From Corallococcus sp. AB018 (lineage in GTDB: Bacteria; Myxococcota; Myxococcia; Myxococcales; Myxococcaceae), in the NCBI RefSeq assembly GCF_003986945.1, contig NZ_RAWR01000021.1, positions 1 through 64,000 of the forward strand: a DNA stretch of 64,000 nt, in the 5' to 3' direction. The notes under the pieces are model-generated. The model had not been told where the DNA came from. It saw nothing but the letters and a program-made list of their open reading frames with translations, and searched no databases. The translations under genes were made by a program, and so were the position numbers. This document shows, one piece after another, positions 1-64,000 of this stretch. The number at the start of each line of letters is the position of its first letter. The first letter of the stretch is position 1.

Positions 1-10110: not shown

Positions 10111-10338
10111 ATGAAGGCATCGCGACTGAAGCAGACGATTCCTGGATTCGCGCTGATCATCGGCATCATGGCGGGTACGGCCCTGGCCATGGTTCCCGGC
10201 TCCACGGCGGAGACGACCGATAACCAGACGTCCGCGGTCCAGATGATCTGTTCGCGCACCTGCAAGCCGTGCTCGACCCAGATGGAGTGCGGCACGAGCG
10301 GCGGTTCCTGCGGGGTCTGGCGCTGCACCCAGCCGTAA
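10111..10338 (+). CDS. Small secreted cysteine-rich peptide (75 aa precursor; about 45-aa mature region with 6 Cys)
   Basis: GGAGGA ribosome-binding site 6 nt upstream of the ATG. Signal peptide MKASRLKQTIPGFALIIGIMAGTALAMVPGSTA. Mature part ICSRTCKPCSTQMECGTSGGSCGVWRCTQP. Followed by a strong hairpin terminator. Confidence 0.5.
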   Translation: MKASRLKQTIPGFALIIGIMAGTALAMVPGSTAETTDNQTSAVQMICSRTCKPCSTQMECGTSGGSCGVWRCTQP

Positions 10339-10359
10339 ACACCGAAGCTGGCAAAACAA

Positions 10360-10391
10360 AGAGCCTCCGAGTCCCTGGACTCGGAGGCTCT
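10360..10391. terminator. Bidirectional rho-independent terminator (13-bp perfect stem GAGCCTCCGAGTC / GACTCGGAGGCTC)
   Basis: Perfect inverted repeat with 4-nt loop. TCTTCT follows on the + strand and TTTGTTTTG on the - strand. Sits between the convergent small-peptide gene and nadC. Confidence 0.65.
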
Positions 10392-10423
10392 CTTCTACGG
10401 ATTCGTGAAGACCGCTGAACGCT

Positions 10424-11302
10424 TCAGCCCTGCGCGGAGCGGGGCTTGCGCGTGGACTTCTTCGTCGTCGCGATCTCCAGCGACAGGTCCATGGCCCGCG
10501 CAGAGTGCGTCAGCGCGCCCATCGACACGAAGTCCACGCCCAGCTTCGCCAGCCGGGGCAGCCGGTCCAACGTGACGCCGCCCGACACTTCGATGGGCAC
10601 GCGGCTCGCCGTCAGCTTCACCGCTTCGCGGATCTGCGCGTCGTCCATGTTGTCCAACATGATGACGTCCGCGCCCGCGGCGATGGCCTCCTCCAGCTGC
10701 TTGAAGTTGGTGACCTCCACTTCAATCTTCACCAGCCGGGGACCGTTCAGCTTCGCGCGGCGCACCGCTTCGGTGATGTCGCCACCTACCGCCGCGATGT
10801 GGTTGTCCTTGATGAGGATGCCGTCGAAGAGGCCGAACCGGTGGTTGGACGCACCGCCCATGCGCACCGCGTGCTTCGCGAGGCCCCGCATTCCCGGCGG
10901 CGTCTTGCGCGTGTCCAGCACCCGCAGCTTCGAGCCTCGCACGGAGGTCATCGCCTGCTGGGCCAGCGTCGCGATGCCGGCGGCGCGCTGCACCAGGTTG
11001 AGCGCCGTGCGCTCCGCGGCCAGCAGCGAACGCAGCTTGCCGTGGACGCGCGCGGCGACCACCTTCGGTTTGATCTCCTCGCCGTCGCGCTTGAGGACCT
11101 CCACCTCCACCTCCGCGTCCACCATGTGGAAGACGCGGACGAAGGCGTCCAGGCCGGCGACGATCATCTGCTCCTTCGCGACCAGCTCACCGCTGCCCTC
11201 CGCTTCGGCGGGGACCACCGCCAGCGAGGTGACGTCCCCCGCAGCACCCAGGTCCTCGTCGAGGGACAGCGCGATGAGCCGATCGAGATAATCCTGCTGC
11301 AC
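10424..11302 (-). CDS. nadC: Nicotinate-nucleotide pyrophosphorylase (quinolinate phosphoribosyltransferase)
   Basis: Full-length similarity to QPRTase (RKTPPGMRGLAKHAVRMGGASNHRFGLFDGILIKDNH, VSGGVTLD). Confidence 0.9.
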   Translation of the reverse strand: MQQDYLDRLIALSLDEDLGAAGDVTSLAVVPAEAEGSGELVAKEQMIVAGLDAFVRVFHMVDAEVEVEVLKRDGEEIKPKVVAARVHGKLRSLLAAERTALNLVQRAAGIATLAQQAMTSVRGSKLRVLDTRKTPPGMRGLAKHAVRMGGASNHRFGLFDGILIKDNHIAAVGGDITEAVRRAKLNGPRLVKIEVEVTNFKQLEEAIAAGADVIMLDNMDDAQIREAVKLTASRVPIEVSGGVTLDRLPRLAKLGVDFVSMGALTHSARAMDLSLEIATTKKSTRKPRSAQG

Positions 11303-11311
11303 TTCCGCCTC

Positions 11312-14300
11312 CTACCGGCGCGCCTTGCGAGCCGGCTTGCCCCGAGTGGTCTTCTTCGCCGCGGCCTTCTTCGCGGCGGTCTTCTTCCCCGCCGCCTTCT
11401 TCGCCGAAGCCTTCTTCGCAGGAGCCTTCTTCACCGCCGCCTTCTTCGCGGCCGTCTTCTTGCCCGCTGCCTTCTTCGAGGAAGCCTTCTTCGCGGAAGC
11501 CTTCTTCGCAGGGGCCTTCTTCGCGGCGGACTTCTTGCTCGCCGCCTTCTTCGCGGAGGCCTTCTTCACCGCCGCCTTCTTCGCGGAGGCCTTCTTCGCA
11601 GGGGCCTTCTTCACCGCCGCCTTCTTCGCGGAGGCCTTCTTCGTCGGAGCCTTCTTCACTGGCTTCGCCGAACCCTCCGGCGCCTCGCGGGCGTCGCCGC
11701 CCTCCTTGGCCCGGTCGAACTCGCGCATCGCGTCGTCCACGAGGCCCATGCTCATGTACGCGACGCCCAGGTCGTGGTGGTCCGCCGGGGACAGCCCTTC
11801 CTTGGTGCCCTCGCGCAGCTTGTTGAGGGCCTCCTCCACCACCGGATCCGCGGCCTGGGGCGCCTGCGAAGCCTCTTCGGCTTCAATCTCGCCCTTCAGC
11901 TCCTGGCCCAGGTTCACCGCATCGTCCTTCGGTGCCTGCGGCTCGGTGGCCACCTTCACATGGGCGCTCTCGGGCGCGGGGGACTCGGACGCTTCAGGGG
12001 CTTCGGACTCGGTGCTGCCCGGCAACGGCGACGGCGTCTCGGACATGGGGGGCTCCGGGGCGATGCGCTGGAGGTGATCCTGCAGCTTGACCGTGCGCTC
12101 CTGGAGCTCCGCCACCCGGGCCTTGTCCTTCTCCACCACGTCCGGCGGAGCACGGGCCACGAAGTTCGGGTTGTCCAGCTTGCGCTGCAAACCGGTGAGT
12201 TCCTGCTCGGAGCGGACGATCTCCTTCTTCAGGCGGTCGCGCTCCGCGTCCAGGTCCACCAGGCCCGCCAGGGGCACATAGATTTCCAGGTTGCCGCTCA
12301 CGAACGCCGCCGCCTGCGGAGGCTTGGCGCCCGGGGGGCCCACCACCACCTCGGACAAGCCCGCGAGCGGCATCAGGTACGCGCGCCAACGCTCCAACAG
12401 CTCGCGCGTCGTCGCGTCCGGGCTCTGCACCACCGCCTTCACCTTGGCGGACGGCGGCAGGTTGCTCTCGCCGCGCAGCGTGCGCAGGCCCTCGATGGCC
12501 GCGATGACCGGCGCCATCTCGCCTTCCGCGGCCGCGTCCACCCACGCCGTCTCCGGCGCCGGGTACGCCGCGATGCAGATGCTCTCCGTGGGCCGGGACA
12601 TCGGCAGCTTCTGCCAGATCTCCTCGGTGATGAACGGCATGAACGGGTGCATCAGCCGCAGGATGCGGTCCAGGCACGTCACCAGCACCGCGCGCGTGGT
12701 GTCCTTGGCCTCCGCGTCGTCGCCGTACAGCGAGCCCTTCGCCAGCTCGATGTACCAGTCGCAGAACTCCGCCCACAGGAACTGGTACAGCGTGGATGCC
12801 GCCTCCGCGAAGCCGAACGCCTCCAGCGACGCGCGCGTCTCCTCCGTGGCCTTCTGCAGGCGGGAGAGGATCCACCGGTCCGCCAGCGTCAGCTTGCGGC
12901 CCTCGAGCGGCGTCTTGTCCAGGCTGAAGTCGCCCATGTTCATCAGGGCGAACCGGCTGGCGTTCCACAGCTTGTTGCAGAACGCCTTGTAGCCACCCAG
13001 GCGGTCCATCGACAGCTTGATGTCACGGCCCTGCTGCGTGAGCGACGCCAGCGTGAAGCGCAGCGCGTCCGCGCCGTGCGCCGGCATGCCCTGCGGGAAG
13101 CGGTTGCGCAAGGACGGCTGCAGCGACTCCGCCTTCGCGCCGAGGATGACGTCCAGGGGATCGATGACGTTCCCCTTCGTCTTGGACATCTTCTCGCCCT
13201 TCTCGTCGCGCACCATCGCGTGCAGGTACACGGTGCGGAAGGGCACATCGTTCATGAAGTGCAGGCCCATCATCATCATCCGGGCGACCCAGAAGAAGAT
13301 GATGTCGTGGCCCGTCTCCATCACGGACGTCGGGTAGAAGGTCTGGAGGTCCGCCGTCTGCTTCGGCCAGCCCAGCGTGGAGAACGGCCACAGCGCGGAC
13401 GAGAACCAGGTGTCCAGCACGTCCGGATCCTGCGTCAGCTCCTTGCCGCCGCACTTCGGGCAGGACTCCGGCGCCGTGCGAGACACGATGACGTCCGCCG
13501 TGTCCTTGGAGCGCTCCTCCGCCGGGGTGCACGCCGCGCAGTACCACGCGGGGATCTGGTGGCCCCACCACAGCTGGCGGCTCACGCACCAGTCGTGGAT
13601 GTTGTTCATCCAGTGGAAGTACGTGTTCGTCCACGACTCGGGGACGAACTTCGTGCGGCCCTCCTCCACGGCCTGGATGGCCGGCTTCGCCAGCGGTTCG
13701 ATCTTGATGAACCACTGCGGCGACAGGCGCGGCTCCACCACCGTGGTGCAGCGCTGGCAGGTGCCCACGTTCAGCTTGTGCGGCTCCTCCTTCTCCAGCA
13801 GGCCCAGCTCCGTCAGGTCCGCCAGCACCTGCTTGCGCGCCTCCCGGCTCTCCAGGCCCGCGTACTTGCCGGTGTCCTTCGTCATCCGCGCCGCTTCGTC
13901 CAGGATGGACAGCATCGGCAGCTTGTGGCGCAGGCCCGTCTGGTAGTCGTTGAAGTCGTGCGCGGGCGTGACCTTCACCACGCCGGTGCCGAACTCCATG
14001 TTCACCAGCTCGCCGTCCGCGATGACCGGAATCTCACGGTCGGTGAGCGGCAGCGCCACGCTCTTGCCGATGAGGTCCTGGTAGCGCGGATCCTCCGGGT
14101 GCACGGCGACGGCCGTGTCGCCCAGCAGCGTCTCCGGGCGCGTCGTCGCCACGGTGAGGAAGCGCTCCGTGCCCTTCACCGGATAGCGGATGTGCCAGAG
14201 CGAGCCGTTCTTCTCCTCGTGCTCCACTTCCAGGTCGGAGAGGGCCGTGCGGCAGGACGGGCACCAGTTGATCAGCTTCTGGGCCCGGTACATCAGGCCC

Positions 14301-14806
14301 TCTTCGTACAGCCGGACGAACACCTCGCGCACCGCGGCCGAGGACTGCTCGTCCATGGTGAAGCGCTCACGGCTCCAGTCCAGGGACGCGCCCAGGTAGC
14401 GGTGCTGCTCACCGATGCGCGCGCCGAACTTGCCCTTCCACGTCCAGACGCGCTCGAGGAACGCCTCGCGGCCCAGGTCGTGGCGGCTCTTGCCCTCCGT
14501 CTTCTTCAGCTCCTTCTCCACCACCATCTGCGTGGCGATGCCCGCGTGGTCCGTACCCGGCAGCCAGAGCGCGTTGAAGCCGCTCATCCGCTTCCAGCGC
14601 GTGAGGATGTCCTGGATGGTCGCGGTGAGCGCGTGGCCGATGTGCAGGCTGCCCGTCACGTTGGGCGGCGGCAGCACGATGCTGAACGGCGGCTTGGAGG
14701 AAGGGGCTTCGGCGCGGAAGTAGTCGCGCTCCAGCCAGTGGTTGTACCACCGCGCCTCCACTTCGGAGGGCTCGTAGGCCTTGGACAGTTCAGTCGTGTC
14801 AGTCAT
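11312..14806 (-). CDS. valS: Valine--tRNA ligase with unusual C-terminal extension of about 260 aa (acidic/Ser-rich segment plus Lys/Ala-rich histone H1-like tail)
   Basis: HIGH motif ([14 protein letters not shown]), KMSKT motif (KMSKTKGN), and anticodon-binding and coiled-coil domains typical of ValRS. Tail composed of AKKA/SAKKA repeats. Confidence 0.95.
11325..11660. repeat. Imperfect tandem nucleotide repeats (GCC-TTC-TTC-GCG type) encoding the Lys/Ala-rich ValRS tail
   Basis: Visible periodic gccgccttcttcgc(g/c)ga units over about 330 bp. Confidence 0.6.
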
Positions 14807-14859
14807 TGCAAGCGGCCGGCCCCCGACGGGGCCGGCGGGGAATCAGAGGGGACTGCGAA

Positions 14860-16122
14860 TCAATGCTGGGTCTCGCGGTCCTTGATGAGCCGCTCCAGCT
14901 CTTCCCGGATGATGGTCTCCGCCAGCTGCGGAACGACCTCCCAGGCAATCTTCTCGATGACCTCGCGGGACGCCTTCGACAGCGCCTCGCGCAGCAGCGC
15001 CTCTCCGCCATCCGCGGCCGGACGGGCGCGCGCGGGCGGAGTCGCCGGCGAGGGACCGCCGATGTCCAGGGAGATCTCCTCCGCGCCGCTGGGCTCGGGC
15101 AGCGAGTCCTCGATGCGGATGCTCTCCGTGCGGGCCTGCGCGGCGGGAGGGGCGGCCGGAGCACCCAGCCCGAACGGATCCCGGGCACGGGCGGCCGGAG
15201 GCACCGCGGCGGGCGGGGGCGCGGACGGCAGCGGCGCGGCGCCCGGAGGACGCGGGAAGCCGCCCGGGATGTTCGGGGCGCCAGGGCCCGGAGGACGCGC
15301 GGCCATGCCCGGAGGCGGCGCACCCGGCGGACGCGCGCCCGGAGGCACGGCACCCGGAGGAGGACGCGCACCCGGCGGCATGGCGCCCGGAGGCGGCGCA
15401 CCCGGAGGACGCGCGCCCATGCCCGGAGGCGGCGCACCCGGCGGAGGACGTGCACCCGGCGGCATGGCGCCCGGAGGCGGCGCACCCGGAGGACGCGCGC
15501 CCGGAGGAACAGCGCCCGGCAGCGGACGCGCCGCACCCGGAGGAGGAGGCACACCGGCGCCCGGAGGACGCGCGCCCGGAGGCGGCGCACCCGGCGGAGG
15601 ACGCGCACCCGGCGGCATGGCGCCCGGAGGCGGCGCACCCGCGGGACGCGCACCCGGCGGCACGGCGGCGGCGGGCGGCGCGCTGACCGGAGCGCTCGGG
15701 GCGGAGGTCTGGGGCAGAATGCGCGTCGCGGCGGACGCGGGCATCGTGTTGGACTTCTGGCCCACCAGCGCCTTCACCTTGTCGAGGAGGATCTGGCTCT
15801 CGAAGGGCTTGGTGATGTGGTCATCCGCCCGGGCGGCCTTCGCGCGGTTCTCGTCGAACGCCTCGAAGGTGCCGGCGAGCAGCAGCACCGGGATGGCCTG
15901 CGTGGAGGGGTCGCCCTTGAGCGCCTCGCAGACCTCGTAGCCGCTCTTGCCCGGCATCATCACGTCGGCGAGCACCACGTCCGGACGCAGCTCGCGCGTG
16001 CGGGAGATGGCGTCCAGCCCGTTGTCCACCGCGGTCACCTGGAAGTCTTCCGTCGCGAAGATCATCCCGATCACCTTGCGGATGGTGAGCGAGTCGTCGG
16101 CGATCAGTAGATTCTTGGGCAT
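14860..16122 (-). CDS. romR: Response regulator with receiver domain, long Pro-rich repeat linker and Glu-rich C-terminal helix (RomR-like polarity regulator)
   Basis: REC domain (LLIADDSLTIRKVIG...DVVLADVMMPGKSGYEV...TKPF). About 12 copies of PPGARPPGAPPPGAM. C-terminal EALLREALSKASREVIEKIAWEVVPQLAETIIREELERLIKDRE. This architecture matches M. xanthus RomR. The start was chosen at the Met immediately preceding the REC domain (MPKNLLIADDS). Confidence 0.65.
   Translation of the reverse strand: MPKNLLIADDSLTIRKVIGMIFATEDFQVTAVDNGLDAISRTRELRPDVVLADVMMPGKSGYEVCEALKGDPSTQAIPVLLLAGTFEAFDENRAKAARADDHITKPFESQILLDKVKALVGQKSNTMPASAATRILPQTSAPSAPVSAPPAAAVPPGARPAGAPPPGAMPPGARPPPGAPPPGARPPGAGVPPPPGAARPLPGAVPPGARPPGAPPPGAMPPGARPPPGAPPPGMGARPPGAPPPGAMPPGARPPPGAVPPGARPPGAPPPGMAARPPGPGAPNIPGGFPRPPGAAPLPSAPPPAAVPPAARARDPFGLGAPAAPPAAQARTESIRIEDSLPEPSGAEEISLDIGGPSPATPPARARPAADGGEALLREALSKASREVIEKIAWEVVPQLAETIIREELERLIKDRETQH
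15230..15700. repeat. Tandem about 45-48-bp nucleotide repeats encoding the Pro/Gly/Ala-rich linker
   Basis: Repeated cccggaggcggcgcacccggcggaggacgcgcacccggcggcatggcg units. Confidence 0.7.
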
Positions 16123-16239
16123 CGGCTCCGGCCTCGGGGGGCGCATACCCCCCTGAATTCGTTTGAGATTTCGGGCGAGCAAGCCTGCCTGCACGCCCTG
16201 TGTCAATCGGAGAAGCTTAGGATTCGCGCGTTGGGCCGA

Positions 16240-17148
16240 TCAAGAAAACATGCGCTGCAGGTCCAGTAACATCACCGGATCCGGCAGCCCCGGCGCCCGG
16301 AACGTTCCGGGAAGCTCGGCCGGCTTGAACTTCTGCAGCACACCCAGCACCCGGGTGGCCGCCAGCCCTACGTTCCGCCCCGCCAGTTCCGTGAGGACGA
16401 ACAGCTCCTCCGCCTGGGCCGGCGCACCCAGCAGCGCTGGAATCGAACAGATGGGCCATAGCGCCTGCGCGTGGGGATAGACGCCCGCCACCGGCCCGCT
16501 CTGCACCGGGAGCACGCTGAACGCCTCGCCCCGGGGTACCACCTGGGAGACGCAACCCAGCGGGACGCCGAACAGCACCCCCTGGGACTCCAGCACCAGC
16601 GCCCGCTCCGGGGGCGCGTCCGCATAGTGCACGGGCCGGGGCTCTGGCGGGGTCGCCCGGGGGCCCGCCCGGTGCGGCAGCGCTTCCACGATGAGCTCCA
16701 GGTACAGCCGGTCCTTGTGCAGCACCGCGCCCCGGCTCAGCGGCGCCAGCGAGTCCGCCAGGCCCGGAGGCAGCAGGAAGAACGGGTCCCTCGCGACGTC
16801 CGCGACCTCCACCACGGCGCGCACCCGCACCGCGAGCGTGGGGCTGACGTCCAGGACCACCACCATGCCCGGCACTTCCTCAGGCAGGCCGCCGAGCAGC
16901 GCGGCGAGGTCCTTCACTTCCAGTACGCCGCGCAGACTCGCGCCGCGAGCGCCCGGCATCGCGACCTCGATGACGGAGGTGGCCTCCACCGCGTAGCGCG
17001 TCTCTCCGGCCTCCACCAGCAGGCAGAGCCGCCGTCCGCTTTCAAAGGGCACGGCCCGGGACCCTAGCAGCCTTCCAGCGTTGGGTGCTAAGCCCTGAAC
17101 AGTCATGGCGCGACTGCTCCTCGTCGACGACGAAAAGATCGCCCGCAA
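16240..17148 (-). CDS. CheW-like coupling protein with two CheW-like domains
   Basis: Two segments with CheW-like signatures (RRLCLLVEAGETRYAVEATSVIEV and ALVLESQGVLFGVPLGCVSQVV). The alternative start at 17106 overlaps the start codon of the divergent gene. Confidence 0.65.
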   Translation of the reverse strand: MRAIFSSSTRSSRAMTVQGLAPNAGRLLGSRAVPFESGRRLCLLVEAGETRYAVEATSVIEVAMPGARGASLRGVLEVKDLAALLGGLPEEVPGMVVVLDVSPTLAVRVRAVVEVADVARDPFFLLPPGLADSLAPLSRGAVLHKDRLYLELIVEALPHRAGPRATPPEPRPVHYADAPPERALVLESQGVLFGVPLGCVSQVVPRGEAFSVLPVQSGPVAGVYPHAQALWPICSIPALLGAPAQAEELFVLTELAGRNVGLAATRVLGVLQKFKPAELPGTFRAPGLPDPVMLLDLQRMFS

Positions 17149-18493
17149 TCTCTACGGCGACTACCTCACGGCCGCGGGACACCTGGTCACGGCGGTGCCC
17201 ACCGTGGCGGACGCGAAGGCAGCCCTCTCCGCGGCGCGGTTCGACGCGGTGGTGACGGACCTCATCCTCCCCGGCGGCGACGGCATGGAGGTGCTTCGCC
17301 ACGTGCGCGAGCGCTACCCCGGCGTGGAGGTGCTGGTCATCACCGGCCTGGACAAGGTGGCCCCCGCGGTGCGCGCCATCAAGAGCGGCGCGGCGGAGTA
17401 CCTGGTCAAGCCCGTGGCGCCGGAGGCCCTGGAGCACGCGCTGCGCCGCGCGCTCACCACGCGCGACCTGATGCGTGAGAACGCGTCCCTGCGCCAGCAC
17501 GTCGCGCTGCTGGAGGCGGGCCAGCGCATCGCCACCACGCTCGACCGCGAGCGGCTGTCCACGGCCGCGTCCGACGCGCTGGAGTCCATGGCCAACGCCT
17601 CCGCGGTGATGCTCCTGGAGCGGGACCCCGGCGGCACGGGCTTCCGCTCGCACGGCATGCGCGGGCTGCCGGTGGACCTGCACGAGGCGCTCGTCCCGCT
17701 GCTCATCGAGCGGCTTTCGGGCACGCGCACGCAGGTGGAGCTCGACGGACTTCAAGTTCCCTGGCCGCGCACCCTCTCCTTCCCCGCCGTGGACGGCGAG
17801 CTGGTGCTGGGCCACGCGGTGCTCTTCCACGACAACGCGCCCGCGGAGCACCACGCGGAGACCGTGGGCTTCCTCGTGCGCAACTGGGCGCTGGCCCTGC
17901 GCAACCTGGGCCGCTTCGCCGCCGTGGAGGACCTGGCCTACGTCGATGACCTCACCCGCCTGTTCAACACGCGCTACCTGCACCTGGTGCTGGACCGCGA
18001 GGTGAACGAGGCCCTGCAGACGGAGCGCCCCTTCTCCCTGCTGTTCCTGGACCTGGACCGCTTCAAGGCCATCAACGACACGCACGGGCACCTGGTGGGC
18101 TCGCGGGTGCTGGTGGAGGCCGCGCGCGTGCTCAAGGGCTGCGTGCGCGACCCGGACGTGGTGGCGCGCTTCGGCGGCGACGAGTACGTGGTGCTCCTGC
18201 GCGGCACGGACTCCGGCGGGGCCCTCAAGGTCGCCGAGCGCATCCGCCGCACCATGGAGACCCATCAGTTCCTGGGCCGCGAGGGGCTGGCGCTCAAGCT
18301 CACCACCTGCATCGGCGTGGCCAGCTTCCCGGAGCACGCCCAGGACAAGGACCACCTGCTGGACCTGTCCGACCGGGCCATGTACCGGGGCAAGCGCGGC
18401 ACCCGGAACGTCGTCTACATGGCGGCGCAGGACCTGGAAGCCACCCCGGCCGAGCGCCGTCAGAATCCCCCGCCCCCGCAGGGCCAGGGCTGA
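17105..18493 (+). CDS. Response regulator receiver / GAF-like / GGDEF diguanylate cyclase (GGDEY variant with RxxD I-site)
   Basis: REC (RLLLVDDEKIARNLY...DAVVTDLILPGGDGMEV...KPV). GGDEF domain (LFLDLDRFKAINDTHGH...VRDPDVVARFGGDEYVVLL). Confidence 0.85.
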   Translation: MARLLLVDDEKIARNLYGDYLTAAGHLVTAVPTVADAKAALSAARFDAVVTDLILPGGDGMEVLRHVRERYPGVEVLVITGLDKVAPAVRAIKSGAAEYLVKPVAPEALEHALRRALTTRDLMRENASLRQHVALLEAGQRIATTLDRERLSTAASDALESMANASAVMLLERDPGGTGFRSHGMRGLPVDLHEALVPLLIERLSGTRTQVELDGLQVPWPRTLSFPAVDGELVLGHAVLFHDNAPAEHHAETVGFLVRNWALALRNLGRFAAVEDLAYVDDLTRLFNTRYLHLVLDREVNEALQTERPFSLLFLDLDRFKAINDTHGHLVGSRVLVEAARVLKGCVRDPDVVARFGGDEYVVLLRGTDSGGALKVAERIRRTMETHQFLGREGLALKLTTCIGVASFPEHAQDKDHLLDLSDRAMYRGKRGTRNVVYMAAQDLEATPAERRQNPPPPQGQG

Positions 18494-18507
18494 ACGCCGG
18501 ACGCGCG

Positions 18508-18897
18508 CTACTTGCGCAGGCTGCCCACGGTGAGGTGCTTGGGCAGCTCCACTTCCGCGGGCACGCCGCCGCCGCCCTCGCCCACCGCCTCCACCTCTTC
18601 GTGGGACGCGCCGGTGGTGATGAGGCGGTACTTCTGCGACGCCTCGCGGTCGTGCTGGGCCTGCTCCGGATCCAACCGCGCGATGAGCTGCCAGAAGAGG
18701 GCCGCGTGCTCGCGCTCCTCGTCCATGACGTGCCGCAGGATGGCCTTCGCCTCCTCATTGTCCGTCGCGTCCAGGTGCGCGGCGTAGAGGTTGATGGCGT
18801 CCAGCTCCGCCTCGATGTTGAGCCGGATGGAGCGGGCCAGTTCGGAGTCCGTCAGCTTCCGGGGCACCAGCGAGTGGAACGGGTTCGTCTGCGGCAT
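18508..18897 (-). CDS. encC: Ferritin-like (rubrerythrin-type) encapsulin cargo protein with C-terminal targeting peptide (EncC-like)
   Basis: Four-helix ferritin-like signature (EAELDAINLYAAHLD...AILRHVMDEEREHAALFWQL). C-terminus PAEVELPKHLTVGSLRK contains the GSL-type encapsulin targeting motif. GAGG ribosome-binding site before the ATG at 18897. Confidence 0.7.
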   Translation of the reverse strand: MPQTNPFHSLVPRKLTDSELARSIRLNIEAELDAINLYAAHLDATDNEEAKAILRHVMDEEREHAALFWQLIARLDPEQAQHDREASQKYRLITTGASHEEVEAVGEGGGGVPAEVELPKHLTVGSLRK

Positions 18898-19053
18898 GAG
18901 GACCTCAGCGACAGGGAGAGTCCCCAACAGGCGAGCGGGCAACGACGTTCCGTCAGGCCGGGCTGGAGGACGTGCGCGAGCATCCGTTCGGTCGCGAGCG
19001 CGGTCAACCGAATCCCGCTGGGGGTGCGTTGCGCGTGAACACCTGCCTCCGCC

Positions 19054-20583
19054 ATGCTCCCGCGCATGGAGACCCCCTCGCCGCTCGCGCAGCTGCTCCA
19101 GGCCCTGGACGCGGGGGACCTGGAGAAGGCACGGGTCGCGGCCGTGGCGCTGCAACGCGCCAACGCCCACACCCATCAGGTCGCCGCGGAGGTCCTCCAT
19201 GAGCTGCGTCAGCCCCTCCTGGGCGCGAAGGCCTACGCCCAGCTGCTCGCCGAGGAAGGAGGCTCCAGCGGTCCGCTGAAGCTGCTGCTCGCGCAGGTGG
19301 AGCGGATGGAGCAGATCGTCTCCGACTTCATCCGCCTGGCCAGCGAGCGGCCGGCCCCGCAGCAGCGGCTGTCCCTGGCCGCGCCCATCTGGGCGGCGGC
19401 GAAGGTGTTCAGCGTCAACCCGGACTCGGCGCGCATCTCACTGGAGGTGGAGGCCCCCGAGGACCTCACCATCCAGGGCAACGCGCGGCTGATTGAGCAG
19501 CTCACGCTCAACCTGCTCAACAACGCCCGCGACGCCATGTCCGGCCGGGGCCGCGTGAAGGTGACGCTCACGCGCGATGGCGCCTCCGCGGCCCTCTACG
19601 TTTCCGACTGGGGACCGGGCATCCCGGACGAGCTGAAGACGCGCATCTTCGAGCCCTACGTCTCCGCCAGCAAACGCGGCACGGGCCTGGGGCTCGCCGT
19701 CTGTCGTCGCATCGCGCAGGAGCACCACGCGCAGATTGCCCTGGTGCCGCCCACGACGCTGCGCGAAGTGCCGCCCCCGGCCACCGTGTTCCGCGTGCTC
19801 TTCCCGCCCACGGACGCGCCGCGCCCGCCGCGCAAGCGCCTGCTGGTGGTGGACGACGAGGGCATCATCCGGATGGTCTTCAAGGACCTGATGGACAAGG
19901 AGTGCGAAGTCATTGAAGCGGCCACGGGCGAAGCCGCGCTCGAAATCCTCCGCTCGTCGCGCGTGGATCTCATCGTCACGGACAAGAACCTGCCCGGAAT
20001 CTCCGGCCTGGAGCTGGCCCAGCACGCGAGGAAGCTGGACCCCGCGTCGCGCGTCATCCTGATGACGGGCTACCCCTCGCTGGTGACGACGCAGCAGGCG
20101 CTGCAGCTGGGCCTGGTGGACTACCTGCTCAAGCCCTTCGACGACATCCGCCAGGTGCGCGCGCTGCTGCGGCAGGCGCTGTACACGCCGGCCGCGCCGC
20201 CTGTCCCCGCCCCCAGCGCTGGCGTGCGCCGGGTGGACGTGCTGGAGGACAACCCGGCCACCGCGCGGCTGATTTCAGAGGCGCTGACGCTGTTGGGCCT
20301 GGAGGCGCGCGTCGTCGCGGGCGCGGAGGTGGCCACCATGGAGCCGCCCATGGGCGTGGTGGTGTCTTGGGACTTCGCGCCGGCCTACGGCAAGAAGGCG
20401 CTGGAGCTGGCCCGGGCCCTGAGCCAGGGCGCGCCCTTCGTCGTCCTGGCCGAGCACCTCACCATGGACACGGCGCTGGCGTCGCTGCGCGCCGGGGCCG
20501 CCGCGTGCCTGCCCAAGCTGCTCTCCGACACCACGGCGCTCAGCCGCGAGCTGGGCCTGGCCTTCAAGAAGACCGCTTCCTGA
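19054..20583 (+). CDS. Hybrid sensor histidine kinase (HisKA + HATPase_c + C-terminal receiver)
   Basis: H-box LHELRQPLLG. N/G boxes (LNLLNNARDAM, SDWGPGIPDE, GTGLGLAV). Receiver RLLVVDDEGIIRMV...DLIVTDKNLPGISG...KPF. Confidence 0.85.
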   Translation: MLPRMETPSPLAQLLQALDAGDLEKARVAAVALQRANAHTHQVAAEVLHELRQPLLGAKAYAQLLAEEGGSSGPLKLLLAQVERMEQIVSDFIRLASERPAPQQRLSLAAPIWAAAKVFSVNPDSARISLEVEAPEDLTIQGNARLIEQLTLNLLNNARDAMSGRGRVKVTLTRDGASAALYVSDWGPGIPDELKTRIFEPYVSASKRGTGLGLAVCRRIAQEHHAQIALVPPTTLREVPPPATVFRVLFPPTDAPRPPRKRLLVVDDEGIIRMVFKDLMDKECEVIEAATGEAALEILRSSRVDLIVTDKNLPGISGLELAQHARKLDPASRVILMTGYPSLVTTQQALQLGLVDYLLKPFDDIRQVRALLRQALYTPAAPPVPAPSAGVRRVDVLEDNPATARLISEALTLLGLEARVVAGAEVATMEPPMGVVVSWDFAPAYGKKALELARALSQGAPFVVLAEHLTMDTALASLRAGAAACLPKLLSDTTALSRELGLAFKKTAS

Positions 20584-20590
20584 AAAAGAC

Positions 20591-20635
20591 TCCGGCCCCG
20601 GGCGCCCCGCTTTCGCGGAGCCCACCGGGGCCGGA
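20591..20635 (-). terminator. Putative rho-independent terminator of groEL2
   Basis: Inverted repeat TCCGGCCCCGG ... CCGGGGCCGGA with a structured loop. On the minus strand it is followed by CTTTTTC. Confidence 0.5.
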
Positions 20636-20668
20636 AACCCTACGAAGCTACGGAGCCGTTACGTCGGC

Positions 20669-22360
<1,692 letters not shown>

Positions 22361-22387
22361 TTAGCACTCGGCCATGTCGAGCGCCAA
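22361..22387. promoter_or_regulatory. CIRCE-like HrcA operator upstream of groEL2
   Basis: TTAGCACTC-N9-GAGCGCCAA versus CIRCE consensus TTAGCACTC-N9-GAGTGCTAA. First half perfect, second half 7/9. About 50 bp upstream of the groEL start. Confidence 0.6.
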
Positions 22388-22491
22388 CATAAGGGCCGCA
22401 TCGACGATGTCAACGGAAAGGGGCAGCCGTGTGGGCCTGAGGACGCCTACTGGCCCGCCCGGGTGGGGGGCCGGGCCGCCTTGGGAAGGCC

Positions 22492-22848
22492 CTACTCCGC
22501 GAAGCGCACGAGGTTGAGCAGCTGCCCCATGTCCAGGGGCTTCTGCAGGGTGATGGCGACGCCCTTGCGCAGGCCCCGGTCGGAGATGTTGGCGTCCGTG
22601 CTGGCGGTCATCATCAGGACGGAGATGCGCTGGAAGCGGGGGTCCGCCTTCAGCATCTCCGTGAAGTGGATGCCGTCCAGGTGGGGCATCAGGTAGTCGG
22701 TGATGACCAGCCCCACGGGGTGACGCTCCATGATGTCCAGGGCCTGGAGCGCGTCCGACGCCGAGAACACGGTGTAGCCATGCATCTCCAGGTAGCGAGA
22801 GAGCATGGTGCACAGCTCGTAATCGTCGTCGACGACCAGGATGTTCAC
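22492..22848 (-). CDS. Single-domain response regulator (CheY-like)
   Basis: ILVVDDDYELC...LVITDYLMPHLDG...LQKPL. Confidence 0.85.
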   Translation of the reverse strand: MNILVVDDDYELCTMLSRYLEMHGYTVFSASDALQALDIMERHPVGLVITDYLMPHLDGIHFTEMLKADPRFQRISVLMMTASTDANISDRGLRKGVAITLQKPLDMGQLLNLVRFAE

Positions 22849-22936
22849 GGGGTTCGGGCCGAAACGGGGCGCTGGAAGGTAACAGCGACGCCGGTCGTTG
22901 ACAACGCGAAGGACGGCTTCTTAGCTGCCGGCCCGA

Positions 22937-24010
22937 ATGGCGAAGCGCATGGCGAAGCAAGGGGAGGCGCGGGACATGGACGCGCGGCTGGAGGGAGTCG
23001 CGGACGCCTTCGAGGCGCGGGACTTCGAGGCCGCGCTCACCAGCGCCGACGCCCTGCTCCGGGACGTTCCGGACTCACCAGAAGCCCTGCACTACCGGGC
23101 CGCCGCGCTGGTGGAGGTGGGACGCCTGGAGGACGCGGGCAAGGCCTATGGCGCCGCCCTCAAGATGGCCCCGGAAGACCTGGAGATCCTCTTCGGCGCG
23201 GCGGAATTCCTCGTGTGCCGCACCGGCGAGGACCGCGAGGCGGTGGAGGAAGGGCTGGAGTGGTGCGGCCGCGGGCGGAAGCTGGCGCAGCGGGCCGATG
23301 ACGTGGAGCTCGTCTACGAGTTCCTCCTCCTGGAGGGCATGGGCCTCAACCAGCTGGGGGAATGTGAGTCCGCGCTGAAAATCCTGGACCAGGCGCTGAC
23401 GCACATGCCGCGCTCGACGGACGCGCAGCTGGAGCGGGGCATCGCGCTGTTCGAGTTGTGCCGCTTCGCGCCCGCGCAGGAGGCCTTCGAGCGGGTGTTG
23501 AAGGACGCGCCGGACGAGGCCTGGGCGCACCACTACCTGGGGCTGGTCGCGGAGCGGCGCCAGGATGCGAAGGAGGCGAAGAAGCGCTTCTCCCGGGCGC
23601 AGGCGCTGGCCCCGGAGGAGCTGCCGCCGCCGGTGGCGCTGGAGGAGGCGGCGTTCGACCGCGCGGTGGAGGACGCGATGCGCGCCCTGCCCTCGCAGGT
23701 GAAGCAGTACATGGACAACGTGACGCTGGCGGTGGAGGACCTGCCGTCGGATGAGGACCTGCTGGGTCAGCAGCCGCCACTGTCACCGTGCATCCTGGGG
23801 GTGTTCCGGGGCACGCCCGTGGGCGAGCGCAGCGTGATGGACGCGGCGGATCACTTCCCGCCCTCCATCGTGCTGTACCAGAAGAACCTGGAGCGCTTCG
23901 CGCGGACCCGCGAGGAACTCATCGAACAGATTGGCATCACGGTGATGCACGAAGTCGGTCACTTGATGGGTCTGGATGAAGACGACCTGTGGGAGCGGGG
24001 GCTGGACTAG
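22937..24010 (+). CDS. TPR-repeat protein with C-terminal zincin-like putative metallopeptidase domain (HExxH)
   Basis: Multiple TPR-like helical repeats. C-terminal VMHEVGHLMGLDEDDL resembles the Zincin_1 / DUF1025 minimal metallopeptidase fold. Confidence 0.65.
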   Translation: MAKRMAKQGEARDMDARLEGVADAFEARDFEAALTSADALLRDVPDSPEALHYRAAALVEVGRLEDAGKAYGAALKMAPEDLEILFGAAEFLVCRTGEDREAVEEGLEWCGRGRKLAQRADDVELVYEFLLLEGMGLNQLGECESALKILDQALTHMPRSTDAQLERGIALFELCRFAPAQEAFERVLKDAPDEAWAHHYLGLVAERRQDAKEAKKRFSRAQALAPEELPPPVALEEAAFDRAVEDAMRALPSQVKQYMDNVTLAVEDLPSDEDLLGQQPPLSPCILGVFRGTPVGERSVMDAADHFPPSIVLYQKNLERFARTREELIEQIGITVMHEVGHLMGLDEDDLWERGLD

Positions 24011-24030
24011 CGCCGTTCTCCCCTGCCCTG

Positions 24031-24333
24031 ATGCGCGCCATGCATGCATGGACGAAGCTGGGGCTGATGGCGGTGCTGGGTCTGACGGGCTGTCTGGGCG
24101 ACGACGACGAAGAGCCGCGCACGTGTCCGCAGGTGGTGGTGTTCGCGCGCTCGGACAGCGAGACGTGCCAGTCCTTCCCGACGCCGTGTGACGTGCCGGA
24201 GGGGTACGTCGAGTGCTGCGGCGGCCTCTTCGGGGGCTGCGCGGGGAACGTGTCCGGGAACACCTGCGTGGATGATCCGTCCGACACGTGCCAGCCCGGG
24301 GGCAGCGCGGACTGCCCGGGCATCTGCCAGTAG
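24031..24333 (+). CDS. Small cysteine-rich lipoprotein (about 100 aa, 11 Cys)
   Basis: Lipobox LGLTGC followed by acidic DDDEE and a Cys-rich body (CPQ..CQSFPTPCDVPEGYVECCGGLFGGCAG..C..C..CPGICQ). Confidence 0.45.
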   Translation: MRAMHAWTKLGLMAVLGLTGCLGDDDEEPRTCPQVVVFARSDSETCQSFPTPCDVPEGYVECCGGLFGGCAGNVSGNTCVDDPSDTCQPGGSADCPGICQ

Positions 24334-24336
24334 GCG

Positions 24337-26736
24337 TCAGGCGGCGCGCGAGCCCATGTCCTCGAAGTAGGCGCGGCGGGCTCGGGCGCAGGTGGGGCAC
24401 TGCCACTGCACCAGGGTGAGGTGGCGGTCGCCCAGGACGACGGCCTCGTGGCGGAGCGACTCCCGTGGGGCCTCGCTGGTGGCTCCACAGGCGCAGCGCA
24501 GCCGGCCCAGCGTGGACAGCAGCTCCTGGGGGCTGGTGATGGGGATGGCGGTTCCTGCGCTGTCGCCCCGGTGGTCCGCGTCGAACTTGCGTGCAAAGGC
24601 GCGGCGCCGGCCCCAGGCGCGGCCCTTGCGCCAGAGCGCCACCGGGCCGCCCTGCGCGATGACGAACCACAGCACGAGGCACGTCGCGATGACGCCCAGG
24701 AGGATGGCACCCGCCTCGCCGGACGGAACGGATGAGGCCTGGTCGCGGGCGGCCCGGCTCCTGAGTTGGATGGCGTAGCCGCGCTGGGCCTCGGTGGCGC
24801 GCACGGCCTTCACGTACTCGGCGATGCGCTCGGGCGGGACCGAGTCCGCGGTGCTGCGATAGCTGTAGTCGAGCAGCAGCGTCTTGCCTTCGGCGCGGGT
24901 GTCGGCCACGAAGCGGAAGGCCGGACCGTCCACGACCTCGTACTCCGTTTTGACGGGGGGCAGCTCGCCGGCCTTCAGCGTGATGCGGTGGCGGGCGAAG
25001 ACGGGGTGCTCCACCTCCAGCGGGAAGGCGCGGTGGGAGTAGTTCGGCACGGAGAGGTGCTGGCGCAGGCCATGCGCGCGGAACTCCCGGCGACCGTCCG
25101 AGGTCCAGAAGTCCTCGATGCGGTAGTGCTCTTGCGTGACGAGCACGTTCGTCACGGTGTCGTCGTCCACCGACATGGGCTTCGCGATGGAGATGTCCGC
25201 GTCCGTCTTCGCGTAGTAGTTGAAGTAGAGGCGGGACACCTCGGACAGGGACGTGCCCGCGAGCGCGCGGCGCATGGAGTTGGCGTCCGCCCCCGTGCGC
25301 GTGGTGACGACGTCGAGTGTCGCGGCCCCGTCGCGGCCCATCGCGACGTAGGTCTCGTCCACGAAGAGGGAGGGCTCCGTCAGCGTGGGCGTGGGGATGA
25401 CGGAGAGCGCCGTGGTGGCGGGGGCGACGAGGAGGGCCCGGCCGTAGGAGGGCGGCTCGTAGCTTTCCAGCCCGCCGCGCTCCAGCGTCGCCGTGGGATC
25501 CACCCACAGCTCGCGGCCGGCCACGGTGGCATGGACGATGACGTGGTTGAACGCGGTGGCGGTGGGACGCAATCCGTCCAGAAGCTGCGTGAGGTCCGTG
25601 CTCACGAGCGCCGGCTGCGCGTCGATGCCCAGCCCCTTGAGGAGCGACACCAAGAGGAGCGACTTGTCCTTGCAGTCGCCGAAGCGGCGCTGGAGGACCT
25701 CGTCGGGCGGATGGGGCTGGTGGGAGTTGGGGCCCATCTCGATGCCCAGGTAGCGCACCTCGTCCTGGACGAAGCGAAGCGCGGCGAGGAAGCGAGCCTC
25801 CGGGGTGGGCTCCTTCGACAGCCGGCGGACCTCCTGCTCCAGCGACTTCGAGCGGGCGGGCATCTGGAACAGCGTGGAGGCCCAGCGCGCGACGTCGTTC
25901 CAGTCCTTGTATTCGCTGAACTGGATCCACGGGTAGACGGGCTGCCAGCCGGGGACGTTGTCCTCGTGGCGGACCGCGGGCACGTGGTGGCGCTCCAGGA
26001 TGATTTCACGCTCGCCGTTCAGCATCGACTCCGAGCGCGACAGGCCCGGCGCGGCGAAGTCCCGGATGAAGAGCGTGCGCCCCCGCCCTTCCGGCCACAG
26101 CAGCCGGTAGGCGAAGTGGACCACGGGATAGGAGTGGCCCACGCCGACGACGTCGGAGAAGCGTCCGCCAAAGACGGGGTTGGCGCCTTCGAAGGAGTAC
26201 GCGACCTCCACGGTGTCGCCCACGCGCACGTCGCGGAGGAAGGGCACCACGGAGAGGTTGCCGTTGTAGAGCCGGTTCTGGAGCTCGGTCTCCTGCTGGA
26301 TGACGCGGGCCTCGGCGGGCTGGAAGACGTCCTCGCGGCGGCCATCGCGGATGCGCCAGATGCCGTGGACGGTGAGCTTCTGGTACGTCGGATCGAAGCG
26401 GAACTGGATGTCCGTGACGCGGTCGATGCCCCGCGGCGAGAGGACCTTCTGGGCCGAGTGCAGGTAGTGCACGCGCGACGGGCCGGACACGCGCACCTGT
26501 TCCTCGATCAGCAGCCGGGAGACGCTGGTCTCCTCCTCGCCCTCGGGCGTCGGGCCGGGGTCTGGAGGAATGGGAAGCGGCTTCACCCACGCGGCGGGAG
26601 GCCCAACGCGGAACGGCCTGGCGTTCGTCGCCGCCGGTGCTGCCCCCGCGCTCAAGGACAGACACAGACACAGCAGCAGGATGGACACCGGAAGGAAGCC
26701 CGGTGCCAGGAGGACGGAACGGAAGGTTCGGCGCAT
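24337..26736 (-). CDS. DUF3857 / transglutaminase-like domain protein with C-terminal TM helix and cytoplasmic Cys4 zinc-ribbon
   Basis: Signal peptide. Transglutaminase core motif RRFGDCKDKSLLLVSLLKGLGI. TM segment AILLGVIATCLVLWFVIA. C-terminal CACG...CPTC. Confidence 0.7.
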   Translation of the reverse strand: MRRTFRSVLLAPGFLPVSILLLCLCLSLSAGAAPAATNARPFRVGPPAAWVKPLPIPPDPGPTPEGEEETSVSRLLIEEQVRVSGPSRVHYLHSAQKVLSPRGIDRVTDIQFRFDPTYQKLTVHGIWRIRDGRREDVFQPAEARVIQQETELQNRLYNGNLSVVPFLRDVRVGDTVEVAYSFEGANPVFGGRFSDVVGVGHSYPVVHFAYRLLWPEGRGRTLFIRDFAAPGLSRSESMLNGEREIILERHHVPAVRHEDNVPGWQPVYPWIQFSEYKDWNDVARWASTLFQMPARSKSLEQEVRRLSKEPTPEARFLAALRFVQDEVRYLGIEMGPNSHQPHPPDEVLQRRFGDCKDKSLLLVSLLKGLGIDAQPALVSTDLTQLLDGLRPTATAFNHVIVHATVAGRELWVDPTATLERGGLESYEPPSYGRALLVAPATTALSVIPTPTLTEPSLFVDETYVAMGRDGAATLDVVTTRTGADANSMRRALAGTSLSEVSRLYFNYYAKTDADISIAKPMSVDDDTVTNVLVTQEHYRIEDFWTSDGRREFRAHGLRQHLSVPNYSHRAFPLEVEHPVFARHRITLKAGELPPVKTEYEVVDGPAFRFVADTRAEGKTLLLDYSYRSTADSVPPERIAEYVKAVRATEAQRGYAIQLRSRAARDQASSVPSGEAGAILLGVIATCLVLWFVIAQGGPVALWRKGRAWGRRRAFARKFDADHRGDSAGTAIPITSPQELLSTLGRLRCACGATSEAPRESLRHEAVVLGDRHLTLVQWQCPTCARARRAYFEDMGSRAA

Positions 26737-26914
26737 GGCGGAAGGGCGCTCATCATGGAGCCCGGATGACGCGCCGGGCAAGGCGCCCCCTGGGACACCG
26801 GGCGAGCGGCCCCGCTTCATTCACCAGTGAAAACCGCCATGCAGGCCAAGCCTGGAATTGCCGTGACACGGGCTAGGGTTCCGGCCATCGGTTGGAAGGC
26901 CCAGGAGGCTGGCG

Positions 26915-27883
26915 ATGGTCAACGTGAGGCAGGTCGCGACGCGGCTGAAGAGTGCGTTCCTGGCGGACCCGGAGCGCTTCTATACGAACGAGACAGGGGC
27001 CTGGGTGGCGGGGATGCCGGCGCCGAGCGACATCCGGGTGACGACGGGCCGGGAGCCCTTCTGGATCAACCTGGGCTACTGGAAGCACGTGGAGAAGGTG
27101 GACGACGCCAACGTGGAGCGCGTGGGGGAGCTGTTCCGGTCCGCGCAGGCGGAGATGGCGCGCCTGTTGGCGAGGACGGCGAAGCTGGGGCCCGGGGATG
27201 CCGTCTTGGACTGCGGCTTCGGGTACGCGGACCAGGACCTGCTGTGGGCGGAGGAGTTCAAGCCCGCGAGCATCGTCGGGGTGAACATCACGCCGAACCA
27301 GGTGAAGGTGGGCCGGGAGCGCGTGAAGCTGACGGGGCTGGAGGGTGTGGTCCGGCTGGAGGTGGGGAGCGCGACGGCGCTGCCGGGGCCGGAGGGAGCG
27401 TTCGACGTGGTGTTCGCGCTGGAGTCCGCGATGCACTTCCGGATGAGGCAGGACTTCCTGCGCGAGGCCTTCCGGGTGCTGAAGCCGGGAGGCCGGCTGG
27501 TGATGGCGGACATGGCGCAGAAGACGGACCGTGAGGCTGGAGCCGGACTCCGAGCACGGCTGCGCTACCGCTACTGGCGGGGGCTGATTGCCTTCCCGGA
27601 GGAGAACGTCTGGTCGACGGAGCGCTACCGGGAGGAGCTGCGGCGGGCGGGGTTCCAGGACGCGAAGGTGGAGTCCATCGCGGACGACGTGTACCCGGCG
27701 GTGAACACGGCGCTGGTGGCGCTGCGGGGCATAACGCAGCTGGAGCGCAATCCGGGGAGCACGTCGCTGCACCAGGTGCGCGCGGACGTGCACAAGGCGA
27801 TGCGGATGACACCGGAGCAGCTCCAGTGGCCCGCGCTGTTCAACTGCGACGAGTACGCCGTGGTGTCCGCGCGCAAGCCGTGA
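26915..27883 (+). CDS. Class I SAM-dependent methyltransferase
   Basis: Motif I VLDCGFGYADQD. Motif post-I/II region DVVFALESAMHF. VLKPGGRLVMAD. Confidence 0.8.
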   Translation: MVNVRQVATRLKSAFLADPERFYTNETGAWVAGMPAPSDIRVTTGREPFWINLGYWKHVEKVDDANVERVGELFRSAQAEMARLLARTAKLGPGDAVLDCGFGYADQDLLWAEEFKPASIVGVNITPNQVKVGRERVKLTGLEGVVRLEVGSATALPGPEGAFDVVFALESAMHFRMRQDFLREAFRVLKPGGRLVMADMAQKTDREAGAGLRARLRYRYWRGLIAFPEENVWSTERYREELRRAGFQDAKVESIADDVYPAVNTALVALRGITQLERNPGSTSLHQVRADVHKAMRMTPEQLQWPALFNCDEYAVVSARKP

Positions 27884-27925
27884 CCGTGGTTGACGGACTG
27901 GGGCGGAGCGGCGGTAATCGGAAGC

Positions 27926-28024
27926 GGTAGGGCCTCCGGACCTGGTGGCCGGCCCGGTCTTCAAAACCGGTGAGGGGCTGCGAGAGCAGTCCCTGGCGAG
28001 TTCGATTCCCGTGCCCTACCGCCA
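27926..28024 (+). tRNA. selC: tRNA-Sec (anticodon UCA), bacterial 8/5-type with long variable arm
   Basis: 8-bp acceptor stem GGTAGGGC/GCCCTACC, discriminator G, encoded CCA. Anticodon stem CCGGT/ACCGG with loop CTTCAAA (U33, UCA, A37). Long extra arm GAGGGGCTGCGAGAGCAGTCCCTG. GTTCGATTCC T-loop. Folded by eye only. Confidence 0.7.
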
Positions 28025-28090
28025 CACCTCTGCAATCCGGTTAGCGATTCATCGTCACCAGCCAGCAGCTACCAAGAGGTCGACGCACAA

Positions 28091-28480
28091 ATGCCACAGG
28101 ATAAGGAAAGTGGCGCAACTGCCGCTCAATGGGGCCGTGATACAGCTCGACAGCTCGCCGAAAAGCTAGGAGCCAAGCCACTCAGCAACATCTCGAATGA
28201 GGCGCTACTCGACGACGAATTGATTGTGATCAAGTGCGCCAAACCTGACACCGACACCGTCGGTGTCACCTTCAAGATGCTTGCACGCGTGTCCCGCGTA
28301 TTCGGTGCTTTCCAACAGAGCGACGGCAGCTTTGACATTTGGTCACTACCGTCCAGCATTTATTCCAAACATACCCGCGAGTCGGCCGGTCGCGGCTCAT
28401 CCGCTGGAAAGTATGGGCTCGTACGACGAGACGCGTTCCTCTCACTTGGAGTTCACATCGGGACAGTCCGGCTCCCCTAG
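28091..28480 (+). CDS. Hypothetical protein in low-GC islet
   Basis: ORF in compositionally atypical region. No recognisable domain. Confidence 0.35.
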   Translation: MPQDKESGATAAQWGRDTARQLAEKLGAKPLSNISNEALLDDELIVIKCAKPDTDTVGVTFKMLARVSRVFGAFQQSDGSFDIWSLPSSIYSKHTRESAGRGSSAGKYGLVRRDAFLSLGVHIGTVRLP

Positions 28481-28839
28481 TATGCCGAACTAGATTTGAA
28501 CGACTGACTTGGGCCTGACGATCAGCATCGCCCCCAGTCACTGTGAACCCATGGCAATGGAGAGTCGCTTGGCTCTCGGGAAAACAGCACGGCGGCTGGT
28601 CCTGTGGGCTATCGTGGGACCTCTGCTGGCAGGCGCGTTTGGACAGACCGGATGCTCCCATGGAAGCAATCTAGTCATTGGGCGCACTGCACCTGAACAC
28701 TTCCGGCACGCCGTCGGCCCGCACGCTCGACGACAGCCGGTGACCACCCGGAGCGCTTGTCAGTTCTACCTGGTATTACCCGACCTTGCGCCACCGATGC
28801 GCTCCCGAGCAAAGAGCGCCAGCGCCAGGAGGGCTCCGC

Positions 28840-30192
28840 ATGCTGCCACGATGGTCGATTCCCCTACTGATCGTGATGCTGGCCGGATGCAGCGGCACCA
28901 CGAAGTCCGTGCGCCTACACACGGGCCACGGCGACCCCATCGTCCTCACCCCACGCAGCGGCGATGCCGCGCCGGTGGAGTTGGACGAAGACGACTTCGT
29001 TGAAGTCGTAGCAGTGCTCGCCCGGAACGTGCGGCCGTCCACTCATCCCCAGGAAACGGCCCGGCGGTTTTTCGAGATGGATCCGCGCAGCGGTTCGTAC
29101 CTGTACGAGCCGCGCAGCCACCGTGTCATCCCGCTGGGACCGGGCGAACACCTGGACGGTGATCTCCCCTCGACAGAGGTGGATCTGACGCGCGCATACC
29201 TGCGCTGGTGCGAGCGAACGAGCAAACCCGGCGATTGCCTGCGCCTCCTGGTGGAGAGCCCTACTGTCACCGGAGATGGCCGTTACGCCCTGGCCATGGC
29301 CTTGGCCCAAGGCGTCGTGCGGGACGAGATGATGGACGCCTTCAAGGAGATGGCTGATCCCCAGGCCATGATGGCTGCGGTTCTTTGGACGTGGACCACG
29401 TACTGCATCTTGCTCGCGGTGCCCGAGCCTTTCTCGAAGGGCGTGGCCGCCGTGATGACCGCCTCCCTCATTGCCTACGTGGGGGTCGATACGTTCTGGA
29501 GCCTCATCTTGGGCTTCAAGCAGCTGGTGGAGGAGGCGGAGCGGGCCACCACGTTTGACGAACTCCGCGAGGCGGGTGAGCGCTACGGCAAGGTCATGGG
29601 CCGCAACGCGGCGCGCGCGTTCGCCATGTTGGCAACGGCCGCCCTTGGGAACACGGCGGCGGGGCTGGGGTCGAAGGTGCCAATGCTCCCAGGCGCCGCG
29701 CAGGCGGCGGTCCAGGCTGAAGCGCAAATGGGCATCAGGCTCGCGGCGGTCGCGGACGTGGGAACGGTGGCCGTGAGCGCCGAGACCGTCACCATCGCCC
29801 TCGCGCCCGGCGCGGTGGCCATGGGGGCCAAAGCCACGGGCGGCAGCGCCTCCGCCAAGGCGCGTCCCTTGGGCTACAGGGCCTGGAGCTCGTTCAGTGG
29901 TTTCAAGAAGGCCATGGGCCCGGCGGGCAAGAACAAGGAGTGGCACCACATCGTCGAGCAAACTCCGGGCAACGTGAAGCGCTTCGGCCCCCAGGCCCTC
30001 CACAACACCGAGAACCTCATCCCACTGGACAAGATCCTGCACACCGACGTCAGCGCGCTCTACTCGTCGATCCGGCGTAGTATCACCGGCTCGCCATTGA
30101 CCGTGAGGCAATGGTTGAGCACGCAGTCCTACGAGGCCCAGCGTGACTTCGGGCTGCTGGCCATGGAGAACGTGGCGAAGGGGGTCTGGTGA
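28840..30192 (+). CDS. Lipoprotein polymorphic toxin with C-terminal WHH (HNH-superfamily) predicted nuclease domain
   Basis: AGGAGGG ribosome-binding site 8 nt upstream. Lipobox IVMLAGCSG. C-terminal KEWHHIVEQTPGNVKRFGPQALHNTENLIPLDKILHTD carries the W-H-H signature and the downstream H/N pattern of WHH toxin domains. Immediately followed by an overlapping small gene (ATGA). Confidence 0.6.
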   Translation: MLPRWSIPLLIVMLAGCSGTTKSVRLHTGHGDPIVLTPRSGDAAPVELDEDDFVEVVAVLARNVRPSTHPQETARRFFEMDPRSGSYLYEPRSHRVIPLGPGEHLDGDLPSTEVDLTRAYLRWCERTSKPGDCLRLLVESPTVTGDGRYALAMALAQGVVRDEMMDAFKEMADPQAMMAAVLWTWTTYCILLAVPEPFSKGVAAVMTASLIAYVGVDTFWSLILGFKQLVEEAERATTFDELREAGERYGKVMGRNAARAFAMLATAALGNTAAGLGSKVPMLPGAAQAAVQAEAQMGIRLAAVADVGTVAVSAETVTIALAPGAVAMGAKATGGSASAKARPLGYRAWSSFSGFKKAMGPAGKNKEWHHIVEQTPGNVKRFGPQALHNTENLIPLDKILHTDVSALYSSIRRSITGSPLTVRQWLSTQSYEAQRDFGLLAMENVAKGVW

Positions 30193-30542
30193 TGACGTTG
30201 GAGAGATTGGTCGAGCAGTTCGCCCTGAACGTGGCGGCACAGACCGAGGCCATCTTCCGGGGAGATGCCAAGACGGGAAACAAGCACGCCAGGAAGTACG
30301 GTGCAGCCGTCGATAAGCTCCTGGCCCATGGAAACGCAGGACGTGATGCCCTCCTCGTCCTGCTCAAGCATGAGCGCATGGATGTGCGTGTCATGGCCGC
30401 CGCCCATCTGCTCCGCTACCGGACGGCCGAAGCGAAGGCGGTTCTGGAGGAAGCCGCCAAGGGCAAGGGGCTCGTTCCCTTTGAAGCCGGGCAGGCATTG
30501 AAGCGCTGGGAAGAAGGAACCTGGGCGCTCGATCCAGAGTAG
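30189..30542 (+). CDS. Putative immunity protein (DUF2019-like, HEAT-like helical repeats)
   Basis: 117-aa helical protein translationally coupled to the toxin gene (MTLERLVEQFALNVAAQTEAIFRGD...). Resemblance to DUF2019 immunity-type proteins is from memory. Confidence 0.5.
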   Translation: MMTLERLVEQFALNVAAQTEAIFRGDAKTGNKHARKYGAAVDKLLAHGNAGRDALLVLLKHERMDVRVMAAAHLLRYRTAEAKAVLEEAAKGKGLVPFEAGQALKRWEEGTWALDPE

Positions 30543-30552
30543 CCCGCCTCGG

Positions 30553-31161
30553 ATGGACGACCTCATGCCGACGCGGTTCTTCAAGTTGACCGATGATGTG
30601 TACCTCTCCGGCCGGTGGGAGCTGGGGCATCCTCTCGATCAGGAAGGGCGCAAGCTCTATGACCCGTGGCAGTTCAGGATCGGGCAGCGGGCTCACTCGG
30701 ACGAGCGCATCAGGATCCCCATCAAGATCTCCGGCAAACCGCTCGACTATTCCCACGCGGCATTCAGCATCCCCGTCGTCCACGCCCGGGCGGCCTCCTT
30801 CTTCACCGAGCTGGCACCCGACGACATGAAGCTCATCCCGGTGGAGATCGACTCCCAGCCCGCTCAGCACTTCATCCTCAACGCCACCCGGCTGGTGAAG
30901 TGCATCGACGATGCAGCGTGCGAGGAGGTGCGTTACTGGACCCCGGAGGACGGGATGCCCGAAAAGGTGGGTACGTACTCCTCCGTGTCCGGGATGCGCA
31001 TCGACCCGGCGAAGGTGGAAGGCGCCAAGGTGTTCCGCACCTGGGGCTGGACCGTGGCCTTGATCGTGTCCGAGGAGATCAAGGAGGCCCTGGAGCGCGC
31101 GGTCATCACCGGCACGAAGTTCACGGACGTGACCGGCCCCGGTGCAGCCAATGCCCCCTAA
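30553..31161 (+). CDS. Hypothetical protein, possible second or orphan immunity protein (Imm11-like?)
   Basis: 202-aa ORF directly downstream in the same islet. Conserved Trp positions (RTWGWTVALIVSEE). Family assignment is tentative. Confidence 0.45.
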   Translation: MDDLMPTRFFKLTDDVYLSGRWELGHPLDQEGRKLYDPWQFRIGQRAHSDERIRIPIKISGKPLDYSHAAFSIPVVHARAASFFTELAPDDMKLIPVEIDSQPAQHFILNATRLVKCIDDAACEEVRYWTPEDGMPEKVGTYSSVSGMRIDPAKVEGAKVFRTWGWTVALIVSEEIKEALERAVITGTKFTDVTGPGAANAP

Positions 31162-31310
31162 CCCCTGCCGTCCCCACCCGCGTACCCAAGCTGTACCCAA
31201 GATGAACGGACGCGGGTGGACCTTTACGGACTCGCGGTCCACCCCGCGCCAGAGGGAAACGGGCCACCCCTCAATCCTCCCGGGCACCTCGCGGATCGGT
31301 GTGGCGGGGC

Positions 31311-31376
31311 TTCAAAACCGGTGAGGGGCTACGAGAGCAGTCCCTGGCGAGTTCGATTCCCGTGCCCTACCGCCAA
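31311..31376 (+). repeat. Partial duplicate of the tRNA-Sec 3' half (att-like direct repeat)
   Basis: cttcaaaaccggtgaggggct(a)cgagagcagtccctggcgagttcgattcccgtgccctaccgcca matches 27959..28024 with one mismatch. Confidence 0.75.
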
Positions 31377-31426
31377 TGCGTTCCAGGGGTTACGCCCCCC
31401 GTACTGCCGCCTTCGCAGCATCTTCG

Positions 31427-32491
31427 TCACCGATGGGCACTGTTCGAGCCGAGCGTCTGCTCGACCCAACGGTGCCAGGCCGCCGGCTCGTCACCCAGGT
31501 CCCGCCCCGCCAGGATGGCGAGCACCTTGCGAGCAGGCTCGGCATCGGTCTTCTGCTGCATTCCAGCCATCTCCACCAGCACCGCGCCCGCCTTGTCGAG
31601 AATCTGCCGCTGATGGGCGGCGCCTTCGGTTTCCACGATGTGCACGAGCGCCCAGGCTGCCTTGTTGCGGTCGGTCTCGAGCGGGTACCAGAGCGCTTCG
31701 AGCACGGGCTCCAGCGGGATGATGACCCGCGGCTGTCCCTCCTGCATCGTTCCCAGCAGGCGCAGCGCCTCGTTGCGCACACCCTCGTAGGGGTCGCGCA
31801 CCGACGGGAGAACGAGCTTCACCAGTTGCTCGCGTGAGTTGATGTAGGGCAGGAGCATGACCGTGGCCATTCGCTTGGAGTCGTTGCGATCCTCACGCAG
31901 CACCCGCACCAGCGTGTCGAGATTGCGGGGAACACCATCCATGAAGCGCTGCTCCAGCGGCGCGAGCTCGGGGTGGTCGAATCCTCCATGGCAGTTGAGG
32001 GCATGGCACTTGCTCTTGCCGTACTCGGGGACAGCCCCTTCCCTGCTCAGCTTCCAGTAGGCCGTCTGGTATTCATCCCAGGCCGTGAGGAGGCCCTCCG
32101 GCTCCGGGATATCGCCCTGCGGCGCGGGTGAAAAGGGCATACGCCACTCATCTCCGGCATCGACCAGATCCACCGTCACCCGGAACGTCCGCGTCGGCGG
32201 GTAGGCCACCATCGAGTACCTGCAGAACGCGAACTTGTAGGCCGCCAGGAGCCGCGGCTTGCTCTCCATGAGGTACGGCGTGAACTCCCCCTTCTCGAGG
32301 TTGAAGCGCGCGCCGGGCGCAGGCATCCCAATGACCTCCAGCAGCTTGCCCTTGGGCACCTTGCGTGAGCCGAACACCTCCACGCCTTCGAACACGTAGA
32401 CCGGGCTGGGCTGGACCGGCGATGCGGCCTGATGGACAGGCGTTGCACAGGCCGTGAGCAGTGCAAGACCCAAGAGGACAAAGCGCTGCAT
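31427..32491 (-). CDS. Lipoprotein with C-terminal HEAT/ARM-like helical repeats
   Basis: Lipobox LALLTAC. No catalytic motifs seen. Confidence 0.6.
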   Translation of the reverse strand: MQRFVLLGLALLTACATPVHQAASPVQPSPVYVFEGVEVFGSRKVPKGKLLEVIGMPAPGARFNLEKGEFTPYLMESKPRLLAAYKFAFCRYSMVAYPPTRTFRVTVDLVDAGDEWRMPFSPAPQGDIPEPEGLLTAWDEYQTAYWKLSREGAVPEYGKSKCHALNCHGGFDHPELAPLEQRFMDGVPRNLDTLVRVLREDRNDSKRMATVMLLPYINSREQLVKLVLPSVRDPYEGVRNEALRLLGTMQEGQPRVIIPLEPVLEALWYPLETDRNKAAWALVHIVETEGAAHQRQILDKAGAVLVEMAGMQQKTDAEPARKVLAILAGRDLGDEPAAWHRWVEQTLGSNSAHR

Positions 32492-32721
32492 GGTTCTCCC
32501 TCTCCGCGCCGAGCAGGCGCAGGGATCTCAACGATGGTTGCGCGGGATGTGGCTGGTAAAGCGAACTCCAGGCTAACGCGCATCCGGGCCACCCTCGCAT
32601 GAAATTCTCCCTGCCCCAGGAAGCGCCCTGGCGCTGCCCACCTGTCACGCGCCCGCGACACCTCTGGGTTCAACGTCATCCCTTCAGGGTGGATGCGTGC
32701 TCCGGACGATCCCGATCACCG

Positions 32722-32789
32722 ATTCCGGAGCAAGCCGAACACCGGCTCCGGGACAAGCCGAACACCAATTCCGGAGCAAGGCGAACACC
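32722..32789. repeat. Three tandem 23-bp direct repeats (ccggagcaagccgaacacc-type) in the upstream region of the lipoprotein gene
   Basis: ttccggagcaagccgaacacc / ggctccgggacaagccgaacacc / aattccggagcaaggcgaacacc at a 23-bp period. Confidence 0.5.
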
Positions 32790-33069
32790 TGTAGCAGGGT
32801 GAGGCACCGGGGCCTGAGCAGCGCGGAGGCCCGCGCGGACTGAAGGTCCGGCCGGAACGTTGACGACGCTGGACAGAGCGCCGACCACGCCGCCACCTTC
32901 CAGCCCTTGACCTACCGCGGCCCGCTCTGGACTTTCCAGAACGGGCCGTGGTGCTTCGACGTCATGTCATGACTCAACAGGAGCAGTCATGGAGCAGCTA
33001 TAGCGATCGCTGGTCATGTGGTGTGGGTGGGAAAGGCGCGTTGAAGACAGCCGGCGTTGAATGCTGGCG

Positions 33070-34878
33070 TCATCCCTCCGCGTGGCGTGAACCCTTCGCG
33101 CCCTCCTGCATGCATGCTCGGTTCACGAAGACGCGGAATCCCCCGCGTGCGCCCTCCGGCAACTCCGCGCTCAAGTCCAAGGCCTGCAGCGCGATGTCCC
33201 GCTCCATTTGCACGAGCCGGGGGTCTTCACGCTCCTCCGGGCCGAAGACGAAGGCGCAGTACTCGCCGGACGCGATGCTCGCCACGAGCGTCTCCGGCCG
33301 GAGTTCCGTGTAGAAGGACTGCCAGTAGCGACCATTGCGAAACAGGTAGAGCTGAAGAACCTTGTACCGGGGCGAGATGAAGCTCTCATGCCCGGGCGGC
33401 AGTGGTTCCAGATAGGGGCGAAGGATCTCCGAGATCTCCTTGTACGGTGGTTGAGGCGCAGTGAGCTCGTACGCCCCGAAACCAGCCAGTGACAGCGAGG
33501 AGAGGCCACCGATGAGCGCCGTCGCTCGCGCGCGCTCGAGGCGAGCCGCCGCATACGCCAGGAGCCAGGCGCCCCCCACCCCGAGCGTGTGCGCGCCAAC
33601 ATAGACAGGCGTGATGTCATCGCGCTTCAGCCCCCGAGCATGAGCCGCCCCGATGAGGAGCACCGCCGCGGCCGAGAAGACGCCCGCGACCCTGAGGGCT
33701 CGACGGCCCGATGCCCCCCGTGGTTCGAGGGTGCCCTCCCCGGCAAGGAGCGCCGAAGCACCAAGCCCGGCCAGCCCATAGAGGAATGGCAAGACTCCCA
33801 GGATGTAGAGCGACTCCTTGATGGCGGGGTGCGAGAGGGGAACCAGGCTTGCGAGCCCGAAGCCGATGGCGCCGAAGAGCCCGGCCGCGGTCGGCGCACG
33901 CCGCTTCAAGGCGGGGAGCGCAGCCAGAAGGAGGGGGCAGAGGAAGAAGTGCTCCCGGTAGAGGATCGCCGGGTAGTACCAGAAGGGATGACTCCATTCC
34001 GTGGGCACGCCCGCCCCAGCCAGCTTCGACCCTCCGATGCTCTGCCCCAGGAAGGGTGCGAAGTAGACCTGGGTGAGCCAGAGGGCGACATCCGTGGGTG
34101 ACCGCAGAGCGACGAAGGCGATGTGAAGGGACGCCGTGGCGAGAAAGCCGGCGGCGATGCAGGCGACAGGAACCAGCGCCCATTGACGCCGCTGGAGACG
34201 CACGCTGGCAAGGAGCCCTAGCGAAGCCAGCACGAAGGGGGTGACGAGCCACAGCTTCGTCAAGAAGCCAAGGCCGAGGCATGCGCCACCCAGCAGGGAG
34301 TGCCAATTCCTCCCGGTGAGCTCTCCTCGCGCAATCCAGTACGTGCCCGCCATGCCCCACGCCACGAGGACAGGCTCGGCCTCCATCAGCCGGAATTGCC
34401 ACAGGACGGCAGGAGAGAGCGCGAGCAGGAGCGTCGTCAGGAGCGCCGCACGACGCTCCCACAGGGCGACGAGCCGGTAGGTGAAGCAGAGGGTGGCGGC
34501 CAGCGCCGCGAATGAGACGAGCCCCATGGCTTCGGGCCGGCCGCCCAGGGGACAGCCTCCGAGTGCGAGGAGCACCGAGTGAAATGGAGTGTTGCCGATG
34601 CCTGGCAGATCGAAGCCAACCCAATCCTCCGAGCCGCCAGGGATGTACGAGGGCCGCACCACGAGCGCCAGCGAACGGCACATGTTGAGGGCCATCGTGC
34701 CATTGACGCCCTCGTCACCTGTTTCGATACGCTTGAAGACGACGCCGCGCGCGAAGGCCAGGGCAAGGGAGGCAATGACCACCACACGGACGACGAAGCG
34801 CAGGCGATTGTCGTCATCACGCCGCGGCCCAAGCGGCTGGACGGGGGGAAACCACGAGCCTGGCCAGAGAAGTCTCAT
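33070..34878 (-). CDS. GT39/GT83-family membrane glycosyltransferase (ArnT / PMT-like)
   Basis: Polytopic membrane protein, more than 10 TM segments, with architecture similar to ArnT/PMT_2. Start chosen at MRLLWPG (34878). Confidence 0.7.
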   Translation of the reverse strand: MRLLWPGSWFPPVQPLGPRRDDDNRLRFVVRVVVIASLALAFARGVVFKRIETGDEGVNGTMALNMCRSLALVVRPSYIPGGSEDWVGFDLPGIGNTPFHSVLLALGGCPLGGRPEAMGLVSFAALAATLCFTYRLVALWERRAALLTTLLLALSPAVLWQFRLMEAEPVLVAWGMAGTYWIARGELTGRNWHSLLGGACLGLGFLTKLWLVTPFVLASLGLLASVRLQRRQWALVPVACIAAGFLATASLHIAFVALRSPTDVALWLTQVYFAPFLGQSIGGSKLAGAGVPTEWSHPFWYYPAILYREHFFLCPLLLAALPALKRRAPTAAGLFGAIGFGLASLVPLSHPAIKESLYILGVLPFLYGLAGLGASALLAGEGTLEPRGASGRRALRVAGVFSAAAVLLIGAAHARGLKRDDITPVYVGAHTLGVGGAWLLAYAAARLERARATALIGGLSSLSLAGFGAYELTAPQPPYKEISEILRPYLEPLPPGHESFISPRYKVLQLYLFRNGRYWQSFYTELRPETLVASIASGEYCAFVFGPEEREDPRLVQMERDIALQALDLSAELPEGARGGFRVFVNRACMQEGAKGSRHAEG

Positions 34879-35505
34879 TTCCGCCAGGCCCGGGGCAGGT
34901 GGGCACGAGAGTGGAGCCAGTCCTTGCCCCCCCCTACCCTCGCGGTCGGACTGAGCTGAGCCTTCAGAATCCTGCCGAGCAGCCTCAGCGTCCGCAGCAG
35001 CGGCTCCTTCGACTCGTCCTGGTGCGTCTTCTGAGCGGGCGTGCACTTCCGGGTCGCGTCAACCGGCTCCTCCAGGCCCACGTAGGCGCACGCGAAGCGC
35101 TCCGGTGAGAGGAACTCGCCCAGCCACCGTCGCTCCTCGCGCGGAAACCAGGCGGCGAAGAGGCCCCGCATCTTCACGGGCTCCCTCGCTCCATCCTTGA
35201 AGGGACTCATGAAAGAAGGCACGAGCCTGACCGAGCAATTGCCGTTCCAGCCAGCGGCAGCTCAATCCGGGCCTTCGAGTTCCGCTCGTCCGTTTCGGGG
35301 ACGGCCCCTCATTTCGACCCTGGACAGCCGAGACGGGCGACCCTCTCGAGGGAGCGAGCCCTCCTCGATGGACTCTCAATCCGAGACAGCCTGACGTCCC
35401 AGCATGAGACAGCAGGGACAATCAGCCGGCGGTGAGGCCGTGAAGCATGGAGCACGATACCTGCATGGAGGCGCAGGCAGCAGGAAGCACGTGGGACACA
35501 TGTGA

Positions 35506-36696
35506 ATGCGCAAGCCGGTGATTCGCAAGACACTCTCCGAGGAACTGTTCTTCGTCCGCGGCATGAGCCTGATGCTCGTGGTGCTGGTCCATGTGATCGG
35601 CGTGGAGCCCTTCCAGGGAGTGCGCAAGCTCTTCTCCCCGGAGCGAGCGGAGCTCCGGTTCGCCTCGGAGTTCATCCACAGCTTCAACATGGCGGTGATG
35701 ATCATCGGTTCGGGCGTGGCTGTGTCACTCTTCGGCGCGCCGGACAGGTCCTTCCGGGAGTTCGCGCACAAGAAGCTGCGCAAGCTCGTCGTCCCGATGT
35801 TGGTGTGGGCGCCCGTCTTCCTCATTGCCCATGAGCTCACCCAGGCGCGCCCGCGAACACCTGGCGGATGGCTGGCGCTGCTGGGCCGGTTCCCCGCCGC
35901 CTGGTTCCCTCCGTACGCCATCTTCTGGTTCATTCACGCCCTGGTGGGCTGTACCTGTCTGGCGTGGGTGTATCAGCGCATCGTGCCCGCCCGGTACAAT
36001 TGGAACGGACTGAGCTACCTGGCACTGTCCTGGGTGTCTTATGCCGCTGTCGAGTTCCTGGAATCTCCGATGTCTGACATTGGGATGAGATACCTCCGCT
36101 TCATCCTCTTCTGGAACTGCCTCTTCGGTCTGGGAATGAGCCTGTCCCCCTGGCTGGCGCTGGCGCGCACCCGGCTGTCCCAGTTGCCTCTGGCGCTCCA
36201 GGGACTGGTGCCCTCGGGGTTCCTGGGGCTGCTGGTCTCTTTCCATGTCTCGGGGCTCGCGGAGGGGCATCTGGATCCGCGCCTGCTCACGGGGCCGCTG
36301 GGCTTCTGCCTGCAATTCACCCTGGCCTTCTTCCTCCTGGGTGTTGCCCGGAGCCTGGGTGCGACGTGGAAGGGGTTGGCGAGGTGGATTGTCTACCTGG
36401 GCTCGATCAGCATGCCGCTCTACCTCTTCCACATCTATTTCGTGTCCGGAGTGAGGTTGGCTTTGGGGAAGGTGCTGCCAGGAGCGCCGCTCGCGCTGCA
36501 CCTGGCGCTGGGCGTGTTCGGAGGGCTGATGGGGCCCCTGGGCCTCTACCTCCTCCTGGAGAGGAATCGGGCCTTCCGCTGGAGCATCGGCCTGCGTGGT
36601 GTCCCTTTGGACACGCCCGAACTCGGCGCGAATGAGTCCCCTGGCACCCGGCCACCTCGGGTGGAGGCATCGACCATGAAAGGGGCCGACGTATGA
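35506..36696 (+). CDS. Acyltransferase family 3 membrane protein (OafA/YrhL-like O-acyltransferase)
   Basis: Ten-plus TM segments. N-terminal FFVRGMSLMLVVLVH motif typical of Acyl_transf_3. Confidence 0.7.
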   Translation: MRKPVIRKTLSEELFFVRGMSLMLVVLVHVIGVEPFQGVRKLFSPERAELRFASEFIHSFNMAVMIIGSGVAVSLFGAPDRSFREFAHKKLRKLVVPMLVWAPVFLIAHELTQARPRTPGGWLALLGRFPAAWFPPYAIFWFIHALVGCTCLAWVYQRIVPARYNWNGLSYLALSWVSYAAVEFLESPMSDIGMRYLRFILFWNCLFGLGMSLSPWLALARTRLSQLPLALQGLVPSGFLGLLVSFHVSGLAEGHLDPRLLTGPLGFCLQFTLAFFLLGVARSLGATWKGLARWIVYLGSISMPLYLFHIYFVSGVRLALGKVLPGAPLALHLALGVFGGLMGPLGLYLLLERNRAFRWSIGLRGVPLDTPELGANESPGTRPPRVEASTMKGADV

Positions 36697-36819
36697 ACCC
36701 AAATGAAGTGTTGACCATTCGCCAAAATGTTTGTGTTTCAGAGCGGGACGGCCATGCTGGCTGGCTACACCAAAGTTCATGGAGGCCCCCTCTGAGCGCC
36801 TCCATTCCCTGGAGTTGTC

Positions 36820-39800
36820 ATGGACGTGATGAGAGCCAGCAGGGTCCTGCTGCTGGGATTGGGCTTTGTCGCAGCAGGCTGTAGCAGCAAGCCACCGGAA
36901 GAGAAGACGCTGGCCCACAGCGCTTCGCCGTTGGTGGTGGAGGGGTGGACCGAGGCCGCGCCCATGGCGGAGGCTCGCAAGTACCACGCGGGCGTGGTGC
37001 TGCCTTCCGGCAAGGTGCTGGTGACGGGCGGCTACAACGCCAGCGGGTATCTGTCCTCCTCCACCCTCTTCGACCCCGCTACTGGCGCGTGGACAGCGGC
37101 CGCCTCCATGCCGGAGGCGCGGCAGATCCACGCCATGACGCCGCTGCCTTCGGGCAAGGTGCTCGTGGTTGGCGGAGAGAACGCGACGGGCCGCCTGGCT
37201 TCCGCGGTGGTGTATTCCCCGGACACCAATACCTGGGCCTCCGCTGGGAGCTTTGCCTCGGGCGTGGCACGGGCTTCCCTGACGGCGACGCTGTTGCCTT
37301 CGGGCAAGGTGCTGGTGGCGGGCGGTGGCAACTCCGGCGGCCCCAAGTTCACTGTGGATGTGTATGAGCCGGTGGCGGGAACCTGGAGTGTCGGTCCGAA
37401 TCTGGGAGCGGCGCGGCGCGACCATACGGCGACGCTGCTGACGACCGGGCAGGTGCTGGTGGCAGGCGGCGTCGGGGGCGCGAGCCTGGCGACGGCGGAG
37501 TTGTACAACCCGTCAAGCAATACGTGGGCTGCGACGGGAAGTCTGGCGACGGCGCGCTACAACCACACGGCGACGCTGCTGCCTTCGGGCAAGGTGCTGG
37601 TGGTGGGTGGCCGCAACAGCACCGGGCTGCTGGCGACAGCGGAGGAATACGACCCGGGCACCGGGCAGTGGAGCGCGACGGGCGCGCTGGGCTCGGCGAG
37701 GGAGCTGCACTCGGCCACCCTGCTGAGCACCGGCAAGGTGCTGGTAACGGGCGGCATGTATGGCAGCGCAGCAACAGCCGCACTGGCGAGCTCGGAGGTG
37801 TACGACCCCGTCACCCGGCAGTGGAGCGCGGCGACGCCGATGACCGGTGCGCGGTATTCGTATGTGGCGGTGTCGCTGGCGACGCAGGCCAAGGTGTTGG
37901 TGGTGGGCGGTATTGGCGCCACCGGCGCGAGCCTGAAGACGGCGGAGGTGTACGGGTACGACGCCTGTGCTGGGGTGACGTGCAACAGCGCCCCGGGGGC
38001 CTGCTACGAGGCGGCGGGGACGTGCAGCAATGGCGTGTGCAGCTACGCGCTGAAGGCAGCTGGGGCCACCTGCGACGACGGGGATGCGTGCACCGGGACG
38101 GACGTATGCAACGGCGCGGGCGTGTGCGCGGGAAGCGCCACCCAGTGCGACAGTCCTCCGGGGCAGTGCTATGCGGCGGCGGGGGCATGCAGCGACGGGA
38201 CGTGCTCCTATTCGTACAAGGAAGCCGGTGACGCGTGTGATGACGGGGATGCGTGCACGGTGGATGAGACGTGCAACGGAGCGGGCGGGTGCGCGGGCAC
38301 GCCGGTGACTTGCAGCAGCCCTCCGAGCCAGTGCTTCGAGGCGGCGGGAACGTGCAGTGAGGGCGCGTGCTCCTATGCGCCGAAGGCGGCGGGCACTGCC
38401 TGTGATGACGGCAATGGCGGCACCATCAACGATGTGTGCAGCGGAGCGGGCGTCTGCGCGGGCGTGCCGGCCTGCACGACGCCGCCGGATGCCTGCCACG
38501 CCTCACCGGGCACCTACTCCAACGGAGCGTGCACCTACCCGCCGAAGGCCGCGGGCACCCTCTGCGATGATGGCAACGCCTGCACGACGGGCGATGTCTG
38601 CAACGGTGCGGGCACGTGCGGTGGTGCGGCCCTGAGCTGCAACAGCCCTCCCAGCCAGTGCCACCAGGCCGCCGGCACCTGCTCCAACGGTGCCTGCAGC
38701 TATGCACCGAAGTCCTCGGGTGCGAGCTGCGATGACGGCAACGCGTGCACGACGGGAGACGTCTGCAACGGTGCCGGCACCTGCGGCGGCTCGGCCCTGA
38801 GCTGTAACAGCCCGCCCAGCCAGTGCTACGAGGCCGCGGGCACCTGCTCCAACGGCACCTGCAGCTACGTGCCGAAAGCCTCGGGGGCCAGCTGCAATGA
38901 CGGCAACGCGTGCACGACCGGTGACGTGTGCAACGGCTCCGGCACTTGCGGTGGCTCGGCGCTGAGCTGCAACAGCCCTCCCAGCCAGTGCTACGAGGCG
39001 GCGGGAACCTGCTCCAACGGCACCTGCAGCTACGTGCCGAAGGCTTCGGGTGCCAGCTGCAATGACGGCAACGCGTGCACGACCGGTGATGTGTGCAATG
39101 GCTCCGGCACCTGCGGTGGCTCGGCGCTGAGCTGCAACAGCCCGCCCAATCAGTGCTACCAGTCCGCCGGCACTTGCTCCAACGGCACCTGTTCCTACGT
39201 GCCGAAGGCTTCGGGTGCCAGCTGCGATGACAGCAACGCGTGCACCACGGGAGACGTCTGCAACGGTGCTGGCGGCTGCGGCGGCACGGCGCTGAGTTGC
39301 AGCACCGCGAGCACCAATTACTGCAGCGGAAATGACGTCCGGAAGACCACCGGCACCGGCACCTGCAGCGGCGGCTCCTGCCAGTCCACCGACGTCCTCG
39401 TGCAGTCGTGCCAGACCGGCACCAGCGGCCCCTTCTGCAGCGGCAATGGTGCCTACGAGACCGTCTATGGCGGCTGCTCCAACGGTGCCTGCACGTCCAC
39501 CCAGCAGCTCATCGAGTCGTGCTCCACCTCCAGCAGCAACTACTGCAGCGGCAACACCGTCCGGAAGCTGACCGGCACCGGTTGCAGCGGCGGCAACTGC
39601 GGCTCCACCGACACCCTCGTCCAGACGTGCTCCACCTCGAGCAGCAACTACTGCAATGGCAATGACGTGCGGAAGACCACCGGCACCGGTTGCAGCGACG
39701 GCTCCTGTGGCTCCACCGACACGCTCGTCCAGACGTGCCCGACGGGCACCAGCAGCCCCTTCTGCAGCGGCAGCAGCGTCTATCGGACCCTCAATGCCGG

Positions 39801-41046
39801 CTGCAGCGGAGGCGCCTGCGCGTCCAGCCAGCAACTCGTCGAGACGTGCTCCACCTCCAGCAGCAACTACTGCAGTGGCAACACCGTCCGGAAGACCACT
39901 GGCACCGGCACTTGCAGCGGCGGCTCCTGCGGCTCCACCGACACCCTGGTCCAGACGTGCTCCACCGCGAGCACCAACTACTGCAGCGGCAATGACTTGC
40001 GGCGCACCAGTGGCACGGGCACCTGCAGCGGCGGTTCCTGCGGCTCCACGGACACCCTCGTGCAGACGTGCCAGACCGGCACCAGTGGCCCCTTCTGCAG
40101 TGGCAACGGTGCCTACCGGACCGTCTATGGCGGCTGCTCCAGCGGTGCCTGCACGTCCTCCCAGCAGCTCATCGAGTCGTGCTCCACCTCCAGCAGCAAC
40201 TACTGCAGCGGCAACACCGTCCGGAAGGTCACCGGCACCGGCTGCAGCGGTGGCTCCTGCGGCTCGACTGATACCGCCGTCCAGACGTGCTCCACCGCGA
40301 GCAGCAACTACTGCAGCGGCAACACCGTTCGCAGGACCACCGGCACCGGATGCAGCGACGGCTCCTGTGGCTCCACCGATACGCTCGTCCAGACGTGCAC
40401 GACCGGCACCAGCAGCCCCTTCTGCAGCGGCAACAGCGTCTACCAGACCGTCAATGGCGGCTGCAGCGGAGGTTCCTGCTCATCCAGCCAGCAGTTCGTC
40501 CAGACGTGCTCCACCGCGAGCACCAACTACTGCAGCGGCAATGATGTGCGGAAGACCACCGGCACCGGTTGCAGCGGCGGCTCCTGTGGCTCCTCCGATT
40601 CCTTCGTCCAGACGTGCTCCACCGCGAGCACGACCTACTGCAGCGGCAACAACGTTCGCAGGACGACCGGCACCGGTTGCAGCAGTGGCAACTGCGGCTC
40701 CACCGATACCCTGGTCCAGACGTGCTCCACCGCGAGCACGACCTACTGCAGCGGCAACACCGTCCGCAGGACGACCGGCACCGGTTGCAGCGGCAGCGGC
40801 ACCTGCGGCTCCACCGACACCCTGGTCCAGACGTGCAACAGCCAATTTGAGATGTGCAGCGATGGCGCCTGCGTCTCCAACGATGGGCTCTGGCAGTTGG
40901 TGGGTTCGTGCAGCACGAGGTGCCCATCCAATGAATGCTGGCCCCCCGTCAACCCGGAAGGTCAGGACTGCAGGCCGGTGGGTTCTACCTGCTTCGCTTA
41001 CGGCGGTCCCACCGGTCGTAACGAATGGAAGTGCGCGCCGTACTGA
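36820..41046 (+). CDS. Giant lipoprotein with Kelch beta-propeller, myxo-type Cys-rich repeats and a 36-aa four-Cys tandem repeat (paralogue 1)
   Basis: Lipobox FVAAGCSS. Seven Kelch motifs (GKVLVTGG/ARxxH). About 10 CNSPPSQCYEAAGTCSNGTCSY...CDDGNACTTGDVCNGAGTCGG repeats (Myxococcus cysteine-rich repeat type). About 20 copies of a four-Cys unit in two alternating subtypes, the most regular being CSTSSSNYCSGNTVRKTTGTGCSGGSCGSTDTLVQT. Confidence 0.8.
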   Translation: MDVMRASRVLLLGLGFVAAGCSSKPPEEKTLAHSASPLVVEGWTEAAPMAEARKYHAGVVLPSGKVLVTGGYNASGYLSSSTLFDPATGAWTAAASMPEARQIHAMTPLPSGKVLVVGGENATGRLASAVVYSPDTNTWASAGSFASGVARASLTATLLPSGKVLVAGGGNSGGPKFTVDVYEPVAGTWSVGPNLGAARRDHTATLLTTGQVLVAGGVGGASLATAELYNPSSNTWAATGSLATARYNHTATLLPSGKVLVVGGRNSTGLLATAEEYDPGTGQWSATGALGSARELHSATLLSTGKVLVTGGMYGSAATAALASSEVYDPVTRQWSAATPMTGARYSYVAVSLATQAKVLVVGGIGATGASLKTAEVYGYDACAGVTCNSAPGACYEAAGTCSNGVCSYALKAAGATCDDGDACTGTDVCNGAGVCAGSATQCDSPPGQCYAAAGACSDGTCSYSYKEAGDACDDGDACTVDETCNGAGGCAGTPVTCSSPPSQCFEAAGTCSEGACSYAPKAAGTACDDGNGGTINDVCSGAGVCAGVPACTTPPDACHASPGTYSNGACTYPPKAAGTLCDDGNACTTGDVCNGAGTCGGAALSCNSPPSQCHQAAGTCSNGACSYAPKSSGASCDDGNACTTGDVCNGAGTCGGSALSCNSPPSQCYEAAGTCSNGTCSYVPKASGASCNDGNACTTGDVCNGSGTCGGSALSCNSPPSQCYEAAGTCSNGTCSYVPKASGASCNDGNACTTGDVCNGSGTCGGSALSCNSPPNQCYQSAGTCSNGTCSYVPKASGASCDDSNACTTGDVCNGAGGCGGTALSCSTASTNYCSGNDVRKTTGTGTCSGGSCQSTDVLVQSCQTGTSGPFCSGNGAYETVYGGCSNGACTSTQQLIESCSTSSSNYCSGNTVRKLTGTGCSGGNCGSTDTLVQTCSTSSSNYCNGNDVRKTTGTGCSDGSCGSTDTLVQTCPTGTSSPFCSGSSVYRTLNAGCSGGACASSQQLVETCSTSSSNYCSGNTVRKTTGTGTCSGGSCGSTDTLVQTCSTASTNYCSGNDLRRTSGTGTCSGGSCGSTDTLVQTCQTGTSGPFCSGNGAYRTVYGGCSSGACTSSQQLIESCSTSSSNYCSGNTVRKVTGTGCSGGSCGSTDTAVQTCSTASSNYCSGNTVRRTTGTGCSDGSCGSTDTLVQTCTTGTSSPFCSGNSVYQTVNGGCSGGSCSSSQQFVQTCSTASTNYCSGNDVRKTTGTGCSGGSCGSSDSFVQTCSTASTTYCSGNNVRRTTGTGCSSGNCGSTDTLVQTCSTASTTYCSGNTVRRTTGTGCSGSGTCGSTDTLVQTCNSQFEMCSDGACVSNDGLWQLVGSCSTRCPSNECWPPVNPEGQDCRPVGSTCFAYGGPTGRNEWKCAPY

Positions 41047-41677
41047 GTCGAAGTGTGAGTAGGAATCAACCCAGTCACACCCGTTGAATTCAGCGTCGAA
41101 GCCTCCGTGCGTCCCAACGCACGGAGGCTTTGGCTCGACGGGGTGTACACCCGGAAAACCCAAGGGCGAAGGCGCCAGCAGGCCGAAGAAGACATCCGTC
41201 AGCCTGTCTCATCGCGTGATGCGTTATCGGTATTGCTCCGCGCGTCATTGATCCAGCAGCCAGCCCAAGCGCATACATTGACGGGGCTCGCTCGTGGGGT
41301 CGGTGGGACCCTCAGGCCGCTATCACCCTCGAAGACATCCAGCCTTCCGATGGAACATGGGTCGATCCGGTGTCCGTATCGACACGCCCAGACCCTCGCC
41401 GGAAACGAATGCTCGGGCACGCCGTCGGCCAGACCGAGTTGCTGGCTCTCGACGCGAATGAGTCAGTCAACACCCCCGGGCGCTCAATGAATACTCACGG
41501 GTAGCTGTCCCACGACCACGAATGGGGCTGCCGTATGCACCCAAACAGAGCGCCATCCCATGAATCATTGATCATGCCCCAGGGGGCATAGGCATGCGGG
41601 TTCTCTGTCTGGCATGCTGGCTGGCCAAAGCAAACCCTTGGAGGCCTCTCTGAGCGCCTCCATTCCCTGGAGTTATC

Positions 41678-44600
41678 ATGAATGTGTTGAGAGCCAGCAG
41701 GGCTCTGCTGTTGGGATTTGTCTGCGTACTCGTAAGCTGTAGCAGCAAACCACCGGAAGAGAAGACACCGGCCCAGAGCGCTTCCCCATTGGTGGTGGAA
41801 GGGTGGACCGAGACCGCGCCGATGGCGGAGGCCCGCAAGTACCACGCGAGCGTGGTGCTGCCTTCCGGCAAGGTGCTGGTGACGGGCGGCTACAACGCCA
41901 GCGGGTATCTGTCCTCCTCCACCCTCTTCGACCCCGCTACTGGCGCGTGGACAGCGGCCGCCTCCATGCCGGAGGCGCGGCAGATCCACGCCATGACGCC
42001 GCTGCCTTCGGGCAAGGTGCTCGTGGTTGGCGGAGAGAACGCGACGGGCCGTCTGGCTTCCACGGCGGTGTATTCCCCGGACACCAATACCTGGGCCTCC
42101 GCGGGGAGCTTCGCGACGGGCGTGGCACGGGCTTCCCTGACGGCGACGCTGTTGCCTTCGGGCAAGGTGCTGGTGGCGGGCGGGGGCAACTCCGGCGGCC
42201 CCAAGCTCAGTGTGGATGTGTATGAGCCAGTGGCGGGAACCTGGAGCGTGGGTCCGAATCTGGGAGCGGCGCGGCGCGACCATACGGCGACGCTGCTGAC
42301 GACCGGGCAGGTGCTGGTGGCGGGCGGCGTCGGGGGCGCGAGCCTGGCGACGGCGGAAGTGTATGACCCGACGAGCAATACCTGGACGGCGACGGGAAGC
42401 CTGGCGGCGGCGCGCTACAACCACACGGCGACGCTGCTGCCTTCGGGCAAGGTGCTGGTGGTGGGTGGCCGTAACAGCAGCGGGCTGCTGGCGACAGCGG
42501 AGGAATACGACCCGGGCACCGGGCAGTGGAGCGCGACGGGCGCGCTGGGCACGGCCAGGGAGCTGCACTCGGCAACCCTGCTGAGCACCGGCAAGGTGCT
42601 GGTGACTGGAGGCATGTATGGCAGCGCAGCGACGGCCGCACTGGCGAGCTCGGAGGTGTACGACCCGGCCACCCGGCAGTGGAGCGCGGCGGGCCCCATG
42701 GCCGGTGCGAGGTATTCGCATGTGGCGGTGTCGCTGGCGACGCAGGCCAAGGTGTTGGTGGCGGGCGGTATTGGCGCCACCGGCGCGAGCCTGAAGACGG
42801 CGGAGGTGTACGGGTACGACGCATGTGCTGGGGTGACGTGCAACAGCGCACCGAGTCAGTGCTACGAGGCGGCGGGGACGTGCAGCAATGGCGTGTGCAG
42901 CTACGCGCTGAAGGCGGCTGGGACCACCTGCGATGACGGGGATGCGTGCACCGAGACGGACGTATGCAACGGCGCGGGCGTGTGCGCGGGAAGAGCCACC
43001 CAGTGCGGCAGTCCTCCGGGGCAGTGCTACGCGGCGGCGGGCACATGCAGCGACGGGACGTGCTCCTATTCGTACAAGGCGGCCGGTGACGCGTGTGATG
43101 ACGGGGATGCGTGCACGGTGGATGAGACGTGCAACGGGGCGGGCGGGTGCGCGGGCACACCGGTGGCTTGCAGCAGCCCTCCGAGCCAGTGCTTCGAGGC
43201 GGCGGGAACGTGCAGCAGTGGGGCGTGCTCCTATGCGCCGAAGGCGGCGGGCACGGCCTGTGATGACGGCAATGGCGGCACCATCAACGACGTGTGCAGC
43301 GGAGCGGGCGTCTGCGCGGGCGTCCCGGCCTGCACAACGCCGCCGGACGCCTGCCATGGCTCCCCGGGCACGTACTCCAACGGAGCGTGCACCTACCCGC
43401 CGAAGGCCGCGGGCACCCTCTGCGATGATGGCAACGCTTGCACGACGGGCGACGTCTGCAACGGTGCTGGCACCTGTGGCGGCTCGGCGCTGAGCTGCAA
43501 CAGCCCGCCCAATCAGTGCTACCAGTCCGCCGGCACTTGCTCCAACGGCACCTGTTCCTACGTGCCGAAGGCCTCGGGCGCCAGCTGCGATGACAGCAAC
43601 ACATGCACCACGGGAGACGTCTGCAACGGTGCTGGCGGCTGCGGCGGCACGGCGCTGAGTTGCAGCACCGCGAGCACCAATTACTGCAGCGGAAATGACG
43701 TCCGGAAGACCACCGGCACCGGCACCTGCAGCGGTGGATCCTGCCAGTCCACTGACGTCCTCGTGCAGTCGTGCCAGACCGGCACCAGCGGCCCCTTCTG
43801 CAGCGGAAATGGTGCCTACGAGACCGTCTACGGCGGCTGCTCCAACGGCGCCTGCACGTCCACCCAGCAGCTCATCGAGTCGTGCTCCACCTCCAGCAGC
43901 AACTACTGCAGCGGCAACACCGTCCGGAAGCTGACCGGCACCGGTTGCAGCGGCGGCAACTGCGGCTCCACCGACACCCTCGTCCAGACGTGCTCCACCT
44001 CGAGCAGCAACTACTGCAACGGCAATGACGTGCGGAAGACCACCGGCACCGGCTGCAGCGACGGCTCCTGTGGCTCCACCGACACGCTCGTCCAGACGTG
44101 CCCGACGGGCACCAGCAGCCCCTTCTGCAGCGGCAGCAGCGTCTACCGGACCCTCAATGCCGGCTGCAGCGGAGGCTCCTGCTCGTCCAGCCAGCAACTC
44201 GTCGAAACGTGCTCCACCTCCAGCAGCAACTACTGCAGTGGCAACACCGTCCGGAAGACCACCGGCACCGGCACTTGCAGCGGCGGCTCCTGTGGCTCCA
44301 CGGACACCCTCGTCCAGACGTGCTCCACCGCGAGCACCAACTACTGCAGCGGCAATGACTTGCGGCGCACCAGTGGCACGGGCACCTGTAGCGGCGGCTC
44401 CTGCGGCTCCACGGACACCCTCGTGCAGACGTGCCAGACCGGCACCAGCGGTCCCTACTGCAGCGGCAACGGTGCCTACCAGACCGTCTACGGCGGCTGC
44501 TCCAACGGCGCCTGCACGTCCACCCCGCAACTCATCGAGTCGTGCTCCACCTCGAGCAGCAACTACTGCAGCGGCAACACCGTCCGGAAGGTCACCGGCA

Positions 44601-45406
44601 CCGGCTGCAGCGGCGGCTCCTGTGGCTCCACCGACACCGCCGTCCAGACCTGCTCTACTTCGAGCAGCGACTCTTGCAGCGGCAACACCGTCCGGAGGAC
44701 CACGGGCACCGGTTGCAGCGGTGGCTCCTGTGGCGTCACCATCACGGATATCATGAATTGCCCGACCGGCACGGGCAGCCCCTTCTGCAGCGGCAACAGC
44801 GTCTACCAGACCGTCAATGGCGGCTGCAGCGGAGGCTCCTGCGCGTCCAGCCAGCAGTTCGTCCAGACGTGCCCGACCAGCACCGGCAGCCCCTACTGCG
44901 TCGGTAACACCGTCTACCAGGTCGTCAATGGCGGCTGCAGCGGAGGCTCCTGCGCGTCCAGCCCGCAGCCCGTCACGACATGCTCCCCGGTGGACAGCTA
45001 CTCCTGCAGCGGAAACACCGTCCAGAGGACCACCAGCGGCTCCTGCAGTGGTGGCAGTTGCGGTGGCAGCACCACCACCAACGTCCAGACGTGCTCCCCG
45101 GTGGACAGCTACTCCTGCAACGGCAACACCGTCCAGAAGACCACCACCGGCCTCTGCAGCGGCAGCGGCTGTACTGGCACCTCCACCACCAACGTCCAGA
45201 CCTGTGGCAGCGGACAGACGTGCAGCAATGGAACGTGCGTCGCCTCCGGCGGGAAATGGACCAACACAGGGACGTGCACCTTTGGGGCCCCGTCCTGCCA
45301 GAACTACAACTGCACCAACTTCTACCCAGATACGGCCTGCTCACCGTTGGGCGCTACTTGCACCATCTCCACAGGCTCCGGAATCTACAGGTGGATCTGC
45401 CTGTAG
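41678..45406 (+). CDS. Giant Kelch/Cys-repeat lipoprotein (paralogue 2, tandem duplicate with diverged C-terminus)
   Basis: Near-identical N-terminal 1000 aa to the preceding gene, including duplicated 5' leader. Lipobox VLVSCSS. Distinct C-terminal CSPVDSYSCSGNTVQRTT repeats. Confidence 0.8.
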   Translation: MNVLRASRALLLGFVCVLVSCSSKPPEEKTPAQSASPLVVEGWTETAPMAEARKYHASVVLPSGKVLVTGGYNASGYLSSSTLFDPATGAWTAAASMPEARQIHAMTPLPSGKVLVVGGENATGRLASTAVYSPDTNTWASAGSFATGVARASLTATLLPSGKVLVAGGGNSGGPKLSVDVYEPVAGTWSVGPNLGAARRDHTATLLTTGQVLVAGGVGGASLATAEVYDPTSNTWTATGSLAAARYNHTATLLPSGKVLVVGGRNSSGLLATAEEYDPGTGQWSATGALGTARELHSATLLSTGKVLVTGGMYGSAATAALASSEVYDPATRQWSAAGPMAGARYSHVAVSLATQAKVLVAGGIGATGASLKTAEVYGYDACAGVTCNSAPSQCYEAAGTCSNGVCSYALKAAGTTCDDGDACTETDVCNGAGVCAGRATQCGSPPGQCYAAAGTCSDGTCSYSYKAAGDACDDGDACTVDETCNGAGGCAGTPVACSSPPSQCFEAAGTCSSGACSYAPKAAGTACDDGNGGTINDVCSGAGVCAGVPACTTPPDACHGSPGTYSNGACTYPPKAAGTLCDDGNACTTGDVCNGAGTCGGSALSCNSPPNQCYQSAGTCSNGTCSYVPKASGASCDDSNTCTTGDVCNGAGGCGGTALSCSTASTNYCSGNDVRKTTGTGTCSGGSCQSTDVLVQSCQTGTSGPFCSGNGAYETVYGGCSNGACTSTQQLIESCSTSSSNYCSGNTVRKLTGTGCSGGNCGSTDTLVQTCSTSSSNYCNGNDVRKTTGTGCSDGSCGSTDTLVQTCPTGTSSPFCSGSSVYRTLNAGCSGGSCSSSQQLVETCSTSSSNYCSGNTVRKTTGTGTCSGGSCGSTDTLVQTCSTASTNYCSGNDLRRTSGTGTCSGGSCGSTDTLVQTCQTGTSGPYCSGNGAYQTVYGGCSNGACTSTPQLIESCSTSSSNYCSGNTVRKVTGTGCSGGSCGSTDTAVQTCSTSSSDSCSGNTVRRTTGTGCSGGSCGVTITDIMNCPTGTGSPFCSGNSVYQTVNGGCSGGSCASSQQFVQTCPTSTGSPYCVGNTVYQVVNGGCSGGSCASSPQPVTTCSPVDSYSCSGNTVQRTTSGSCSGGSCGGSTTTNVQTCSPVDSYSCNGNTVQKTTTGLCSGSGCTGTSTTNVQTCGSGQTCSNGTCVASGGKWTNTGTCTFGAPSCQNYNCTNFYPDTACSPLGATCTISTGSGIYRWICL

Positions 45407-45484
45407 GAGCCGCCCTACTCCTGGCTGCATCCCGCGCTGACGGCTCCGTGCTCCAACACGGAGCCGTCACCCGGACGGGGCGCT

Positions 45485-46924
45485 TCACTCGCGTTTGAGT
45501 GACACCCTCGCCATCCGGGAGAGAGTCTTCGTTGGGAGCGCCGTCACCGACGGACGGGCCGGGTACACGGCCGCCAGTGTTCCCAAGAGGATGTGCAGCA
45601 GGAAGAGCAGTGGCGTCTGCCGGTACTCCCACTCGGAGAAGCTCTGGGCGAAGGCTCCCAGCAGGCCGAAGAAGACTCCGATTCCGAAGCGTGAGCGCAG
45701 CGCGGGCGAACGCTTGAGGAAGAAGCTGGCTCCCATCTTGAACCAGCTCAGCCAGACCGCCGCGAAGAGGATGACCCCGGGCCAGCCTGTCTCTCCCAGC
45801 GTGATGAGATACAGGCTGTGTCCCGGAGGGGCCTGGGCCGCGTCCACGTTCGAGCCCGCCGGGATGGGGCCCTTGGGCGGTGCTTCCTCCGTGCCGGTGT
45901 AGGGGATGTAACCGAAGCCGATCATCCGGCCGTACTGGTTGGACACCGCGTAGGACCAGTTGTTCAGCCCGACTCCGAAGACATGGTCCTCCTGCATCAA
46001 CCGGGCGAGGTGGACGTAGGCGCCGCGCCCTTCGTGCTCCTTGCCCCCGAACTCACTGGAGAGTCCTCCTTCGGAATCGAAGCGGGCCTGGAAGGCCGGT
46101 GCCAGCTTGAGGCCCACGGGAATGGCCGCGAGCAACAGCAGGAACGCCACCCCTGCTGTCTTCGGCGTTGGCTTCAACGCCCCACACGTCAAGGCCACCG
46201 CCACCAGGAGCAGTCCTAGCGAAACCAGTCCCGCTCGCGACACGGTGCACAGCACCGAGATGGAGCCCAGGAAGGTGGCCACGCCGCACAGACGTTTGAG
46301 GCGTGGCCCTACGTCCGAGAGCGCGACCGCGAGCAGCACCGGGACCGCGATGAGGTTGAACATCGACACGGTGTTCGGGTGGAACAGCGTCCCGTCCGCT
46401 CGGCTGTGCCCCAACACGACCCGGGAGTGGATCACCCAGAAGCACTCGTAGATGACCGTGATGGCCAGCGCCGCGACGAGGCGCCGGAGGTCCCGCTCGT
46501 TCTTCACGCAGGCCGCGATCGTCACGTACACCATGACGGCGCGGAACATCTTCGACAGCTCGAACAGGCCGAACAACCGGGGCTCGGAGAGCAGGACGTT
46601 CACCGCGTTGTAGGCGAGGAACACTCCCATGATGGCCAGCCCGTGGGGCCACTCGCGCCGCTGGCCTGGCTTGCGATGCCGCAGCTCGTCCACCCACAGG
46701 AAGATCCACAGGAAGTCGAGCCAGCTGAACTCGAAGCCACGCGTGGTGCCGCGGTACCAGGCTCGGCTGAAGAAGTTGAGGGACACCGCCGAGGCGTGGG
46801 TGGTGCCCCAGACGAGCAGGATGACGCAGAGGTGCTTCAGGCGTTCGGACCTCCCGACGGCGTGAATCCCGGCGGGAATGACGACCGCGCACAGGCCCAG
46901 GAAGAGGAGGAACTTCGTCTCCAT
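45485..46924 (-). CDS. O-antigen ligase / Wzy-type polysaccharide polymerase family membrane protein
   Basis: About 10 TM segments. Wzy_C-like motif TVSRAGLVSLGLL and periplasmic loop. Start at METKFLLFLG (46924). Confidence 0.7.
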   Translation of the reverse strand: METKFLLFLGLCAVVIPAGIHAVGRSERLKHLCVILLVWGTTHASAVSLNFFSRAWYRGTTRGFEFSWLDFLWIFLWVDELRHRKPGQRREWPHGLAIMGVFLAYNAVNVLLSEPRLFGLFELSKMFRAVMVYVTIAACVKNERDLRRLVAALAITVIYECFWVIHSRVVLGHSRADGTLFHPNTVSMFNLIAVPVLLAVALSDVGPRLKRLCGVATFLGSISVLCTVSRAGLVSLGLLLVAVALTCGALKPTPKTAGVAFLLLLAAIPVGLKLAPAFQARFDSEGGLSSEFGGKEHEGRGAYVHLARLMQEDHVFGVGLNNWSYAVSNQYGRMIGFGYIPYTGTEEAPPKGPIPAGSNVDAAQAPPGHSLYLITLGETGWPGVILFAAVWLSWFKMGASFFLKRSPALRSRFGIGVFFGLLGAFAQSFSEWEYRQTPLLFLLHILLGTLAAVYPARPSVTALPTKTLSRMARVSLKRE

Positions 46925-47757
46925 CAGCGCGCCGCGATGTCGATGCGCCGGTAGAGCTCGTCTTCCTCGAAGAAGCACGGGAGGAACTCGCCTCCGTCCA
47001 CGTCGTGCAGCGTGTGCCAGCGCGGCTCCGCGTCTCGGCGCTCCATCTGCGAGGCGTGCAGCGCCAGCGCGGCGCGCTTCTGCTCCACCACGCCCCGGAG
47101 GGACACCTTCGTCCGGAAGTCCTTGAGCATCCGCAGTCCCAGCCTCGTCGACACCGTCCCCGCCAGCACCGACCGCTGCTGCCTTCGTGTCCTTCCGAAG
47201 CCCACCATGGGCCAGTGCCTCCAGGCCCATACCGCGTACTCGAACACCGTGACGGGCCGCCCTACCCTTGCCACTGCCTCATGCACGAGGTGGTTCGTGC
47301 TCACGTGGTCCGCGTGTTCGCCCCGAGCGTACGGGACGAAGAGCTGCTCCGGCCGGTGCCTCCGCAGCAGGTCCTCCACCCTGGCCACGGCCGCCTCCCG
47401 GTTCGCGTCCAGCGCGCCGTCGGGAAAGCCCAGCAGGAAGACCTCCGCCTCCTCCACGCCCAGAACCTTCGCCGCGCCCAGCGCCTCTTGCGCCCTCTGC
47501 GCCTTCAGTTCGTCGCGTGAGATCAGGTGCGCGTGTGAGCTGGCGCCGTCCGTCAGGAGGACGATCCGCACCGCCGCTCCCGCGCGCCGCTTCTGCAGGA
47601 TGGCGCCCCCACACCCCAGCGTCTCGTCATCCGGGTGCGGCGCGAACACCATCGCGGGACACCGGAGCTCGTCCTCGTTGAACGTGCGGGCTCGCCGTCC
47701 CAGCGCCAGCCGCTGCAAGCGACGAAGTCCCCTCCTCACCGGGCTTCCGTCCATCAT
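46924..47757 (-). CDS. PIG-L / LmbE-family N-acetylglucosaminyl deacetylase
   Basis: VFAPHPDDETLGCGG motif and HADH downstream motif. The start at 47757 overlaps the upstream gene stop. Confidence 0.7.
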   Translation of the reverse strand: MMDGSPVRRGLRRLQRLALGRRARTFNEDELRCPAMVFAPHPDDETLGCGGAILQKRRAGAAVRIVLLTDGASSHAHLISRDELKAQRAQEALGAAKVLGVEEAEVFLLGFPDGALDANREAAVARVEDLLRRHRPEQLFVPYARGEHADHVSTNHLVHEAVARVGRPVTVFEYAVWAWRHWPMVGFGRTRRQQRSVLAGTVSTRLGLRMLKDFRTKVSLRGVVEQKRAALALHASQMERRDAEPRWHTLHDVDGGEFLPCFFEEDELYRRIDIAAR

Positions 47758-49007
47758 CGCCGCGCTCCTTCCTCGAGGACCGCCTGGTAGAGCTCCGCGA
47801 CCTTGCTTGCCACCACGTCCCAGCTGAAGCGCTGACGCACCTGCGCGGCACCCGCTCGCGCCGCCACGTCCAGCCGCACGGGGTTGGCGAGTGCCTGCCG
47901 CAGCGCCTGGGCCCAGTCCTCTACCTCCAGGGTCGGCACGCTCAGCCCTTCCGGACCAATGGCTCCGGCGAGATCCGCCAGGCCCGAGTGCACCGCCAGC
48001 AATGCCGGCCTCCCCGCCGCCCACGCCTCCAACACCGCCAGTCCGAAGGCCTCGTGCGCCGAGGGCACCAGCACGAGCCTGGAGAGCGCCAGCAGATCCG
48101 GAACCTCGCGGGCCGCGTCCAGGTTGCCGAGGACATGGACGCGCTCGCCGAGCCCCAGTGCCTGGATCTCTCGCTTCAGCTGTTCACCATAGGCCGCGTC
48201 CACCGTCGCGCCCGCGAGGACCAGGTGATGATCCTCGGGCGCCCCCACGGCGAAGGCCCTCACCGCTAGCACCTGGTTCTTCTGCGGAGAGATGCGCCCC
48301 ACCAGGGTGACCACGCGTGCGCGGGCGAACCGGGGCCAACGCTCTCTCGCCCGCTGCGCGCTTCCCGTGGCCATCCGCTTCAGGTCGACCCCCTGATCCA
48401 ACCTCACGGCCCGGTCCCCGACCACCTCGGACAGGGCGCGACGCTCCTCCTCGTTGAAGGTGATGACTCGCGCGGCGTCGTGGATGACGCGCCGGGCACC
48501 GAAGAGCCACCCGATGGGCCGGCCCATGTCCATGAGCCCCGACAGCCGCCGCGCGGTGTCCTGCTCCAGCCAGGACTTCCGCGCCAGCAGTGGCCCATGC
48601 ACGGAGATGACATAGGGGCGCCTCGTGAGGCGCATGGCCGTCCGCACGGCTCCGCCGATGCGCCCCGCCGTGTGCAGGTGCGCCAGGGCGAGGCCCGCGT
48701 CCTTCGCGAGCCGGAGCGGCTCATCGAAGGTGGCCAGGTTGCCGGCATTGGCGACGAGCGCCCTTCGCTTCTCGGCCGGGCCCAGGAACGGACAGAAGGC
48801 CTGATAGCGCAGCAGCGGCACCTCGGGGCCCAGCGCTCGATCCGGCTCCGAGGGCCCCGCCGGTGCGTGCACCTCTGGCCCCCAGCCCAACGCCGCCAGC
48901 CGCCGCGTTACCTCCACGACGTGCGTCTCCGTCCCGCCCCACTCACGCGGGTCGTACTTGCGAAGGACATGCACCACGCGCCGCCCGGGGCGCTCCACAG
49001 CCGTCAT
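47754..49007 (-). CDS. Glycosyltransferase family 4
   Basis: GT4 C-terminal motif VLVPSAHEAFGLAVLEAWAAGRPAL. N-terminal RVVHVLRKYDPREWGGTETHV. Confidence 0.8.
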   Translation of the reverse strand: MTAVERPGRRVVHVLRKYDPREWGGTETHVVEVTRRLAALGWGPEVHAPAGPSEPDRALGPEVPLLRYQAFCPFLGPAEKRRALVANAGNLATFDEPLRLAKDAGLALAHLHTAGRIGGAVRTAMRLTRRPYVISVHGPLLARKSWLEQDTARRLSGLMDMGRPIGWLFGARRVIHDAARVITFNEEERRALSEVVGDRAVRLDQGVDLKRMATGSAQRARERWPRFARARVVTLVGRISPQKNQVLAVRAFAVGAPEDHHLVLAGATVDAAYGEQLKREIQALGLGERVHVLGNLDAAREVPDLLALSRLVLVPSAHEAFGLAVLEAWAAGRPALLAVHSGLADLAGAIGPEGLSVPTLEVEDWAQALRQALANPVRLDVAARAGAAQVRQRFSWDVVASKVAELYQAVLEEGARR

Positions 49008-49176
49008 ATGCACGGGCAAGACGCAATTCATGGACCAGACACTCCGCGCCCCACCCGCGGCGCCCCTCCTTCCCCATTCCCATTCCGAGACGTCTCAATC
49101 CGAGACATCCGGGCGGTGCATGGGCAAGGAGTCAGCTCGCGGGGAGGCATGTCCCCTGCAAGCTGAAGGGCCTGCC

Positions 49177-50383
49177 CGTGAGAGTCACCGTCCTTACCAA
49201 CCTGTACCCGCCCGACGTCCTCGGCGGCTACGAGCTGCTCGCACGAGATGTGGTGGAGGGGTTGGAGCGGCGTGGCCACGAGGTCGACGTCCTCACCAGC
49301 GGCGATGGCTCCGAGAACGGGCGCGTGCTGCGGTCCCTGTGCCTGGCTCGCCGCTTCGGCCGGCCCGCGGGACGGGATCGCCTCCGTCACTTCGCGGCTG
49401 GTGTGCGGAACACGGCGGCGGTGCGCCGCTACTTGAAGGACCATGGCAGGCCGGATGCGGTGCTGGTCATGAGCCTGCGGAGACTGGGGCTCGCGCCGCT
49501 GCGGGTGCTCCACGAGGCAGGCGTCCCCGCGATCGTCACGGTGAACGACGACTGGCCGGTGGCGTTCAGCGTGGGTCGCGACGCGCGGCCCTGGGCTCGG
49601 CTGGGCAGCGTGCTCGACTCGCTGCTGGTGCCTTCACGAACCTGGACCGGCATCCAGCCCGCCGGGGTCGCGTGGCTTTCGGACGCGGTCCGGCGCACGT
49701 GCCTCACGGCGGGTGTGCCGCTGGACTTCGGTGTCGTGCTGCCGCAGGGCGTGGACCTGTCGCGCTTCACCCCTCGTCCCTTCCGGCCCATGCGCCCGGA
49801 GCCTCGGCTGCTCTTCGTCGGCCGGCTCCATCCGAGCAAGGCCCCCGATGCGGCCATCGACACCCTGGCGGCCTTGGAGAAGCGCGGCGTCAAGGCCACC
49901 CTCACGCTCGCGGGCGCGGCGGACGATCCGGCGTATCTCGCGTCCTTGCGGCAACGGGCGCGGGTGCTGCGGGTAGACGGACGCGTGGCATGGGCCGGGC
50001 AACTTCCCCGCGAGCAGTTGCTTCCGCTGTATCAGGATGCGGATGCGCTCCTGTTCGCGTCGAAGCTGGAGCACGAGGGCCAGGGCCTCACGTATCTGGA
50101 GGCCATGGCCTGTGGCCTGCCGGTGGCGGCGTCCCCCAGCGGCGGTGCCCGTGACTTCCTTGATCGGCACGACGCTTCGCTGCTGGTGAAGGCATGCACG
50201 GGTGAGGCCTTCGCCGAGGCGCTGGCGGCCCTCCACCGGGACGCGGCGGCGCAGGAGGTGCTCGTCCAGCGGGCGCTCGACATCGTGCGAGAACACGCGT
50301 CACTCGACGCCTACGTTCGCGGCATCGAGGAACTGCTACTCGATGCGGCTCAAGCTCACTGCCGCCGCAGCACCACCCGCTGA
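49177..50383 (+). CDS. Glycosyltransferase family 4 (GTG start inferred)
   Basis: VTVLTNLYPPDVLGGYE N-terminus. EX7E-like region LLFASKLEHEGQGLTYLEAMACGLPV. No in-frame ATG before the conserved N-terminus, so the GTG at 49177 was chosen. Confidence 0.7.
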
Positions 50384-51249
50384 CCGACGCTCGCGTCCGC
50401 GTTCCCGCTCCGCAGGCGCTGCTCTCCCCACTGGTGTCCCTTCCAATAAGCCCAGTGGTACACGAGCCTCCGGGGAACGGAGAGCGCCAGGCCCGCGGCG
50501 TCGCGCGCCCGGAGGTGCGCGACCGCATCCCTTGCCCATGACGCGCCCAGCTTCCGGGCCAGTCCCGTCAGCGACGCGGGCTCCTCCCGGATGAAGGCAT
50601 CCGCCTCTCCTTCGATGAAGCGGCGCCCGTACAACTGTTTCAGCGTGTAGTTGTGCGAGTGCATCACCCACGCGTCCGGCACGTAGCGCACCCGGAGCCC
50701 GTCGCCGCGCGCCCGGTGTCCCCACTCCGTGTCCTCGGAACCCCACGCGTCCTCGTAGAAGGGGTGCTTGAGCCATGCATCCCGCGTCATCGCCGCGAAT
50801 GGCAGCGAGTACGTCATCCATGGCGGCGGAGTTCCCTGCTCCGGGAACGCGACCTCGTAATCCCTTCGCACCCACGTGTGCGCTTCGGGCCTGGGCAGCT
50901 GCCGCGCGAAGGTCGCGTCCGCCTCCGCGCGCTCGATGGGCTCCAGCAACCGGTCCAGCGCCTGCGGCGTCAGCGGCACCACGTCGGAGTTCTGGAAGAC
51001 GATGATGTCGCCTTGCGCTTCGCGGATGGCCCGGTTGAGCACCACGCCTGGGAAGTACGCCCCAGCGTCGATGCGGATCAGTTGGCAGGGGAAGCGCGAG
51101 ACGATGTCCAACGTCGCGTCCCTGGAGCCCGAGTCCACCACGAGCAACTCGAAGTCCTTGCGCGCCTGCGAGAACAGGCCGGAGAGCGCCTGGCCTATGA
51201 CCCAGGCCGAGTCCTTCGAGCGCATGATGACGGTGACCTTGCGACTCAT
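50356..51249 (-). CDS. Glycosyltransferase family 2
   Basis: VTVIMRSKD...LLVVDSGSRDATLDIV and DxD-region typical of GT2. The start at 51249 abuts the upstream gene stop. Confidence 0.8.
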   Translation of the reverse strand: MSRKVTVIMRSKDSAWVIGQALSGLFSQARKDFELLVVDSGSRDATLDIVSRFPCQLIRIDAGAYFPGVVLNRAIREAQGDIIVFQNSDVVPLTPQALDRLLEPIERAEADATFARQLPRPEAHTWVRRDYEVAFPEQGTPPPWMTYSLPFAAMTRDAWLKHPFYEDAWGSEDTEWGHRARGDGLRVRYVPDAWVMHSHNYTLKQLYGRRFIEGEADAFIREEPASLTGLARKLGASWARDAVAHLRARDAAGLALSVPRRLVYHWAYWKGHQWGEQRLRSGNADASVGQRVVLRRQ

Positions 51250-52454
51250 GGATGATCCCCCAGGCGCAGGCCGAGCTTCCTCGCCACGTGCGCGAAGTTG
51301 GGGTCGCCCGACTCGCCCCAGTACCTCAGATATGCGCGCCGAAAATCCGCTGGCTCTCGGCTTGCCGCTCCCAGCAGTTGCCGCGCGAACTCGGCGTCCC
51401 GGGGCTCGCCCACCTCGAACGCCACGAATGGGAACGCCGCCGCCAGCACCCCTCGCGGCCCTCCGAGCCTCAGCCCCAATCGCGCTCGGAGCCCCAGCTC
51501 GGGTGAAGCCTTTGGCCGGAACCTCACGCCGTTGCGCACCCGTCGCAGCCAGACCTTCGGTTGGAGGCCGCCCTCCTTGAGGGAGTGCTTCAACGCCCGC
51601 TCCGCGTATCCGGACCACTTCAGCCCGGGCACCGACAGCCTCGCGGCCTCACACGTGAGGTGCACCTCCGCGAGCCTCGCCCTCCCCTCGTCCATCCAGG
51701 GCCCCAGCTCGCTTGGGGCGAAGCGCGCGTAGTCCGGCTCCAGGCGGAAGGCGCTCGCCTCGTCGTACAGCTTCCGGAACCCGGCCGGCACGTCGTGCCG
51801 CAGCGCCATCCGCCGCCGCTTCTCCGCGTAGCTCCAGTCGTATGCACCCAGGAAGTACAGCAGCGCGTCGCCGTAGCCGATGATGGCCTTCGCCGTGTGC
51901 CGGAGGATGGTGCGGCGCGCGTCCTCGTCCAGCGCGCCCTGGTCCCGCAGCACCTGGTTGATGATCAGCAGCGTGCCCCGGTTCACCGCCAGGTTCCGCA
52001 CGTCGTCGGGTGGGATGGCTTCTCGCGTGAAGTGCTCGAGCCCCGGAAGGAACGACGCATCCCCCGCCACCGTCTTGTGGCCGAACCGCACGTCGTACCA
52101 GATGACCTGACACGGGGACCTCCGCAGCGCCCGCACCGTCGTCACGCCCAGGTCCAACCCCAGCCCGTGCCGCTCGCGCAGCGGCTCCAGCACCAGGTCC
52201 AGCCGCGCCTTCAGCCCCTCTCGCGGGGCTCGCTCCAGCACCAGGAGGAAGTCGAGGTTGTTGTGCGGCCGTTCGACGCCGTCCCTCTTCTCCACTCCTC
52301 CCTCACCGCGCCCGTAGCCGCCAATGAGGGCCAGCGTCCGCAGCTCGTCCGGGCGCACGTGCCCGTGGATGACGGCCGCCGCTTCGGACACCACCTGGGA
52401 GATCCTCGCCTCCACCTCGGGCGAGCCCTTCAACGTGAAGCGTCCGTCCCTCAC
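51246..52454 (-). CDS. Hypothetical protein with Pol-beta-like nucleotidyltransferase signature
   Basis: LIGGYGRGEGG...NNLDFLLV resembles the hG[GS]-X9-13-DhD nucleotidyltransferase motif. Confidence 0.55.
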   Translation of the reverse strand: MRDGRFTLKGSPEVEARISQVVSEAAAVIHGHVRPDELRTLALIGGYGRGEGGVEKRDGVERPHNNLDFLLVLERAPREGLKARLDLVLEPLRERHGLGLDLGVTTVRALRRSPCQVIWYDVRFGHKTVAGDASFLPGLEHFTREAIPPDDVRNLAVNRGTLLIINQVLRDQGALDEDARRTILRHTAKAIIGYGDALLYFLGAYDWSYAEKRRRMALRHDVPAGFRKLYDEASAFRLEPDYARFAPSELGPWMDEGRARLAEVHLTCEAARLSVPGLKWSGYAERALKHSLKEGGLQPKVWLRRVRNGVRFRPKASPELGLRARLGLRLGGPRGVLAAAFPFVAFEVGEPRDAEFARQLLGAASREPADFRRAYLRYWGESGDPNFAHVARKLGLRLGDHP

Positions 52455-53638
52455 GCCGCCCTCCCTCCCGCGCCCGCCACCGACTCCAGCAGCGCCAGAA
52501 GCCTCGTCACGTGCCGCTCGGGGACGAAGCGCTCCTCGTAGGTCCTTCGCGCGTGCGCCTCCATCGTCCTCCTCAGGCCCGGCGCCGCCATCAGCCTGTC
52601 GATCGCCTCCGCGAGCGCCTCCGGATCATTTGGCGGCACGCCCAGCCCCGTCTCGCCTTCCGTCAGCCACTCCCCCACTCCGCCCACCTGGCTGGCGATG
52701 ACTGGCGTCCCGTGCGCCAGTGCTTCGATGCCCACCAGTCCGGACGTCTCCGGCGCTCGGCTGGGGAAGACGACACACGCGGCCCGCCGGTACTGCCCGG
52801 AGAGCGCTTCGGGCGCCATCGGGCCCAGGAAGGCCACCCGCTTCGACAACCCCAGCACGTCCACCTTCGCGCGCAGCTCCTCCTCCTGCCGGCCCCTTCC
52901 CACCACCGCCAGGCGGCACGGCTGCGTGGTGCGTGTCAGCGCGTGGAACAGCACATCCAGGCCCTTGCCTGTCGTCAGCTGCCCTACGAACAGGAGCAGG
53001 TCCTCCTCTCGCTCCACCGGCACCCGCGACTGGAGCGGAGCTTGCGCGTACAGCGGGACGACGTGCGTTCGTTCGCGCGGGAAGCCATGCGCCGCCACGT
53101 GGTCCGCCATGTACCGCGAGCCCACCACGAAGGCGTGATGACTCCGGGCCAGCGCCTGCTCCTCCCGCAACCTCCCCAGCGAGGCCCACTTCAGCCCGGG
53201 CCAGTCCTCCGAACGGCCCACGAAGCCGAGACATGGGTAGCAGGCCGCGCCCACCGGCTTCGTGCAGGGCTCCTTTCCCAGCGTCGTGTACTTGTGCTCG
53301 CGCAGGCAGAACAGCCGGTGGTCGTGGAAGAAGCGGATCACCGGCGCTGGCGAATCCAACAGTGCGCGCTGCGCCTTCAGGCTCGCGAGCTGGTGCACGT
53401 AGACGACGTCCGGCGCCAGCTCCCTCAGCTGCCGCGCCAGGTCGACGATGGGGAAGATGCCCTCGAACGGCTCCCGCATCACCGGGTGCGGATCCGGCGA
53501 GACGTTCACGTCGTAGAAGAGCAGCGACGTCACGCCCCGCCCGCCCAGCTCCCGCGCGGTCTCCCGCACGTAGCGCTCGGCGCCGCCCACGGGGGTGGCG
53601 GCGTCGTTGAGCCATGCGACCCTCAAGCCGCGGCCCAT
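52451..53638 (-). CDS. Glycosyltransferase family 4
   Basis: VVFPSRAPETSGLVGIEALAHGTPVIAS GT4 motif. Start at MGRGLRVAWL (53638). Confidence 0.8.
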   Translation of the reverse strand: MGRGLRVAWLNDAATPVGGAERYVRETARELGGRGVTSLLFYDVNVSPDPHPVMREPFEGIFPIVDLARQLRELAPDVVYVHQLASLKAQRALLDSPAPVIRFFHDHRLFCLREHKYTTLGKEPCTKPVGAACYPCLGFVGRSEDWPGLKWASLGRLREEQALARSHHAFVVGSRYMADHVAAHGFPRERTHVVPLYAQAPLQSRVPVEREEDLLLFVGQLTTGKGLDVLFHALTRTTQPCRLAVVGRGRQEEELRAKVDVLGLSKRVAFLGPMAPEALSGQYRRAACVVFPSRAPETSGLVGIEALAHGTPVIASQVGGVGEWLTEGETGLGVPPNDPEALAEAIDRLMAAPGLRRTMEAHARRTYEERFVPERHVTRLLALLESVAGAGGRAA

Positions 53639-54846
53639 GGCGGTCTCCCGTCCGGGTTCGTCTCCCCTTCCAGCCCCAGCATCGCGCACACCCATCCGGC
53701 CACGTCCATCAACGCGCCTCGGTCCCGGGGCAGTGGCGCATCCGAGGCGATGGCGGCGTACGCCGAGGGGCTGTCCACGTCGTAGCCGTGCATGCCTCGC
53801 ACGTTGCCCCCCACGAAGCTGGGGGCGAACAGGGCTCCTTCCCGCAGCACGAAGAGGGCTTGTCCGTAAGGAGCACCCCGCACCGGCGCCTGTCGCTCCA
53901 CCAGCGCCTCCGTGTCCAGCCATCTCCCCGGGAGCCCGTGCGCCACCATCCGCTCGCGGGCCTTCTCGCGCGTCCGCTCATCACCCCAGACCCGCAGCAT
54001 CGTGCTGTCCACGAACAGCCGCGTGCCACGCAGCTCCCCGAGCATCCGCCGTGGATCCACCACGTCGTGGATGTCCGCCATCCCGTGGTCCCCCACCATC
54101 ACCGTCGTCACGTCACCTCCGCCCGCGCGCATCGCATCCACGGCCTGCTCGATCCGCTCGGTGAGCCGCCGGGCTGTCGCGAGCGCGTCCCGGCTGCCAT
54201 TGCCGGTACGGTGCAAGGCGCCGTCCAGGGCGGTGGCGTACGCGAAGGCCAGGTCCGGCTTGCTCGCTCGTAACACCGCGCAGGTATGCGCCCAGCGCTC
54301 CTCCTCCGGCAGCTGCCAGGGCGCCGCGAACACCCGCAGGCCCGCGCGCCTCGCCTTCGTGAGGAACGTCTCCACCCCGCCGATGCGCTCGGCGTTGAAC
54401 AGGTCCTCCCGCTCCGGCAGGTCGAGCCAGCGGAACAGCTCCGGAGGGACGCGGTACAGGTCCACGTACCCGGTCAGCCCCTCCGTCCTCTTCAGCACCC
54501 GCGCCGCGGCACGCCTCAGCATGCCCCGCTCATGCACCTGGCGCGGCAGCAGCCCCAGCCACTTCAGCGGTGACAGCACGCCTTCGTCCTCACGCTCCGC
54601 GTGCGCGAAGAGGCACATCCGCCCGTGTCGCTCCGGTGGCGCGCCGGTGAGGATCGTCGGCAGCGCGCCACATGAATAGCCCAGGATGCCGCGCAGGCGG
54701 CCCCGGTGCGGCAACCCACGCAACCCTTCGAAGGTCTCCAGCTGGGACGGGCCCAGCGCATCGACGAAGACCACGAGCACACGACGCGGCCGGAAGGGCC
54801 GTGCCCCGGCGCTGTCTCCTCCTGGTGTCATCTCTTCCCGGGACAT
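53623..54846 (-). CDS. Alkaline-phosphatase superfamily protein (type I phosphodiesterase / nucleotide pyrophosphatase-like)
   Basis: RVLVVFVDALGPSQL metal-site motif. MVGDHGM downstream motif. Confidence 0.65.
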   Translation of the reverse strand: MSREEMTPGGDSAGARPFRPRRVLVVFVDALGPSQLETFEGLRGLPHRGRLRGILGYSCGALPTILTGAPPERHGRMCLFAHAEREDEGVLSPLKWLGLLPRQVHERGMLRRAAARVLKRTEGLTGYVDLYRVPPELFRWLDLPEREDLFNAERIGGVETFLTKARRAGLRVFAAPWQLPEEERWAHTCAVLRASKPDLAFAYATALDGALHRTGNGSRDALATARRLTERIEQAVDAMRAGGGDVTTVMVGDHGMADIHDVVDPRRMLGELRGTRLFVDSTMLRVWGDERTREKARERMVAHGLPGRWLDTEALVERQAPVRGAPYGQALFVLREGALFAPSFVGGNVRGMHGYDVDSPSAYAAIASDAPLPRDRGALMDVAGWVCAMLGLEGETNPDGRPPWAAA

Positions 54847-54982
54847 GGTTCTGTCTCAATGTGAGACGGCTCCGAGCGCTCCCGCCGTCCGCGACGGTGT
54901 CTGACATTGCAAGAGCTCCGCCACCCGCGCCCATCCAGGCTGGCTGAACGCTGGCATCCACCGTGCAACCCGTCCGCACCGG

Positions 54983-56842
54983 ATGTTCTCGCTGGAAGAG
55001 GGCCCGGAGCCCGAAACGCAGACGGCGCCCGTGCGACAGGAGTCGGTGCGCTCCGGGTATCCCGTTGATCCCCTGCGCATCGCGCGGGTGCTGCGGCGCC
55101 GCTGGCGGATCATCGCCGGGTGCTTCGTCGCGGGCATCGTCCTGGGCGTGCTGCTGGCCAAGACCGTGATGCCCCGCGAGTTCACCGCCCGCACCATTCT
55201 CGTTTGGGAGCCCACGGGCTCGCGCGCGGCGGCGAACCCCGAGCGGGAGATCCAGACGCTGATGGACACGCTCAAGCTCCCCAACAACCTGGAGGCGCTG
55301 CGCACGCGCACGGGCCTGCCGGTGACCCTGGAGGCGCTGGCCCGGCGGGTGGACATCGCCGTGTCCCGCGGCTCCAACATCCTCACCCTCTCCGCGACCG
55401 CGGCGAGCCCCGAGGAGGCCGTCCGGCTCTCCGACGCCATGACCCAGGTGTTCCTGGACCATCAGCGGGACTCGGAGCGGACTCGGGCCGAGGCGCAGCT
55501 GAAGGCGCTGGGCGAGGAGGTGCTCAAGGTCCAGGCGCAGCTGGAGGAGGCCCGGGCGCACTACGACGGCTTCCGCCAGGAGAACGGCATCGCGGAGTTC
55601 ACGCTCGACCGGCAGTCCTCCATCGAGGAGGCGGCGCGGCTGCGCACCGAGAAGAACCGCTTCCGCATCGAAGCGGAGTCCTCGGACGCCAGGGCGCTGT
55701 TGCTGAAGCAGGCGGCCCGTGAGCAGCCCAGCCGGATGGTGCTGTCGGAGACCGAGAGCTACTTCGAGCTGCGCAAGCTGGCCGAGCTGCGCGCGGAGCT
55801 CGCCGCCCGCGGAGCCAATCTCTCCATGGAACATCCCGAGGTGGTGCAGCTCACCGCCGCCGTGCGGGCCCTGGAGTCCCGGCCCGCGGGTGGCACCGTC
55901 TCCGACCGCGTCGTGGGGACCAACCCCTCCTGGACCTTCCTCCAGAACAGCCTGCTGGACGCTGGCTCACAGCGAGAGCTGGCCCAGAAGAAGTGGCGCG
56001 CCTACGCCGAAGCGGAGGAGGCCGCGAAGGAGCGCATCGCACGGCTCTCCGCCCTGGAGGGCCAGGCCAGCGCGCTGCTCGCGCGGATCCACATCACCGA
56101 GACGCGCCTCACCGAGCTCCAGCAGCGTCAGAAGGTGGTGGAGGGCGAGGTGCGCCAGCCAGCGATGGAGCTGCGCGTGCTCACCTCCGCCACCCCGCCG
56201 ACGCGTCCCTCGAAGTCCTATCGCCGCGCGGTGGCCCTGCTGCTGCCTCCCACCTTCGCGCTGCTGGCCGTGGTGGCCCTCACCGCCTCCTCGCTGCGCG
56301 GCTTCAAGCTGTGGACGCCGGCCGAGTTCTCGTTCTGGGGACGCGGCCCGGTGGTGGCCGCCACTCCCTGGCCCGCCACCGCCGAGGGCCTGGAGGAGCT
56401 CGTCGTGGAGCTCCGGGCCGCGCTGGACGAGGCGAGCGGCGTTACGCGGGTGTTGCCGCTCGGGGAATCGCAACAGGAGCGGACCCGGGAGCTGCTGTCC
56501 CGGCTTGGGGCAATGGACGTCCCAGCCCGGGATGACGTCCCGGGGCGAGGCGCGACGCTCGTTTCGTGGGAGGAGGCGCGGCGTCCGCAGGCGCTGCGGC
56601 TCGCGGTCCGCACGGGAGCGCGGGTGCTCGTCCTCGCCAGCTCCGGCGCGCACTCCGTGTTCGAGGTGTGGGCGCTGCGGCGCCTGCTCGGGAGCGAGGC
56701 GTGCGTCGGCTTCGTGGTGGTGGGGCTCGGCACCGACCTTGCTACCCATCCGGATCGCGTGGGCGACGTCATGGGCTTCTGGTCCGGATCCAGAGCGTCG
56801 AGGGGCATGGAAGGGCCCGTCCCGCGAAAGGAGCCGCGCTGA
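54983..56842 (+). CDS. Polysaccharide co-polymerase (Wzz/GumC-like chain-length determinant) without an obvious Walker-A kinase domain
   Basis: N-terminal TM (IIAGCFVAGIVLGVLLA). Long periplasmic coiled coil. Second TM (VALLLPPTFALLAVVALTA). C-terminal domain lacks a GxxGxGK[ST] motif. Confidence 0.7.
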   Translation: MFSLEEGPEPETQTAPVRQESVRSGYPVDPLRIARVLRRRWRIIAGCFVAGIVLGVLLAKTVMPREFTARTILVWEPTGSRAAANPEREIQTLMDTLKLPNNLEALRTRTGLPVTLEALARRVDIAVSRGSNILTLSATAASPEEAVRLSDAMTQVFLDHQRDSERTRAEAQLKALGEEVLKVQAQLEEARAHYDGFRQENGIAEFTLDRQSSIEEAARLRTEKNRFRIEAESSDARALLLKQAAREQPSRMVLSETESYFELRKLAELRAELAARGANLSMEHPEVVQLTAAVRALESRPAGGTVSDRVVGTNPSWTFLQNSLLDAGSQRELAQKKWRAYAEAEEAAKERIARLSALEGQASALLARIHITETRLTELQQRQKVVEGEVRQPAMELRVLTSATPPTRPSKSYRRAVALLLPPTFALLAVVALTASSLRGFKLWTPAEFSFWGRGPVVAATPWPATAEGLEELVVELRAALDEASGVTRVLPLGESQQERTRELLSRLGAMDVPARDDVPGRGATLVSWEEARRPQALRLAVRTGARVLVLASSGAHSVFEVWALRRLLGSEACVGFVVVGLGTDLATHPDRVGDVMGFWSGSRASRGMEGPVPRKEPR

Positions 56843-56921
56843 GAGGAAGACGCCTTCGCGCGCGTCATCACAGGGCAGCCCTCCGTCCGGCGGGCCCCCC
56901 AGGAACGGAACCGACGACACC

Positions 56922-57854
56922 ATGTTCGCCGTCATCCATCGCAGCGCCGCGGCTCCTGGCGCCGGGTTCCTGTCCGTGGCCGGGCCCCCGCTCGTCACCC
57001 GCCAGTTGCAGTGGCTGCGCGCGTCGGGCTTCGAGAAGGTGGCTATCGACATCGGCGCGGACGCCCATGGAGCAGAACTGCGAAGCCTCGTCTCGCAGCA
57101 GGAGGCGCTGGCCCGCAACGTCATCTTCGTCCCCACGGCTTCGCGGTTCCCGCCGGGCGTCATCGCGGATTCGGCGGGCTTTCCCGCCCACGCGCCCTTC
57201 CTCGTGGTGCCGGACACCGTCCTGGGCAACGCGGACCTCGCGGCCTTCTACCGCCGGGCGCCAGAGCGGGGCGTGCGCGTGGGCCGGCTGACGCCACCAC
57301 CGGCCGTGGAGCCCTTCGCGCCAGCCGAGGTGCACCTGATCACCGCGGCCACCGGCCCCGTCACGGAGGAGGAGCTGCCCGGGTGGGGCGCGCGCCTGGA
57401 GACGCCGGGCGCGGCCCTGCGGCTGGCCTGCAAGGCGCTGCTGGGGCGGCTGCCGCGGGCGGAAGGAACCTCGCGGCTCCTCATCCACGCGGCCGAACGG
57501 GCACCAGGGGTCTGGGTGGCGCGCGGCGCCCTCCTCCAGCGCGGCGCCGAGGTGAACCCTCCCGTGCTCATCGGTCCCCAGGCGCTCGTGTGCGCCGGTG
57601 CGCGGATCGGCCCGGGGGCTCTCATTGGAGCGCGCGCCATCATCGAGCGCGGCACCTGTCTGGTGAACGCCGTGGTGGAAGAGGAGACCGTGGTGGGCGA
57701 GGGCCTGGAGGTGCGCGATGCCATCGCCACGCCCGACGGATTGGCCTCGCTGGAGGGCACCGGTCCCCTGCTCCCGCTGGGAGATCCCCTGTTGCTTGCG
57801 CGGCGCCGGCTCCTGTCGCGAGCGGCGTTGCGTCTGCTGGGGCTCTCCCGATGA
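56922..57854 (+). CDS. Nucleotidyltransferase-like / left-handed beta-helix (hexapeptide repeat) protein
   Basis: Hexapeptide-like IGPQALVCAGARIGPGALIGARAIIERG. Degenerate N-terminal NTP-transferase-like region. Confidence 0.5.
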   Translation: MFAVIHRSAAAPGAGFLSVAGPPLVTRQLQWLRASGFEKVAIDIGADAHGAELRSLVSQQEALARNVIFVPTASRFPPGVIADSAGFPAHAPFLVVPDTVLGNADLAAFYRRAPERGVRVGRLTPPPAVEPFAPAEVHLITAATGPVTEEELPGWGARLETPGAALRLACKALLGRLPRAEGTSRLLIHAAERAPGVWVARGALLQRGAEVNPPVLIGPQALVCAGARIGPGALIGARAIIERGTCLVNAVVEEETVVGEGLEVRDAIATPDGLASLEGTGPLLPLGDPLLLARRRLLSRAALRLLGLSR

Positions 57855-57880
57855 CGGCGGCACGCGCACCGGGAAGCGTG

Positions 57881-59296
<1,416 letters not shown>

Positions 59297-59679
59297 GGTT
59301 TCGGGTCTCCTGACAGGGGGATGCGCTTGACGGGAGCACGCCTCCGGTCCCGGTGATGCGCGAGGCCGGGCACTCGCACATCGGAGTACGCGGGACAGCA
59401 AACGCATCCGTTTGCACAGACCATTCCCGCATGTCGAGACATCCCCTCTGGTTGATCCGGATGCGCTCGGCCAACGACTTGTCCTCTGGCCTGTTTGACA
59501 AATCCCGGCGTTGTCTACGTTTGAGACATCCCGGCGTCCCCAGATGAGACATCCCGGTTCGGGACGCAGACAGGCCCGCGGCGACCTGACACGCACCGGC
59601 AGCGCGTGCGACGCCATGGTTCCTGCCTTGCAAGCGGCAGCCGCCCATGCGTGCGTCAGCGAAGTCAATCCATGCCTGC

Positions 59680-60201
59680 ATGGAGCCGTTGCGCGCCCTG
59701 CGTTCGGACAGGGCCCGGGTGGTGGATGCGGTCAGGGACCGGGGGGCGCGCTTTCCCAGAGCCGCGGCCCTGGCGGATCCGTCCCTATGGGCGGTGGGCC
59801 TGCTGCGGTGGGGAGCGGTGCTCCGGCGCGGACTGGGCACGTCACTGGGCCTGTCCACGCTGTTGCGCGTGGGCTTCCACATCGATGTGTGGACGGATGA
59901 TATCGGCCCCGGCTTGAGGCTGCCGCACCCCTTCAACATCGTCATTGGCGATGGGGTGGAGATTGGCCCGGAGTGCACCCTGCTCCACGGCGTCACCATC
60001 CAGCGGGGCGCGGGCACGCGCATTGGCCGGGGCGTGGTGCTGGCCAACGGCACGACGGTGCTGGCGGGCGCGTCCGTGGGCGACGGGAGCCTGGTGGGCG
60101 CGGCCAGCGTGGTGCGCGGCGCCATTCCCCCTGCGTCCGTCGCGGTGGGCGTGCCGGCGCGCGTGGTGCGGGCGTCCCGTCCCGGGGAGGCGGCTCCGTG
60201 A
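59680..60201 (+). CDS. Hexapeptide-repeat acetyltransferase (serine O-acetyltransferase / WcaB-like)
   Basis: LbH repeats IGDGVEIGPECTLLHGVTIQ...IGRGVVLANGTTVLAGASVGDGSLVGAASVV. Confidence 0.7.
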   Translation: MEPLRALRSDRARVVDAVRDRGARFPRAAALADPSLWAVGLLRWGAVLRRGLGTSLGLSTLLRVGFHIDVWTDDIGPGLRLPHPFNIVIGDGVEIGPECTLLHGVTIQRGAGTRIGRGVVLANGTTVLAGASVGDGSLVGAASVVRGAIPPASVAVGVPARVVRASRPGEAAP

Positions 60202-61340
60202 GGCTGGCCGTCGCGTTGGGGGGAACGGACTGGGGGCGCTCGGGCATTGGCACGTACGTGCGCGCGATGCTGCCCCGGCTGACACGAGGGCTTGCGCGAA
60301 CCGGGGGCCGGCTGGTGGCGCTCGGTACGGCGCGGGACTTCGCCGCGTATGACCCGGAGCTCGTGGGCGCGGAGCGAGCCGTGGCACCGGCAGCCGTCGA
60401 CACGCCCGCGCTGGGTGCATCGTGGTACCTCGCCCGCTGCGGAGCGCATGCGCGCGGGGCCGGGGCGGACGTGCTGCTGCTGCCCGCCGCCAACCGCCGC
60501 GTCGCGCTGCGGCCCGGCCTGCCCACGGTGGGCGTGGTGCACGACCTGGCCCAGTTCAACGTGCCGGACAAGTACGACCGGCTGCGCACCACCTACGTGA
60601 GATGGCTTCTGCCCAAGGCGCTGAGGTCCTTCGAGGCGCTGGCCGCCGTCAGCCAGGCCACGCGCGGGGACATGGTGAGCTTCCTCTCCTGCGCGCCCGA
60701 GCGGATCCACGTCATCCCCAACGGCGTGGACGCGGACCGCTTCGCGCTTGGAGACGGCGCTGGTGCCGCGTGGGCCCGTGAGCGGCTGGGCCTGAAGGCG
60801 CCGTATCTGCTGTACCTGTCGCGCCTGGAGCACCCGGGGAAGAACCACCTGCGGCTGCTTCGGGCGTTCGCCGCGTCCCCGGTGAGTCAGGACCATCAGC
60901 TGGTGCTGGCCGGCGCGGATTGGGGCGCCGAGCAGCTCATCCGGGCGGAGCTCCAGCGGCTGGGGCTCCAGGAGCGCGTGAGGATCCTGGGCTACCTGGA
61001 GGACGGCCTCATCCCGGGCCTGGTCGCGGGCGCGGAGGCGCTCATCGCGGTGGGGCTGTGCGAGGGCTTCGGCCTGCCAGCGCTGGAGGCCATCGCGGCG
61101 GGCAAGCCCGTGCTGGCGGCCCGGGCGGGAGCGCTTCCGGAGGTGGTGGGCGAGCTGGGGGTGTTGTGCGATCCGCTCGACGAGCGGGACATGGCGGCGG
61201 CGCTGACGCGGGTGGTGCGGGACGAGCCACTGGCCGCGCGGGTGCGGCGCGAAGGTCCAGGGCACGCCCGCCAGCGCAGCTGGGACCGCACGGGCGACGA
61301 CCTGCTGGCCCTGTGCCGCGCCGTGGGAGGCGTTCGATGA
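60198..61340 (+). CDS. Glycosyltransferase family 4 (GTG start overlapping preceding stop)
   Basis: LIAVGLCEGFGLPALEAIAAGKPVLA GT4 motif. Confidence 0.75.
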   Translation: MRLAVALGGTDWGRSGIGTYVRAMLPRLTRGLARTGGRLVALGTARDFAAYDPELVGAERAVAPAAVDTPALGASWYLARCGAHARGAGADVLLLPAANRRVALRPGLPTVGVVHDLAQFNVPDKYDRLRTTYVRWLLPKALRSFEALAAVSQATRGDMVSFLSCAPERIHVIPNGVDADRFALGDGAGAAWARERLGLKAPYLLYLSRLEHPGKNHLRLLRAFAASPVSQDHQLVLAGADWGAEQLIRAELQRLGLQERVRILGYLEDGLIPGLVAGAEALIAVGLCEGFGLPALEAIAAGKPVLAARAGALPEVVGELGVLCDPLDERDMAAALTRVVRDEPLAARVRREGPGHARQRSWDRTGDDLLALCRAVGGVR

Positions 61341-62329
61341 AGGCACCCCTTCCCCGAGCCTCGCTGCGAGACGTCCTGCGCGGGCGCGCTCCGCTGGTGG
61401 GCGCGCGCTTCAACGAGGTGCTGCCGCGCGGCTACCTGTCGCCGGTGGAGGCGCGCTGGCTGCTCGGGCTGCCCTATGGAGACCTCGCCGCCGAGGAGGC
61501 GCGCTATCTCCAGGGCCGCACCCCCGCGACGGACTTCGGCGTGATGTTGCGCACGTCGGTGGCTCGCGCGTTGGCACCGCCCGAGAGCGCCCAGCCCGAA
61601 GTGCGCCCGTTCATCGTCTCCGCCCGCGTGGACAACCTCACGCTCGAACAGGCGGTGGAGCAGCTCTTCACGCAAGGACAAGGTGGCCGCGCGAAGCTGG
61701 TGTCCATCGTGCACCCGCACGCCTTGAACCTGGCGGCACGCGACGTGGCGCTCGCGCAGGCGCTGGCGGAAGCGGACATGGTGCTTCCGGATGGCATTGG
61801 CATCCGGGTGGGCGCGGCGCTGCTCGGCGTGGCCATGCGCCACAACCTCAACGGCACGGACCTGTTGCCGCTGCTCTGCAAGCACGCGCCCGTGCGAGGC
61901 TGGCCCGTGGTGCTCGTGGGGGCGGCCCCCGGCGTGGCGGAGGCCTGCGCGGAGAACCTGCGAAGGGCCCACCCGGGCCTGGAGCTCCCCATCGTCTCGC
62001 ACGGCTTCCTCACCGCCGCTGGCTCCCGCGCGCTGGCGGAGTCCATCTCGCGGCTGGGCCCCTGCCTGGTGCTGGTGGGCATGGGCAGCCCCCGGCAGGA
62101 GCTGTGGGCGCGCGAGTACCTCTCCGGGGCCGCGCAGGCCGTCATCCTCACGGTGGGAGGGCTGTTCGACTTCTACTCGGGCCGGATCCAACGCGCGCCC
62201 ATCGCCTGGCGTGAGCTGGGCTTGGAGTGGATGTATCGCCTGCTCCAGGAGCCCCGCCGGATGGCCGTCCGCTACCTGCTGGGCAATCCGCTCTTCCTGC
62301 TCCGCATCCTCTGGCAGAAGCTGCGGTAG
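61337..62329 (+). CDS. WecB/TagA/CpsF-family glycosyltransferase (GT26)
   Basis: LPDGIGI..., GTDLL, and VGMGSPRQELW motifs characteristic of GT26. Confidence 0.8.
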   Translation: MKAPLPRASLRDVLRGRAPLVGARFNEVLPRGYLSPVEARWLLGLPYGDLAAEEARYLQGRTPATDFGVMLRTSVARALAPPESAQPEVRPFIVSARVDNLTLEQAVEQLFTQGQGGRAKLVSIVHPHALNLAARDVALAQALAEADMVLPDGIGIRVGAALLGVAMRHNLNGTDLLPLLCKHAPVRGWPVVLVGAAPGVAEACAENLRRAHPGLELPIVSHGFLTAAGSRALAESISRLGPCLVLVGMGSPRQELWAREYLSGAAQAVILTVGGLFDFYSGRIQRAPIAWRELGLEWMYRLLQEPRRMAVRYLLGNPLFLLRILWQKLR

Positions 62330-62332
62330 GCC

Positions 62333-63835
62333 TCAGGGCGCGTACGTCGGCACCGCGCCGCCCACCGGAGTGGATGCCGCCGCCGCGAGGCGTGCATCCC
62401 GCCGCCACCAGACGAGCAGCGCCATCCCGGTCCCCAGCAGCGTGACGAGCGCGCAGACGCAGGCGCTCCCCAGCGGACCCCGCGAGGCGAACGGCGCGAG
62501 CCCCCAGCCCACGACGAGCGACACGAGGCCCGCGGCTCCGACCGGGGCCAGTGCCCAGAGCACCTCCCGGACGGTCCACTGGACCAGGGCGCGGACCTTG
62601 CGCCAGACGAGCACGGCGATGACCCCGTTTCCGAGGACGGTGCCTCCGGCGACGGCCCACGCACCGGCGTACCGCACCCCGGCCATGGAGACGGCGACGT
62701 TCAGCGCGTGGCCGATGAGCACCGGGTGGGTCAGGTGCCACGGCGTCTCACCGCTCACGGCCAGGGCCGAGGAAGCGCTCTCCTCGGCGGCCGCGATGAC
62801 CGCCGCGGTGCCCAGGAGGACGACCGCGAGCATGGTGACGGAGTCGTGCGCGAGCGCGCCCACCCAGGCCTCCAGCAGGGCGGTGCCATCCAGGGCCAGC
62901 GCGATGACACCGCTGGAGGCCAGGCCGCCCAGAAGGGCCGTGCCAAGGCGAAGCGCGCTGGCGCGGTGCCGGGCATCTCCGAGGCGATGGATGAGCCATC
63001 CGCCCGCTTGCTTCGCGAAGGCGAGGATCTGCTCCACGGCGCGGGAGGCCACCTGATACGCGCCCACCGAACTCAGGGACGCGGAGCGGGTCAGGATGAG
63101 GACATCCGCGCGGACCGCCGCCGCGATGCCCACGTTCATGGCCAGGGCCGCGGCGCCCTGCCGGAACGCGCTGCGCACCTGGGCCGGATCCGCCGGCCAT
63201 CCAGGACGCAGCGAGAGGTGCGGGTCGATGCGCCTGGACACCGCCGCGAGGAGCAGGAGCTCCAGCGTGGCTCCCGCGAACAGCCCCAGCGCCGGCCCCA
63301 GCAACGAGCGCGTGGTGCCGAGCACCGCCGCCGTCAACGCAATCTGGCTCGCGGCTCCGATGGCGCGCGCCCAGGCGAGCGAGGTGTTGGCGCCCCGCAT
63401 CAGCAGGAACGCACGCAACGGTGCCGCCAGCGAGCCCGCGAGTCCTGCCGCGAGGACCGGAAGCGCGGCGCGGGCCACGTCCGCCCGCAGCGCTTCGGAC
63501 GCGGACGGGAGGTGGAGGAAGAACACGTACGCACAGACGCAGAGACAGGGACAGACGAGCGTCACCACCAGCAGCGTGAGGCGGATGAGCTGGCGCGTGG
63601 CGGCATCGTCCGTTCTGGCCGCCGTGCGTTGGACGGCGATGCTGAGGCCCAGGTCCGACAACCCGAGGAGGAAGCCCGTCGTGCCAAGGACGCCCCAGGC
63701 GCCGAGGCTCTCCGGACCGAGCAGACGCACCACCAGCGCGACCGTCGCCAGCCCCGTCACGATCTGCACCACGTGCCGAGCGCACGACGCGAGCACGTCG
63801 ACGCTCATCCTCAGGAGCGATCTCTCAGGGGCCAT
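62333..63835 (-). CDS. Polysaccharide biosynthesis / Wzx-type flippase (MOP superfamily) membrane protein
   Basis: 12-14 predicted TM segments with a Wzx-like profile. Start may be the internal Met at about 63808. Confidence 0.7.
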   Translation of the reverse strand: MAPERSLLRMSVDVLASCARHVVQIVTGLATVALVVRLLGPESLGAWGVLGTTGFLLGLSDLGLSIAVQRTAARTDDAATRQLIRLTLLVVTLVCPCLCVCAYVFFLHLPSASEALRADVARAALPVLAAGLAGSLAAPLRAFLLMRGANTSLAWARAIGAASQIALTAAVLGTTRSLLGPALGLFAGATLELLLLAAVSRRIDPHLSLRPGWPADPAQVRSAFRQGAAALAMNVGIAAAVRADVLILTRSASLSSVGAYQVASRAVEQILAFAKQAGGWLIHRLGDARHRASALRLGTALLGGLASSGVIALALDGTALLEAWVGALAHDSVTMLAVVLLGTAAVIAAAEESASSALAVSGETPWHLTHPVLIGHALNVAVSMAGVRYAGAWAVAGGTVLGNGVIAVLVWRKVRALVQWTVREVLWALAPVGAAGLVSLVVGWGLAPFASRGPLGSACVCALVTLLGTGMALLVWWRRDARLAAAASTPVGGAVPTYAP

Positions 63836-63890
63836 GCACCCCTGACCATTGCAGCCCGTATGCCGTAGCGCGTGGGCCGACGCGGTGGCT

Positions 63891-64000
63891 CAGCCCCGGG
63901 ACTTCACGGCGCGGACGCCGATGACGACTTCGTAGTGGGGGTCATGCACGTCGAGGTCGGCGGTTCGCAGGTCCTCCCGAGCCAGGCCGTGCAGGGTCGC
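63891..64000 (-). CDS. 3' end of a truncated CDS (product unknown) running off the window
   Basis: Open frame ...LHGLAREDLRTADLDVHDPHYEVVIGVRAVKSRG followed by a stop. Confidence 0.3.

Follow-up and report, generated by a model that had tools for sequence, protein, structure and literature searches.

Lysine-rich extensions appended to aminoacyl-tRNA synthetases (aaRS) are regarded as a eukaryotic elaboration that is missing from the bacterial relatives of these enzymes; in yeast ValRS and GlnRS, such extensions serve in cis as nonspecific tRNA-binding domains (PMC3306390). Bacterial Lys/Ala-rich tails of the histone H1 type have been characterized on proteins of other kinds. In M. xanthus CarD, the DNA-binding HMGA domain can be exchanged for the H1-like domain of Anaeromyxobacter CarD (PMC2919716), the PAKKA repeats of M. 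smegmatis Ku are in contact with DNA (PMC3553676), and the KPAA tail of Pseudomonas AlgP associates with polyphosphate (polyP) granules, whose spacing depends on it (PMC9239181). Literature searches on the ValRS tail of myxobacteria and on bacterial aaRS with H1-like tails found no relevant paper. The gene described here lies in a window of 64 kb, which is the whole stretch of DNA analyzed, and its product is, by profile and alignment, a genuine valyl-tRNA synthetase carrying a lineage-specific C-terminal addition that occurs in the Myxococcaceae/Archangiaceae group.

The valS gene and the canonical synthetase

The valS open reading frame (11312..14806, minus strand) runs uninterrupted from an ATG start to its stop codon (11312-11314) and encodes 1164 amino acids. 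Residues 1-915 (12062..14806, minus strand) constitute a canonical ValRS, with the catalytic and editing body, the anticodon-binding domain and the coiled-coil arm, as delimited by Pfam and by alignment with the T. thermophilus enzyme. The tRNA-synt_1 family covers residues 20-599 (1.2e-150), the editing-domain family is also matched and Anticodon_1 is found at residues 643-792 (5e-42); a HIGH motif (SLHIGHAL) and a KMSKS-type motif (EKMSKTKG) are seen in the translation. The coiled-coil tRNA-binding arm, residues 851-915 (12062..12256, minus strand), matches Val_tRNA-synt_C (1.2e-18) and is modelled by AlphaFold with pLDDT values of 90-95. T. thermophilus ValRS (1GAX, 862 residues) aligns end to end, its residues 2-861 with residues 6-915 of the window protein. 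Since this alignment stops at residue 915, the extension comprises residues 916-1164, that is, 249 amino acids. An earlier note on this DNA had ValRS continuing for about 260 amino acids past the coiled coil; both the end of the Pfam arm and that of the 1GAX alignment uphold the continuation, the length being the only part to be corrected.

The protein passes the equivalog model NF011492 (PRK14900) with 1823.3 bits, the threshold being 1783, and also exceeds the cut-offs of NF004349 (1254.6 against 704) and TIGR00422 valS (1137.7 against 612). Positions 881-1030 of the 1044 in PRK14900 match the last 262 residues of the window protein, the alignment thus reaching into the extension. Because the protein passes this model and the alignment enters the extension, the long form of ValRS is already catalogued in NCBIfam. 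The model is labelled only as ValRS and leaves the extension unmentioned; its length suits the short (Archangium-type) form, in comparison with which the window protein has an additional acidic spacer and a longer tail.

Downstream of valS lies nadC (quinolinate phosphoribosyltransferase; 10424..11302, minus strand; Pfam QRPTase_N and QRPTase_C), whose GTG start is 10 nt past the valS stop codon and whose AGGAGG overlaps that stop. It follows valS in all of the 80 loci compared (see below), and is a conserved neighbour that stays outside the appendage. Given this synteny, the valS studied here appears to be the housekeeping copy. A scan of positions 10200-15200 for promoters and terminators gave none on the valS strand, and terminator-like matches on the plus strand within the repeat were discarded as by-products of the repeat sequence. 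The Rfam scan placed no RNA family close to valS.

The acidic spacer and the Lys/Ala tail

The extension opens with an acidic Ser/Pro/Glu-rich spacer, continues with a module of four helices, the last two of which form a single TPR-like pair, and closes with a disordered Lys/Ala tail. The spacer, residues 916-964 (11915..12061, minus strand), is assigned as disordered by its composition and by pLDDT values below 50. Residues 916-1001 bear a net charge of -14, with 21 Ser and Pro and 19 Asp and Glu, in line with the acidic stretch proposed in the earlier note. The spacer is confined to the long-form relatives, among which both its sequence and its length vary.

The tail, residues 1046-1164 (11315..11671, minus strand), is assigned from composition, the HC2 profile and pLDDT values below 50, and contains 21 xxxKK pentads in an array at about 11345-11659. 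Its last 112 residues (1053-1164) include 42 Lys, 41 Ala and no Asp or Glu, and carry a net charge of +46. The 21 KK dipeptides are spaced by exactly five residues in 20/20 intervals, in agreement with the earlier count of about 20 repeats in a strongly basic, H1-like tail. The Pfam family HC2 'histone H1-like' (PF07382) matches residues 1050-1162 with 42.8 bits (gathering score 40); since this is a low-complexity profile, the match is driven by composition and proves neither homology nor function. The NCBIfam H1-like models (NF038053/NF038052) stay far under their cut-offs (hist_H1_lk_Burk 47.2 against 80; Hc2 30.7 against 135). No other Lys-rich stretch occurs in any frame of the whole window. 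Near the C-terminus, a TRGKP sequence (in TTRGKPARK) was considered as an AT-hook and rejected because the second Arg is replaced by Lys and the canonical GRP core is absent.

The DNA underlying the tail is a tandem array, detected by Tandem Repeats Finder at 11351-11659 with periods of 15, 30, 45 and 75 nt and 72-84% matches. The repeats are real and imperfect. Because they have diverged to this extent, the Lys/Ala tail is not the product of recent slippage, and expansion is visible only as indels between species: the Corallococcus species differ in their tails by multiples of five amino acids. Hence, of an array earlier described as prone to expansion and contraction, the array itself stands and the proneness is seen in those between-species indels only.

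The helical module

The four-helix module, residues 965-1034 (11705..11914, minus strand), is defined by AlphaFold helices with pLDDT values of 65-79, in a model of medium confidence (mean pLDDT 65). Its last two helices, residues 1006-1018 and 1021-1034, are arranged as a helix-turn-helix and make up the TPR-like pair (residues 1006-1034; 11705-11791, minus strand), which is supported by hhalign as well. The peptide from which a single TPR-like helix pair had first been proposed is present in the translation, and the pair is retained. It had been listed as a detail of the spacer, a ranking that has to be reversed: to judge from the alignment of the relatives, the helical module hardly varies, and no other part of the extension is as well conserved as the TPR-like unit. 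A 35-residue motif in the module is unchanged throughout that alignment, although the aligned C-terminal region is only about 55-65% identical; DLGVAY and MGLVDDA are among the invariant residues.

Comparison of profiles relates the module to SgmX-like TPR proteins. The TPR-like unit is matched by hhalign, with a probability of 98%, to the first TPR of SgmX-like proteins that contain multiple Pfam TPR families. In the C-terminal TPR block of these proteins, the counterpart of the ValRS helix plus TPR unit is 'DFADMLRKFKQGIAENV..YDLGVAYKEMGLVDEAVAEFQKAL', with 48% identity in an alignment of 48 columns. The NCBIfam scan of the module gave a weak SgmX/GltE match only, in which positions 875-925 of the SgmX model NF052243 match the module with E=3.8e-7. 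The ValRS score of 29 against the SgmX cut-off of 1800 means that ValRS is not a member of that family. Pfam TPR profiles remained below their gathering scores (TPR_2, 17.4 against 27 bits, E=0.0047; TPR_14, 15.3 against 23.5; TPR_1, 13 against 27.8). A tandem TPR array of at least three repeats, of the kind that forms a superhelical groove, is absent: two helices lie before the single unit, and the disordered tail begins right after it. On these alignments the helical module is related to the TPR blocks of SgmX-like proteins; ValRS has one TPR unit whereas those proteins have tandem arrays, and no shared function is implied. A Foldseek search of the PDB with the medium-confidence model of the module (mean pLDDT 65) yielded no meaningful match (best E=4.7), and AlphaFold docking of the module on the coiled coil gave no interpretable pose (pTM 0.23).

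Distribution and variation among relatives

A genome scan with the module gave 105 confirmed genome matches, from which 80 loci were kept, 73 of them with a recoverable complete open reading frame. These are Myxococcaceae/Archangiaceae-type records, complete chromosomes included, and the fusion is in frame in 73/73. An exact-sequence look-up of the protein found no record of it, and the organism is probably a Corallococcus: the best module match is that of C. interemptor (97%), and over the tail and nadC the DNA shares 97.8% identity with C. coralloides KYC2213. Stand-alone homologues of the module were not found; the three short matches on longer contigs that were checked (P0016, P0287, P0291) are frameshifted valS pieces in metagenome assemblies, so that an ancestral free gene is unsupported. 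Among the best 150 ValRS cluster representatives, four extend at least 25 amino acids beyond the coil. Two of these have basic tails, and both are myxobacterial, one of them belonging to a second, uncultured Myxococcales lineage in which a different spacer again accompanies a basic tail. Within these 150 representatives, the basic tail is, by this comparison, peculiar to myxobacteria.

Tail length across the family was counted from the REF motif. The tail of the window protein, at 134 amino acids, is close to the family median of 129 (range 52-291), and the earlier description of its length and regularity as extreme finds no support within the family. Long forms have tails of 101-291 amino acids with a net charge of +41 to +62, mostly +43 to +51; in the short, Archangium-type forms the tails have 52-109 amino acids and a net charge of +19 to +35. 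The net charge of the tail is thus, in the sequences compared, held much tighter than its length, with selection apparently on charge and not on length. The negative charge of the spacer and the positive charge of the tail are correlated (Spearman -0.82, uncorrected for phylogeny and dominated by two clades). The ...KKARR ending of the tail is conserved among relatives. The anatomy of the extension, its conservation, its predicted disorder and the constraint on its charge are what the analysis shows.

A candidate internal translation start

Direct reading of the sequence reveals a candidate internal translation start six residues past the end of the canonical ValRS, which is absent from the earlier note. 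A GGAG (12053-12056) is separated by 6 nt from an ATG (12044-12046) encoding Met921 (12044..12056 as a whole, minus strand). Of the 44 long-form sequences (the window and 43 relatives), 43 show this arrangement as CCGGAG-N6-ATG, with two variable codons between. A relic of gene fusion as the sole cause of Met921 was discarded, since a relic should not remain invariant across divergent Myxococcaceae.

Possible functions of the extension

The most plausible explanation, to which we give about an even chance, is that the tail would act in cis as a sequence-nonspecific binder of polyanions, tRNA in particular, and would be a bacterial counterpart of the eukaryotic lysine-rich aaRS appendages. We infer nucleic-acid binding and a preference for tRNA by analogy with those systems, and the roles proposed below for the acidic linker and the TPR-like unit are likewise inferences. 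The Lys/Ala tail would capture tRNA, other RNA or DNA electrostatically and keep the nucleic acid near ValRS. Such capture would lower the effective KM for tRNA-Val, and the tail could also retain the enzyme in regions of the cell rich in nucleic acids. The acidic linker would provide reach and partly neutralize the unliganded tail, and the helical module with its TPR-like pair would most likely offer a site at which a protein partner, or some other region of the enzyme, docks. This explanation is favoured by the location of the tail directly behind a domain that Pfam names 'tRNA binding arm', by its composition (HC2 at the gathering threshold) and predicted disorder, and by similar tails on other proteins linked to nucleic acids or to the ribosome. 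The in-frame fusion in all complete relatives, the PRK14900 match, the constraint on charge and its correlation with that of the spacer, the invariance of the module, the occurrence of basic tails in myxobacterial representatives only and the precedents of yeast ValRS and GlnRS, CarD and Ku count in its favour too. It is weakened by the fact that the bacterial Lys/Ala tails characterized in the works cited bind DNA or polyP and not tRNA. Moreover, a charge of +46 may be more than a gain in tRNA affinity needs, and the invariance of the TPR-like unit points to some specific partner, for which a simple 'tRNA glue' model does not account.

The ligands of those characterized tails, namely DNA for Ku and for the H1-like domain of CarD and polyP granules for AlgP, argue for a different role, in which the tail would tether ValRS to nucleoid DNA or to polyP granules for localization or storage, parking the enzyme, for instance, in starvation, development or sporulation, while the TPR-like unit recruits a partner. 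Tails of this type are also carried by HU, DksA, CarD-like proteins, ObgE and RsfS, which are nucleoid or ribosome-hibernation factors, and the succession of an acidic and a basic block recalls that of the HMGA-type CarD (PMC2919716). Sequence, however, does not discriminate DNA or polyP from RNA as a ligand, the tail is attached to the one ValRS domain that already contacts tRNA, and the gene is apparently the housekeeping copy, with valS-nadC synteny at 80/80 loci; we consider such a tether rather improbable. The candidate start at Met921 opens a further alternative, according to which valS would have two products, the full-length ValRS and a free 244-residue protein initiated at Met921 and containing the acidic region, the TPR-like unit and the Lys/Ala tail. 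The extension would then be more than tRNA glue, namely an H1/HMGA-like factor that is fused to ValRS and may be translated separately as well, and whose TPR unit, a relative of those in SgmX-type polarity proteins, would bind a partner; its free form in Myxococcaceae would bind nucleoid or polyP, and the dosage of a chromatin-like protein would be coupled to a housekeeping translation gene. The P-E-x-x-M signature is written as CCGGAG-N6-ATG in all long forms but one, which keeps a GAGGG upstream, while neither the codons between nor the residues that follow the Met are conserved. CCG encodes the Pro in 43/44, compared with 71% CCG across valS, and the Glu codon is GAG in all; the geometry of GGAG-N6-ATG fits that of the neighbouring nadC start (AGGAGG-5 nt-GTG), and Met921 is the sole Met within the disordered regions of the window protein. 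However, CCG and GAG are preferred codons and the long forms are phylogenetically related, which makes these codon statistics weak. 'RIAPE' may be no more than a conserved terminus of the coiled coil, short-form relatives are entirely without Met921, and the short module matches that were checked include no free-standing homologue. Both the two-product expression and the H1/HMGA-like factor that it would release are accordingly judged unlikely.

The remaining two explanations deny the tail a function or the gene its integrity. Replication slippage in a GC-rich genome could have produced a neutral low-complexity expansion, tolerated at the C-terminus, and the tandem array beneath the tail, its more than five-fold variation in length among relatives and the five-residue steps among Corallococcus species are what such a process would leave. 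But the tail is kept in 73/73 complete open reading frames, drifting in length under a constraint on net charge. An invariant helical module is joined to it, its ...KKARR ending is conserved, and the repeats have diverged; a functionless expansion is very improbable. A sequencing or assembly frame error uniting valS with a separate downstream gene, which the earlier note had named as the finding that would overturn its own reading, has practically no chance of being correct. The identical in-frame fusion in 73 independently assembled genomes, complete chromosomes included, rules it out, and a long-form NCBIfam model of 1044 positions exists besides.

A whole bacterial group (the 105 confirmed genome matches) has apparently built a lysine-rich appendage on ValRS independently, from an H1-like tail. 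If the tail does raise tRNA capture, this would be a clean case of convergent evolution, and the genetics of M. xanthus would offer a tractable bacterial system in which to learn the purpose of such appendages. Should a tether to nucleoid or polyP, or a free H1-like protein from the internal start, prove to be true, translation factors would be linked to chromatin-like organization, a link of interest in bacteria that develop and sporulate. The conservation of charge and not of length provides a quantitative and directly testable design rule for disordered polycationic tails.

Comparison with known systems

The eukaryotic appendages (N-terminal in yeast ValRS and GlnRS; also present in LysRS and AspRS of higher eukaryotes) share with the myxobacterial extension the design of a terminal, lysine-rich, non-catalytic addition to a canonical synthetase. 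The position differs, the extension of yeast ValRS being N-terminal and the myxobacterial one C-terminal. With its 21 exact pentads the myxobacterial tail is also far more repetitive, and an acidic linker and a TPR-like unit lie before it. Sequence homology between the tail and the eukaryotic extensions is presumably absent; low complexity would make a direct comparison uninformative.

In M. xanthus CarD, a contiguous, highly acidic region adjoins the basic DNA-binding region of the HMGA-like domain, an arrangement that the ValRS extension resembles (PMC2919716). CarD is a transcription factor with AT-hooks (RGRP), whereas the synthetase has the single TRGKP near its C-terminus. Within the Lys/Ala class, similar tails occur on ObgE (Stigmatella, Archangium, Melittangium), RsfS, DksA, HU, CarD-like proteins and adenylate kinase, and among the roughly 100 non-ValRS matches listed there is no other aaRS with such a tail. 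The HC2-type tails of Chlamydia Hc2, Pseudomonas AlgP, mycobacterial HupB/Hlp and Ku, and Anaeromyxobacter CarD are disordered polycations of the same composition and, like the ValRS tail, are appended to an unrelated folded domain. What sets the present system apart from them is its host protein, an aminoacyl-tRNA synthetase, for which, by analogy with the eukaryotic appendages, the likely ligand would be RNA.

Anatomy of the extended valyl-tRNA synthetase

The valS gene (window 11312-14806, minus strand) is a single open reading frame that starts with ATG and runs for 1164 codons; its product clears the NCBIfam valS models by a large margin. Pfam locates the class-I catalytic domain at residues 20-599, the anticodon-binding domain at residues 643-792 and the ValRS 'tRNA binding arm' coiled coil at residues 851-915. 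Residues 6-915 align with residues 2-861 of the 862-aa Thermus thermophilus ValRS (1GAX), and 13 close non-extended ValRS representatives, inspected by eye, all stop within ~5 residues of residue 915. Hence, residues 916-1164 (249 aa; window 11315-12061, minus strand) form a C-terminal extension.

The extension begins with a Ser/Pro/Glu-rich acidic spacer (residues 916-964) that AlphaFold predicts to be disordered (pLDDT <50), the net charge over residues 916-1001 being -14. It is followed by a helical module (residues 965-1034) of four helices predicted by AlphaFold with pLDDT 65-79, the last two of which are the TPR-like pair, and by a basic tail (residues 1046-1164), again predicted disordered. 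From residue 1053 onwards the tail contains 42 lysines, 41 alanines and no acidic residue, with a net charge of +46, and residues 1050-1162 match the histone H1-like HC2 family of Pfam (42.8 bits versus a gathering score of 40). The earlier note had described an acidic spacer, a TPR-like helix pair and about 20 repeats, an accurate account of this anatomy: the tail carries 21 KK dipeptides, spaced by exactly five residues in 20/20 intervals. The DNA array at 11351-11659 shows nested periods of 15/30/45/75 nt with 72-84% matches (Tandem Repeats Finder), and no reading frame of the 64-kb window has a second lysine-rich stretch. The tail closes at the protein C-terminus (window 11315-11356, minus strand) with a conserved non-repeat string, where a 17-letter motif is present in two copies in certain Corallococcus species; KKARR or KR forms the end of nearly every family member. 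This C-terminal motif resembles an AT-hook, but that reading was rejected, since the GRP core is missing.

Pfam TPR profiles gave only sub-threshold matches to the helical module (TPR_2, E=0.0047), and Foldseek found no structural match for it in the PDB. A profile of the module searched against 5.8 billion proteins retrieved ValRS fragments first and then, with E from ~1e-6, large myxobacterial TPR proteins, which match through their C-terminal TPR block. Comparison with that block by hhalign (98% probability, 48% identity, 48 columns) spans the TPR plus the helix preceding it. Both the large TPR proteins and the ValRS module match the NCBIfam SgmX model (positions ~875-1013) with scores far under its cut-off, and membership of the module in the SgmX family was therefore discarded. 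Judged by these profile matches, the module amounts to one TPR-type unit plus the helix in front of it, with kinship to SgmX-like TPR blocks.

Conservation of the fusion in relatives

One genome per species was scanned with a profile of the helical module (alignment A2), which gave 105 confirmed hits, and 80 loci were kept. Almost all are labelled Corallococcus, Myxococcus, Pyxidicoccus, Citreicoccus, Hyalangium, Archangium or myxobacterial MAGs, the odd labels being one Comamonas and one 'Proteobacteria bacterium'. The former, titled 'Comamonas sp. KCTC 72670' (BNCN01000007.1), holds a Myxococcus-type long ValRS of 1363 codons between stops, with module, tail and nadC; its taxonomic label is probably wrong. 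A sequencing error joining a separate tail to valS, envisaged in the earlier note, does not explain the architecture, because in all 73 loci with a recoverable complete ORF ValRS sequence with a ValRS-type coiled-coil arm reads through in frame into the module and the basic tail, because the few, short stand-alone module proteins checked in the protein database turned out to be fragments of frameshifted valS in metagenome assemblies, and because nadC follows valS in 80/80 loci. The fusion is thus genuine. In the window the nadC GTG lies 10 nt beyond the valS stop, which is overlapped by an AGGAGG. Moreover, the protein passes NF011492/PRK14900 (a dedicated NCBIfam model of 1044 positions; 1823 bits versus 1783) with an alignment that reaches into the appendage, so the long ValRS is already catalogued, under the name 'valine--tRNA ligase' alone.

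Two forms are found. In the short, Archangium-type form the coil is followed by 'RIAPVEVRIAPP...' and then directly by the helical module, with a tail of 52-109 aa (charge +19 to +35) and a total of ~1040-1150 aa. The long form of Corallococcus, Myxococcus, Pyxidicoccus, Hyalangium and Citreicoccus has the extra acidic spacer after the coil, a tail of 101-291 aa and a total of up to ~1390 aa. Tail length, called extreme in the earlier note, is ordinary in the window protein (134 aa from the REF motif versus a family median of 129). Long-form tails spread 2.9-fold in length, but their lysine fraction drops from 0.39 to 0.22 as they lengthen, and therefore their net charge stays nearly constant (+41 to +62, mostly +43 to +51). 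Tail positive and spacer negative charge are correlated (Spearman -0.82, n=73), a value that ignores kinship and is dominated by two clades. The tail is predicted to be a disordered polycation whose conserved property is charge, not sequence or length. Corallococcus tails differ between species by indels in multiples of five residues, direct evidence of the repeat gain and loss over evolutionary time to which the array had been supposed prone. A 38-residue motif of the module is invariant or nearly so, in relatives just ~55-65% identical over the aligned C-terminal region. In the M. xanthus group (six loci: L016, L021-L024, L034) the spacer has short tandem repeats of its own (TEAEV/TEADIA units) and reaches ~118 aa with a charge of ~-30, and tails reach 291 aa.

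Distribution of basic tails

Thousands of ValRS came out of a full HMMER scan covering 1.84 billion representatives, and the best 150 were assessed for C-terminal overhang. Four extend at least 25 aa past the coiled coil: P0168, a fragment of the same family; P0121, from uncultured 'Myxococcales bacterium' MAGs (~1080-1100 aa), with a Pro/Gln-rich 'QPKSQPP' repeat spacer, one helix and an Arg/Lys/Gly/Ala tail; P0182 (1581 aa; 40-kb ENA contig of an AT-rich organism), in which genuine TPR repeats fill 618 aa after the coil; and P0220, with 80 extra residues. P0182 is an independent ValRS-TPR fusion, and P0121 a second lineage with an unrelated extension, in which the middle differs and the basic tail was kept or re-invented. 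The other 17 long representatives whose C-termini were inspected have nothing beyond the coiled coil; several of them align only from ~100+ residues into the protein, pointing to N-terminal extensions. From this comparison of overhangs, basic C-terminal tails on ValRS seem to be characteristic of myxobacteria, where they may have evolved or been reshaped more than once. Similar tails occur on ObgE (Stigmatella, Archangium, Melittangium), RsfS, DksA, HU, CarD-like proteins, adenylate kinase and NYN-S1 proteins; no further aminoacyl-tRNA synthetase with such a tail was found among the ~100 non-ValRS matches listed.

Genomic surroundings

The genes upstream of valS (14860-17148, minus strand, and 19054-20583, plus strand) encode a response regulator (in this place in 64 loci), a CheW-like protein and a hybrid histidine kinase. 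A GroEL-type chaperonin is encoded at 20669-22312 (minus strand), and a selenocysteine tRNA at 27926-28020 (plus strand; RF01852, 70.5 bits) is the sole Rfam family match in the window. Beyond nadC, a 759-aa ORF (7441-9720, minus strand) has the full Major Vault Protein domain set (MVP_shoulder, 9e-45, plus Vault, Vault_2, Vault_3 and Vault_4), and its product is a homologue, from a bacterium, of the vault shell protein of eukaryotes. This segment is absent at this position in the relatives examined, since nucleotide synteny with eight close Corallococcus genomes ends where nadC ends, at 10420, and no MVP was detected by tblastn in 85 loci (80 scan loci with flanks of at most 5 kb).

Function of the tail

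The tail is placed directly behind the ValRS arm that contacts tRNA, and there it would capture tRNA or other polyanions in cis. This reading is the one we favour, with about even confidence, because in yeast ValRS and GlnRS the lysine-rich appended domains are cis-acting nonspecific tRNA-binding domains (PMC3306390). A nucleoid or polyphosphate tether is a serious rival, rather unlikely in our estimate, because DNA or polyphosphate is the target of those bacterial H1-like tails that have been characterised: the KPAA repeats of AlgP associate with polyphosphate granules (PMC9239181), the PAKKA repeats of Ku contact DNA (PMC3553676), and in M. xanthus CarD the HMGA-like DNA-binding domain can be replaced by the H1-like domain of Anaeromyxobacter CarD (PMC2919716). 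Neither capture nor tethering explains the invariant TPR-like unit, which suggests a specific protein contact.

It is also conceivable, though quite improbable, that an internal start yields a separate 244-aa product comprising the acidic region, the TPR-like unit and the K/A tail. The spacer opens with P-E-x-x-M, coded CCGGAG-N6-ATG, in 43/44 long-form sequences (the window and 43 relatives), the sole exception having GAGGG upstream, while the two codons between GGAG (12053-12056, minus strand) and ATG (12044-12046), and all sequence past the Met, are variable. This geometry is that of a Shine-Dalgarno sequence and start codon, as at the adjoining nadC start, and the Met lies six residues past the canonical ValRS end. 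However, CCG and GAG are preferred codons regardless, the 44 sequences are related by descent, and the short forms are without the internal Met. Such a product is in any case compatible with the tail acting as a capture device. The observation of the earlier note is confirmed overall; its interpretation, that basic appendages add nonspecific tRNA or nucleic-acid affinity, is partly supported.

The family in annotation databases, lysine-rich synthetase appendages and H1-like tails on bacterial proteins were already known; the literature searched appears to hold no description of a bacterial synthetase that combines an acidic linker, one SgmX-like TPR unit and an H1-like tail of conserved charge. 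Lysine-rich domains of the yeast kind have been described as missing from bacterial relatives (PMC3306390), and the ValRS studied here, like yeast ValRS and GlnRS, bears a lysine-rich appended segment.

Follow-up and report, generated by a model that had tools for sequence, protein, structure and literature searches.

The gene at 18508-18897 is, with high confidence, the Corallococcus (C. exiguus-type) orthologue of Myxococcus xanthus encC, i.e. a gene for a ferritin-like encapsulin cargo that lies far from the gene of its shell. The best match of the product in the PDB is M. xanthus EncC itself (7S8T, E=1.8e-64, whole length), and the two proteins are 82% identical end to end. Curated models agree. 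NCBIfam NF058679 (EncB_fam), entitled 'EncB family encapsulin nanocompartment ferritin-like cargo protein', recognises residues 1-127 with 111.9 bits for a cut-off of 90, and the Pfam family EncFtn-like (PF22277) scores 36.6 bits for a cut-off of 27. Aligned with EncB as well, as the first-pass annotation of this DNA had proposed, the product shows 35% identity to the C. exiguus protein over just 65 residues, against full-length identity to EncC, and it does not pass the NCBIfam EncB exception model (28.3 versus a cut-off of 210). We regard it as an orthologue of EncC rather than EncB because of the full-length identity and of the common gene neighbourhood described below. Hence, the suggestion that this is an EncC-like encapsulin cargo gene is supported by sequence, family models, synteny and the terminal peptide.

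In M. xanthus, EncA (MXAN_3556) forms a T=3 encapsulin of family 1, the family of the Linocin_M18/HK97 fold, and EncC (MXAN_4464, UniProt Q1D3Y8) is its principal ferritin-like cargo and the most abundant native one. The locus thus belongs to a system that is already known: it encodes the orthologue of a protein characterised in its structure and biochemistry, in the M. xanthus-type arrangement, and curated models for it exist. What the present analysis adds is of modest value, namely the misleading public names of these proteins, a measured 544-kb separation from encA, and a conserved neighbourhood and putative promoter.

The encC gene and its neighbourhood

The features in and just upstream of the gene are the following, in coordinates of the window, by which we mean the whole 64-kb stretch of DNA that was analysed.

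18508-18897, minus strand: encC, secondary ferritin-like encapsulin cargo; 129 codons and stop (7S8T match, NF058679, 82% identity)
18511-18540, minus strand: targeting (cargo-loading) peptide KHLTVGSLRK, with its LTVGSLR core at 18514-18534 (motif search, conservation)
18541-18588, minus strand: flexible Gly/Ala/Pro/Glu-rich linker, residues 104-119 (low pLDDT, low conservation)
18589-18849, minus strand: EncFtn half-ferritin domain, residues 17-103 (AlphaFold model; helices 17-44, 48-75 and 77-94; E31, Y38, E61, H64)
18903-18906, minus strand: Shine-Dalgarno-like GAGG, 5 nt before the encC ATG (read from the sequence)
18979-19007, minus strand: candidate sigma-70-type promoter of encC, with TTGACC at 19002-19007, a 17-nt spacer and GATGCT at 18979-18984 (cross-genus conservation)

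Translation shows that the open reading frame is real and that its product is the one described before, a protein of 129 aa (MPQTNPFHSL...ELPKHLTVGSLRK*; in full, MPQTNPFHSLVPRKLTDSELARSIRLNIEAELDAINLYAAHLDATDNEEAKAILRHVMDEEREHAALFWQLIARLDPEQAQHDREASQKYRLITTGASHEEVEAVGEGGGGVPAEVELPKHLTVGSLRK). The frame is still open upstream as far as 19200. The ATG at 18897 is nevertheless the correct start, because the N-terminus MPQTNPFH (M1-P-Q-T-x-P-F-H) is kept in all but one of the 121 aligned sequences and because GAGG stands 5 nt upstream. A GGAG or GAGG occupies the equivalent place in all four genera compared (Corallococcus, Myxococcus hansupus, Stigmatella and Archangium).

The spacer between encC and the neighbouring kinase gene (18898-19053) contains three blocks that are invariant across these four genera, GCAACGC, GGATTCCGTTGACC and CGGATGCT, and is otherwise 66% identical in the alignment. 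The last two blocks fit a -35/-10 pair with 17-nt spacing, in which the hexamers TTGACC and GATGCT and the distance between them do not vary; GCAACGC lies upstream of this pair. This is likely a sigma-70-type promoter of encC. The proposal comes from cross-genus conservation and not from the consensus, since a generic scan of 18350-19150 for sigma-70 promoters and terminators called neither. The conserved upstream block GGATTCSGTTGACC was also sought at the encB-encA loci, where its presence would have suggested common regulation, and no matches were found there. With the promoter-like blocks, one might approach the question of what keeps a remote cargo gene in step with its shell.

The genes on both sides of encC, within the part of the window that concerns us here, are listed below.

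10424-11302, minus strand: QRPTase
11312-14806, minus strand: ValS
14860-16206, minus strand: receiver-domain protein
16240-17148, minus strand: CheW-like protein
17105-18493, plus strand: response-regulator-GGDEF protein (RR-GGDEF)
19054-20583, plus strand: HisKA-HATPase-receiver hybrid histidine kinase
20669-22312, minus strand: GroEL
22492-22848, minus strand: response regulator
22937-24010, plus strand: TPR/Zincin protein

The gene is thus flanked by a GGDEF regulator and a hybrid kinase, as had been noticed at first sight. It diverges from the kinase gene, with a spacer of 156 bp, and converges with the RR-GGDEF gene, with a spacer of 14 bp; since its neighbours are divergent or convergent, encC is a monocistronic unit and does not form an operon with the signalling genes. 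The order response regulator, GroEL, hybrid kinase, encC, RR-GGDEF and CheW-like, with encC in the same orientation relative to its two flanks, is kept in Corallococcus, Myxococcus hansupus, Stigmatella aurantiaca and Archangium, M. hansupus standing here for Myxococcus, and not M. xanthus DK1622. From this common order it follows that the position of encC is ancestral and that synteny, and not sequence alone, marks the gene as an orthologue. The arrangement in which the shell gene forms an operon with encB while encC lies elsewhere is therefore ancestral, and syntenic across Myxococcaceae and Archangiaceae, Corallococcus included.

Does this stable position reflect a functional link between encC and the flanking kinase and RR-GGDEF genes? 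The module might control encC, or EncC or the iron status might feed into the module. Such a link would account for a gene order kept in four genera and for invariant intergenic blocks other than the putative promoter, e.g. GCAACGC. Yet, divergent and convergent genes are not co-transcribed, neither neighbour carries a DNA-binding output domain, and the block also holds housekeeping genes (GroEL, ValS, QRPTase), so that its order may simply reflect a stable region of the core genome. We thus consider the link unlikely. One might further speculate, from the conserved position of encC (next to the kinase, RR-GGDEF, CheW-like and GroEL2 genes) and from the invariant blocks upstream of it, that a dedicated two-component or c-di-GMP circuit sets the amount of EncC, the main iron-oxidising cargo, without regard to the encB-encA operon. 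We give this, too, a low probability. If it were true, the composition of the cargo could be tuned separately from the number of shells; the encB-encA operon has a sigma-54 activator gene of its own directly downstream.

The targeting peptide and the distant shell gene

The C-terminus of the product had been read as a cargo-loading peptide, and it holds the LTVGSLR core that is common to M. xanthus EncB, EncC and EncD and that is known from cryo-EM to dock into the EncA shell. The relaxed motif [LMF][TS][VI]G[SNGTA][LFM][RKT] has a single match in the six-frame translation of the window, and it lies one residue before the encC stop codon. Across 121 sequences the terminus follows the conserved pattern [LM]-T-V-G-[SNG]-[LFM]-R-R, with T123, V124, G125 and R128 invariant or nearly so in the orthologues. 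Conservation in the family is lowest in the columns of residues 107-119, whereas the columns on either side are conserved. This succession of conserved domain, variable linker and conserved peptide is classic for cargo. In the structural model, pLDDT drops below 50 from residue 109 onward and the tail is disordered. EncC thus ends in a GSL-type hydrophobic core with basic residues, presented at the end of a disordered linker.

The protein resembles M. xanthus EncC in its length (129 versus 130 aa), its ferroxidase residues, its linker followed by LTVGSLR and the location of its gene far from encA; the close relative of M. xanthus examined for synteny, M. hansupus, has the same flanking genes. 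It differs in the sequence of the linker (EGGGGVPAEVELP here versus KEGAAPSPADVTPE in M. xanthus) and in two residues of the peptide, KHLTVGSLRK here versus KRLTVGSLRR. H121 replaces an arginine at a position where 59 of the 121 sequences have R and 30 have Q, and the terminal K129 replaces an arginine and is shared by 7 of the 121. Both changes appear minor, being conservative or at a variable position, which does not imply an unaltered affinity.

In M. xanthus, the two leucines and the valine of the peptide occupy three hydrophobic pockets of EncA, and its arginine or arginines pair with acidic residues of the shell. These contacts are given as D39/D214/Y217 or, in another numbering, R28/R34/D38/D213/D243; the two papers number residues one apart. 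Could H121 and K129 weaken the peptide to the point that EncC is poorly encapsulated, or not at all, and works outside the shell as a decameric ferroxidase? Each of the two residues is found in a minority of the family, and the terminal arginines of the M. xanthus peptide contact EncA D214/Y217 electrostatically. Against this, the peptide retains the hydrophobic core L-T-V-G-S-L and R128, lysine preserves the charge, position 121 varies naturally (R/Q/T), and EncD still binds EncA although its final arginine is absent. Furthermore, the species has exactly this 129-aa protein, fixed, in at least 10 contigs. Poor or absent encapsulation through these two residues therefore seems very unlikely.

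A search of the 64-kb window by tblastn with M. xanthus EncA, a query identical to PDB 4PT2, found no encapsulin shell gene (best E=0.7), in agreement with the first-pass annotation. That annotation took the lack of a shell gene from the entire genome as one observation that would tell against a cargo. This objection fails, since C. exiguus-type assemblies that encode exactly this EncC do hold a shell gene elsewhere, in an encB-encA operon. In GCA_006376655.1, the exact EncC is encoded on VEWR01000015 and the encB-encA operon on VEWR01000267. In GCA_009909105.1, both genes are on the same 1.23-Mb contig (JAAAPK010000002.1), encC at ~370,822-371,211 and encA at ~914,956-915,828, i.e. ~544 kb apart. 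The remote-cargo arrangement of M. xanthus, which had been proposed for this locus, is thus found within a single contig. The window itself is 98.5-99.4% identical to several Corallococcus assemblies over ~20 kb, with RAWF01000059 as the closest match (99.4%).

The shell is well conserved. C. exiguus EncA (P0244, looked up by its exact sequence) is ~96% identical to M. xanthus EncA, with 11 differences in the first 280 positions, and the contact residues R29, R35, D39, N106, D214, Y217 and D244 are identical in the two species. In a homologue search, all EncA of Myxococcus and Corallococcus fell in one 90% cluster. A scan of one genome per species with EncA returned 73 loci, 14 of them labelled Corallococcus and all of these with an encA at ~95-96% identity, among records that carry accession prefixes other than those of the assemblies holding the exact EncC; Myxococcus, Pyxidicoccus, Archangium, Hyalangium, Vitiosangium and Citreicoccus were also represented. 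Everywhere in the loci displayed, encA is preceded by a 162-aa EncFtn-like encB ending in ...PLTIGSLRRGGGSGGSSGGR.

EncB (MXAN_3557; C. exiguus orthologue at 4449-4937 of locus L080) shares with EncC the EncFtn half-ferritin fold, the ExxH site and the shell, and its targeting core in C. exiguus, PLTIGSLRR, is of the same type. Yet, EncB has 162 aa, its Pro/Ala linker is far longer, and a Gly/Ser tail follows the peptide; its gene shares an operon with encA, whereas encC lies at a distance.

Two further observations were made at the shell loci. In every C. exiguus-type locus (L080-L089, at ~5898-7322), a 474-aa regulator with receiver, sigma-54-activator and HTH_8 domains is encoded directly after encB-encA on the same strand, and this protein might regulate the shell operon. 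Separately, a 203-kb contig assigned to 'Comamonas sp. KCTC 72670' (L012, BNCN01000016.1) encodes an EncA with 98% identity to M. xanthus EncA; the probable cause is a wrong label or contamination of the assembly by a Myxococcus genome.

Fold, ferroxidase centre and public names

An AlphaFold model of EncC, built on 27 orthologues, has pLDDT values of 88-98 over residues 11-100 and consists of helices 17-44, 48-75 and 77-94, with a short one at 99-103. The two long antiparallel helices followed by a shorter C-terminal helix are those of a half-ferritin monomer. In Foldseek, the model matches best with the EncC chains of 7S8T, followed by 5N5E, 5DA5 and 7S5C, i.e. by EncFtn of Pyrococcus furiosus and Rhodospirillum rubrum and by M. 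xanthus EncB; the top matches are all EncFtn proteins. Eren et al. (2022) is reportedly the primary structural study of EncC.

The chain carries a single ExxH motif (E61-R-E-H64), together with E31 and Y38. These four residues are invariant in 121 sequences and in register with E32, Y39, E62 and H65 of R. rubrum EncFtn. The product had initially been described as having a rubrerythrin/ferritin-like four-helix core with paired EExH-type ligands. The ferritin-like character stands. The four-helix core does not, since the monomer model has two long helices and a third, and neither do the paired ligands, since there is one ExxH per chain; the four-helix and paired wording is true of the dimer only. 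EncFtn proteins complete the four-helix bundle and the symmetric di-iron site only as antiparallel dimers, at the interface of the two chains, and five dimers make a decamer. EncC of Corallococcus is thus a half-ferritin and would, by analogy, form a four-helix bundle on dimerisation.

R. rubrum EncFtn (Rru_A0973, PDB 5DA5) is alike in fold, in belonging to a decamer-forming family, in its aligned ligands and in its C-terminal GSL-type peptide. It differs in having only ~31% identity to the product, a gene adjoining that of a T=1 shell, and the peptide SLGIGSLK. With classical ferritin, bacterioferritin and rubrerythrin, EncC shares the di-iron chemistry and, once an EncFtn dimer has formed, the bundle geometry at the metal site. 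Unlike them, its chain has half a bundle and one ExxH and makes no 24-mer cage of its own; EncFtn proteins need the encapsulin shell for mineral storage.

These elements can be put together in a likely scheme. The gene would be transcribed alone, probably from its own conserved promoter, and the 129-aa product is predicted to fold as a two-helix half-ferritin. Two monomers would pair antiparallel on Fe(II) into a four-helix bundle with a symmetric di-iron centre, to which each chain contributes E31, Y38, E61 and H64, and five such dimers would make a decameric ring. The disordered linker would present KHLTVGSLRK to the inner face of EncA, presumably supplied by the encB-encA operon ~544 kb away, during assembly of the T=3 shell. 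L122, V124 and L127 would then enter the hydrophobic pockets of EncA, and R128 and K129 would pair with its acidic residues. Once encapsulated, EncC would oxidise Fe(II) to Fe(III), the mineral being retained in the shell, and this sequestration of iron may limit Fenton chemistry under oxidative stress or starvation. Decamer assembly, ferroxidase activity and encapsulation are known for M. xanthus EncC. For the Corallococcus protein, these three properties and the physiological role are proposed by analogy with the work on M. xanthus and R. rubrum. The sequence prerequisites of each step, namely orthology, ligands, peptide, shell gene with its contacts and remote arrangement, have been verified.

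The domain databases also propose other families for the product. The Pfam family Rubrerythrin matches with 26 bits, over profile positions 5-69 of 137 only. Rubrerythrin or classical ferritin was rejected as an identity given the single ExxH, the half-profile match and the lack of a four-helix bundle in the monomer model. That the product is a free cytosolic di-iron enzyme with no encapsulin link, such as a COQ7-type demethoxyubiquinone hydroxylase, has next to no chance of being right: Pfam COQ7 does score 25.5 bits, slightly over its cut-off of 23.5, and database records do bear the title 'demethoxyubiquinone hydroxylase family protein', but the match covers only positions 2-59 of a profile of 169, the NCBIfam COQ7 equivalog is far from being passed (14.2 versus 180), the full-length four-helix di-iron domain is absent, the product being half the size of such a hydroxylase, and the conserved terminal targeting peptide and the match to the EncC crystal structure would be left without explanation, as would the published co-purification of M. 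xanthus EncC with the shell. The COQ7 reading is effectively refuted already, and the product is best described as an EncC-type cargo.

The public names of the orthologues tell a different story. The NCBI pipeline calls most of them 'demethoxyubiquinone hydroxylase family protein', apparently on account of the half-domain COQ7 match, JGI calls them 'rubrerythrin', and 'ferritin' is also in public use. Database entries for the exact 129-aa protein read 'ferritin [Corallococcus sp. AB004]' and 'MULTISPECIES ... [Corallococcus]', and a near-identical member of the EncC cluster is named C. exiguus. Such names are misleading and hide the role as an encapsulin cargo. Moreover, mining for encapsulin cargo that is limited to the neighbours of shell genes will miss the orthologues of EncC.

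The vault gene and other features of the window

The window encodes a second protein of interest in the context of protein cages.

7441-9720, minus strand: major-vault-protein homologue, 759 aa (Vault, Vault_2/3/4, and MVP_shoulder at 151.9 bits)

The presence of a vault protein gene near encC, noticed in the first reading of the sequence, is thereby confirmed, and the view that their proximity is coincidental is supported. The vault gene occupies this slot in most sister assemblies. In the sister strain JABEKY01 (L004), the block from encC to QRPTase is intact, but the slot (18880-20390 of L004) holds epimerase and aldo-keto-reductase genes instead. Since this strain keeps the neighbourhood of encC without the vault gene, the two are not linked. 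Directly downstream of the vault gene and on the same strand lie the genes of a 329-aa HmuY-like protein (6366-7355, minus strand) and of a 551-aa protein without a Pfam match (4786-6441, minus strand), which may be co-transcribed with it. Bacterial homologues of the major vault protein, including those of myxobacteria, have been described (bioRxiv 10.1101/872010).

Several genes of the window have repetitive stretches. ValS carries a C-terminal tail of ~115 residues (~11315-11670) that matches histone-H1-like HC2 and extensin-type low-complexity repeats; its DNA has internal repeats, and the length of the protein ranges from 1159 to 1165 aa between strains. The receiver-domain protein gene at 14860-16206 is internally repetitive between 15287 and 15692, where BLAST gives multiple offset self-matches, at 77-95% identity between strains. 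Finally, two tandem paralogous giant Kelch-repeat proteins, of 1408 and 1242 aa, are encoded at 36820-41046 and 41678-45406, both on the plus strand. The G+C content is ~0.64-0.68 from 28 to 46 kb, versus 0.70-0.74 elsewhere in the window, and this lower-G+C stretch with the Kelch genes may be an acquired island.

Follow-up and report, generated by a model that had tools for sequence, protein, structure and literature searches.

An integrase-less islet with a toxin/immunity cassette at the tRNA-Sec gene of Corallococcus, a probable remnant of site-specific integration

The stretch of DNA analysed here, called the window throughout (64 kb), comes from Corallococcus, a soil bacterium of the Myxococcota, and not from the proteobacterial or Myxococcus setting in which the first-pass annotation had framed its host. 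The only tRNA call returned by ARAGORN for the window is tRNA-SeC (tca), drawn with an 8-bp acceptor stem and a long variable arm, and its match to Rfam RF01852 (70.5 bits; gathering score 47) bears out the intact tRNA-Sec gene, selC, recognised at the first reading. In 8 other Corallococcus genomes with the methyltransferase-selC adjacency, selC is 95-100% identical to that of the window. A copy of the 3' part of the gene lies downstream, and the two 66-nt repeats bracket 3.35 kb of DNA, the islet described here (Table 1).

Table 1. Features of the islet at selC and of its borders, in window coordinates
Feature	Position	Strand	Basis
selC, intact tRNA-Sec gene, anticodon UCA	27926..28024	+	ARAGORN, Rfam RF01852
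Left 66-nt core copy (attL), tRNA positions 34-99	27959-28024	+	within selC
Islet left end (P'-arm side), non-coding, 56% GC	28025..28090		sequence, GC
orf129, small protein, predicted PD-(D/E)XK fold	28091..28480	+	AlphaFold2, Foldseek
Spacer and presumed toxin-operon promoter region	28481..28839		blastn boundaries
sitA5, SitA5-family polymorphic lipoprotein toxin, 450 aa	28840..30192	+	NCBIfam NF050093
sitI, probable cognate immunity gene, DUF2019/HEAT-like, 116 aa	30192..30542	+	Pfam PF09450
Extra ("orphan") Imm11-family immunity gene, 202 aa	30553..31161	+	Pfam PF07791
Islet right arm (P arm of attR), two GTACCCAAG repeats	31162..31309		9-mer search, comparison
Displaced 3' tRNA-Sec fragment (attR core), tRNA positions 34-99	31310..31375	+	1 mismatch to live gene
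Native selC 3' flank, 43 nt, moved 3.35 kb off by the insertion	31376..31418		L003 match

In selC, the repeat extends from the first base of the anticodon loop to the 3' end of the gene, and 65 of the 66 core bases are the same in the displaced copy. The sole mismatch (G27979 versus A31330) breaks a pair of the variable arm. A repeat with one mismatch had been annotated before, but at 31311..31376 instead of 31310-31375. A 30-mer taken from the repeat occurs exactly twice in the 64 kb (0.00 expected from shuffles). On its own, the downstream copy yields no tRNA call in ARAGORN, and its Rfam score of 32.8 bits lies under the gathering score.

The cargo is of the toxin/immunity type, as the first reading held, and is recognised by both Pfam and NCBIfam. 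SitA5 matches the NCBIfam model SitA5_escort (NF050093) with 386.6 bits (cut-off 160); its translation begins with a signal peptide with the lipobox L-A-G-C, and the escort domain covers residues 9-274. An alignment of homologues shows an invariant WHH...N...N...H pattern in the C-terminal domain. Fold matches were not significant and the HNH_2 match is weak (E=0.18), but the motif together with the weak matches makes an HNH/beta-beta-alpha-Me nuclease probable. SitA5 has 1087 homologues, and those listed (n=120) are all myxobacterial or metagenomic; the exact protein, WP_120576600.1, is found in Corallococcus sp. AB030 and others. The ATG of sitI overlaps the sitA5 stop codon (TGATG), and its product matches PF09450 (27.1 bits, cut-off 23.3). 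In all cassettes examined among the compared loci, which are designated by L numbers (L001, L002, three in L022, L023, L024 and L025), the gene after the SitA5 homologue is of the DUF2019 type, and sitI is probably the cognate immunity gene of sitA5. The Imm11 protein (PF07791, 46.7 bits, cut-off 22.1) has 198 aa with the start codon chosen in the annotation of sister genomes (ATG at 30565). Only the window, L001 and L002 have an intact copy of its gene; the copies of L022 and L023 are truncated, and the M. xanthus cassette has none. Apart from orf129, the cargo is a kin-discrimination toxin/antidote cassette, namely an outer-membrane-exchange toxin operon, whose toxin would be active and delivered by that route. 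A consensus promoter scan of the spacer in front of sitA5 gave no match, and from ~28706-28749 onwards the spacer is homologous to the DNA upstream of sitA5 cassettes elsewhere (blastn against L022, L023, L027 and L024).

At the other end of the islet, orf129 has no family match in Pfam, NCBIfam, PHROG or PADLOC. Its homologues form just 6 clusters (47-91% identity, full length), indicating a real but rare gene. The AlphaFold2 model (pLDDT 87.5, pTM 0.81) resembles PvuII, NhoI, the N-terminal domain of Eco15I and Hjc in Foldseek (probability ~1.0, TM up to 0.62), and hence a restriction-endonuclease/Hjc-like PD-(D/E)XK fold is predicted. The gene also stands out from the rest of the islet in its composition (GC 0.567, GC3 0.61). 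The low GC noted before at the left end of the islet, about 55%, agrees with a low point of 0.557 at 28050-28499; the window as a whole has 0.69. Moreover, GC3 is 0.61-0.89 in the islet versus 0.93-0.94 in the genes of the left flank; the composition of the islet is foreign and its GC3 atypical.

The lack of an integrase also holds up. None of the islet ORFs matched a recombinase family in Pfam or NCBIfam, and tblastn with three selC-linked integrases found no match in the 64-kb window at E<=1e-3, and only noise within the islet at E<=50. The two ends of the islet differ in their distribution. The left end at 28025-28090 is kept only in carriers of the same islet (L002, L001, L023 with 92% and L027 with 89%), is unrelated to the post-selC sequence of other species, and lacks the GTACCCAAG motif. 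In the right arm, two direct GTACCCAAG repeats lie 11 bp apart (31182-31190 and 31193-31201), and these are the only copies of the 9-mer in the 64 kb (0.06 expected). Among the other loci fetched, L008, L019, L028 and L029 have the motif in the interval from selC, or a selC fragment, to the gene of a tRNA-Sec-specific tyrosine integrase, and the same phased pair lies ~100-125 nt upstream of the displaced tRNA-Sec fragments of L136 and L099. The right arm without its repeat is identical to that of L004 at 73 of 99 positions (E=1e-11), and also aligns with that of L136. From these comparisons, the right arm appears to belong to a selC-targeting element family, and the GTACCCAAG repeats are putative arm-type binding sites of its integrase. 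A conserved right arm with integrase-associated repeats supports the reading of the first-pass annotation that the islet is decayed.

The boundary in the anticodon loop recurs beside integrase genes in L001 and L028, and is also found in L004, L136 and L099. In L001 and L004 the first base of the fragment is tRNA position 34; blastn places the start at position 31 in L028, L136 and L099, and by eye all of these fragments open with CTTCAAAACC. In C. coralloides KYC2213 (L003), an intact selC is directly followed by the 43-nt native flank of the window, giving an empty junction (window 31307-31418 and L003 11042-11152 match at 92%). Both observations agree with the earlier proposal that the repeat is the scar of an integration into the 3' end of the tRNA gene, and selC is a regenerated integration target. 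The 43 nt of L003 are the sole empty-site evidence: in none of the fetched relatives is methyltransferase-selC followed directly by the lipoprotein gene at 31427-32491, the empty arrangement envisaged at the first reading. The first reading had also allowed that relatives showing these four genes here, with identical repeats and native GC, would speak for an ancestral arrangement. Several lineages do share the islet, at a divergence similar to that of the flanking methyltransferase, and this, like the lack of an integrase, would suit ordinary chromosomal genes lying between selC and a local, integrase-independent partial duplication of it. In our view, however, such sharing does not refute insertion. 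The sequence directly after selC is of 8 different kinds among the 12 sequences compared (the window and 11 loci), and the integrase-associated motif of the right arm and the atypical GC3 of the islet also disagree with a native arrangement. The shared boundary, placed exactly at the anticodon loop, and the empty junction largely refute it, leaving it extremely improbable.

Integrase-bearing elements occupy selC in several relatives. The sister strain L001 is 99.6% identical to the window over 11.3 kb, and directly left of its islet a 378-aa integrase (phrog_1) abuts a tRNA fragment, with RuvC-like, DNA methyltransferase, PolA and helicase genes beside it. The right end of this phage-like element abuts the left tRNA repeat of the islet, and the right half of the structure that is seen would correspond to a tandem of element, internal att site, islet and attR. 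In this species, selC is a still-active integration site. The arm repeats of the L001 integrase, GTGCGTTACCG, are unlike GTACCCAAG. Homologous integrases (PF00589), 44% identical to that of L001, lie directly after selC in L008, L019 and L029 and after a selC fragment in L028. The only matches of the integrase in a phage collection are ~27% identical over roughly half its length, and among the matches listed, all homologues with an organism name come from myxobacterial genera. In L136 and L022, DUF2381 is followed by sitA5 and immunity genes and then by (the right arm and) the fragment. L028 and L022 overlap at 93.7% identity, and joining them suggests a parent element of ~18 kb that runs from the integrase to the sitA5 cassette. 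Because the cassette sits just inside the right arm, at the same position in related elements, the selC-targeting family is suggested to carry sitA5 cassettes as cargo at its right end. Among the fetched loci, none was a parent element complete with its two ends and having exactly the left end of the window's islet, and no conjugation genes were seen in the related elements.

Identity values between copies of the islet indicate that it is old. L027 and L023 carry the same islet at selC (87-94% identical to the window's); in L023, orf129 is 94% and sitA5 93% identical, compared with 92% nucleotide identity for the flanking methyltransferase, so that several Corallococcus lineages share the islet at a divergence close to that of the flanking gene. 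Decay is visible in some copies: L023 has lost the right repeat, L022 retains it in truncated form, and in L006 a sitI remnant is all that is left. Between close strains the pattern is different. Compared with L002, the window shows 0 differences over 27913-33497 and 58 over 24529-27912; compared with L001, it shows 1 difference up to 33497 and 43 past that point. The near-identical block thus defined is 5.6 kb long and runs 2.1 kb past the right repeat, and its flanks differ by 0.3-1.7%. A near-identical block between diverged flanks points to a recent exchange by homologous recombination. Moreover, the conspecific L004 and L023 share their flanks (98.5% and 95%) and have different islets. 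Both findings favour the exchange of cargo by homologous recombination that had been suggested earlier, and the islet now seems to move between strains mainly inside a larger block. The few differences from L002 and L001 despite diverging flanks, and the nearly perfect tRNA fragment, could also mean that a complete element entered this strain recently and lost its integrase within this lineage. We consider this very unlikely, since the same integrase-less islet at the same site in L023 and L027 implies that the integrase was lost before the lineages of the window, L023 and L027 separated, and the near-identical block extends beyond the right repeat.

Taken together, it is highly probable that 27959-31375 is what is left, decayed and without an integrase, of an element that integrated site-specifically in the anticodon loop of selC, and that it forms a CIME-like (cis-mobilizable-element-like) islet. 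A plausible parent and order of events can be reconstructed. A tyrosine-integrase element would have recombined into the anticodon loop, supplying a new 3' half of the tRNA and pushing the original half 3.35 kb downstream; selC stays intact because the element brought this new half. The integrase and all other mobility genes would then have been lost, with both attachment sites and the cargo kept, and the later spread would have occurred mostly by homologous recombination of a larger block. Since the left end (28025-28090 and orf129) contains no GTACCCAAG and bears no relation to the arm next to the integrase in L008-type elements, a one-step internal deletion of such an element is insufficient, and one must postulate a further integration and then a deletion. 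Likewise, a single change in the 66-nt fragment of an islet seemingly older than the species splits calls for gene conversion, selection or a younger origin of the copy.

Instead of a remnant, the islet might be a still-functional, non-autonomous mini-element whose att sites are kept for a selC-specific integrase, acting in trans (L008 type) or in cis after a new element joins (as in L001). The natural tandem in L001 would suit this possibility, and cis-mobilisation of such tandems is reported in other bacteria (PMC5704250). Further points in its favour are the nearly intact core, the perfect, phased 9-mers of the right arm, and the conservation of that arm in the window, L136, L004 and L099. 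At this site, L004 carries another islet without an integrase, which is of similar size (3.55 kb) and differs in cargo but has a homologous right arm. However, the left arm has no GTACCCAAG site, the L001 integrase has other arm repeats, and the window itself provides no integrase. L023 and L022 retain the cassette despite a lost or truncated right site, and the overrun of the block common to three strains fits homologous rather than site-specific exchange. A functional mini-element is accordingly unlikely, and we retain the decayed remnant.

The islet represents a well-documented case of a known kind of genomic islet and involves no new mechanism. The selC gene also harbours pathogenicity islands of Enterobacteriaceae, such as LEE and SHI-2. 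There too, tRNA-Sec is a hotspot at which insertions recur and the cargo varies from strain to strain, but the present host belongs to the Myxococcota, and the islet has only 3.35 kb and a social toxin cassette in place of virulence genes. In the Islander paper, a regenerated tDNA and a displaced fragment mark the ends of islands, and "anticodon centered" attP sites are a listed class (PMC4383910). The islet shares these features, namely the regenerated gene, the displaced direct 3' fragment and a core starting in the anticodon loop, but Islander would filter it out because its definition needs an integrase gene inside the island. CIMEs and tandem accretion at tRNA or other att sites have been described for the ICESt1/ICESt3-related islands of Streptococcus thermophilus, and a review gives the definition and the accretion model (PMC5704250). 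The integrase-bearing element adjoining the left tRNA repeat in L001 resembles such accretion; unlike the case reviewed there, the incoming element looks like a prophage and not a conjugative element, and it entered the regenerated tRNA gene (attL), whereas the review names the attR end. Finally, myxobacterial sitAI and sitBAI cassettes are often found on mobile DNA (Vassallo et al. 2017, PMC5562445; Vassallo et al. 2021, PMC8546572). The islet has their lipoprotein signal, family-defining escort domain, C-terminal toxin domain and downstream immunity gene in one operon. It differs from the published cassettes in its vehicle, a tRNA-Sec-targeted integrase element with its integrase-less remnant, and in the attachment of a second, unrelated immunity gene (Imm11).

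The selC gene for tRNA-Sec had been annotated in the first pass as intact, and this is borne out both by ARAGORN, which reports tRNA-SeC(tca), and by the Rfam tRNA-Sec model, which scores 27926-28020 at 70.5 bits (RF01852; gathering score 47). As drawn by ARAGORN, the molecule has eight acceptor pairs, a long variable arm with a stem of about 8 bp and a T stem of five positions with one mismatch; the UCA anticodon, the 8-bp acceptor stem and the long variable arm fit the bacterial 8/5 type. The gene is 95-100% identical in eight other Corallococcus genomes, and this conservation suggests that it is in use. The same annotation had noticed that the 3' 66 nt recur downstream with a single mismatch. 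The repeat itself stands, and its second interval was one base off, the true copy lying at 31310-31375. The mismatch (G27979 against A31330) breaks a pair of the variable arm, and a 30-mer taken from the repeat has exactly two occurrences in the 64 kb, where shuffled sequences lead us to expect none. The 66-nt core extends from base one of the anticodon loop (C-T-TCA-A-A) through the encoded CCA. Taken alone, the displaced copy scores 32.8 bits against RF01852, below the gathering score of 47, and is no tRNA by itself. The left and right copies are referred to below as attL and attR, and the 3.35 kb between them as the islet.

Features of the selC locus, and differences between the window and two sister strains (L001 and L002)
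Feature	Position	Strand	Evidence or value
selC, tRNA-SeC (anticodon tca)	27926-28024	+	ARAGORN; sole tRNA gene in the 64-kb window
Displaced tRNA-Sec 3' fragment	31310-31375	+	65/66 identical to selC 27959-28024
orf129	28091-28480	+	No family match; GC 0.567, GC3 0.61
sitA5, 450-aa lipoprotein	28840-30192	+	Lipobox LAGC; NCBIfam SitA5_escort NF050093, 386.6 bits vs 160
sitI, DUF2019 gene	30192-30542	+	PF09450; start overlaps sitA5 stop codon
Imm11 immunity gene	30553-31161	+	PF07791, 46.7 bits vs gathering score 22.1
Window vs L002	18840-24528		16 differences (0.28%)
Window vs L002	24529-27912		58 differences (1.7%)
Window vs L002	27913-33497		0 differences
Window vs L002	33498		1 difference
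Window vs L001	27959-33497		1 difference
Window vs L001	33498-39229		43 differences (0.75%)

The cargo of the islet is of the toxin and immunity type, as had been proposed, with matches to SitA5_escort, PF09450 and PF07791, and its genes have a GC3 of 0.61-0.89 against 0.93-0.94 in core genes of the left flank. SitA families are outer-membrane-exchange toxins, and SitA5 alleles tested elsewhere are delivered by outer membrane exchange in a TraA/TraB-dependent manner (PMC8546572). In the toxin of the window the escort domain covers residues 9-274 (NF050093), and the lipobox, MLPRWSIPLLIVMLAG-C, was read from the translation. The product is identical to WP_120576600.1, found in Corallococcus sp. 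AB030 and in unclassified members of the genus related to it; its 90% cluster is that of C. exiguus, and the identical toxin is present in the two genomes L001 and L002. A DUF2019 gene follows sitA5 in every homologous cassette examined. The C-terminal domain carries a WHH...N...N...H pattern that is invariant in the alignment and matches HNH_2 weakly (E = 0.18); the PDB sequence search gave no match, and the Foldseek matches to Cap5 and Vvn were non-significant. On these grounds we describe the domain as a probable HNH-type nuclease and go no further.

The first gene of the islet, orf129, has homologues in just six clusters. Its predicted structure (pLDDT 87.5) shows a restriction-endonuclease-like alpha/beta core, and Foldseek aligns it with PvuII, NhoI and the N-terminal domain of Eco15I (probability about 1.0, TM 0.57-0.62) and with Hjc (probability about 1.0, TM 0.37-0.47). 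The product is thus predicted to have a PD-(D/E)XK fold close to those of PvuII, NhoI and Hjc. Its invariant residues include D4, E37, K48 and Q75, and a clear (D/E)-X-K triad is absent from the alignment. On a metagenome contig (L026, 871-1257) a 48%-identical homologue lies beside a 598-aa Band_7 protein with no tRNA-Sec nearby, which indicates that orf129 is cargo and is not bound to selC. PADLOC found no match among the islet proteins, and a promoter and terminator consensus scan found sites no more numerous than in shuffled sequences.

The first reading of the locus also held that the islet lacks an integrase and an excisionase, and two kinds of search agree with it. The islet ORFs gave no matches to recombinase or excisionase families in Pfam and NCBIfam, and tblastn of three selC-linked integrases against the whole 64-kb window gave none either. 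A lenient search of the islet for integrase remnants returned noise only, the best hit (E = 0.06) lying within the sitA5 reading frame.

The selC locus of related genomes was located with the methyltransferase gene of the left flank, scanning one genome per species. The adjacency of methyltransferase and selC is present in eight Corallococcus loci (L003-L008, L019, L020) and absent in Myxococcus, Pyxidicoccus and Archangium, one genome per species. An exact look-up of the methyltransferase gave no record, and its weak NCBIfam matches to selenoprotein methyltransferase models, far below their cut-offs (63.9 bits against 460), were disregarded. A literature search for selC islands in Myxococcus or myxobacteria found no relevant paper in the library searched. 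Directly 3' of selC, eight different kinds of sequence occur among the 12 compared (the window and 11 loci). In C. coralloides KYC2213 (L003), for instance, the homologue of 31376-31418 comes immediately after an intact selC (92% over 112 nt including the core); this is the empty junction, and beyond it the genes are unlike those of the window. Sister strain L002 has the same arrangement as the window. In the other sister, L001, identity to the window is 99.6% from 27959 rightwards, and other DNA stands where the 5' half of the tRNA would be. A tRNA fragment starting at position 34 is separated by 94 nt from the gene of a 378-aa tyrosine integrase (phrog_1), behind which come RuvC-like, DNA methyltransferase, family-A polymerase and helicase genes. 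The order in L001, for its right half only, is therefore phage-like element, internal tRNA fragment, islet and second fragment, which indicates that selC still serves this species as a site of attachment, the crossover boundary being the same. In C. aberystwythensis (L006, 17850-20868) and C. exercitus AB043A (L020, 8064-10185) the DNA downstream of selC has contractile-tail sheath- and tube-like genes, judged from N-terminal sequences only, which could belong to an extracellular contractile injection system.

A second type of integrase is found at other selC loci. In L008 and L019 the gene past selC, starting about 110 nt away, encodes a 381-aa integrase (PF00589) with 44% identity to that of L001, and an integrase follows selC in the same way on a metagenome contig from a more distant host (L029). 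Corallococcus sp. CA047B (L028) has the same integrase, but behind a selC fragment. The selC-linked integrase family comprises 71 clusters, and among the matches listed all those named by organism are from myxobacterial genera; among deposited phage genomes the only matches are about 27% identical over about half the length, in unrelated phages. The Corallococcus selC-linked integrase has a match of 93% identity in a UniProt entry (Q5ZPC0) assigned to 'Archangium disciforme', so that either the element or the strain classification crosses named genera. In L028 1-9889, what precedes the element is a fragment, tRNA-Sec positions 31-99, and no intact gene; its left-hand neighbours are housekeeping-like genes (folD-like, dihydroorotate dehydrogenase, adenosine deaminase), suggesting a rearrangement or another joined element. 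Further along (L028 11204-12301 and 13091-15415), the neighbouring gene of this integrase has a match to PDC-M34B, a candidate defence family (E = 1e-17); a DUF3854/DUF5906 primase-like protein and an HTH_17 protein, possibly an excisionase, are other products of the element.

The right arm of the islet, 148 nt from the Imm11 stop to the tRNA fragment, shares a motif with these integrase-bearing elements. It contains two direct repeats of GTACCCAAG, 11 bp apart, which are the only copies in the 64 kb (0.06 expected). Among the loci fetched, the exact 9-mer also occurs in the islet right arm of L001 and L002 and, in L008 and L019, in the stretch that separates selC from the integrase gene, and the 8-mer form GTACCCAA lies between selC, or its fragment, and the integrase in L028 and L029; GTACCCAA is also found at two unrelated places (L008 7062 and L003 18170). 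Moreover, the same phased GTACCCAAG pair occurs about 100-125 nt upstream of displaced tRNA-Sec fragments on two metagenome contigs, L136 and L099. The remainder of the right arm is homologous in L136, and in C. carmarthensis CA043D (L004) it is identical at 73 of 99 positions (E = 1e-11). We infer that the GTACCCAAG repeats are putative arm-type binding sites of an integrase, and that the stretch 31162-31375 is attR of a family of elements on which the L008-type integrase acts. Scans of viral contigs with the 30-mer of the tRNA 3' end and with the right-arm pattern gave no match, nor did a first metagenome scan with the right-arm pattern. A second metagenome scan, with GTACCCAAGNNNTACCCAAG, returned 120 stretches, of which L136 and L099 were the relevant ones; the other 118 are free of tRNA-Sec, integrase and islet-protein matches and were set aside as chance or unrelated. 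A short ORF starting MNGRGW after the GTACCCAAG repeats was considered as the 5' remnant of an integrase and rejected: in its L004 homologue the substitutions are spread over all codon positions, so its conservation looks non-coding.

Two further loci show where the toxin cassette sits in such elements. Contig L136 has the order DUF2381, SitA5, three small genes, right arm, tRNA fragment and IS5 transposase, and the escort domain of its SitA5 is 68% identical to that of the window with a different C-terminal domain. On its reverse strand (2973-5624), DUF3969 is among the three small genes, and the IS5-family transposase lies just outside the displaced fragment. In C. coralloides (L022, CP034669.1) the order is kinase, HTH, HTH, kinase, DUF2381, three tandem sitA5-sitI pairs, a truncated fragment (tRNA 55-99) and the chromosomal flank. 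The triplicated cassettes (L022 5779-10777) have a junction that fuses the first 88-92 Imm11 codons to the sequence upstream of the next sitA5, and the third toxin gene has an internal deletion, its immunity gene being retained. L028 and L022 have the kinase-HTH block in common (93.7% identity), and joining these two genomes across this overlap suggests an element of about 18 kb. In such a parent, selC would have been followed in turn by the integrase, HTH_17, the DUF3854/DUF5906 protein, the kinases, DUF2381 and, at the right arm, the sitA5 cassette. A complete parent was not recovered among the related integrase-bearing elements, and the fetched parts of L008, L019, L028, L029 and L022 showed neither conjugation nor relaxase genes. 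The cassette also occurs elsewhere: in M. xanthus the sitA5-sitI pair stands alone (86.8% identical) in another context with no tRNA nearby, the homology being confined to 28828-30544. The toxins of Pyxidicoccus (88%), Stigmatella (85%), C. interemptor (80%) and C. coralloides DSM 2259 (79%) have identities to that of the window out of step with taxonomy, which hints at horizontal movement, in a comparison that is confounded by paralogy.

The integrase appears to have been lost early. The same islet is present at selC in C. carmarthensis (L023; orf129 94% and sitA5 93% at the nucleotide level, flanking methyltransferase 92%) and on a soil contig (L027) whose tRNA-Sec is just 90% identical to that of the window; hence the loss predates the split of these lineages. 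Further decay is seen in L023, where most of Imm11 is gone together with the right arm, the fragment and 35 nt of flank, in L022, where the right arm is missing, and in L006, which has kept no more of the islet than a sitI remnant beside selC. One possible reason why the 66-nt fragment is nearly perfect in so old an islet is gene conversion with the intact selC gene, 3.3 kb distant. Whole islets also differ between strains. L004 and L023 belong to one species and have both flanks in common (98.5% and 95%), and their islets are different, that of L004 being a 3.55-kb integrase-less islet with a 115-aa ORF, a ParA/AAA_31 ATPase, two proteins of no known function, the homologous right arm and a degenerate fragment. 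This islet lies at L004 11111-14632; the two proteins are of 128 and 249 aa, and three TTGGTAC-like repeats lie just after selC. PADLOC found nothing in this cargo, which could be an uncharacterised defence or partition module.

The pattern of divergence between the sister strains reveals a near-identical block of about 5.6 kb that starts at selC and ends 2.1 kb past the right repeat. Since this block is not bounded by att sites, it points to recent spread by homologous recombination, or to a sweep of a larger piece, and not to an integrase. Between the window and L002 the boundary of the recombination tract coincides with selC; the 3.4 kb to its left, where divergence from L002 is high, hold a transglutaminase/DUF3857 gene and the methyltransferase. 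At hotspots without recognisable mobile elements, homologous recombination is frequent at the flanking core genes (PMC5635113), and the block fits this finding.

The best reading of the islet is thus a decayed, integrase-less remnant that retains attL and attR. The first-pass annotation had left a choice between a decayed islet and cargo exchanged by homologous recombination, and both parts find support, the first in the conserved right arm with its integrase-associated repeats, the second in the replacement of the islet between L004 and L023 and in the block that overruns the right repeat. In lacking an integrase and retaining both sites, the islet matches the definition of a cis-mobilizable element (CIME; PMC5704250), and the arrangement in L001 matches the published accretion step, the joined state being seen there. 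It has the intact tDNA and the fragment in the same orientation that mark an Islander tDNA island (PMC4383910), but that definition asks for a tyrosine integrase gene inside the island and the islet is without one. The left end of the islet (28025-28480) is unrelated to the integrase-proximal arm of L008-type elements, and we assume that a second integration, followed by a deletion, would have fused two elements there.

A wider scheme, to which we give little credence at present, would make the tRNA-Sec-targeted integrase elements of Corallococcus dedicated carriers of sitA5, with the cassette always just inside the right arm. Remnants such as the islet and that of L004 would then be exchangeable via the right arm, by an integrase acting in trans, or in cis after a prophage joins as in L001, and selC would be a cassette-swapping site for social-identity and possibly defence genes. 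Each component is of a known kind, namely the tRNA-gene island signature, a CIME-like remnant, sitAI on mobile DNA and hotspot turnover by homologous recombination. New are tRNA-Sec as a hotspot in Corallococcus, and a myxobacterial integrase family with a recognisable arm motif that appears to target tRNA-Sec and to carry sitA5 as right-end cargo. SitA toxins decide which myxobacterial cells may cooperate, and the literature describes the spread of sitAI cassettes in general terms only ('often on mobile elements'). This locus supplies a concrete candidate vehicle and site, a tyrosine-integrase family aimed at the anticodon loop of tRNA-Sec. Moreover, one site displays successive kinds of turnover: the integrase-bearing element, the integrase-less remnant, a phage-like integrase element directly beside the left repeat of the remnant, disappearance of the right site, triplication of the cassette and replacement of whole islets between conspecific strains. 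No new biology is required, and the locus makes a clear case study, with att sites that lend themselves to testing.

To the right of selC, from 28000 to 64000, GC3 is lower, at 0.78-0.90 against 0.91-0.97 in the core genes left of it, and many genes there are of glycosylation and envelope type (PMT-like, acyltransferase). Past the islet, C. carmarthensis and C. coralloides have a different glycosyltransferase cluster, and selC may mark the edge of an extensive variable region that is specific to the species. A paralogous pair of very large lipoproteins, of 1408 and 1242 aa (36820-41046 and 41678-45406), has nearly identical N-termini and internally repeated DNA, and the homologous region of L001 is annotated with Kelch/beta-propeller repeats. 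At 32699-32789, in the intergenic stretch between the HEAT-repeat lipoprotein gene and the PMT-like gene, there is an imperfect tandem repeat of a 23-nt unit, seen as three overlapping 45-nt copies at 23-nt spacing (...TCCGGAGCAAGCCGAACACC...).

Follow-up and report, generated by a model that had tools for sequence, protein, structure and literature searches.

The window, a 64-kb stretch of DNA from Corallococcus, very likely carries a sitAI5 toxin-immunity cassette in which the toxin tip has been replaced while the ancestral imm11 gene was retained, the whole lying on an islet at the tRNA-Sec gene. The features of the islet are as follows.

27926-28024, + strand: tRNA-Sec (selC) gene (ARAGORN; Rfam RF01852, 70.5 bits)
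27956-28024, + strand: left direct repeat (attL-like), the 3' 69 nt of tRNA-Sec (repeat family D1)
28025-28704, no strand: low-GC spacer of the islet (56-60% GC vs ~70% in the left flank)
28705-28839, + strand: conserved sitA5 upstream region, a promoter/5'UTR candidate ending in AGGAGG (nucleotide identity to other loci)
28840-30192, + strand: sitA5 toxin ORF, 450 aa, stop codon TGA at 30190-30192
28840-28890, + strand: type II (lipoprotein) signal peptide with lipobox LAGC and predicted lipidated Cys17 (read directly from the sequence)
28864-29661, + strand: SitA5 escort domain, residues 9-274 (NCBIfam NF050093)
29662-29859, + strand: Ala/Gly-rich pre-toxin linker, residues 275-340 (blastn/blastp vs L083; alignment A1)
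29860-30192, + strand: C-terminal toxin domain, HNH-like, residues 341-450 plus stop codon (homologues, alignment A1, AF2 model)
30189-30542, + strand: sitI5, putative cognate immunity gene, DUF2019, HEAT-like helical, 116/117 aa (PF09450; 80/80 loci)
30553-31161, + strand: putative orphan imm11 immunity gene, 198-202 aa (Pfam PF07791; ~89% nucleotide identity to AHH-linked imm11)
31307-31375, + strand: right direct repeat (attR-like), 97% identical to the 3' 69 nt of tRNA-Sec; it closes the 3.35-kb islet

The toxin gene and its SitA5 escort domain

The toxin ORF starts at ATG 28840 and is preceded, with a 7-nt spacer, by a Shine-Dalgarno sequence (AGGAGG, 28827-28832). Its product begins with MLPRWSIPLLIVMLAGC... 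and has the lipobox L-A-G-C with Cys17. Both the ribosome-binding site and the lipobox had been reported in a first-pass annotation of this DNA and are present where it placed them. That annotation also took the protein for a lipoprotein polymorphic toxin, possibly SitA-like, and the NCBIfam profile NF050093 ("SitA5_escort") now assigns it to SitA5, with a match over all of the profile (positions 1-262 of 262; 386.6 bits, cut-off 160; E 5.6e-116). The full-length match refutes the alternative raised at the time, a novel N-terminal delivery domain. Two hydrophobic segments are indicated by hydropathy inside the escort domain, at about residues 176-226.

The same 450-aa protein is found, identical, in three NCBI records (three independent assemblies) under the database name "SitA5 family polymorphic toxin" (Corallococcus). 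Because of these records, the full-length NF050093 match and the 138 database homologues retrieved with the C-terminal 110 aa alone (word-indexed search), we regard the ORF as a real gene and not as a chance ORF. No further copies of escort, toxin or immunity genes were detected elsewhere in the 64-kb window. SitA5/SitI5 was reportedly described by Vassallo & Wall in 2019 (PNAS 116:24808) as an outer-membrane-exchange toxin family of Myxococcaceae.

The definitions of the SitA5 family used here are those of PMC8546572, PMC12077181 and NCBIfam. There are six SitA families, all of them TraAB-dependent lipoproteins, and the toxin domains of SitA5 are modular, including HNH (PF13391) and AHH (PMC8546572). 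Like the published SitA5/SitI5 systems (PMC8546572; NF050093), the cassette encodes a lipoprotein signal, a full-length escort domain and a modular C-terminal toxin of nuclease type, its immunity gene lies immediately downstream in the operon, and the genus fits. Nothing essential differs; particular to this locus are the extra orphan imm11 gene and the position in a tRNA-Sec islet instead of Mx-alpha. As judged from its sequence, the toxin belongs to the published SitA5 family and is typical of it, and the system is of an already known kind.

The C-terminal toxin domain

The toxin domain is widespread, with 2,279 clusters at 50% identity in a profile search. It always occupies the C-terminal position, and is also borne by RHS, PT-VENN and TcdB-type proteins. 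Six residues are invariant in alignment A1 (H369, H370, E373, N389, N392 and H401). In the AF2 model (pLDDT 86) the order of elements is strand (EWHHI)-...-strand-helix (H401), a predicted topology consistent with a beta-beta-alpha-metal fold. The best match of the domain is HNH_2 (PF13391), below threshold (13 bits, E 0.097-0.24, gathering score 21). Weak HNH_2 matches also occur in 16 of 40 close relatives (best E 8.4e-5), and none of 122 more diverse relatives matches a Pfam nuclease family at E<=0.01. Named HNH endonucleases are among the sub-significant structural matches of the domain, and neither the toxin profile nor the full protein had a relevant match among PDB sequences. The toxin domain of SitA5-Mf1 has been labelled HNH (PF13391) (PMC8546572). 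The C-terminal ~105 aa probably constitute an HNH-like domain that is modelled by neither Pfam nor NCBIfam.

The DUF2019 and imm11 genes

The gene that follows the toxin, sitI5, starts either at GTG 30189, with a 4-nt overlap with the toxin ORF, or at ATG 30192, with a 1-nt overlap (local sequence GGTGATGACG). Coupling through an ATGA overlap had been proposed; the translational coupling holds with either start, whereas the literal ATGA does not. The proposal that the 117-aa product is of DUF2019 type is borne out, as it scores above the gathering score of Pfam DUF2019 (PF09450; 27.1 vs 23.3 bits). The same family is matched by nearly all of the best 120 of its 743 homologues, and the nearest PDB entry is 2I9C (full length, E 0.0011). 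At each of 80 genomic loci with the toxin domain, the gene immediately 3' of it encodes a DUF2019 homologue. DUF2019 also stands beside copies of the toxin domain outside SitA, both standalone and Rhs-associated (64% and 55% identity). This linkage marks the DUF2019 gene as the cognate immunity gene of the toxin, to which its product would bind.

The third ORF (30553-31161) is well above the gathering score of Imm11 (PF07791; 46.7 vs 22.1 bits, E 3e-12), in line with the Imm11-like character suggested earlier for a 202-aa ORF. No Imm11 homologue is present within 4 kb of the toxin domain in any of the 80 loci, and the toxins that accompany close Imm11 orthologues (86-92%) are of the AHH type. 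In three loci (L083, L084 and L085), a 458-aa SitA5-AHH protein (NF050093, 338-341 bits; Pfam AHH) is followed by an Imm11 protein that is 86-90% identical to that of the window (genes ~89% identical in nucleotides), and in L083 and L084 the cassette comes directly after tRNA-SeC, in Myxococcus the same site as in the window. The homology of the L083 cassette to the window ends at about 29828 and returns at 30550, and the point of resumption aligns with the first base past the stop codon of the AHH gene. At the protein level, the escort family is common to the AHH tip of L083-L085 and the WHHIVEQ-type tip, with the break at about residue 330-345; the linker contains a conserved ...VTIALAPGAVAM... 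stretch, and the homology to SitA5-AHH alleles ends after VTIALAPGAVAM, the module junction.

Since imm11 accompanies this toxin domain in none of the 80 loci and its orthologues follow SitA5-AHH at tRNA-Sec, the tip and immunity module appears to have been exchanged while the previous immunity gene stayed in place. On these comparisons, imm11 is an orphan immunity gene left over from a displaced SitA5-AHH/Imm11 cassette. Thus, of the two candidate immunity genes originally put forward, the DUF2019 gene stands, whereas the Imm11 gene is set aside as a relic of the AHH module. The SitAI5 complement of M. xanthus DK1622 includes eight ahh-imm11 loci, and the reason for the extra imm11 genes at some loci has been raised as an open question (PMC12077181).

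The likeness to SitA5-AHH/Imm11 cassettes extends to the escort family (50% amino acid identity), the conserved upstream region, the tRNA-Sec site and the imm11 gene itself. Those cassettes differ in having an AHH tip (PF14412) and no DUF2019 gene. The window therefore looks like a SitA5-AHH/Imm11 cassette after a swap to a new tip and immunity module. As in CdiA-CT/CdiI and Rhs-CT/RhsI arrays, tip and immunity gene would form one mobile unit, with recombination at a pre-toxin motif. In such arrays, immunity genes that have been displaced and orphaned pieces of tips also persist downstream, as they do at other loci here (L005, L010, L034 and L035). Unlike those arrays, the window keeps the old immunity gene only, with no orphan toxin fragment, and delivery would proceed by lipoprotein outer-membrane exchange and not by CDI or T6SS.

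The islet at tRNA-Sec

A selC islet, outside Mx-alpha, had been suggested as the location of the cassette, which is indeed flanked by the two 69-nt tRNA-Sec repeats. Right-repeat copies of the tRNA-Sec 3' end are also present in L001 and L002, and GC content falls to 56-65% in the islet. From these features, the 3.35-kb islet that carries the cassette is judged to have been acquired horizontally, at an attB in the tRNA-Sec 3' end.

No integrase or integrase remnant was found between the repeats. A 129-aa ORF at 28091-28480 was considered as sitB, a regulator or the remains of an integrase. It was rejected as a gene, since Pfam, NCBIfam and PHROG gave no match, none of 80 related loci has a homologue and no similarity to integrases was seen; it is also uncalled in two NCBI assemblies.

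In the sister strain L001, a prophage with a tyrosine integrase lies in tandem, abutting the same tRNA-Sec repeat. Elsewhere (L049), a sitA5-sitI5 pair is located alone between 48-nt repeats at tRNA-Met. Because of the tRNA-Sec att repeats, the pair at tRNA-Met and the tandem prophage at the same att site, the islet might be a minimal toxin/immunity cassette that moves satellite-like between tRNA att sites and borrows a prophage tyrosine integrase in trans, a scenario that we consider possible but unlikely.

Alternative readings of the cassette

The C-terminus had been described as a WHH-family toxin on account of its W-H-H signature. The tripeptide is present (KEWHHIVEQ...LHNTENLIPLDKILHTD, residues 368-370) and W368-H369-H370 is nearly invariant across the toxin-domain family in alignment A1. 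Tox-WHH is likewise an HNH/EndoVII-fold domain of polymorphic toxins, with the signature 'WHH, L, H, HxG' and with Imm-SUKH, Imm28 or Imm37 as partners (PMC3482391). As in Tox-WHH and other HNH/EndoVII tips (PMC3482391), a short C-terminal domain has paired His residues (HH) ahead of an Asn and a His and is carried on Rhs, CDI and other polymorphic toxins. However, the WHH profile (PF14414) has no match listed for the toxin or 40 relatives at E<=10, a threshold at which most matches weaker than about E 0.1 are lost to the HMMER filters, and none for 122 relatives at E<=0.01; the C-terminus searched alone gave no match either, and the Pfam WHH assignment was rejected. No conserved HxG follows WHH in alignments A1 or A2, and the immunity partner is DUF2019, not SUKH, Imm28 or Imm37. 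Unlike in Tox-WHH, the HH strand is separated from the second strand by an insertion of about 20 residues that includes a helix, and a helical extension of ~45 aa (TVRQWLSTQSYEAQ..FG) is found at the end. Family membership as claimed is thus not upheld, and the domain very probably falls outside the Tox-WHH nuclease family (PF14414).

Two other readings concern the cassette as a whole. The tight packing of three genes on the same strand, with a 10-nt gap before 30553, could mean that both downstream genes are needed for immunity as a two-component system, or that Imm11 is the real partner, all the more as Imm11 has been reported beside Tox-HNH as well as Tox-AHH and Tox-SHH (PMC3482391). Either arrangement is highly improbable given the contrast between DUF2019 and Imm11 across the 80 loci, the AHH partners of the close Imm11 orthologues and the homology breakpoints, which assign imm11 to the older AHH cassette. 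The cassette could also be a silent relic, the islet of a decayed mobile element that has lost expression or delivery. Such decay would fit an islet with neither integrase nor promoter consensus (no sigma-70 consensus was found in the sitA5 upstream region), and truncated derivatives of the toxin do occur in other genomes (P0022, P0032 and P0070). Here, however, the full-length ORF retains all the family-invariant residues, the lipobox and the coupled immunity gene are intact, the ribosome-binding site is strong, and the protein is identical in the three assemblies. Moreover, many sitA5 loci share a conserved 135-nt upstream region (75-92% nucleotide identity to the region 5' of sitA5 elsewhere), which suggests a maintained expression signal. 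An RNA structure in this region is unsupported, since RNAalifold (-7.5 kcal/mol) identified 0 compensatory pairs and Rfam contained no matching family. We therefore regard a silent relic as very unlikely and favor an intact sitAI5 cassette with a replaced tip.

Proposed mechanism

For this replaced-tip cassette, the 450-aa SitA5 precursor would be exported, lipidated at Cys17 and probably anchored in the outer membrane. By analogy with the SitA5 literature, when cells with matching TraA receptors touch, TraA/TraB outer-membrane exchange would hand the lipoprotein to the neighbor, and the escort domain (residues ~9-274 plus the linker) would carry the toxin into the recipient cytoplasm. Homologues of traA/traB and exbB1 are absent from the 64-kb window, so the delivery route is drawn from family membership only. 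In M. xanthus, SitA5 entry depends on ExbB1/MXAN_0057, and for SitA5 alleles of M. fulvus both transfer between cells through TraA/TraB and entry through ExbB1 are known (PMC8546572).

Inside the recipient, the C-terminal ~105-aa domain may act as an HNH-like (beta-beta-alpha-metal) nuclease. For kin, protection would come from SitI5, the cytoplasmic protein of DUF2019 type that is co-translated with the toxin and to which the observed linkage points as the presumed binding partner. The cassette itself probably arose from an ancestral SitA5-AHH/Imm11 cassette whose tip was replaced by the module of HNH-like tip and DUF2019 gene, with imm11 kept. The putative imm11 product probably still protects against neighbors that carry the AHH allele.

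Significance

The locus leaves the current understanding of the SitA5 system unchanged. It adds one more allele to the SitA 'self-identity barcode' by which myxobacteria tell kin from non-kin, and offers a clean natural example of the replacement of a toxin tip and its immunity gene with the previous immunity gene kept, which bears on the question posed in PMC12077181 about extra imm11 genes. It also points to tRNA-Sec as a hot spot that gathers sitAI cassettes and prophages. Finally, it links DUF2019, a family annotated as of unknown function with an orphan crystal structure, to immunity against a widespread unmodelled toxin domain. DUF2019, including PDB 2I9C, would thereby gain a first function, namely immunity to the large family of HNH-like tips.

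A SitA5 lipoprotein toxin cassette

The locus observation made in the first-pass annotation is real and its main interpretation is right; its assignment of the toxin to the WHH family and its reading of two immunity genes are corrected here. The cassette comprises:

28840-30192 (ATG 28840 to TGA 30190-30192), + strand: sitA5, toxin ORF of 450 aa (ORF map, raw sequence)
30189 (GTG) or 30192 (ATG) to 30542, + strand: sitI5, DUF2019 gene of 116/117 aa (Pfam DUF2019)
30553 or 30565 to 31161, + strand: imm11 gene of 198-202 aa (Pfam Imm11)

The ribosome-binding site and type II signal proposed for the toxin ORF can both be read in the sequence. AGGAGG lies at 28827-28832, with a 7-nt spacing to the ATG, and the product begins with MLPRWSIPLLIVMLAGC, a type II signal peptide with lipobox LAGC and Cys17. 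No Pfam model matches anywhere in the 450-aa protein. Residues 9-274 match the NCBIfam profile NF050093 (SitA5_escort) over positions 1-262 of 262 (E 5.6e-116, 386.6 bits; cut-off 160 bits). SitA toxins are lipoproteins of six families, each set by its escort domain, and are transferred by TraAB-dependent outer-membrane exchange (PMC8546572). Given this family definition, the profile match makes the suggested SitA-like identity correct and excludes the novel N-terminal delivery domain offered as an alternative. The window protein and its C. exiguus 90% cluster mates already carry the name 'SitA5 family polymorphic toxin', and the sequence is identical in three NCBI records (WP_120576600.1; Corallococcus sp. 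AB030 and unclassified Corallococcus). The toxin is a member of SitA5, a published and database-annotated family that was already known. Entry of SitA5 requires ExbB1 (MXAN_1448) and MXAN_0057 (PMC8546572).

About 135 nt upstream of the toxin gene (28705-28839; core CTCTATCTGGTATTGC...CCAGCGCCAGGAGGGCTCCGCATG) are conserved at 75-92% nucleotide identity in the corresponding position at many unrelated sitA5 loci, AHH-type alleles included. This region is probably a promoter or 5'UTR travelling with the cassette. RNAalifold gives no covariation there and hence no support for RNA structure, and a search of the upstream region for a sigma-70 consensus found none.

The C-terminal toxin domain

The W-H-H string that had suggested a WHH toxin is present in KEWHHIVEQ...LHNTENLIPLDKILHTD (W368, H369, H370). 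The published Tox-WHH signature is 'WHH, L, H, HxG', and Tox-WHH toxins come with a usual set of immunity partners (PMC3482391). The domain does not carry this signature, the usual partners are not beside it, and the immunity type that accompanies it differs. No Pfam WHH match is listed for the window protein, and none is listed for 40 relatives (E<=10) or 122 relatives (E<=0.01). The domain is therefore not in the WHH family.

The sole recurrent Pfam signal is a weak HNH_2 match (13 bits in the window protein vs a gathering score of 21), detected in 16 of 40 close relatives with a best E of 8.4e-5. The window protein retains every residue invariant in the toxin-domain alignment (H369, H370, E373, F382, N389, N392, H401, T421, R423, Q434, and G438). 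In an AF2 model (pLDDT 86), one strand ends with HH, the next follows the Asn residues, and H401 lies on a helix; this predicted topology fits a beta-beta-alpha-metal core. The domain is probably an HNH-type nuclease. SitA5 toxin domains are modular, and the alleles tested bore HNH (PF13391) or AHH (PF14412) (PMC8546572); Pfam and NCBIfam hold no model of the domain described here.

A word-indexed search with residues 341-450 returned 138 homologues, and no precomputed Pfam domain is attached to any of them. Among 1.84 billion representatives, a profile search recovered 2,279 clusters at E<=1e-3, of which 1,627 reach E<=1e-10, with the match always at the extreme C-terminus of proteins of 90 to 2,800 aa. 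The long carriers are Rhs or TcdB-type proteins, one with PT-VENN, and no Pfam model covers their tip. Such placement across delivery systems is the signature of a shared polymorphic-toxin tip.

The cognate immunity gene

The second ORF is DUF2019-like, as proposed (27.1 bits vs a Pfam gathering score of 23.3). Its start is coupled to the toxin stop (GTG 30189 or ATG 30192; junction GGTGATGACG), although there is no literal ATGA overlap. We surveyed one genome per species for loci encoding the toxin domain; the best 80 of 267 are all from Myxococcaceae or Archangiaceae. In these 80, nearly all with a SitA5 escort domain upstream of the tip, tblastn detected a DUF2019 homologue whose start lies only a few bases from the toxin stop in every case (80/80) and an Imm11 homologue in none (0/80). 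Of the two candidate immunity genes, the DUF2019 gene thus stands as the toxin's partner, whereas imm11 does not. Three copies of the tip outside SitA5 (a 94-aa standalone protein, an Rhs-associated orphan, and one in Elusimicrobium minutum) are also each followed by a gene of 114-117 aa; two of the three products share 64% and 55% identity with the window DUF2019 protein and the third shows marginal similarity (30%, E 0.09). This adjacency and these neighbours argue that the predicted DUF2019 protein is the cognate SitI5. Among solved structures the closest is that of RPA1889, an uncharacterised DUF2019 protein (2I9C, E 0.0011); it is the only structure solved for this family, whose annotated function is unknown.

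Five surveyed loci (L005, L010, L034, L035, and L039) have, 3' of the main sitI5, arrays in which every short tip fragment precedes its own DUF2019 gene, as well as two or three DUF2019 genes in a row. They resemble the orphan-module arrays of CDI and Rhs loci, and those at L005, L010, L034, and L035 are classic orphan modules. Three related proteins from Corallococcus and metagenomes (P0022, P0032, and P0070) have the first ~60-100 escort residues fused straight to the tip (…EPRSGSYLHDPRGRK-WHHIVEQ…); they look like internal deletions that lost most of the escort domain, and P0070 keeps the lipoprotein signal.

The tRNA-Sec islet

The cassette lies between two copies of a tRNA 3' end:

27926-28024: tRNA-SeC
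27956-28024 and 31307-31375: tRNA-Sec 3'-end repeat (69-nt copy, 97% identity)

The islet is 3.35 kb long, its GC content falls to 56-65% vs ~70% on the left, and it holds only the sitAI5 cassette and a 680-bp spacer. A 129-aa ORF in the spacer is unsupported as a gene, and no integrase relic was found within the islet. Two assemblies carry the identical toxin. One (L002) matches the window throughout; the other, sister strain L001 (GCA_003668965.1), departs from it left of 27959. The DNA found there in L001 is a prophage-like element that encodes a tyrosine integrase (phrog_1, E 4e-11) along with DNA polymerase A, a terminase-like ATPase, and a DNA methyltransferase. Because this element (noted at L001:7890-9185) runs up to a further, third repeat copy (66-69 nt) and stands in tandem with the sitAI5 islet, the tRNA-Sec repeat is a live attB that gathers elements in tandem.

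A second islet without an integrase comes from an Archangium MAG (L049:2256-4671), in which only a sitA5-sitI5(DUF2019) pair separates tRNA-Met (2256-2329) from a 48-nt repeat of the tRNA 3' end (4624-4671). Four other related loci (L005, L010, L043, and L044) have a tRNA gene close to sitA5, without a detected repeat. The integrase-less islets may be decayed elements, or else elements mobilised in trans.

Right of the window islet, the first core gene (31427-32491, - strand) codes for a HEAT-repeat protein of 354 aa that has a lipoprotein signal of its own, MQRFVLLGLALLTAC; the gene after the islet in the Myxococcus loci L083 and L084 is for a distinct HEAT_2 protein (289 aa, + strand). Further right, tandem paralogous genes (36820-41046, 1408 aa, and 41678-45406, 1242 aa) code for large repeat proteins of the Kelch/beta-propeller type and share common internal nucleotide repeats of 75-93% identity.

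The imm11 gene and a proposed toxin-tip swap

The third ORF starts ten nt after the DUF2019 gene and scores 46.7 bits against Pfam Imm11 (gathering score 22.1), bearing out its suggested Imm11-like character. Close relatives (86-92% identity) occur widely across Myxococcus and Corallococcus. At the three loci looked up (L083, L084, and L085) imm11 comes directly after the gene for a SitA5 protein of 458 aa (NF050093, 338-341 bits) whose tip matches Pfam AHH, and in L083 and L084 this cassette sits immediately after tRNA-SeC, the window's insertion site. At the nucleotide level, the window is homologous to L083 over 28705-29012 (80%; upstream region and first ~57 codons) and 29437-29828 (70%; part of the escort and linker) and, past a gap, 30550-31277 (89%). 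The restart at 30550 aligns with the first base past the stop codon of the AHH gene in L083.

The simplest reading is that the ancestor would have been a SitA5-AHH/Imm11 cassette whose tip was replaced by the HNH-like tip and its DUF2019 gene. Recombination would have occurred within or past the conserved ...VTIALAPGA(V/L)AM... stretch and would have left the earlier imm11 gene in place.

The consistent position of DUF2019 3' of the toxin tip in the surveyed myxobacterial genomes implies an immunity role for the family, at least in this branch. SitAI5 of DK1622 is reported to consist of eight ahh-imm11 loci, with additional imm11 genes described as frequent and unexplained (PMC12077181). The tip swap proposed at the window locus would be one route by which such genes can arise.

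What the first reader, a model, noticed from the sequence alone, without database searches (positions are those of the whole stretch)
36700..45450. Tandemly duplicated giant lipoproteins combining a Kelch beta-propeller, myxo-type Cys-rich repeats and an undescribed 36-aa four-cysteine tandem repeat
Two adjacent genes (1408 and 1242 aa), including about 100 bp of duplicated 5' leader, are near-identical for about 1000 codons and then diverge. Each encodes a lipoprotein, a 7-bladed Kelch propeller, about 10 C-x-D-G-x-x-C-T-x-D-x-C type repeats, and then about 14-20 copies of a four-Cys unit in two alternating subtypes (CSTSSSNYCSGNTVRKTTGTGCSGGSCGSTDTLVQT and CQTGTSGPFCSGNGAYETVYGGCSNGACTSTQQLIES). 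Paralogue 2 ends with a different CSPVDSYSC-type repeat. Such long near-identical tandem coding repeats are substrates for recombination-driven length and antigenic variation, and a hazard for assembly collapse. The four-Cys repeat does not correspond to a family I can name.
Basis: seen in the sequence. Interest (0 to 1): 0.68.

Follow-up and report, generated by a model that had tools for sequence, protein, structure and literature searches.

The report
Duplicated Kelch lipoproteins with cysteine-repeat stalks
Two neighbouring, recently duplicated genes of a myxobacterium encode very long, disulfide-rich, probably cell-surface lipoproteins; their long Ser/Thr-rich stalk is built from a rare 36-37-residue four-cysteine repeat that matches no described protein family, and the genes sit in a sugar-polymer biosynthesis locus whose flanking genes are conserved in two related genomes.

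Summary
Two intact tandem genes (36820-41046, 1408 aa; 41678-45406, 1242 aa) each encode a lipobox, seven Kelch motifs, 55-aa eight-Cys "A" units (8 and 5 copies, not about 10), 14 four-Cys "B" units of 36-37 aa, and a roughly 70-aa Cys-rich cap. The B units follow an S-Q-S super-repeat of about 330 nt, not strict alternation.

The copies are 93% identical in DNA over two collinear blocks and differ by three A units. dN/dS is 0.07-0.28. The last three B units and the cap are not orthologous. An assembly artefact is unlikely.

The B unit matches no Pfam, NCBIfam or PDB sequence. Only 18 of 1.84 billion representative proteins match its profile. AlphaFold models a three-stranded module (pLDDT 94.6) with no significant PDB fold match. 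It is weakly related to a wider, unannotated myxobacterial hairpin module and to TSR-like units in homologues.

The A units are not TIGR02232 repeats; the closest family is Dicty_CTDC, below threshold.

The flanking PMT_2, Wzy_C, PIG-L and GT4 genes are syntenic with Archangium gephyra.

Best reading: outer-membrane-anchored rods with variable tips, linked to a surface glycan system. Function is inferred, not shown. This is a new repeat family of a known kind, of moderate interest.

The parts
36753..36819 (+). 5' leader of paralogue 1, duplicated upstream of paralogue 2. It includes GGAG 8 nt before the ATG.
   Evidence: Local alignment with 41613-41677, including a 27-nt exact block at 36790-36816.
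36820..41046 (+). Paralogue 1 (P1), 1408 aa, 129 Cys.
   Evidence: ORF list; Pfam.
36820..36882 (+). P1 signal peptide with lipobox GFVAAG|C (Cys21). The mature N-terminus is CSSKPPEEK.
   Evidence: Read from the sequence against PROSITE PS51257. The lipobox Cys is conserved in homologues P0001, P0002, P0014, L001 and K3.
36952..37965 (+). P1 Kelch beta-propeller (aa 45-382): seven Kelch motifs and no cysteine.
   Evidence: Pfam Kelch_4 E 1e-43 and Kelch_1 E 3e-38; motif segmentation; PDB KLHL/Keap1 propellers E 1e-33 to 1e-22.
37981..39297 (+). P1 A array: 8 units of 54-55 aa (aa 388-826), 8 Cys per unit, except that A3 and A4 each lack one Cys.
   Evidence: AF2 model of a unit pair, pLDDT 95.9. 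Dicty_CTDC below threshold.
39298..40833 (+). P1 B array: 14 four-Cys units of 36-37 aa (aa 827-1338), 38% Ser+Thr.
   Evidence: AF2 model of three units, pLDDT 94.6.
40834..41043 (+). P1 C-terminal Cys-rich cap (70 aa, 9 Cys), a divergent homologue of the P2 cap.
   Evidence: Alignment A5: 36% identity and 12 invariant columns.
41095..41134 (+). GC-rich 18-bp hairpin followed by UUUGG; terminator-like, downstream of P1.
   Evidence: RNA fold -34.9 kcal/mol, z -4.9. Not listed by the consensus scan because the T run is short.
41613..41677 (+). Duplicated 5' leader of paralogue 2.
41678..45406 (+). Paralogue 2 (P2), 1242 aa, 106 Cys.
41678..41740 (+). P2 signal peptide with lipobox VLVS|C (Cys21).
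   Evidence: Read from the sequence.
41810..42823 (+). P2 Kelch propeller (aa 45-382), 94% aa identity to P1.
42839..43660 (+). P2 A array: 5 units (aa 388-661). A1-A4 are orthologous to P1 A1-A4, and A5 to P1 A8.
43661..45202 (+). P2 B array: 14 units (aa 662-1175). B1-B9 and B11 are orthologous to P1, B10 has diverged, and B12-B14 are a different cassette that includes two CSPVDSYSC-type units.
45203..45403 (+). P2 C-terminal Cys-rich cap (67 aa). It is 63% identical to the cap of the metagenomic fragment P0008.
45438..45469 (+). GC-rich 13-bp hairpin between the convergent P2 and Wzy_C genes, related in sequence to the hairpin after P1.
   Evidence: RNA fold z -5.0.
33070..35046 (-). PMT_2 (GT-C fold) glycosyltransferase, the conserved neighbour.
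   Evidence: Pfam. 79% identical to the gene immediately upstream of P0002 in A. gephyra.
35506..36696 (+). Acyltransferase_3 family membrane protein immediately upstream of P1.
   Evidence: Pfam E 3e-21.
45485..50383 (.). Wzy_C (45485-47230, -), PIG-L deacetylase (46924-48024, -), GT4 (47754-49031, -) and GT4 (48863-50383, +): the start of a Wzy-type polysaccharide locus that runs on to a Wzz-like gene at 54983-56842.
   Evidence: Pfam. 63-76% identity and shared neighbourhood with A. gephyra locus L083.

Best explanation
P1 and P2 are paralogous lipoproteins of an Archangiaceae-like myxobacterium, most likely anchored in the outer membrane and exposed on the cell surface. Each is a long, rigid rod stapled by disulfides.

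The order of parts is: N-terminal lipid anchor, a seven-motif Kelch propeller close to the membrane, a stalk of A units (small disulfide knots) and B units (three-stranded beta modules, 38% Ser/Thr), and a small Cys-rich cap at the far end.

The conserved Kelch-plus-A scaffold carries interchangeable distal cassettes. In relatives these are B units, TSR-like units, TIGR02232 repeats, a Gly-rich domain, LCCL or Stig1-like caps. The distal end therefore probably sets binding specificity, while the stalk acts as a spacer that carries the tip through or beyond the surface polysaccharide layer made by the neighbouring Wzy-type locus.

Shown here: gene structure, the duplication, purifying selection, the repeat anatomy, the rarity and lack of annotation of the B unit, the confident predicted folds, and the synteny with glycan genes.

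Inferred: lipidation, outer-membrane or surface location, rod shape, stalk and tip roles, and any link to the glycan pathway.
For: Architecture:
- Lipobox, Kelch, A units, B units and cap.
- After the lipobox Cys, P1 has 128 cysteines and P2 has 104. Both counts are even, so all could be paired.

Sorting signals:
- The mature N-terminus CSSKPPEEK has Ser at +2 and Glu at +7. It therefore lacks both the +2 Lys inner-membrane signal and the +7 Ala matrix signal described for M. xanthus (PMC3222651).

Predicted structure:
- B unit: a short strand plus an 11-residue beta hairpin, pLDDT 94.6.
- A unit: a strand-poor disulfide knot, pLDDT 95.9.

Both genes appear functional:
- dN/dS is 0.07-0.28.
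- Each gene has its own leader and its own terminator-like hairpin.

Distal cassettes vary on a conserved scaffold:
- L001 (Hyalangium MAG) has TSR-like units plus a Stig1-like end.
- A. gephyra P0001 and P0002 mix B units with TSR-like units.
- K1 has a Gly-rich domain and K3 has TIGR02232 repeats.
- P0003 has LCCL. P0014 has DUF4214.
- P0005 has a different head (pAdhesive_15) with the same B units and cap.
- P1 and P2 differ mainly in B12-B14 and the cap.

Genomic context:
- The flanking PMT_2, Wzy_C, PIG-L and two GT4 genes are 63-79% identical to those of A. gephyra locus L083 and lie in the same neighbourhood. Part of this neighbourhood is kept in L001.

Precedent:
- For TraA, Cys-rich tandem repeats were proposed to act as a rigid stalk that presents a domain on the cell surface (PMC3325183).
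Against: No experimental data exist for any family member, and literature searches found nothing.

The orientation is opposite to TraA: here the large globular domain sits next to the anchor, not at the tip.

Surface exposure of lipoproteins is not predictable from sequence, so a periplasmic location is not excluded.

Synteny with glycan genes is seen only within one family (Archangium, Hyalangium) and could simply reflect shared ancestry. P0001 (L004) and P0003 (L081) lie in other contexts.

The cap has no detectable homologues beyond four proteins.
Confidence: 0.5

Rival explanations
1. The proteins are dedicated substrates of a protein O-glycosylation pathway encoded around them. GT4 enzymes would build a lipid-linked glycan. 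The GT-C enzyme (PMT_2) or the Wzy_C-domain protein, acting as an O-oligosaccharyltransferase, would then transfer it to the Ser/Thr-rich B rod, giving a glycosylated surface fibril.
For: - The B arrays are 37-38% Ser+Thr.
- PMT_2 is the closest conserved neighbour: 79% identity, and it lies directly upstream of P0002 in A. gephyra.
- A Wzy_C gene is convergent with P2, and its best NCBIfam hit, below threshold, is 'putative O-glycosylation ligase' (E 9e-8).
- From general knowledge: PMT-family enzymes O-mannosylate secreted proteins and lipoproteins in actinobacteria, and PglL/PilO O-oligosaccharyltransferases carry Wzy_C.
Against: - The locus also holds a Wzz-like gene, several GTs and a phosphodiesterase, which is what an ordinary Wzy-dependent polysaccharide locus looks like.
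- In the model the Ser/Thr residues lie in ordered beta strands, not in the disordered linkers that are typical acceptor sites.
- Homologues with B units occur without these neighbours (L004).
- There is no glycoproteomic evidence.
Confidence: 0.18
2. They are polymorphic cell-cell or prey recognition receptors, analogous to TraA. The variable C-terminal cassette would mediate homotypic or target-specific binding, and tandem duplication plus cassette exchange would diversify specificity.
For: - The 3' end is swapped between the paralogues, while B1-B9 stay 96-100% identical in nt.
- The P2 cap is closer to caps from other organisms (63% to P0008) than to the P1 cap (36%).
- The family shows many alternative C-terminal modules.
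- A homologue of the window ORF 28786-30192 lies beside P0003, overlapping a gene annotated as an AHH nuclease.
Against: - No population data were available. The window genome and close relatives are absent from the collections.
- dN/dS is below 0.3 wherever it can be measured.
- There is no PA14 domain and no MYXO-CTERM tag.
- The cap is tiny (about 67-70 aa).
Confidence: 0.17
3. They are periplasmic or export-associated lipoproteins of the polysaccharide machinery, in which the Kelch propeller binds the nascent glycan (as in NanM-like sugar-binding propellers) and the repeats serve as a scaffold.
For: - Conserved position in a Wzy-type locus.
- Weak Kelch similarity to NanM/YjhT mutarotases (E 1e-6, far below the cutoffs).
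Against: - About 950 residues of extended disulfide repeats (22 modules in P1) are hard to fit into a periplasm. This is an inference from 11-residue strands per B unit.
- The distal modules are highly variable, which is unexpected for a core machinery part.
- The Kelch domain is closest to protein-binding KLHL propellers.
Confidence: 0.1
4. The two genes are an assembly artefact of a single repetitive gene.
For: Repeats and near-identical paralogues are classic causes of misassembly. No independent assembly of this genome could be found.
Against: - The copies differ at about 7% of nucleotides throughout, with mostly synonymous changes (dS 0.08-0.20).
- They have different signal peptides, different 3' cassettes and a unique 566-nt spacer with its own hairpin.
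- The longest exact shared stretch is 202 nt.
- The syntenic A. gephyra complete genome also holds several Kelch paralogues at this locus.
Confidence: 0.03

Closest known systems
Archangium gephyra 'kelch repeat-containing protein' P0001 and P0002 (strain SDU49, CP102578), and the Hyalangium sp. MAG protein on L001
   Same: They share the lipobox, the Kelch propeller, A units and a Cys-rich C-terminal array. P0002 lies in the syntenic PMT_2 / GT4 / PIG-L / Wzy_C locus. P0001 and P0002 contain bona fide B units.
   Different: - They have only 1 A unit and 4-7 B units, interleaved with 55-aa TSR-like units, and they end in a Stig1-like motif.
- L001 has no B units at all.
- None of these genomes shows the tandem near-identical pair.
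- Identity in the B region is 45-48%.
TraA (M. xanthus outer-membrane-exchange receptor): PA14 head, TIGR04201 Cys-rich repeat stalk and MYXO-CTERM tag (PMC3325183)
   Same: It is a myxobacterial cell-surface protein in which tandem Cys-rich repeats are proposed to form a rigid stalk, and specificity resides in a variable domain.
   Different: - Its polarity is opposite: a C-terminal anchor and an N-terminal head.
- It has no Kelch domain.
- No NCBIfam repeat model matches the window's A or B units.
- The window proteins have no MYXO-CTERM tag.
Pfam PF00526 Dicty_CTDC (C-x-D-x-N-x-C-T-x-D-x-C repeat)
   Same: The second half of each A unit (CDDGNACTTGDVCNGAGTC) fits the motif. Several A-unit homologues carry PF00526 in precomputed annotation.
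   Different: - The window proteins score only 15.8-17.6 bits against a cutoff of 27.
- The A unit is a 55-aa composite with an extra N-terminal CxxPPxxC...GxCxxGxCxY hairpin half.
Unannotated 55-59-aa myxobacterial units of the type CDxPPxxFCxGx(9-11)GxCxxGxCxY...CVDPC (for example P0010, P0006 and P0039, the last with a MYXO-CTERM tag)
   Same: Their first 36 residues have the same Cys spacing and the same GN / GxCxxGxC signature as the B unit. hhalign gives 83% probability, E 9e-6. An HMM built only from such units recognises the B units and the A-unit N-terminal halves of P1 and P2: 20-23 matched stretches per protein, most of them individually weak.
   Different: - B units lack the trailing CxxxxxxCxxxxxxCVDPC mini-knot, except for a remnant after the last unit.
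- B units lack the PP motif.
- B units are Ser/Thr-rich and form long pure arrays.
Thrombospondin type-1 repeat (TSP1/TSR)
   Same: - It is a small, three-stranded, disulfide-stapled extracellular module that forms rods.
- In homologues, B units alternate with units carrying the motifs WSxC, CGGxGTQxRxV and C-x-x-G-x-C. Those units weakly hit THSD7A TSR (E 0.058) and TSP1_ADAMTS (E 0.012).
- The B profile aligns to their strands B-C (hhalign 71%).
   Different: - B units have no Trp/Arg layer and only 4 Cys.
- They give no Pfam TSP hit.
Fibronectin type I modules and SasG-type single-layer beta-sheet rods (structural analogues only)

Membership tests
Kelch repeat beta-propeller (Pfam clan; PF01344, PF13418) | Tandem 44-56-aa Kelch motifs with a GG doublet and conserved Y/W, scoring above the Pfam gathering thresholds. 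| tested here: met
   Kelch_4 scores 147-153 bits and Kelch_1 scores 130-135 bits, against cutoffs of about 20. Seven motifs were segmented. PDB Kelch propellers match at E down to 2e-33. The blade number (7) is inferred from the motif count and was not modelled.
Bacterial lipoprotein (PROSITE PS51257 / signal peptidase II substrates) | A basic N-region, a hydrophobic core, and a lipobox [LIVMFWSTAG]2-[LIVMFYSTAGCQ]-[AGS]-C with the Cys at residues 15-35. | tested here: met
   MDVMRASRVLLLGLGFVAAG|C and MNVLRASRALLLGFVCVLVS|C fit the pattern on reading. The Cys is conserved in homologues. Actual lipidation is not testable here.
TIGR02232 myxo_disulf_rpt ('Myxococcus cysteine-rich repeat') | A match to the TIGR02232 HMM (CGDG...E.CDDGN...GDGC), cutoff 20.8 bits. 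| tested here: not met
   There was no NCBIfam hit for the A or B regions at E<=10. As a positive control, A. gephyra K3 at the syntenic locus scores 70 bits, E 1e-19.
TIGR04201 (TraA-type Myxococcales Cys-rich repeat) | A match to the TIGR04201 HMM. | tested here: inconclusive
   No NCBIfam hit at E<=10. I had no positive control to show that this model is in the library copy.
PF00526 Dicty_CTDC | Score of at least 27 bits to the 24-residue C-x-D-x-N-x-C-T-x-D-x-C profile. | tested here: not met
   Scores are 15.8-17.6 bits, E 0.003-0.012. This is a motif-level resemblance only. Some homologues pass the threshold in precomputed annotation.
Thrombospondin type-1 repeat (PF00090, PF19030) | The WxxW / RxR layered core, six Cys in the TSR pattern, and an HMM match. 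| tested here: not met
   B units have no Trp, have 4 Cys, and give no Pfam hit at E<=10. No TSR appears in the fold searches. The only link is a 71% hhalign match to TSR-like units of homologues.
Radical copper oxidases (galactose oxidase / GlxA) | A Tyr-Cys cross-linked cofactor and Cu ligands in a Kelch propeller, with an equivalog score of at least 800. | tested here: not met
   The score is 70-74 bits against a cutoff of 800. The propeller (aa 45-380) contains no cysteine at all.
MYXO-CTERM sorted proteins (TIGR03901) | A C-terminal Cys-containing motif, a TM helix and an Arg-rich tail. | tested here: not met
   No hit was found in P1 or P2. Both proteins end in the Cys-rich cap. As a positive control, P0039 scores 20.5 bits.

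The most novel reading that the evidence does not exclude
The B array is a previously undescribed protein module: a four-Cys, three-stranded beta unit that stacks into a long Ser/Thr-coated rod. It serves as the acceptor scaffold of a dedicated myxobacterial protein O-glycosylation system encoded by the conserved neighbours (the PMT_2 GT-C enzyme, the Wzy_C ligase-like protein, the GT4s and PIG-L). The product would be a glycosylated surface fibril whose exchangeable tip mediates recognition. A corollary is that the B unit is a bacterial, Trp-less derivative of TSR-like modules that are native to Archangiaceae.
Probability: 0.15. Interest if true: 0.65.

Novelty: new variant of a known kind. 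Interest (0 to 1): 0.4.

Why it matters
Cysteine-rich repeat stalks are a hallmark of myxobacterial surface proteins such as TraA, which is involved in kin recognition, yet most such repeats have no family model or structure.

This locus gives a clean, long, well-conserved array of a repeat that is absent from Pfam, NCBIfam and the PDB. The repeat is very rare in public data (18 representative proteins of 1.84 billion) and is modelled with high confidence as a simple three-stranded module. That is enough to define a new domain family and to design constructs for structure determination.

The family also shows how a conserved anchor-plus-propeller scaffold exchanges distal cassettes. Its conserved position beside a GT-C enzyme and a Wzy-type glycan locus offers a testable link between surface lipoproteins and glycan or glycoprotein biosynthesis in myxobacteria.

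It does not overturn any current view.

Tried and rejected
**Known-family assignment of the B unit.**
- Pfam and NCBIfam at E<=10 gave nothing, apart from a spurious RsrA anti-sigma match (30 bits against a cutoff of 62.5).
- The B profile against PDB sequences gave only PARP2 noise, E 0.35.
- The AFDB50 fold library was not available.

**Finding the same genome or close relatives.**
- The genome-contig scan gave at best 57% identity.
- An exact-protein look-up of P2 found nothing on record.
- The metagenome scan found no relatives.
- Copy number among strains therefore could not be compared.

**Homologues of the cap.** A profile search returned nothing at E<=1e-3. Pfam gave only noise for the caps.

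**Radical copper oxidase reading of the Kelch domain.** Rejected, because the propeller has no Cys.

**Promoter scan.** No sigma-70-like site was found in the leaders, which is uninformative for myxobacteria.

**The 'rusticalin' cysteine-rich repeat papers.** They concern an unrelated eukaryotic repeat.

**Disulfide topology and rod length.** Model coordinates are not exposed by the tools, so only secondary structure was used.

**Direct B-to-A homology.** hhalign gave only 5.5% probability. The two unit types are linked only through the P0010-type hairpin units.

Full report
**1. Observation**

The window is about 64-75% G+C. It holds two same-strand ORFs of exactly the reported sizes: P1 at 36820..41046 (1408 aa) and P2 at 41678..45406 (1242 aa). 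Each protein has the following parts.

- **Signal peptide with lipobox.** The sequences are GFVAAG|C in P1 and VLVS|C in P2, with Cys21 in both. Both fit PROSITE PS51257 when read from the sequence.
- **Kelch propeller.** Pfam Kelch_4 and Kelch_1 score E 1e-38 to 1e-45. There are six full motifs, a seventh partial motif and an N-terminal closing strand. The propeller contains no cysteine.
- **A units.** These are 54-55 aa with eight Cys, for example CNSPPSQCYEAAGTCSNGTCSYVPKASGASCDDGNACTTGDVCNGAGTCGGSALS. P1 has 8 and P2 has 5.
- **B units.** These are 36-37 aa with four Cys, exactly 14 in each protein.
- **Cap.** A 67-70-aa Cys-rich domain ends each protein.

The two B subtypes do not strictly alternate. 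The "S" type is CSTSSSNYCSGNTVRKTTGTGCSGGSCGSTDTLVQT and the "Q" type is CQTGTSGPFCSGNGAYETVYGGCSNGACTSTQQLIES. They follow an S-Q-S super-repeat, and Tandem Repeats Finder sees it as a 327-330-nt period.

Local HMMs of the A and B units hit only these two ORFs in the window, at E 1e-123 to 1e-197.

**2. The duplication**

- blastn gives two collinear blocks: 36753-38801 against 41613-43659 (92.7% identity) and 39002-40509 against 43365-44872 (93.5%). P1 carries three extra A units.
- The shared leader is 67 nt, not about 100 nt.
- Nei-Gojobori estimates are as follows:

| Region | dS | dN/dS |
|---|---|---|
| Kelch | 0.11 | 0.26 |
| A1-A4 | 0.20 | 0.16 |
| B1-B9 | 0.13 | 0.07 |

  Both copies are therefore kept by purifying selection.
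- A unit-by-unit matrix shows that B1-B9 and B11 are positional orthologues (90-100% nt identity). B10 has diverged (77%). B12-B14 are not orthologous (59-68%).
- The P2 cap is 63% identical to the cap of the metagenomic fragment P0008, but only 36% identical to the P1 cap. The 3' end therefore looks like an exchanged cassette rather than gradual divergence.
- Each gene is followed by its own strong GC hairpin: 41095-41134 (-34.9 kcal/mol, z -4.9) and 45438-45469 (z -5.0).
- The 566-nt spacer upstream of the second leader is unique in the window.
- The longest exact stretch shared by the two genes is 202 nt. Within a gene it is at most 68 nt.

These points argue strongly against an assembly artefact. 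They also make the assembly hazard modest.

**3. What the B unit is**

*Family and structure searches.*
- No Pfam or NCBIfam family matches the B arrays at E<=10, apart from a spurious sub-threshold RsrA hit.
- A 36-sequence unit profile (A1) finds nothing in PDB sequences.
- The word-indexed search of 5.8 billion proteins returned four hits.
- The exhaustive hmmsearch of 1.84 billion representatives returned 18 proteins at E<=1e-3, and only five at E<=1e-10.

*What those hits are.*
- Archangium gephyra Kelch proteins.
- P0005, which has a pAdhesive_15 domain and disintegrin-like repeats, followed by A units, B units and a P2-like cap.
- The fragments P0008 and P0013, which carry CSPVDSYAC-type units and the cap.
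- P0014, which has a lipobox, Kelch, one A unit, B-like units and DUF4214.
- Three proteins of clearly different composition (P0004, P0011, P0015). Their units read C..D.YYCSG....R.Y.CSGGSC.Y. In P0004 and P0015 these are followed by Ig and PKD domains.
- P0006 and P0010, whose 55-59-aa units begin with a B-like 36-residue part.

*Profile-profile comparisons.*
- The B unit links to the P0010-type hairpin unit at 83% probability, E 9e-6.
- It links to the 55-aa TSR-like units that alternate with B units in A. gephyra at 71% probability, E 3.7e-5.
- Those TSR-like units hit the THSD7A TSR (E 0.058). The TSR-like array of L001 hits TSP1_ADAMTS (E 0.012). Both hits are below threshold.
- An HMM built only from non-window hairpin units recognises the B units and the N-terminal halves of the A units in P1 and P2. 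It reports 20-23 matched stretches per protein, most of them individually weak.

*Conclusion for this section.* The B unit is an undescribed, lineage-restricted variant of a wider unannotated class of bacterial Cys-rich hairpin modules. It is not an EGF, DSL or TSR domain.

**4. What the A unit is**

- The second half of each A unit (CDDGNACTTGDVCNGAGTC) resembles Pfam Dicty_CTDC, but scores only 15.8-17.6 bits against a cutoff of 27.
- It is not the TIGR02232 "Myxococcus cysteine-rich repeat". The A region gives no NCBIfam hit at E<=10. A paralogue at the syntenic A. gephyra locus (K3) scores 70 bits with that model, which serves as a positive control.
- A units are widespread. More than 460 loci were found, mainly in Myxococcota and also in other phyla. 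Database hits are annotated as hypothetical proteins, some with PF00526 in precomputed annotation.
- A3 lacks the Cys of "NACT" and the next unit, A4, lacks the Cys of "GTC". This holds in both paralogues and in the Hyalangium orthologue. It suggests a disulfide between neighbouring units that was lost as a pair.

**5. Context and relatives**

The window genome is not in the collections.

*The closest scaffold.* The best match is a Hyalangium sp. MAG (L001). It has the same lipobox, Kelch and four A units, followed by about ten TSR-like units and a Stig1-like end. It has no B units.

*The locus around P1 and P2.*

| Position | Gene | Coordinates (strand) |
|---|---|---|
| Upstream | PMT_2 (GT-C) | 33070-35046 (-) |
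| Upstream | Acyl_transf_3 | 35506-36696 (+) |
| Downstream | Wzy_C | 45485-47230 (-) |
| Downstream | PIG-L | 46924-48024 (-) |
| Downstream | GT4 | 47754-49031 (-) |
| Downstream | GT4 | 48863-50383 (+) |
| Downstream | GT2 | 50356-51618 (-) |
| Downstream | GT4 | 52451-53923 (-) |
| Downstream | phosphodiesterase | 53623-54846 (-) |
| Downstream | Wzz-like | 54983-56842 (+) |

*The syntenic locus in A. gephyra.* The P0002 locus of A. gephyra SDU49 (L083) shares this neighbourhood. Identities to the window genes are PMT_2 79%, Wzy_C 76%, GT4 71%, the second GT4 65% and PIG-L 63%. That locus holds three Kelch+A paralogues with different distal modules:
- a Gly-rich domain (K1);
- B units, TSR-like units and a Stig1-like end (P0002);
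- TIGR02232 repeats (K3).

L001 keeps a GT4 and the phosphodiesterase (72% identity) nearby.

*Limits of the context evidence.* Other family members, P0001 (L004) and P0003 (L081), lie elsewhere. The context signal is therefore real but confined to one family.

**6. Mechanism**

*Shown.* An N-terminal lipobox; an even number of cysteines after the lipobox Cys (128 in P1 and 104 in P2); confident beta-module models; a conserved scaffold with variable distal cassettes; purifying selection; and the glycan-locus neighbourhood.

*Inferred.*
- The proteins are lipidated and sorted to the outer membrane. The mature N-terminus CSSKPPEEK lacks both the +2 Lys inner-membrane signal and the +7 Ala matrix signal described for M. 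xanthus (PMC3222651).
- The 22 (P1) or 19 (P2) disulfide modules form an extended rod that is too long for the periplasm.
- The stalk holds the variable cap away from the cell, within or beyond the polysaccharide layer. This echoes the "rigid stalk" role proposed for the Cys-rich repeats of TraA (PMC3325183), but with opposite polarity.

*Confidence in each reading.*

| Reading | Confidence |
|---|---|
| Stalk with variable tip (best explanation) | about 0.5 |
| B rod, 38% Ser/Thr, is an O-glycosylation substrate of the neighbouring PMT_2 / Wzy_C system | 0.18 |
| TraA-like polymorphic recognition receptor | 0.17 |
| Periplasmic component of the polysaccharide machinery | 0.10 |
| Assembly artefact | 0.03 |

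**7. Novelty and score**

The proteins belong to a known kind: myxobacterial surface proteins with Cys-rich repeat stalks, and annotated "kelch repeat-containing" homologues exist. The B repeat, however, is a family with no model and no solved relative, it is very rare in public data, and it comes with a confident predicted fold. I rate it a new variant of a known kind, with interest 0.4.

Unequal exchange in the A array and cassette exchange at the 3' end are supported.

Noticed in passing
L001 484-4173 (Hyalangium sp. MAG NZ_DASPHO010000683.1); A. gephyra P0001, P0002 and P0003: Homologues carry about 55-aa repeats with the motifs WSxC, CGGxGTQxRxV and C-x-x-G-x-C, which look like thrombospondin type-1 repeats. 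Their best database matches are the THSD7A TSR (E 0.058) and Pfam TSP1_ADAMTS (E 0.012), both below threshold. This is a possible bacterial TSR-like family.
   Followed up: partly
window 38302-38631 (P1 A3-A4) and 43160-43489 (P2 A3-A4): A3 has lost the Cys of the 'NACT' motif (NGGT) and the following unit A4 has lost the Cys of 'GTC' (GTY). This holds in both paralogues and in the Hyalangium orthologue. It suggests that these two positions form a disulfide between neighbouring units, so the structural domain boundary would be shifted by half a unit.
   Followed up: partly
L083 5447-7642 (+), 10001-12676 (+) and 12806-15430 (-) (A. gephyra SDU49, CP102578 at about 1.44-1.46 Mb): The syntenic locus holds three Kelch+A paralogues with unrelated C-terminal modules: a Gly-rich domain; B and TSR-like repeats; and five genuine TIGR02232 repeats plus an unknown domain. 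This is modular diversification on one scaffold.
   Followed up: partly
window 28786-30192 (+) and 30391-31287 (-): Two ORFs with no Pfam hit have homologues (48% and 44% identity) immediately upstream of the Kelch gene P0003 on the ENA contig L081, where the overlapping called gene is annotated PF14412 AHH (a nuclease toxin domain). This may be a toxin/immunity-like pair travelling with the Kelch genes.
   Followed up: no
L082 131-4457 (Logan SRR23285958 contig): The non-myxobacterial protein P0004, which has B-like units followed by Ig and PKD domains, lies on the same strand directly after a radical SAM gene, an Rce1-like (CPBP) protease gene and two small ORFs.
   Followed up: no
window 41095-41134 and 45438-45469: The hairpins after the two paralogues share the core CTCCGTGC...CACGGAG, so the duplicated segment may originally have included the terminator. 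The consensus terminator scan missed both because the T tract is short.
   Followed up: partly
window 22937-27883: Upstream genes unrelated to the finding: a TPR + Zincin_1 metallopeptidase (22937-24010, +), a DUF3857 + transglutaminase-core protein (24337-26820, -) and a SAM methyltransferase (26915-27883, +).
   Followed up: no
window 10505-15940 (+) / 11312-14806 (-): Very long overlapping ORFs (1811 aa and 1164 aa) lie on opposite strands in this high-GC region. They were not examined, and at least one of them must be spurious.
   Followed up: no
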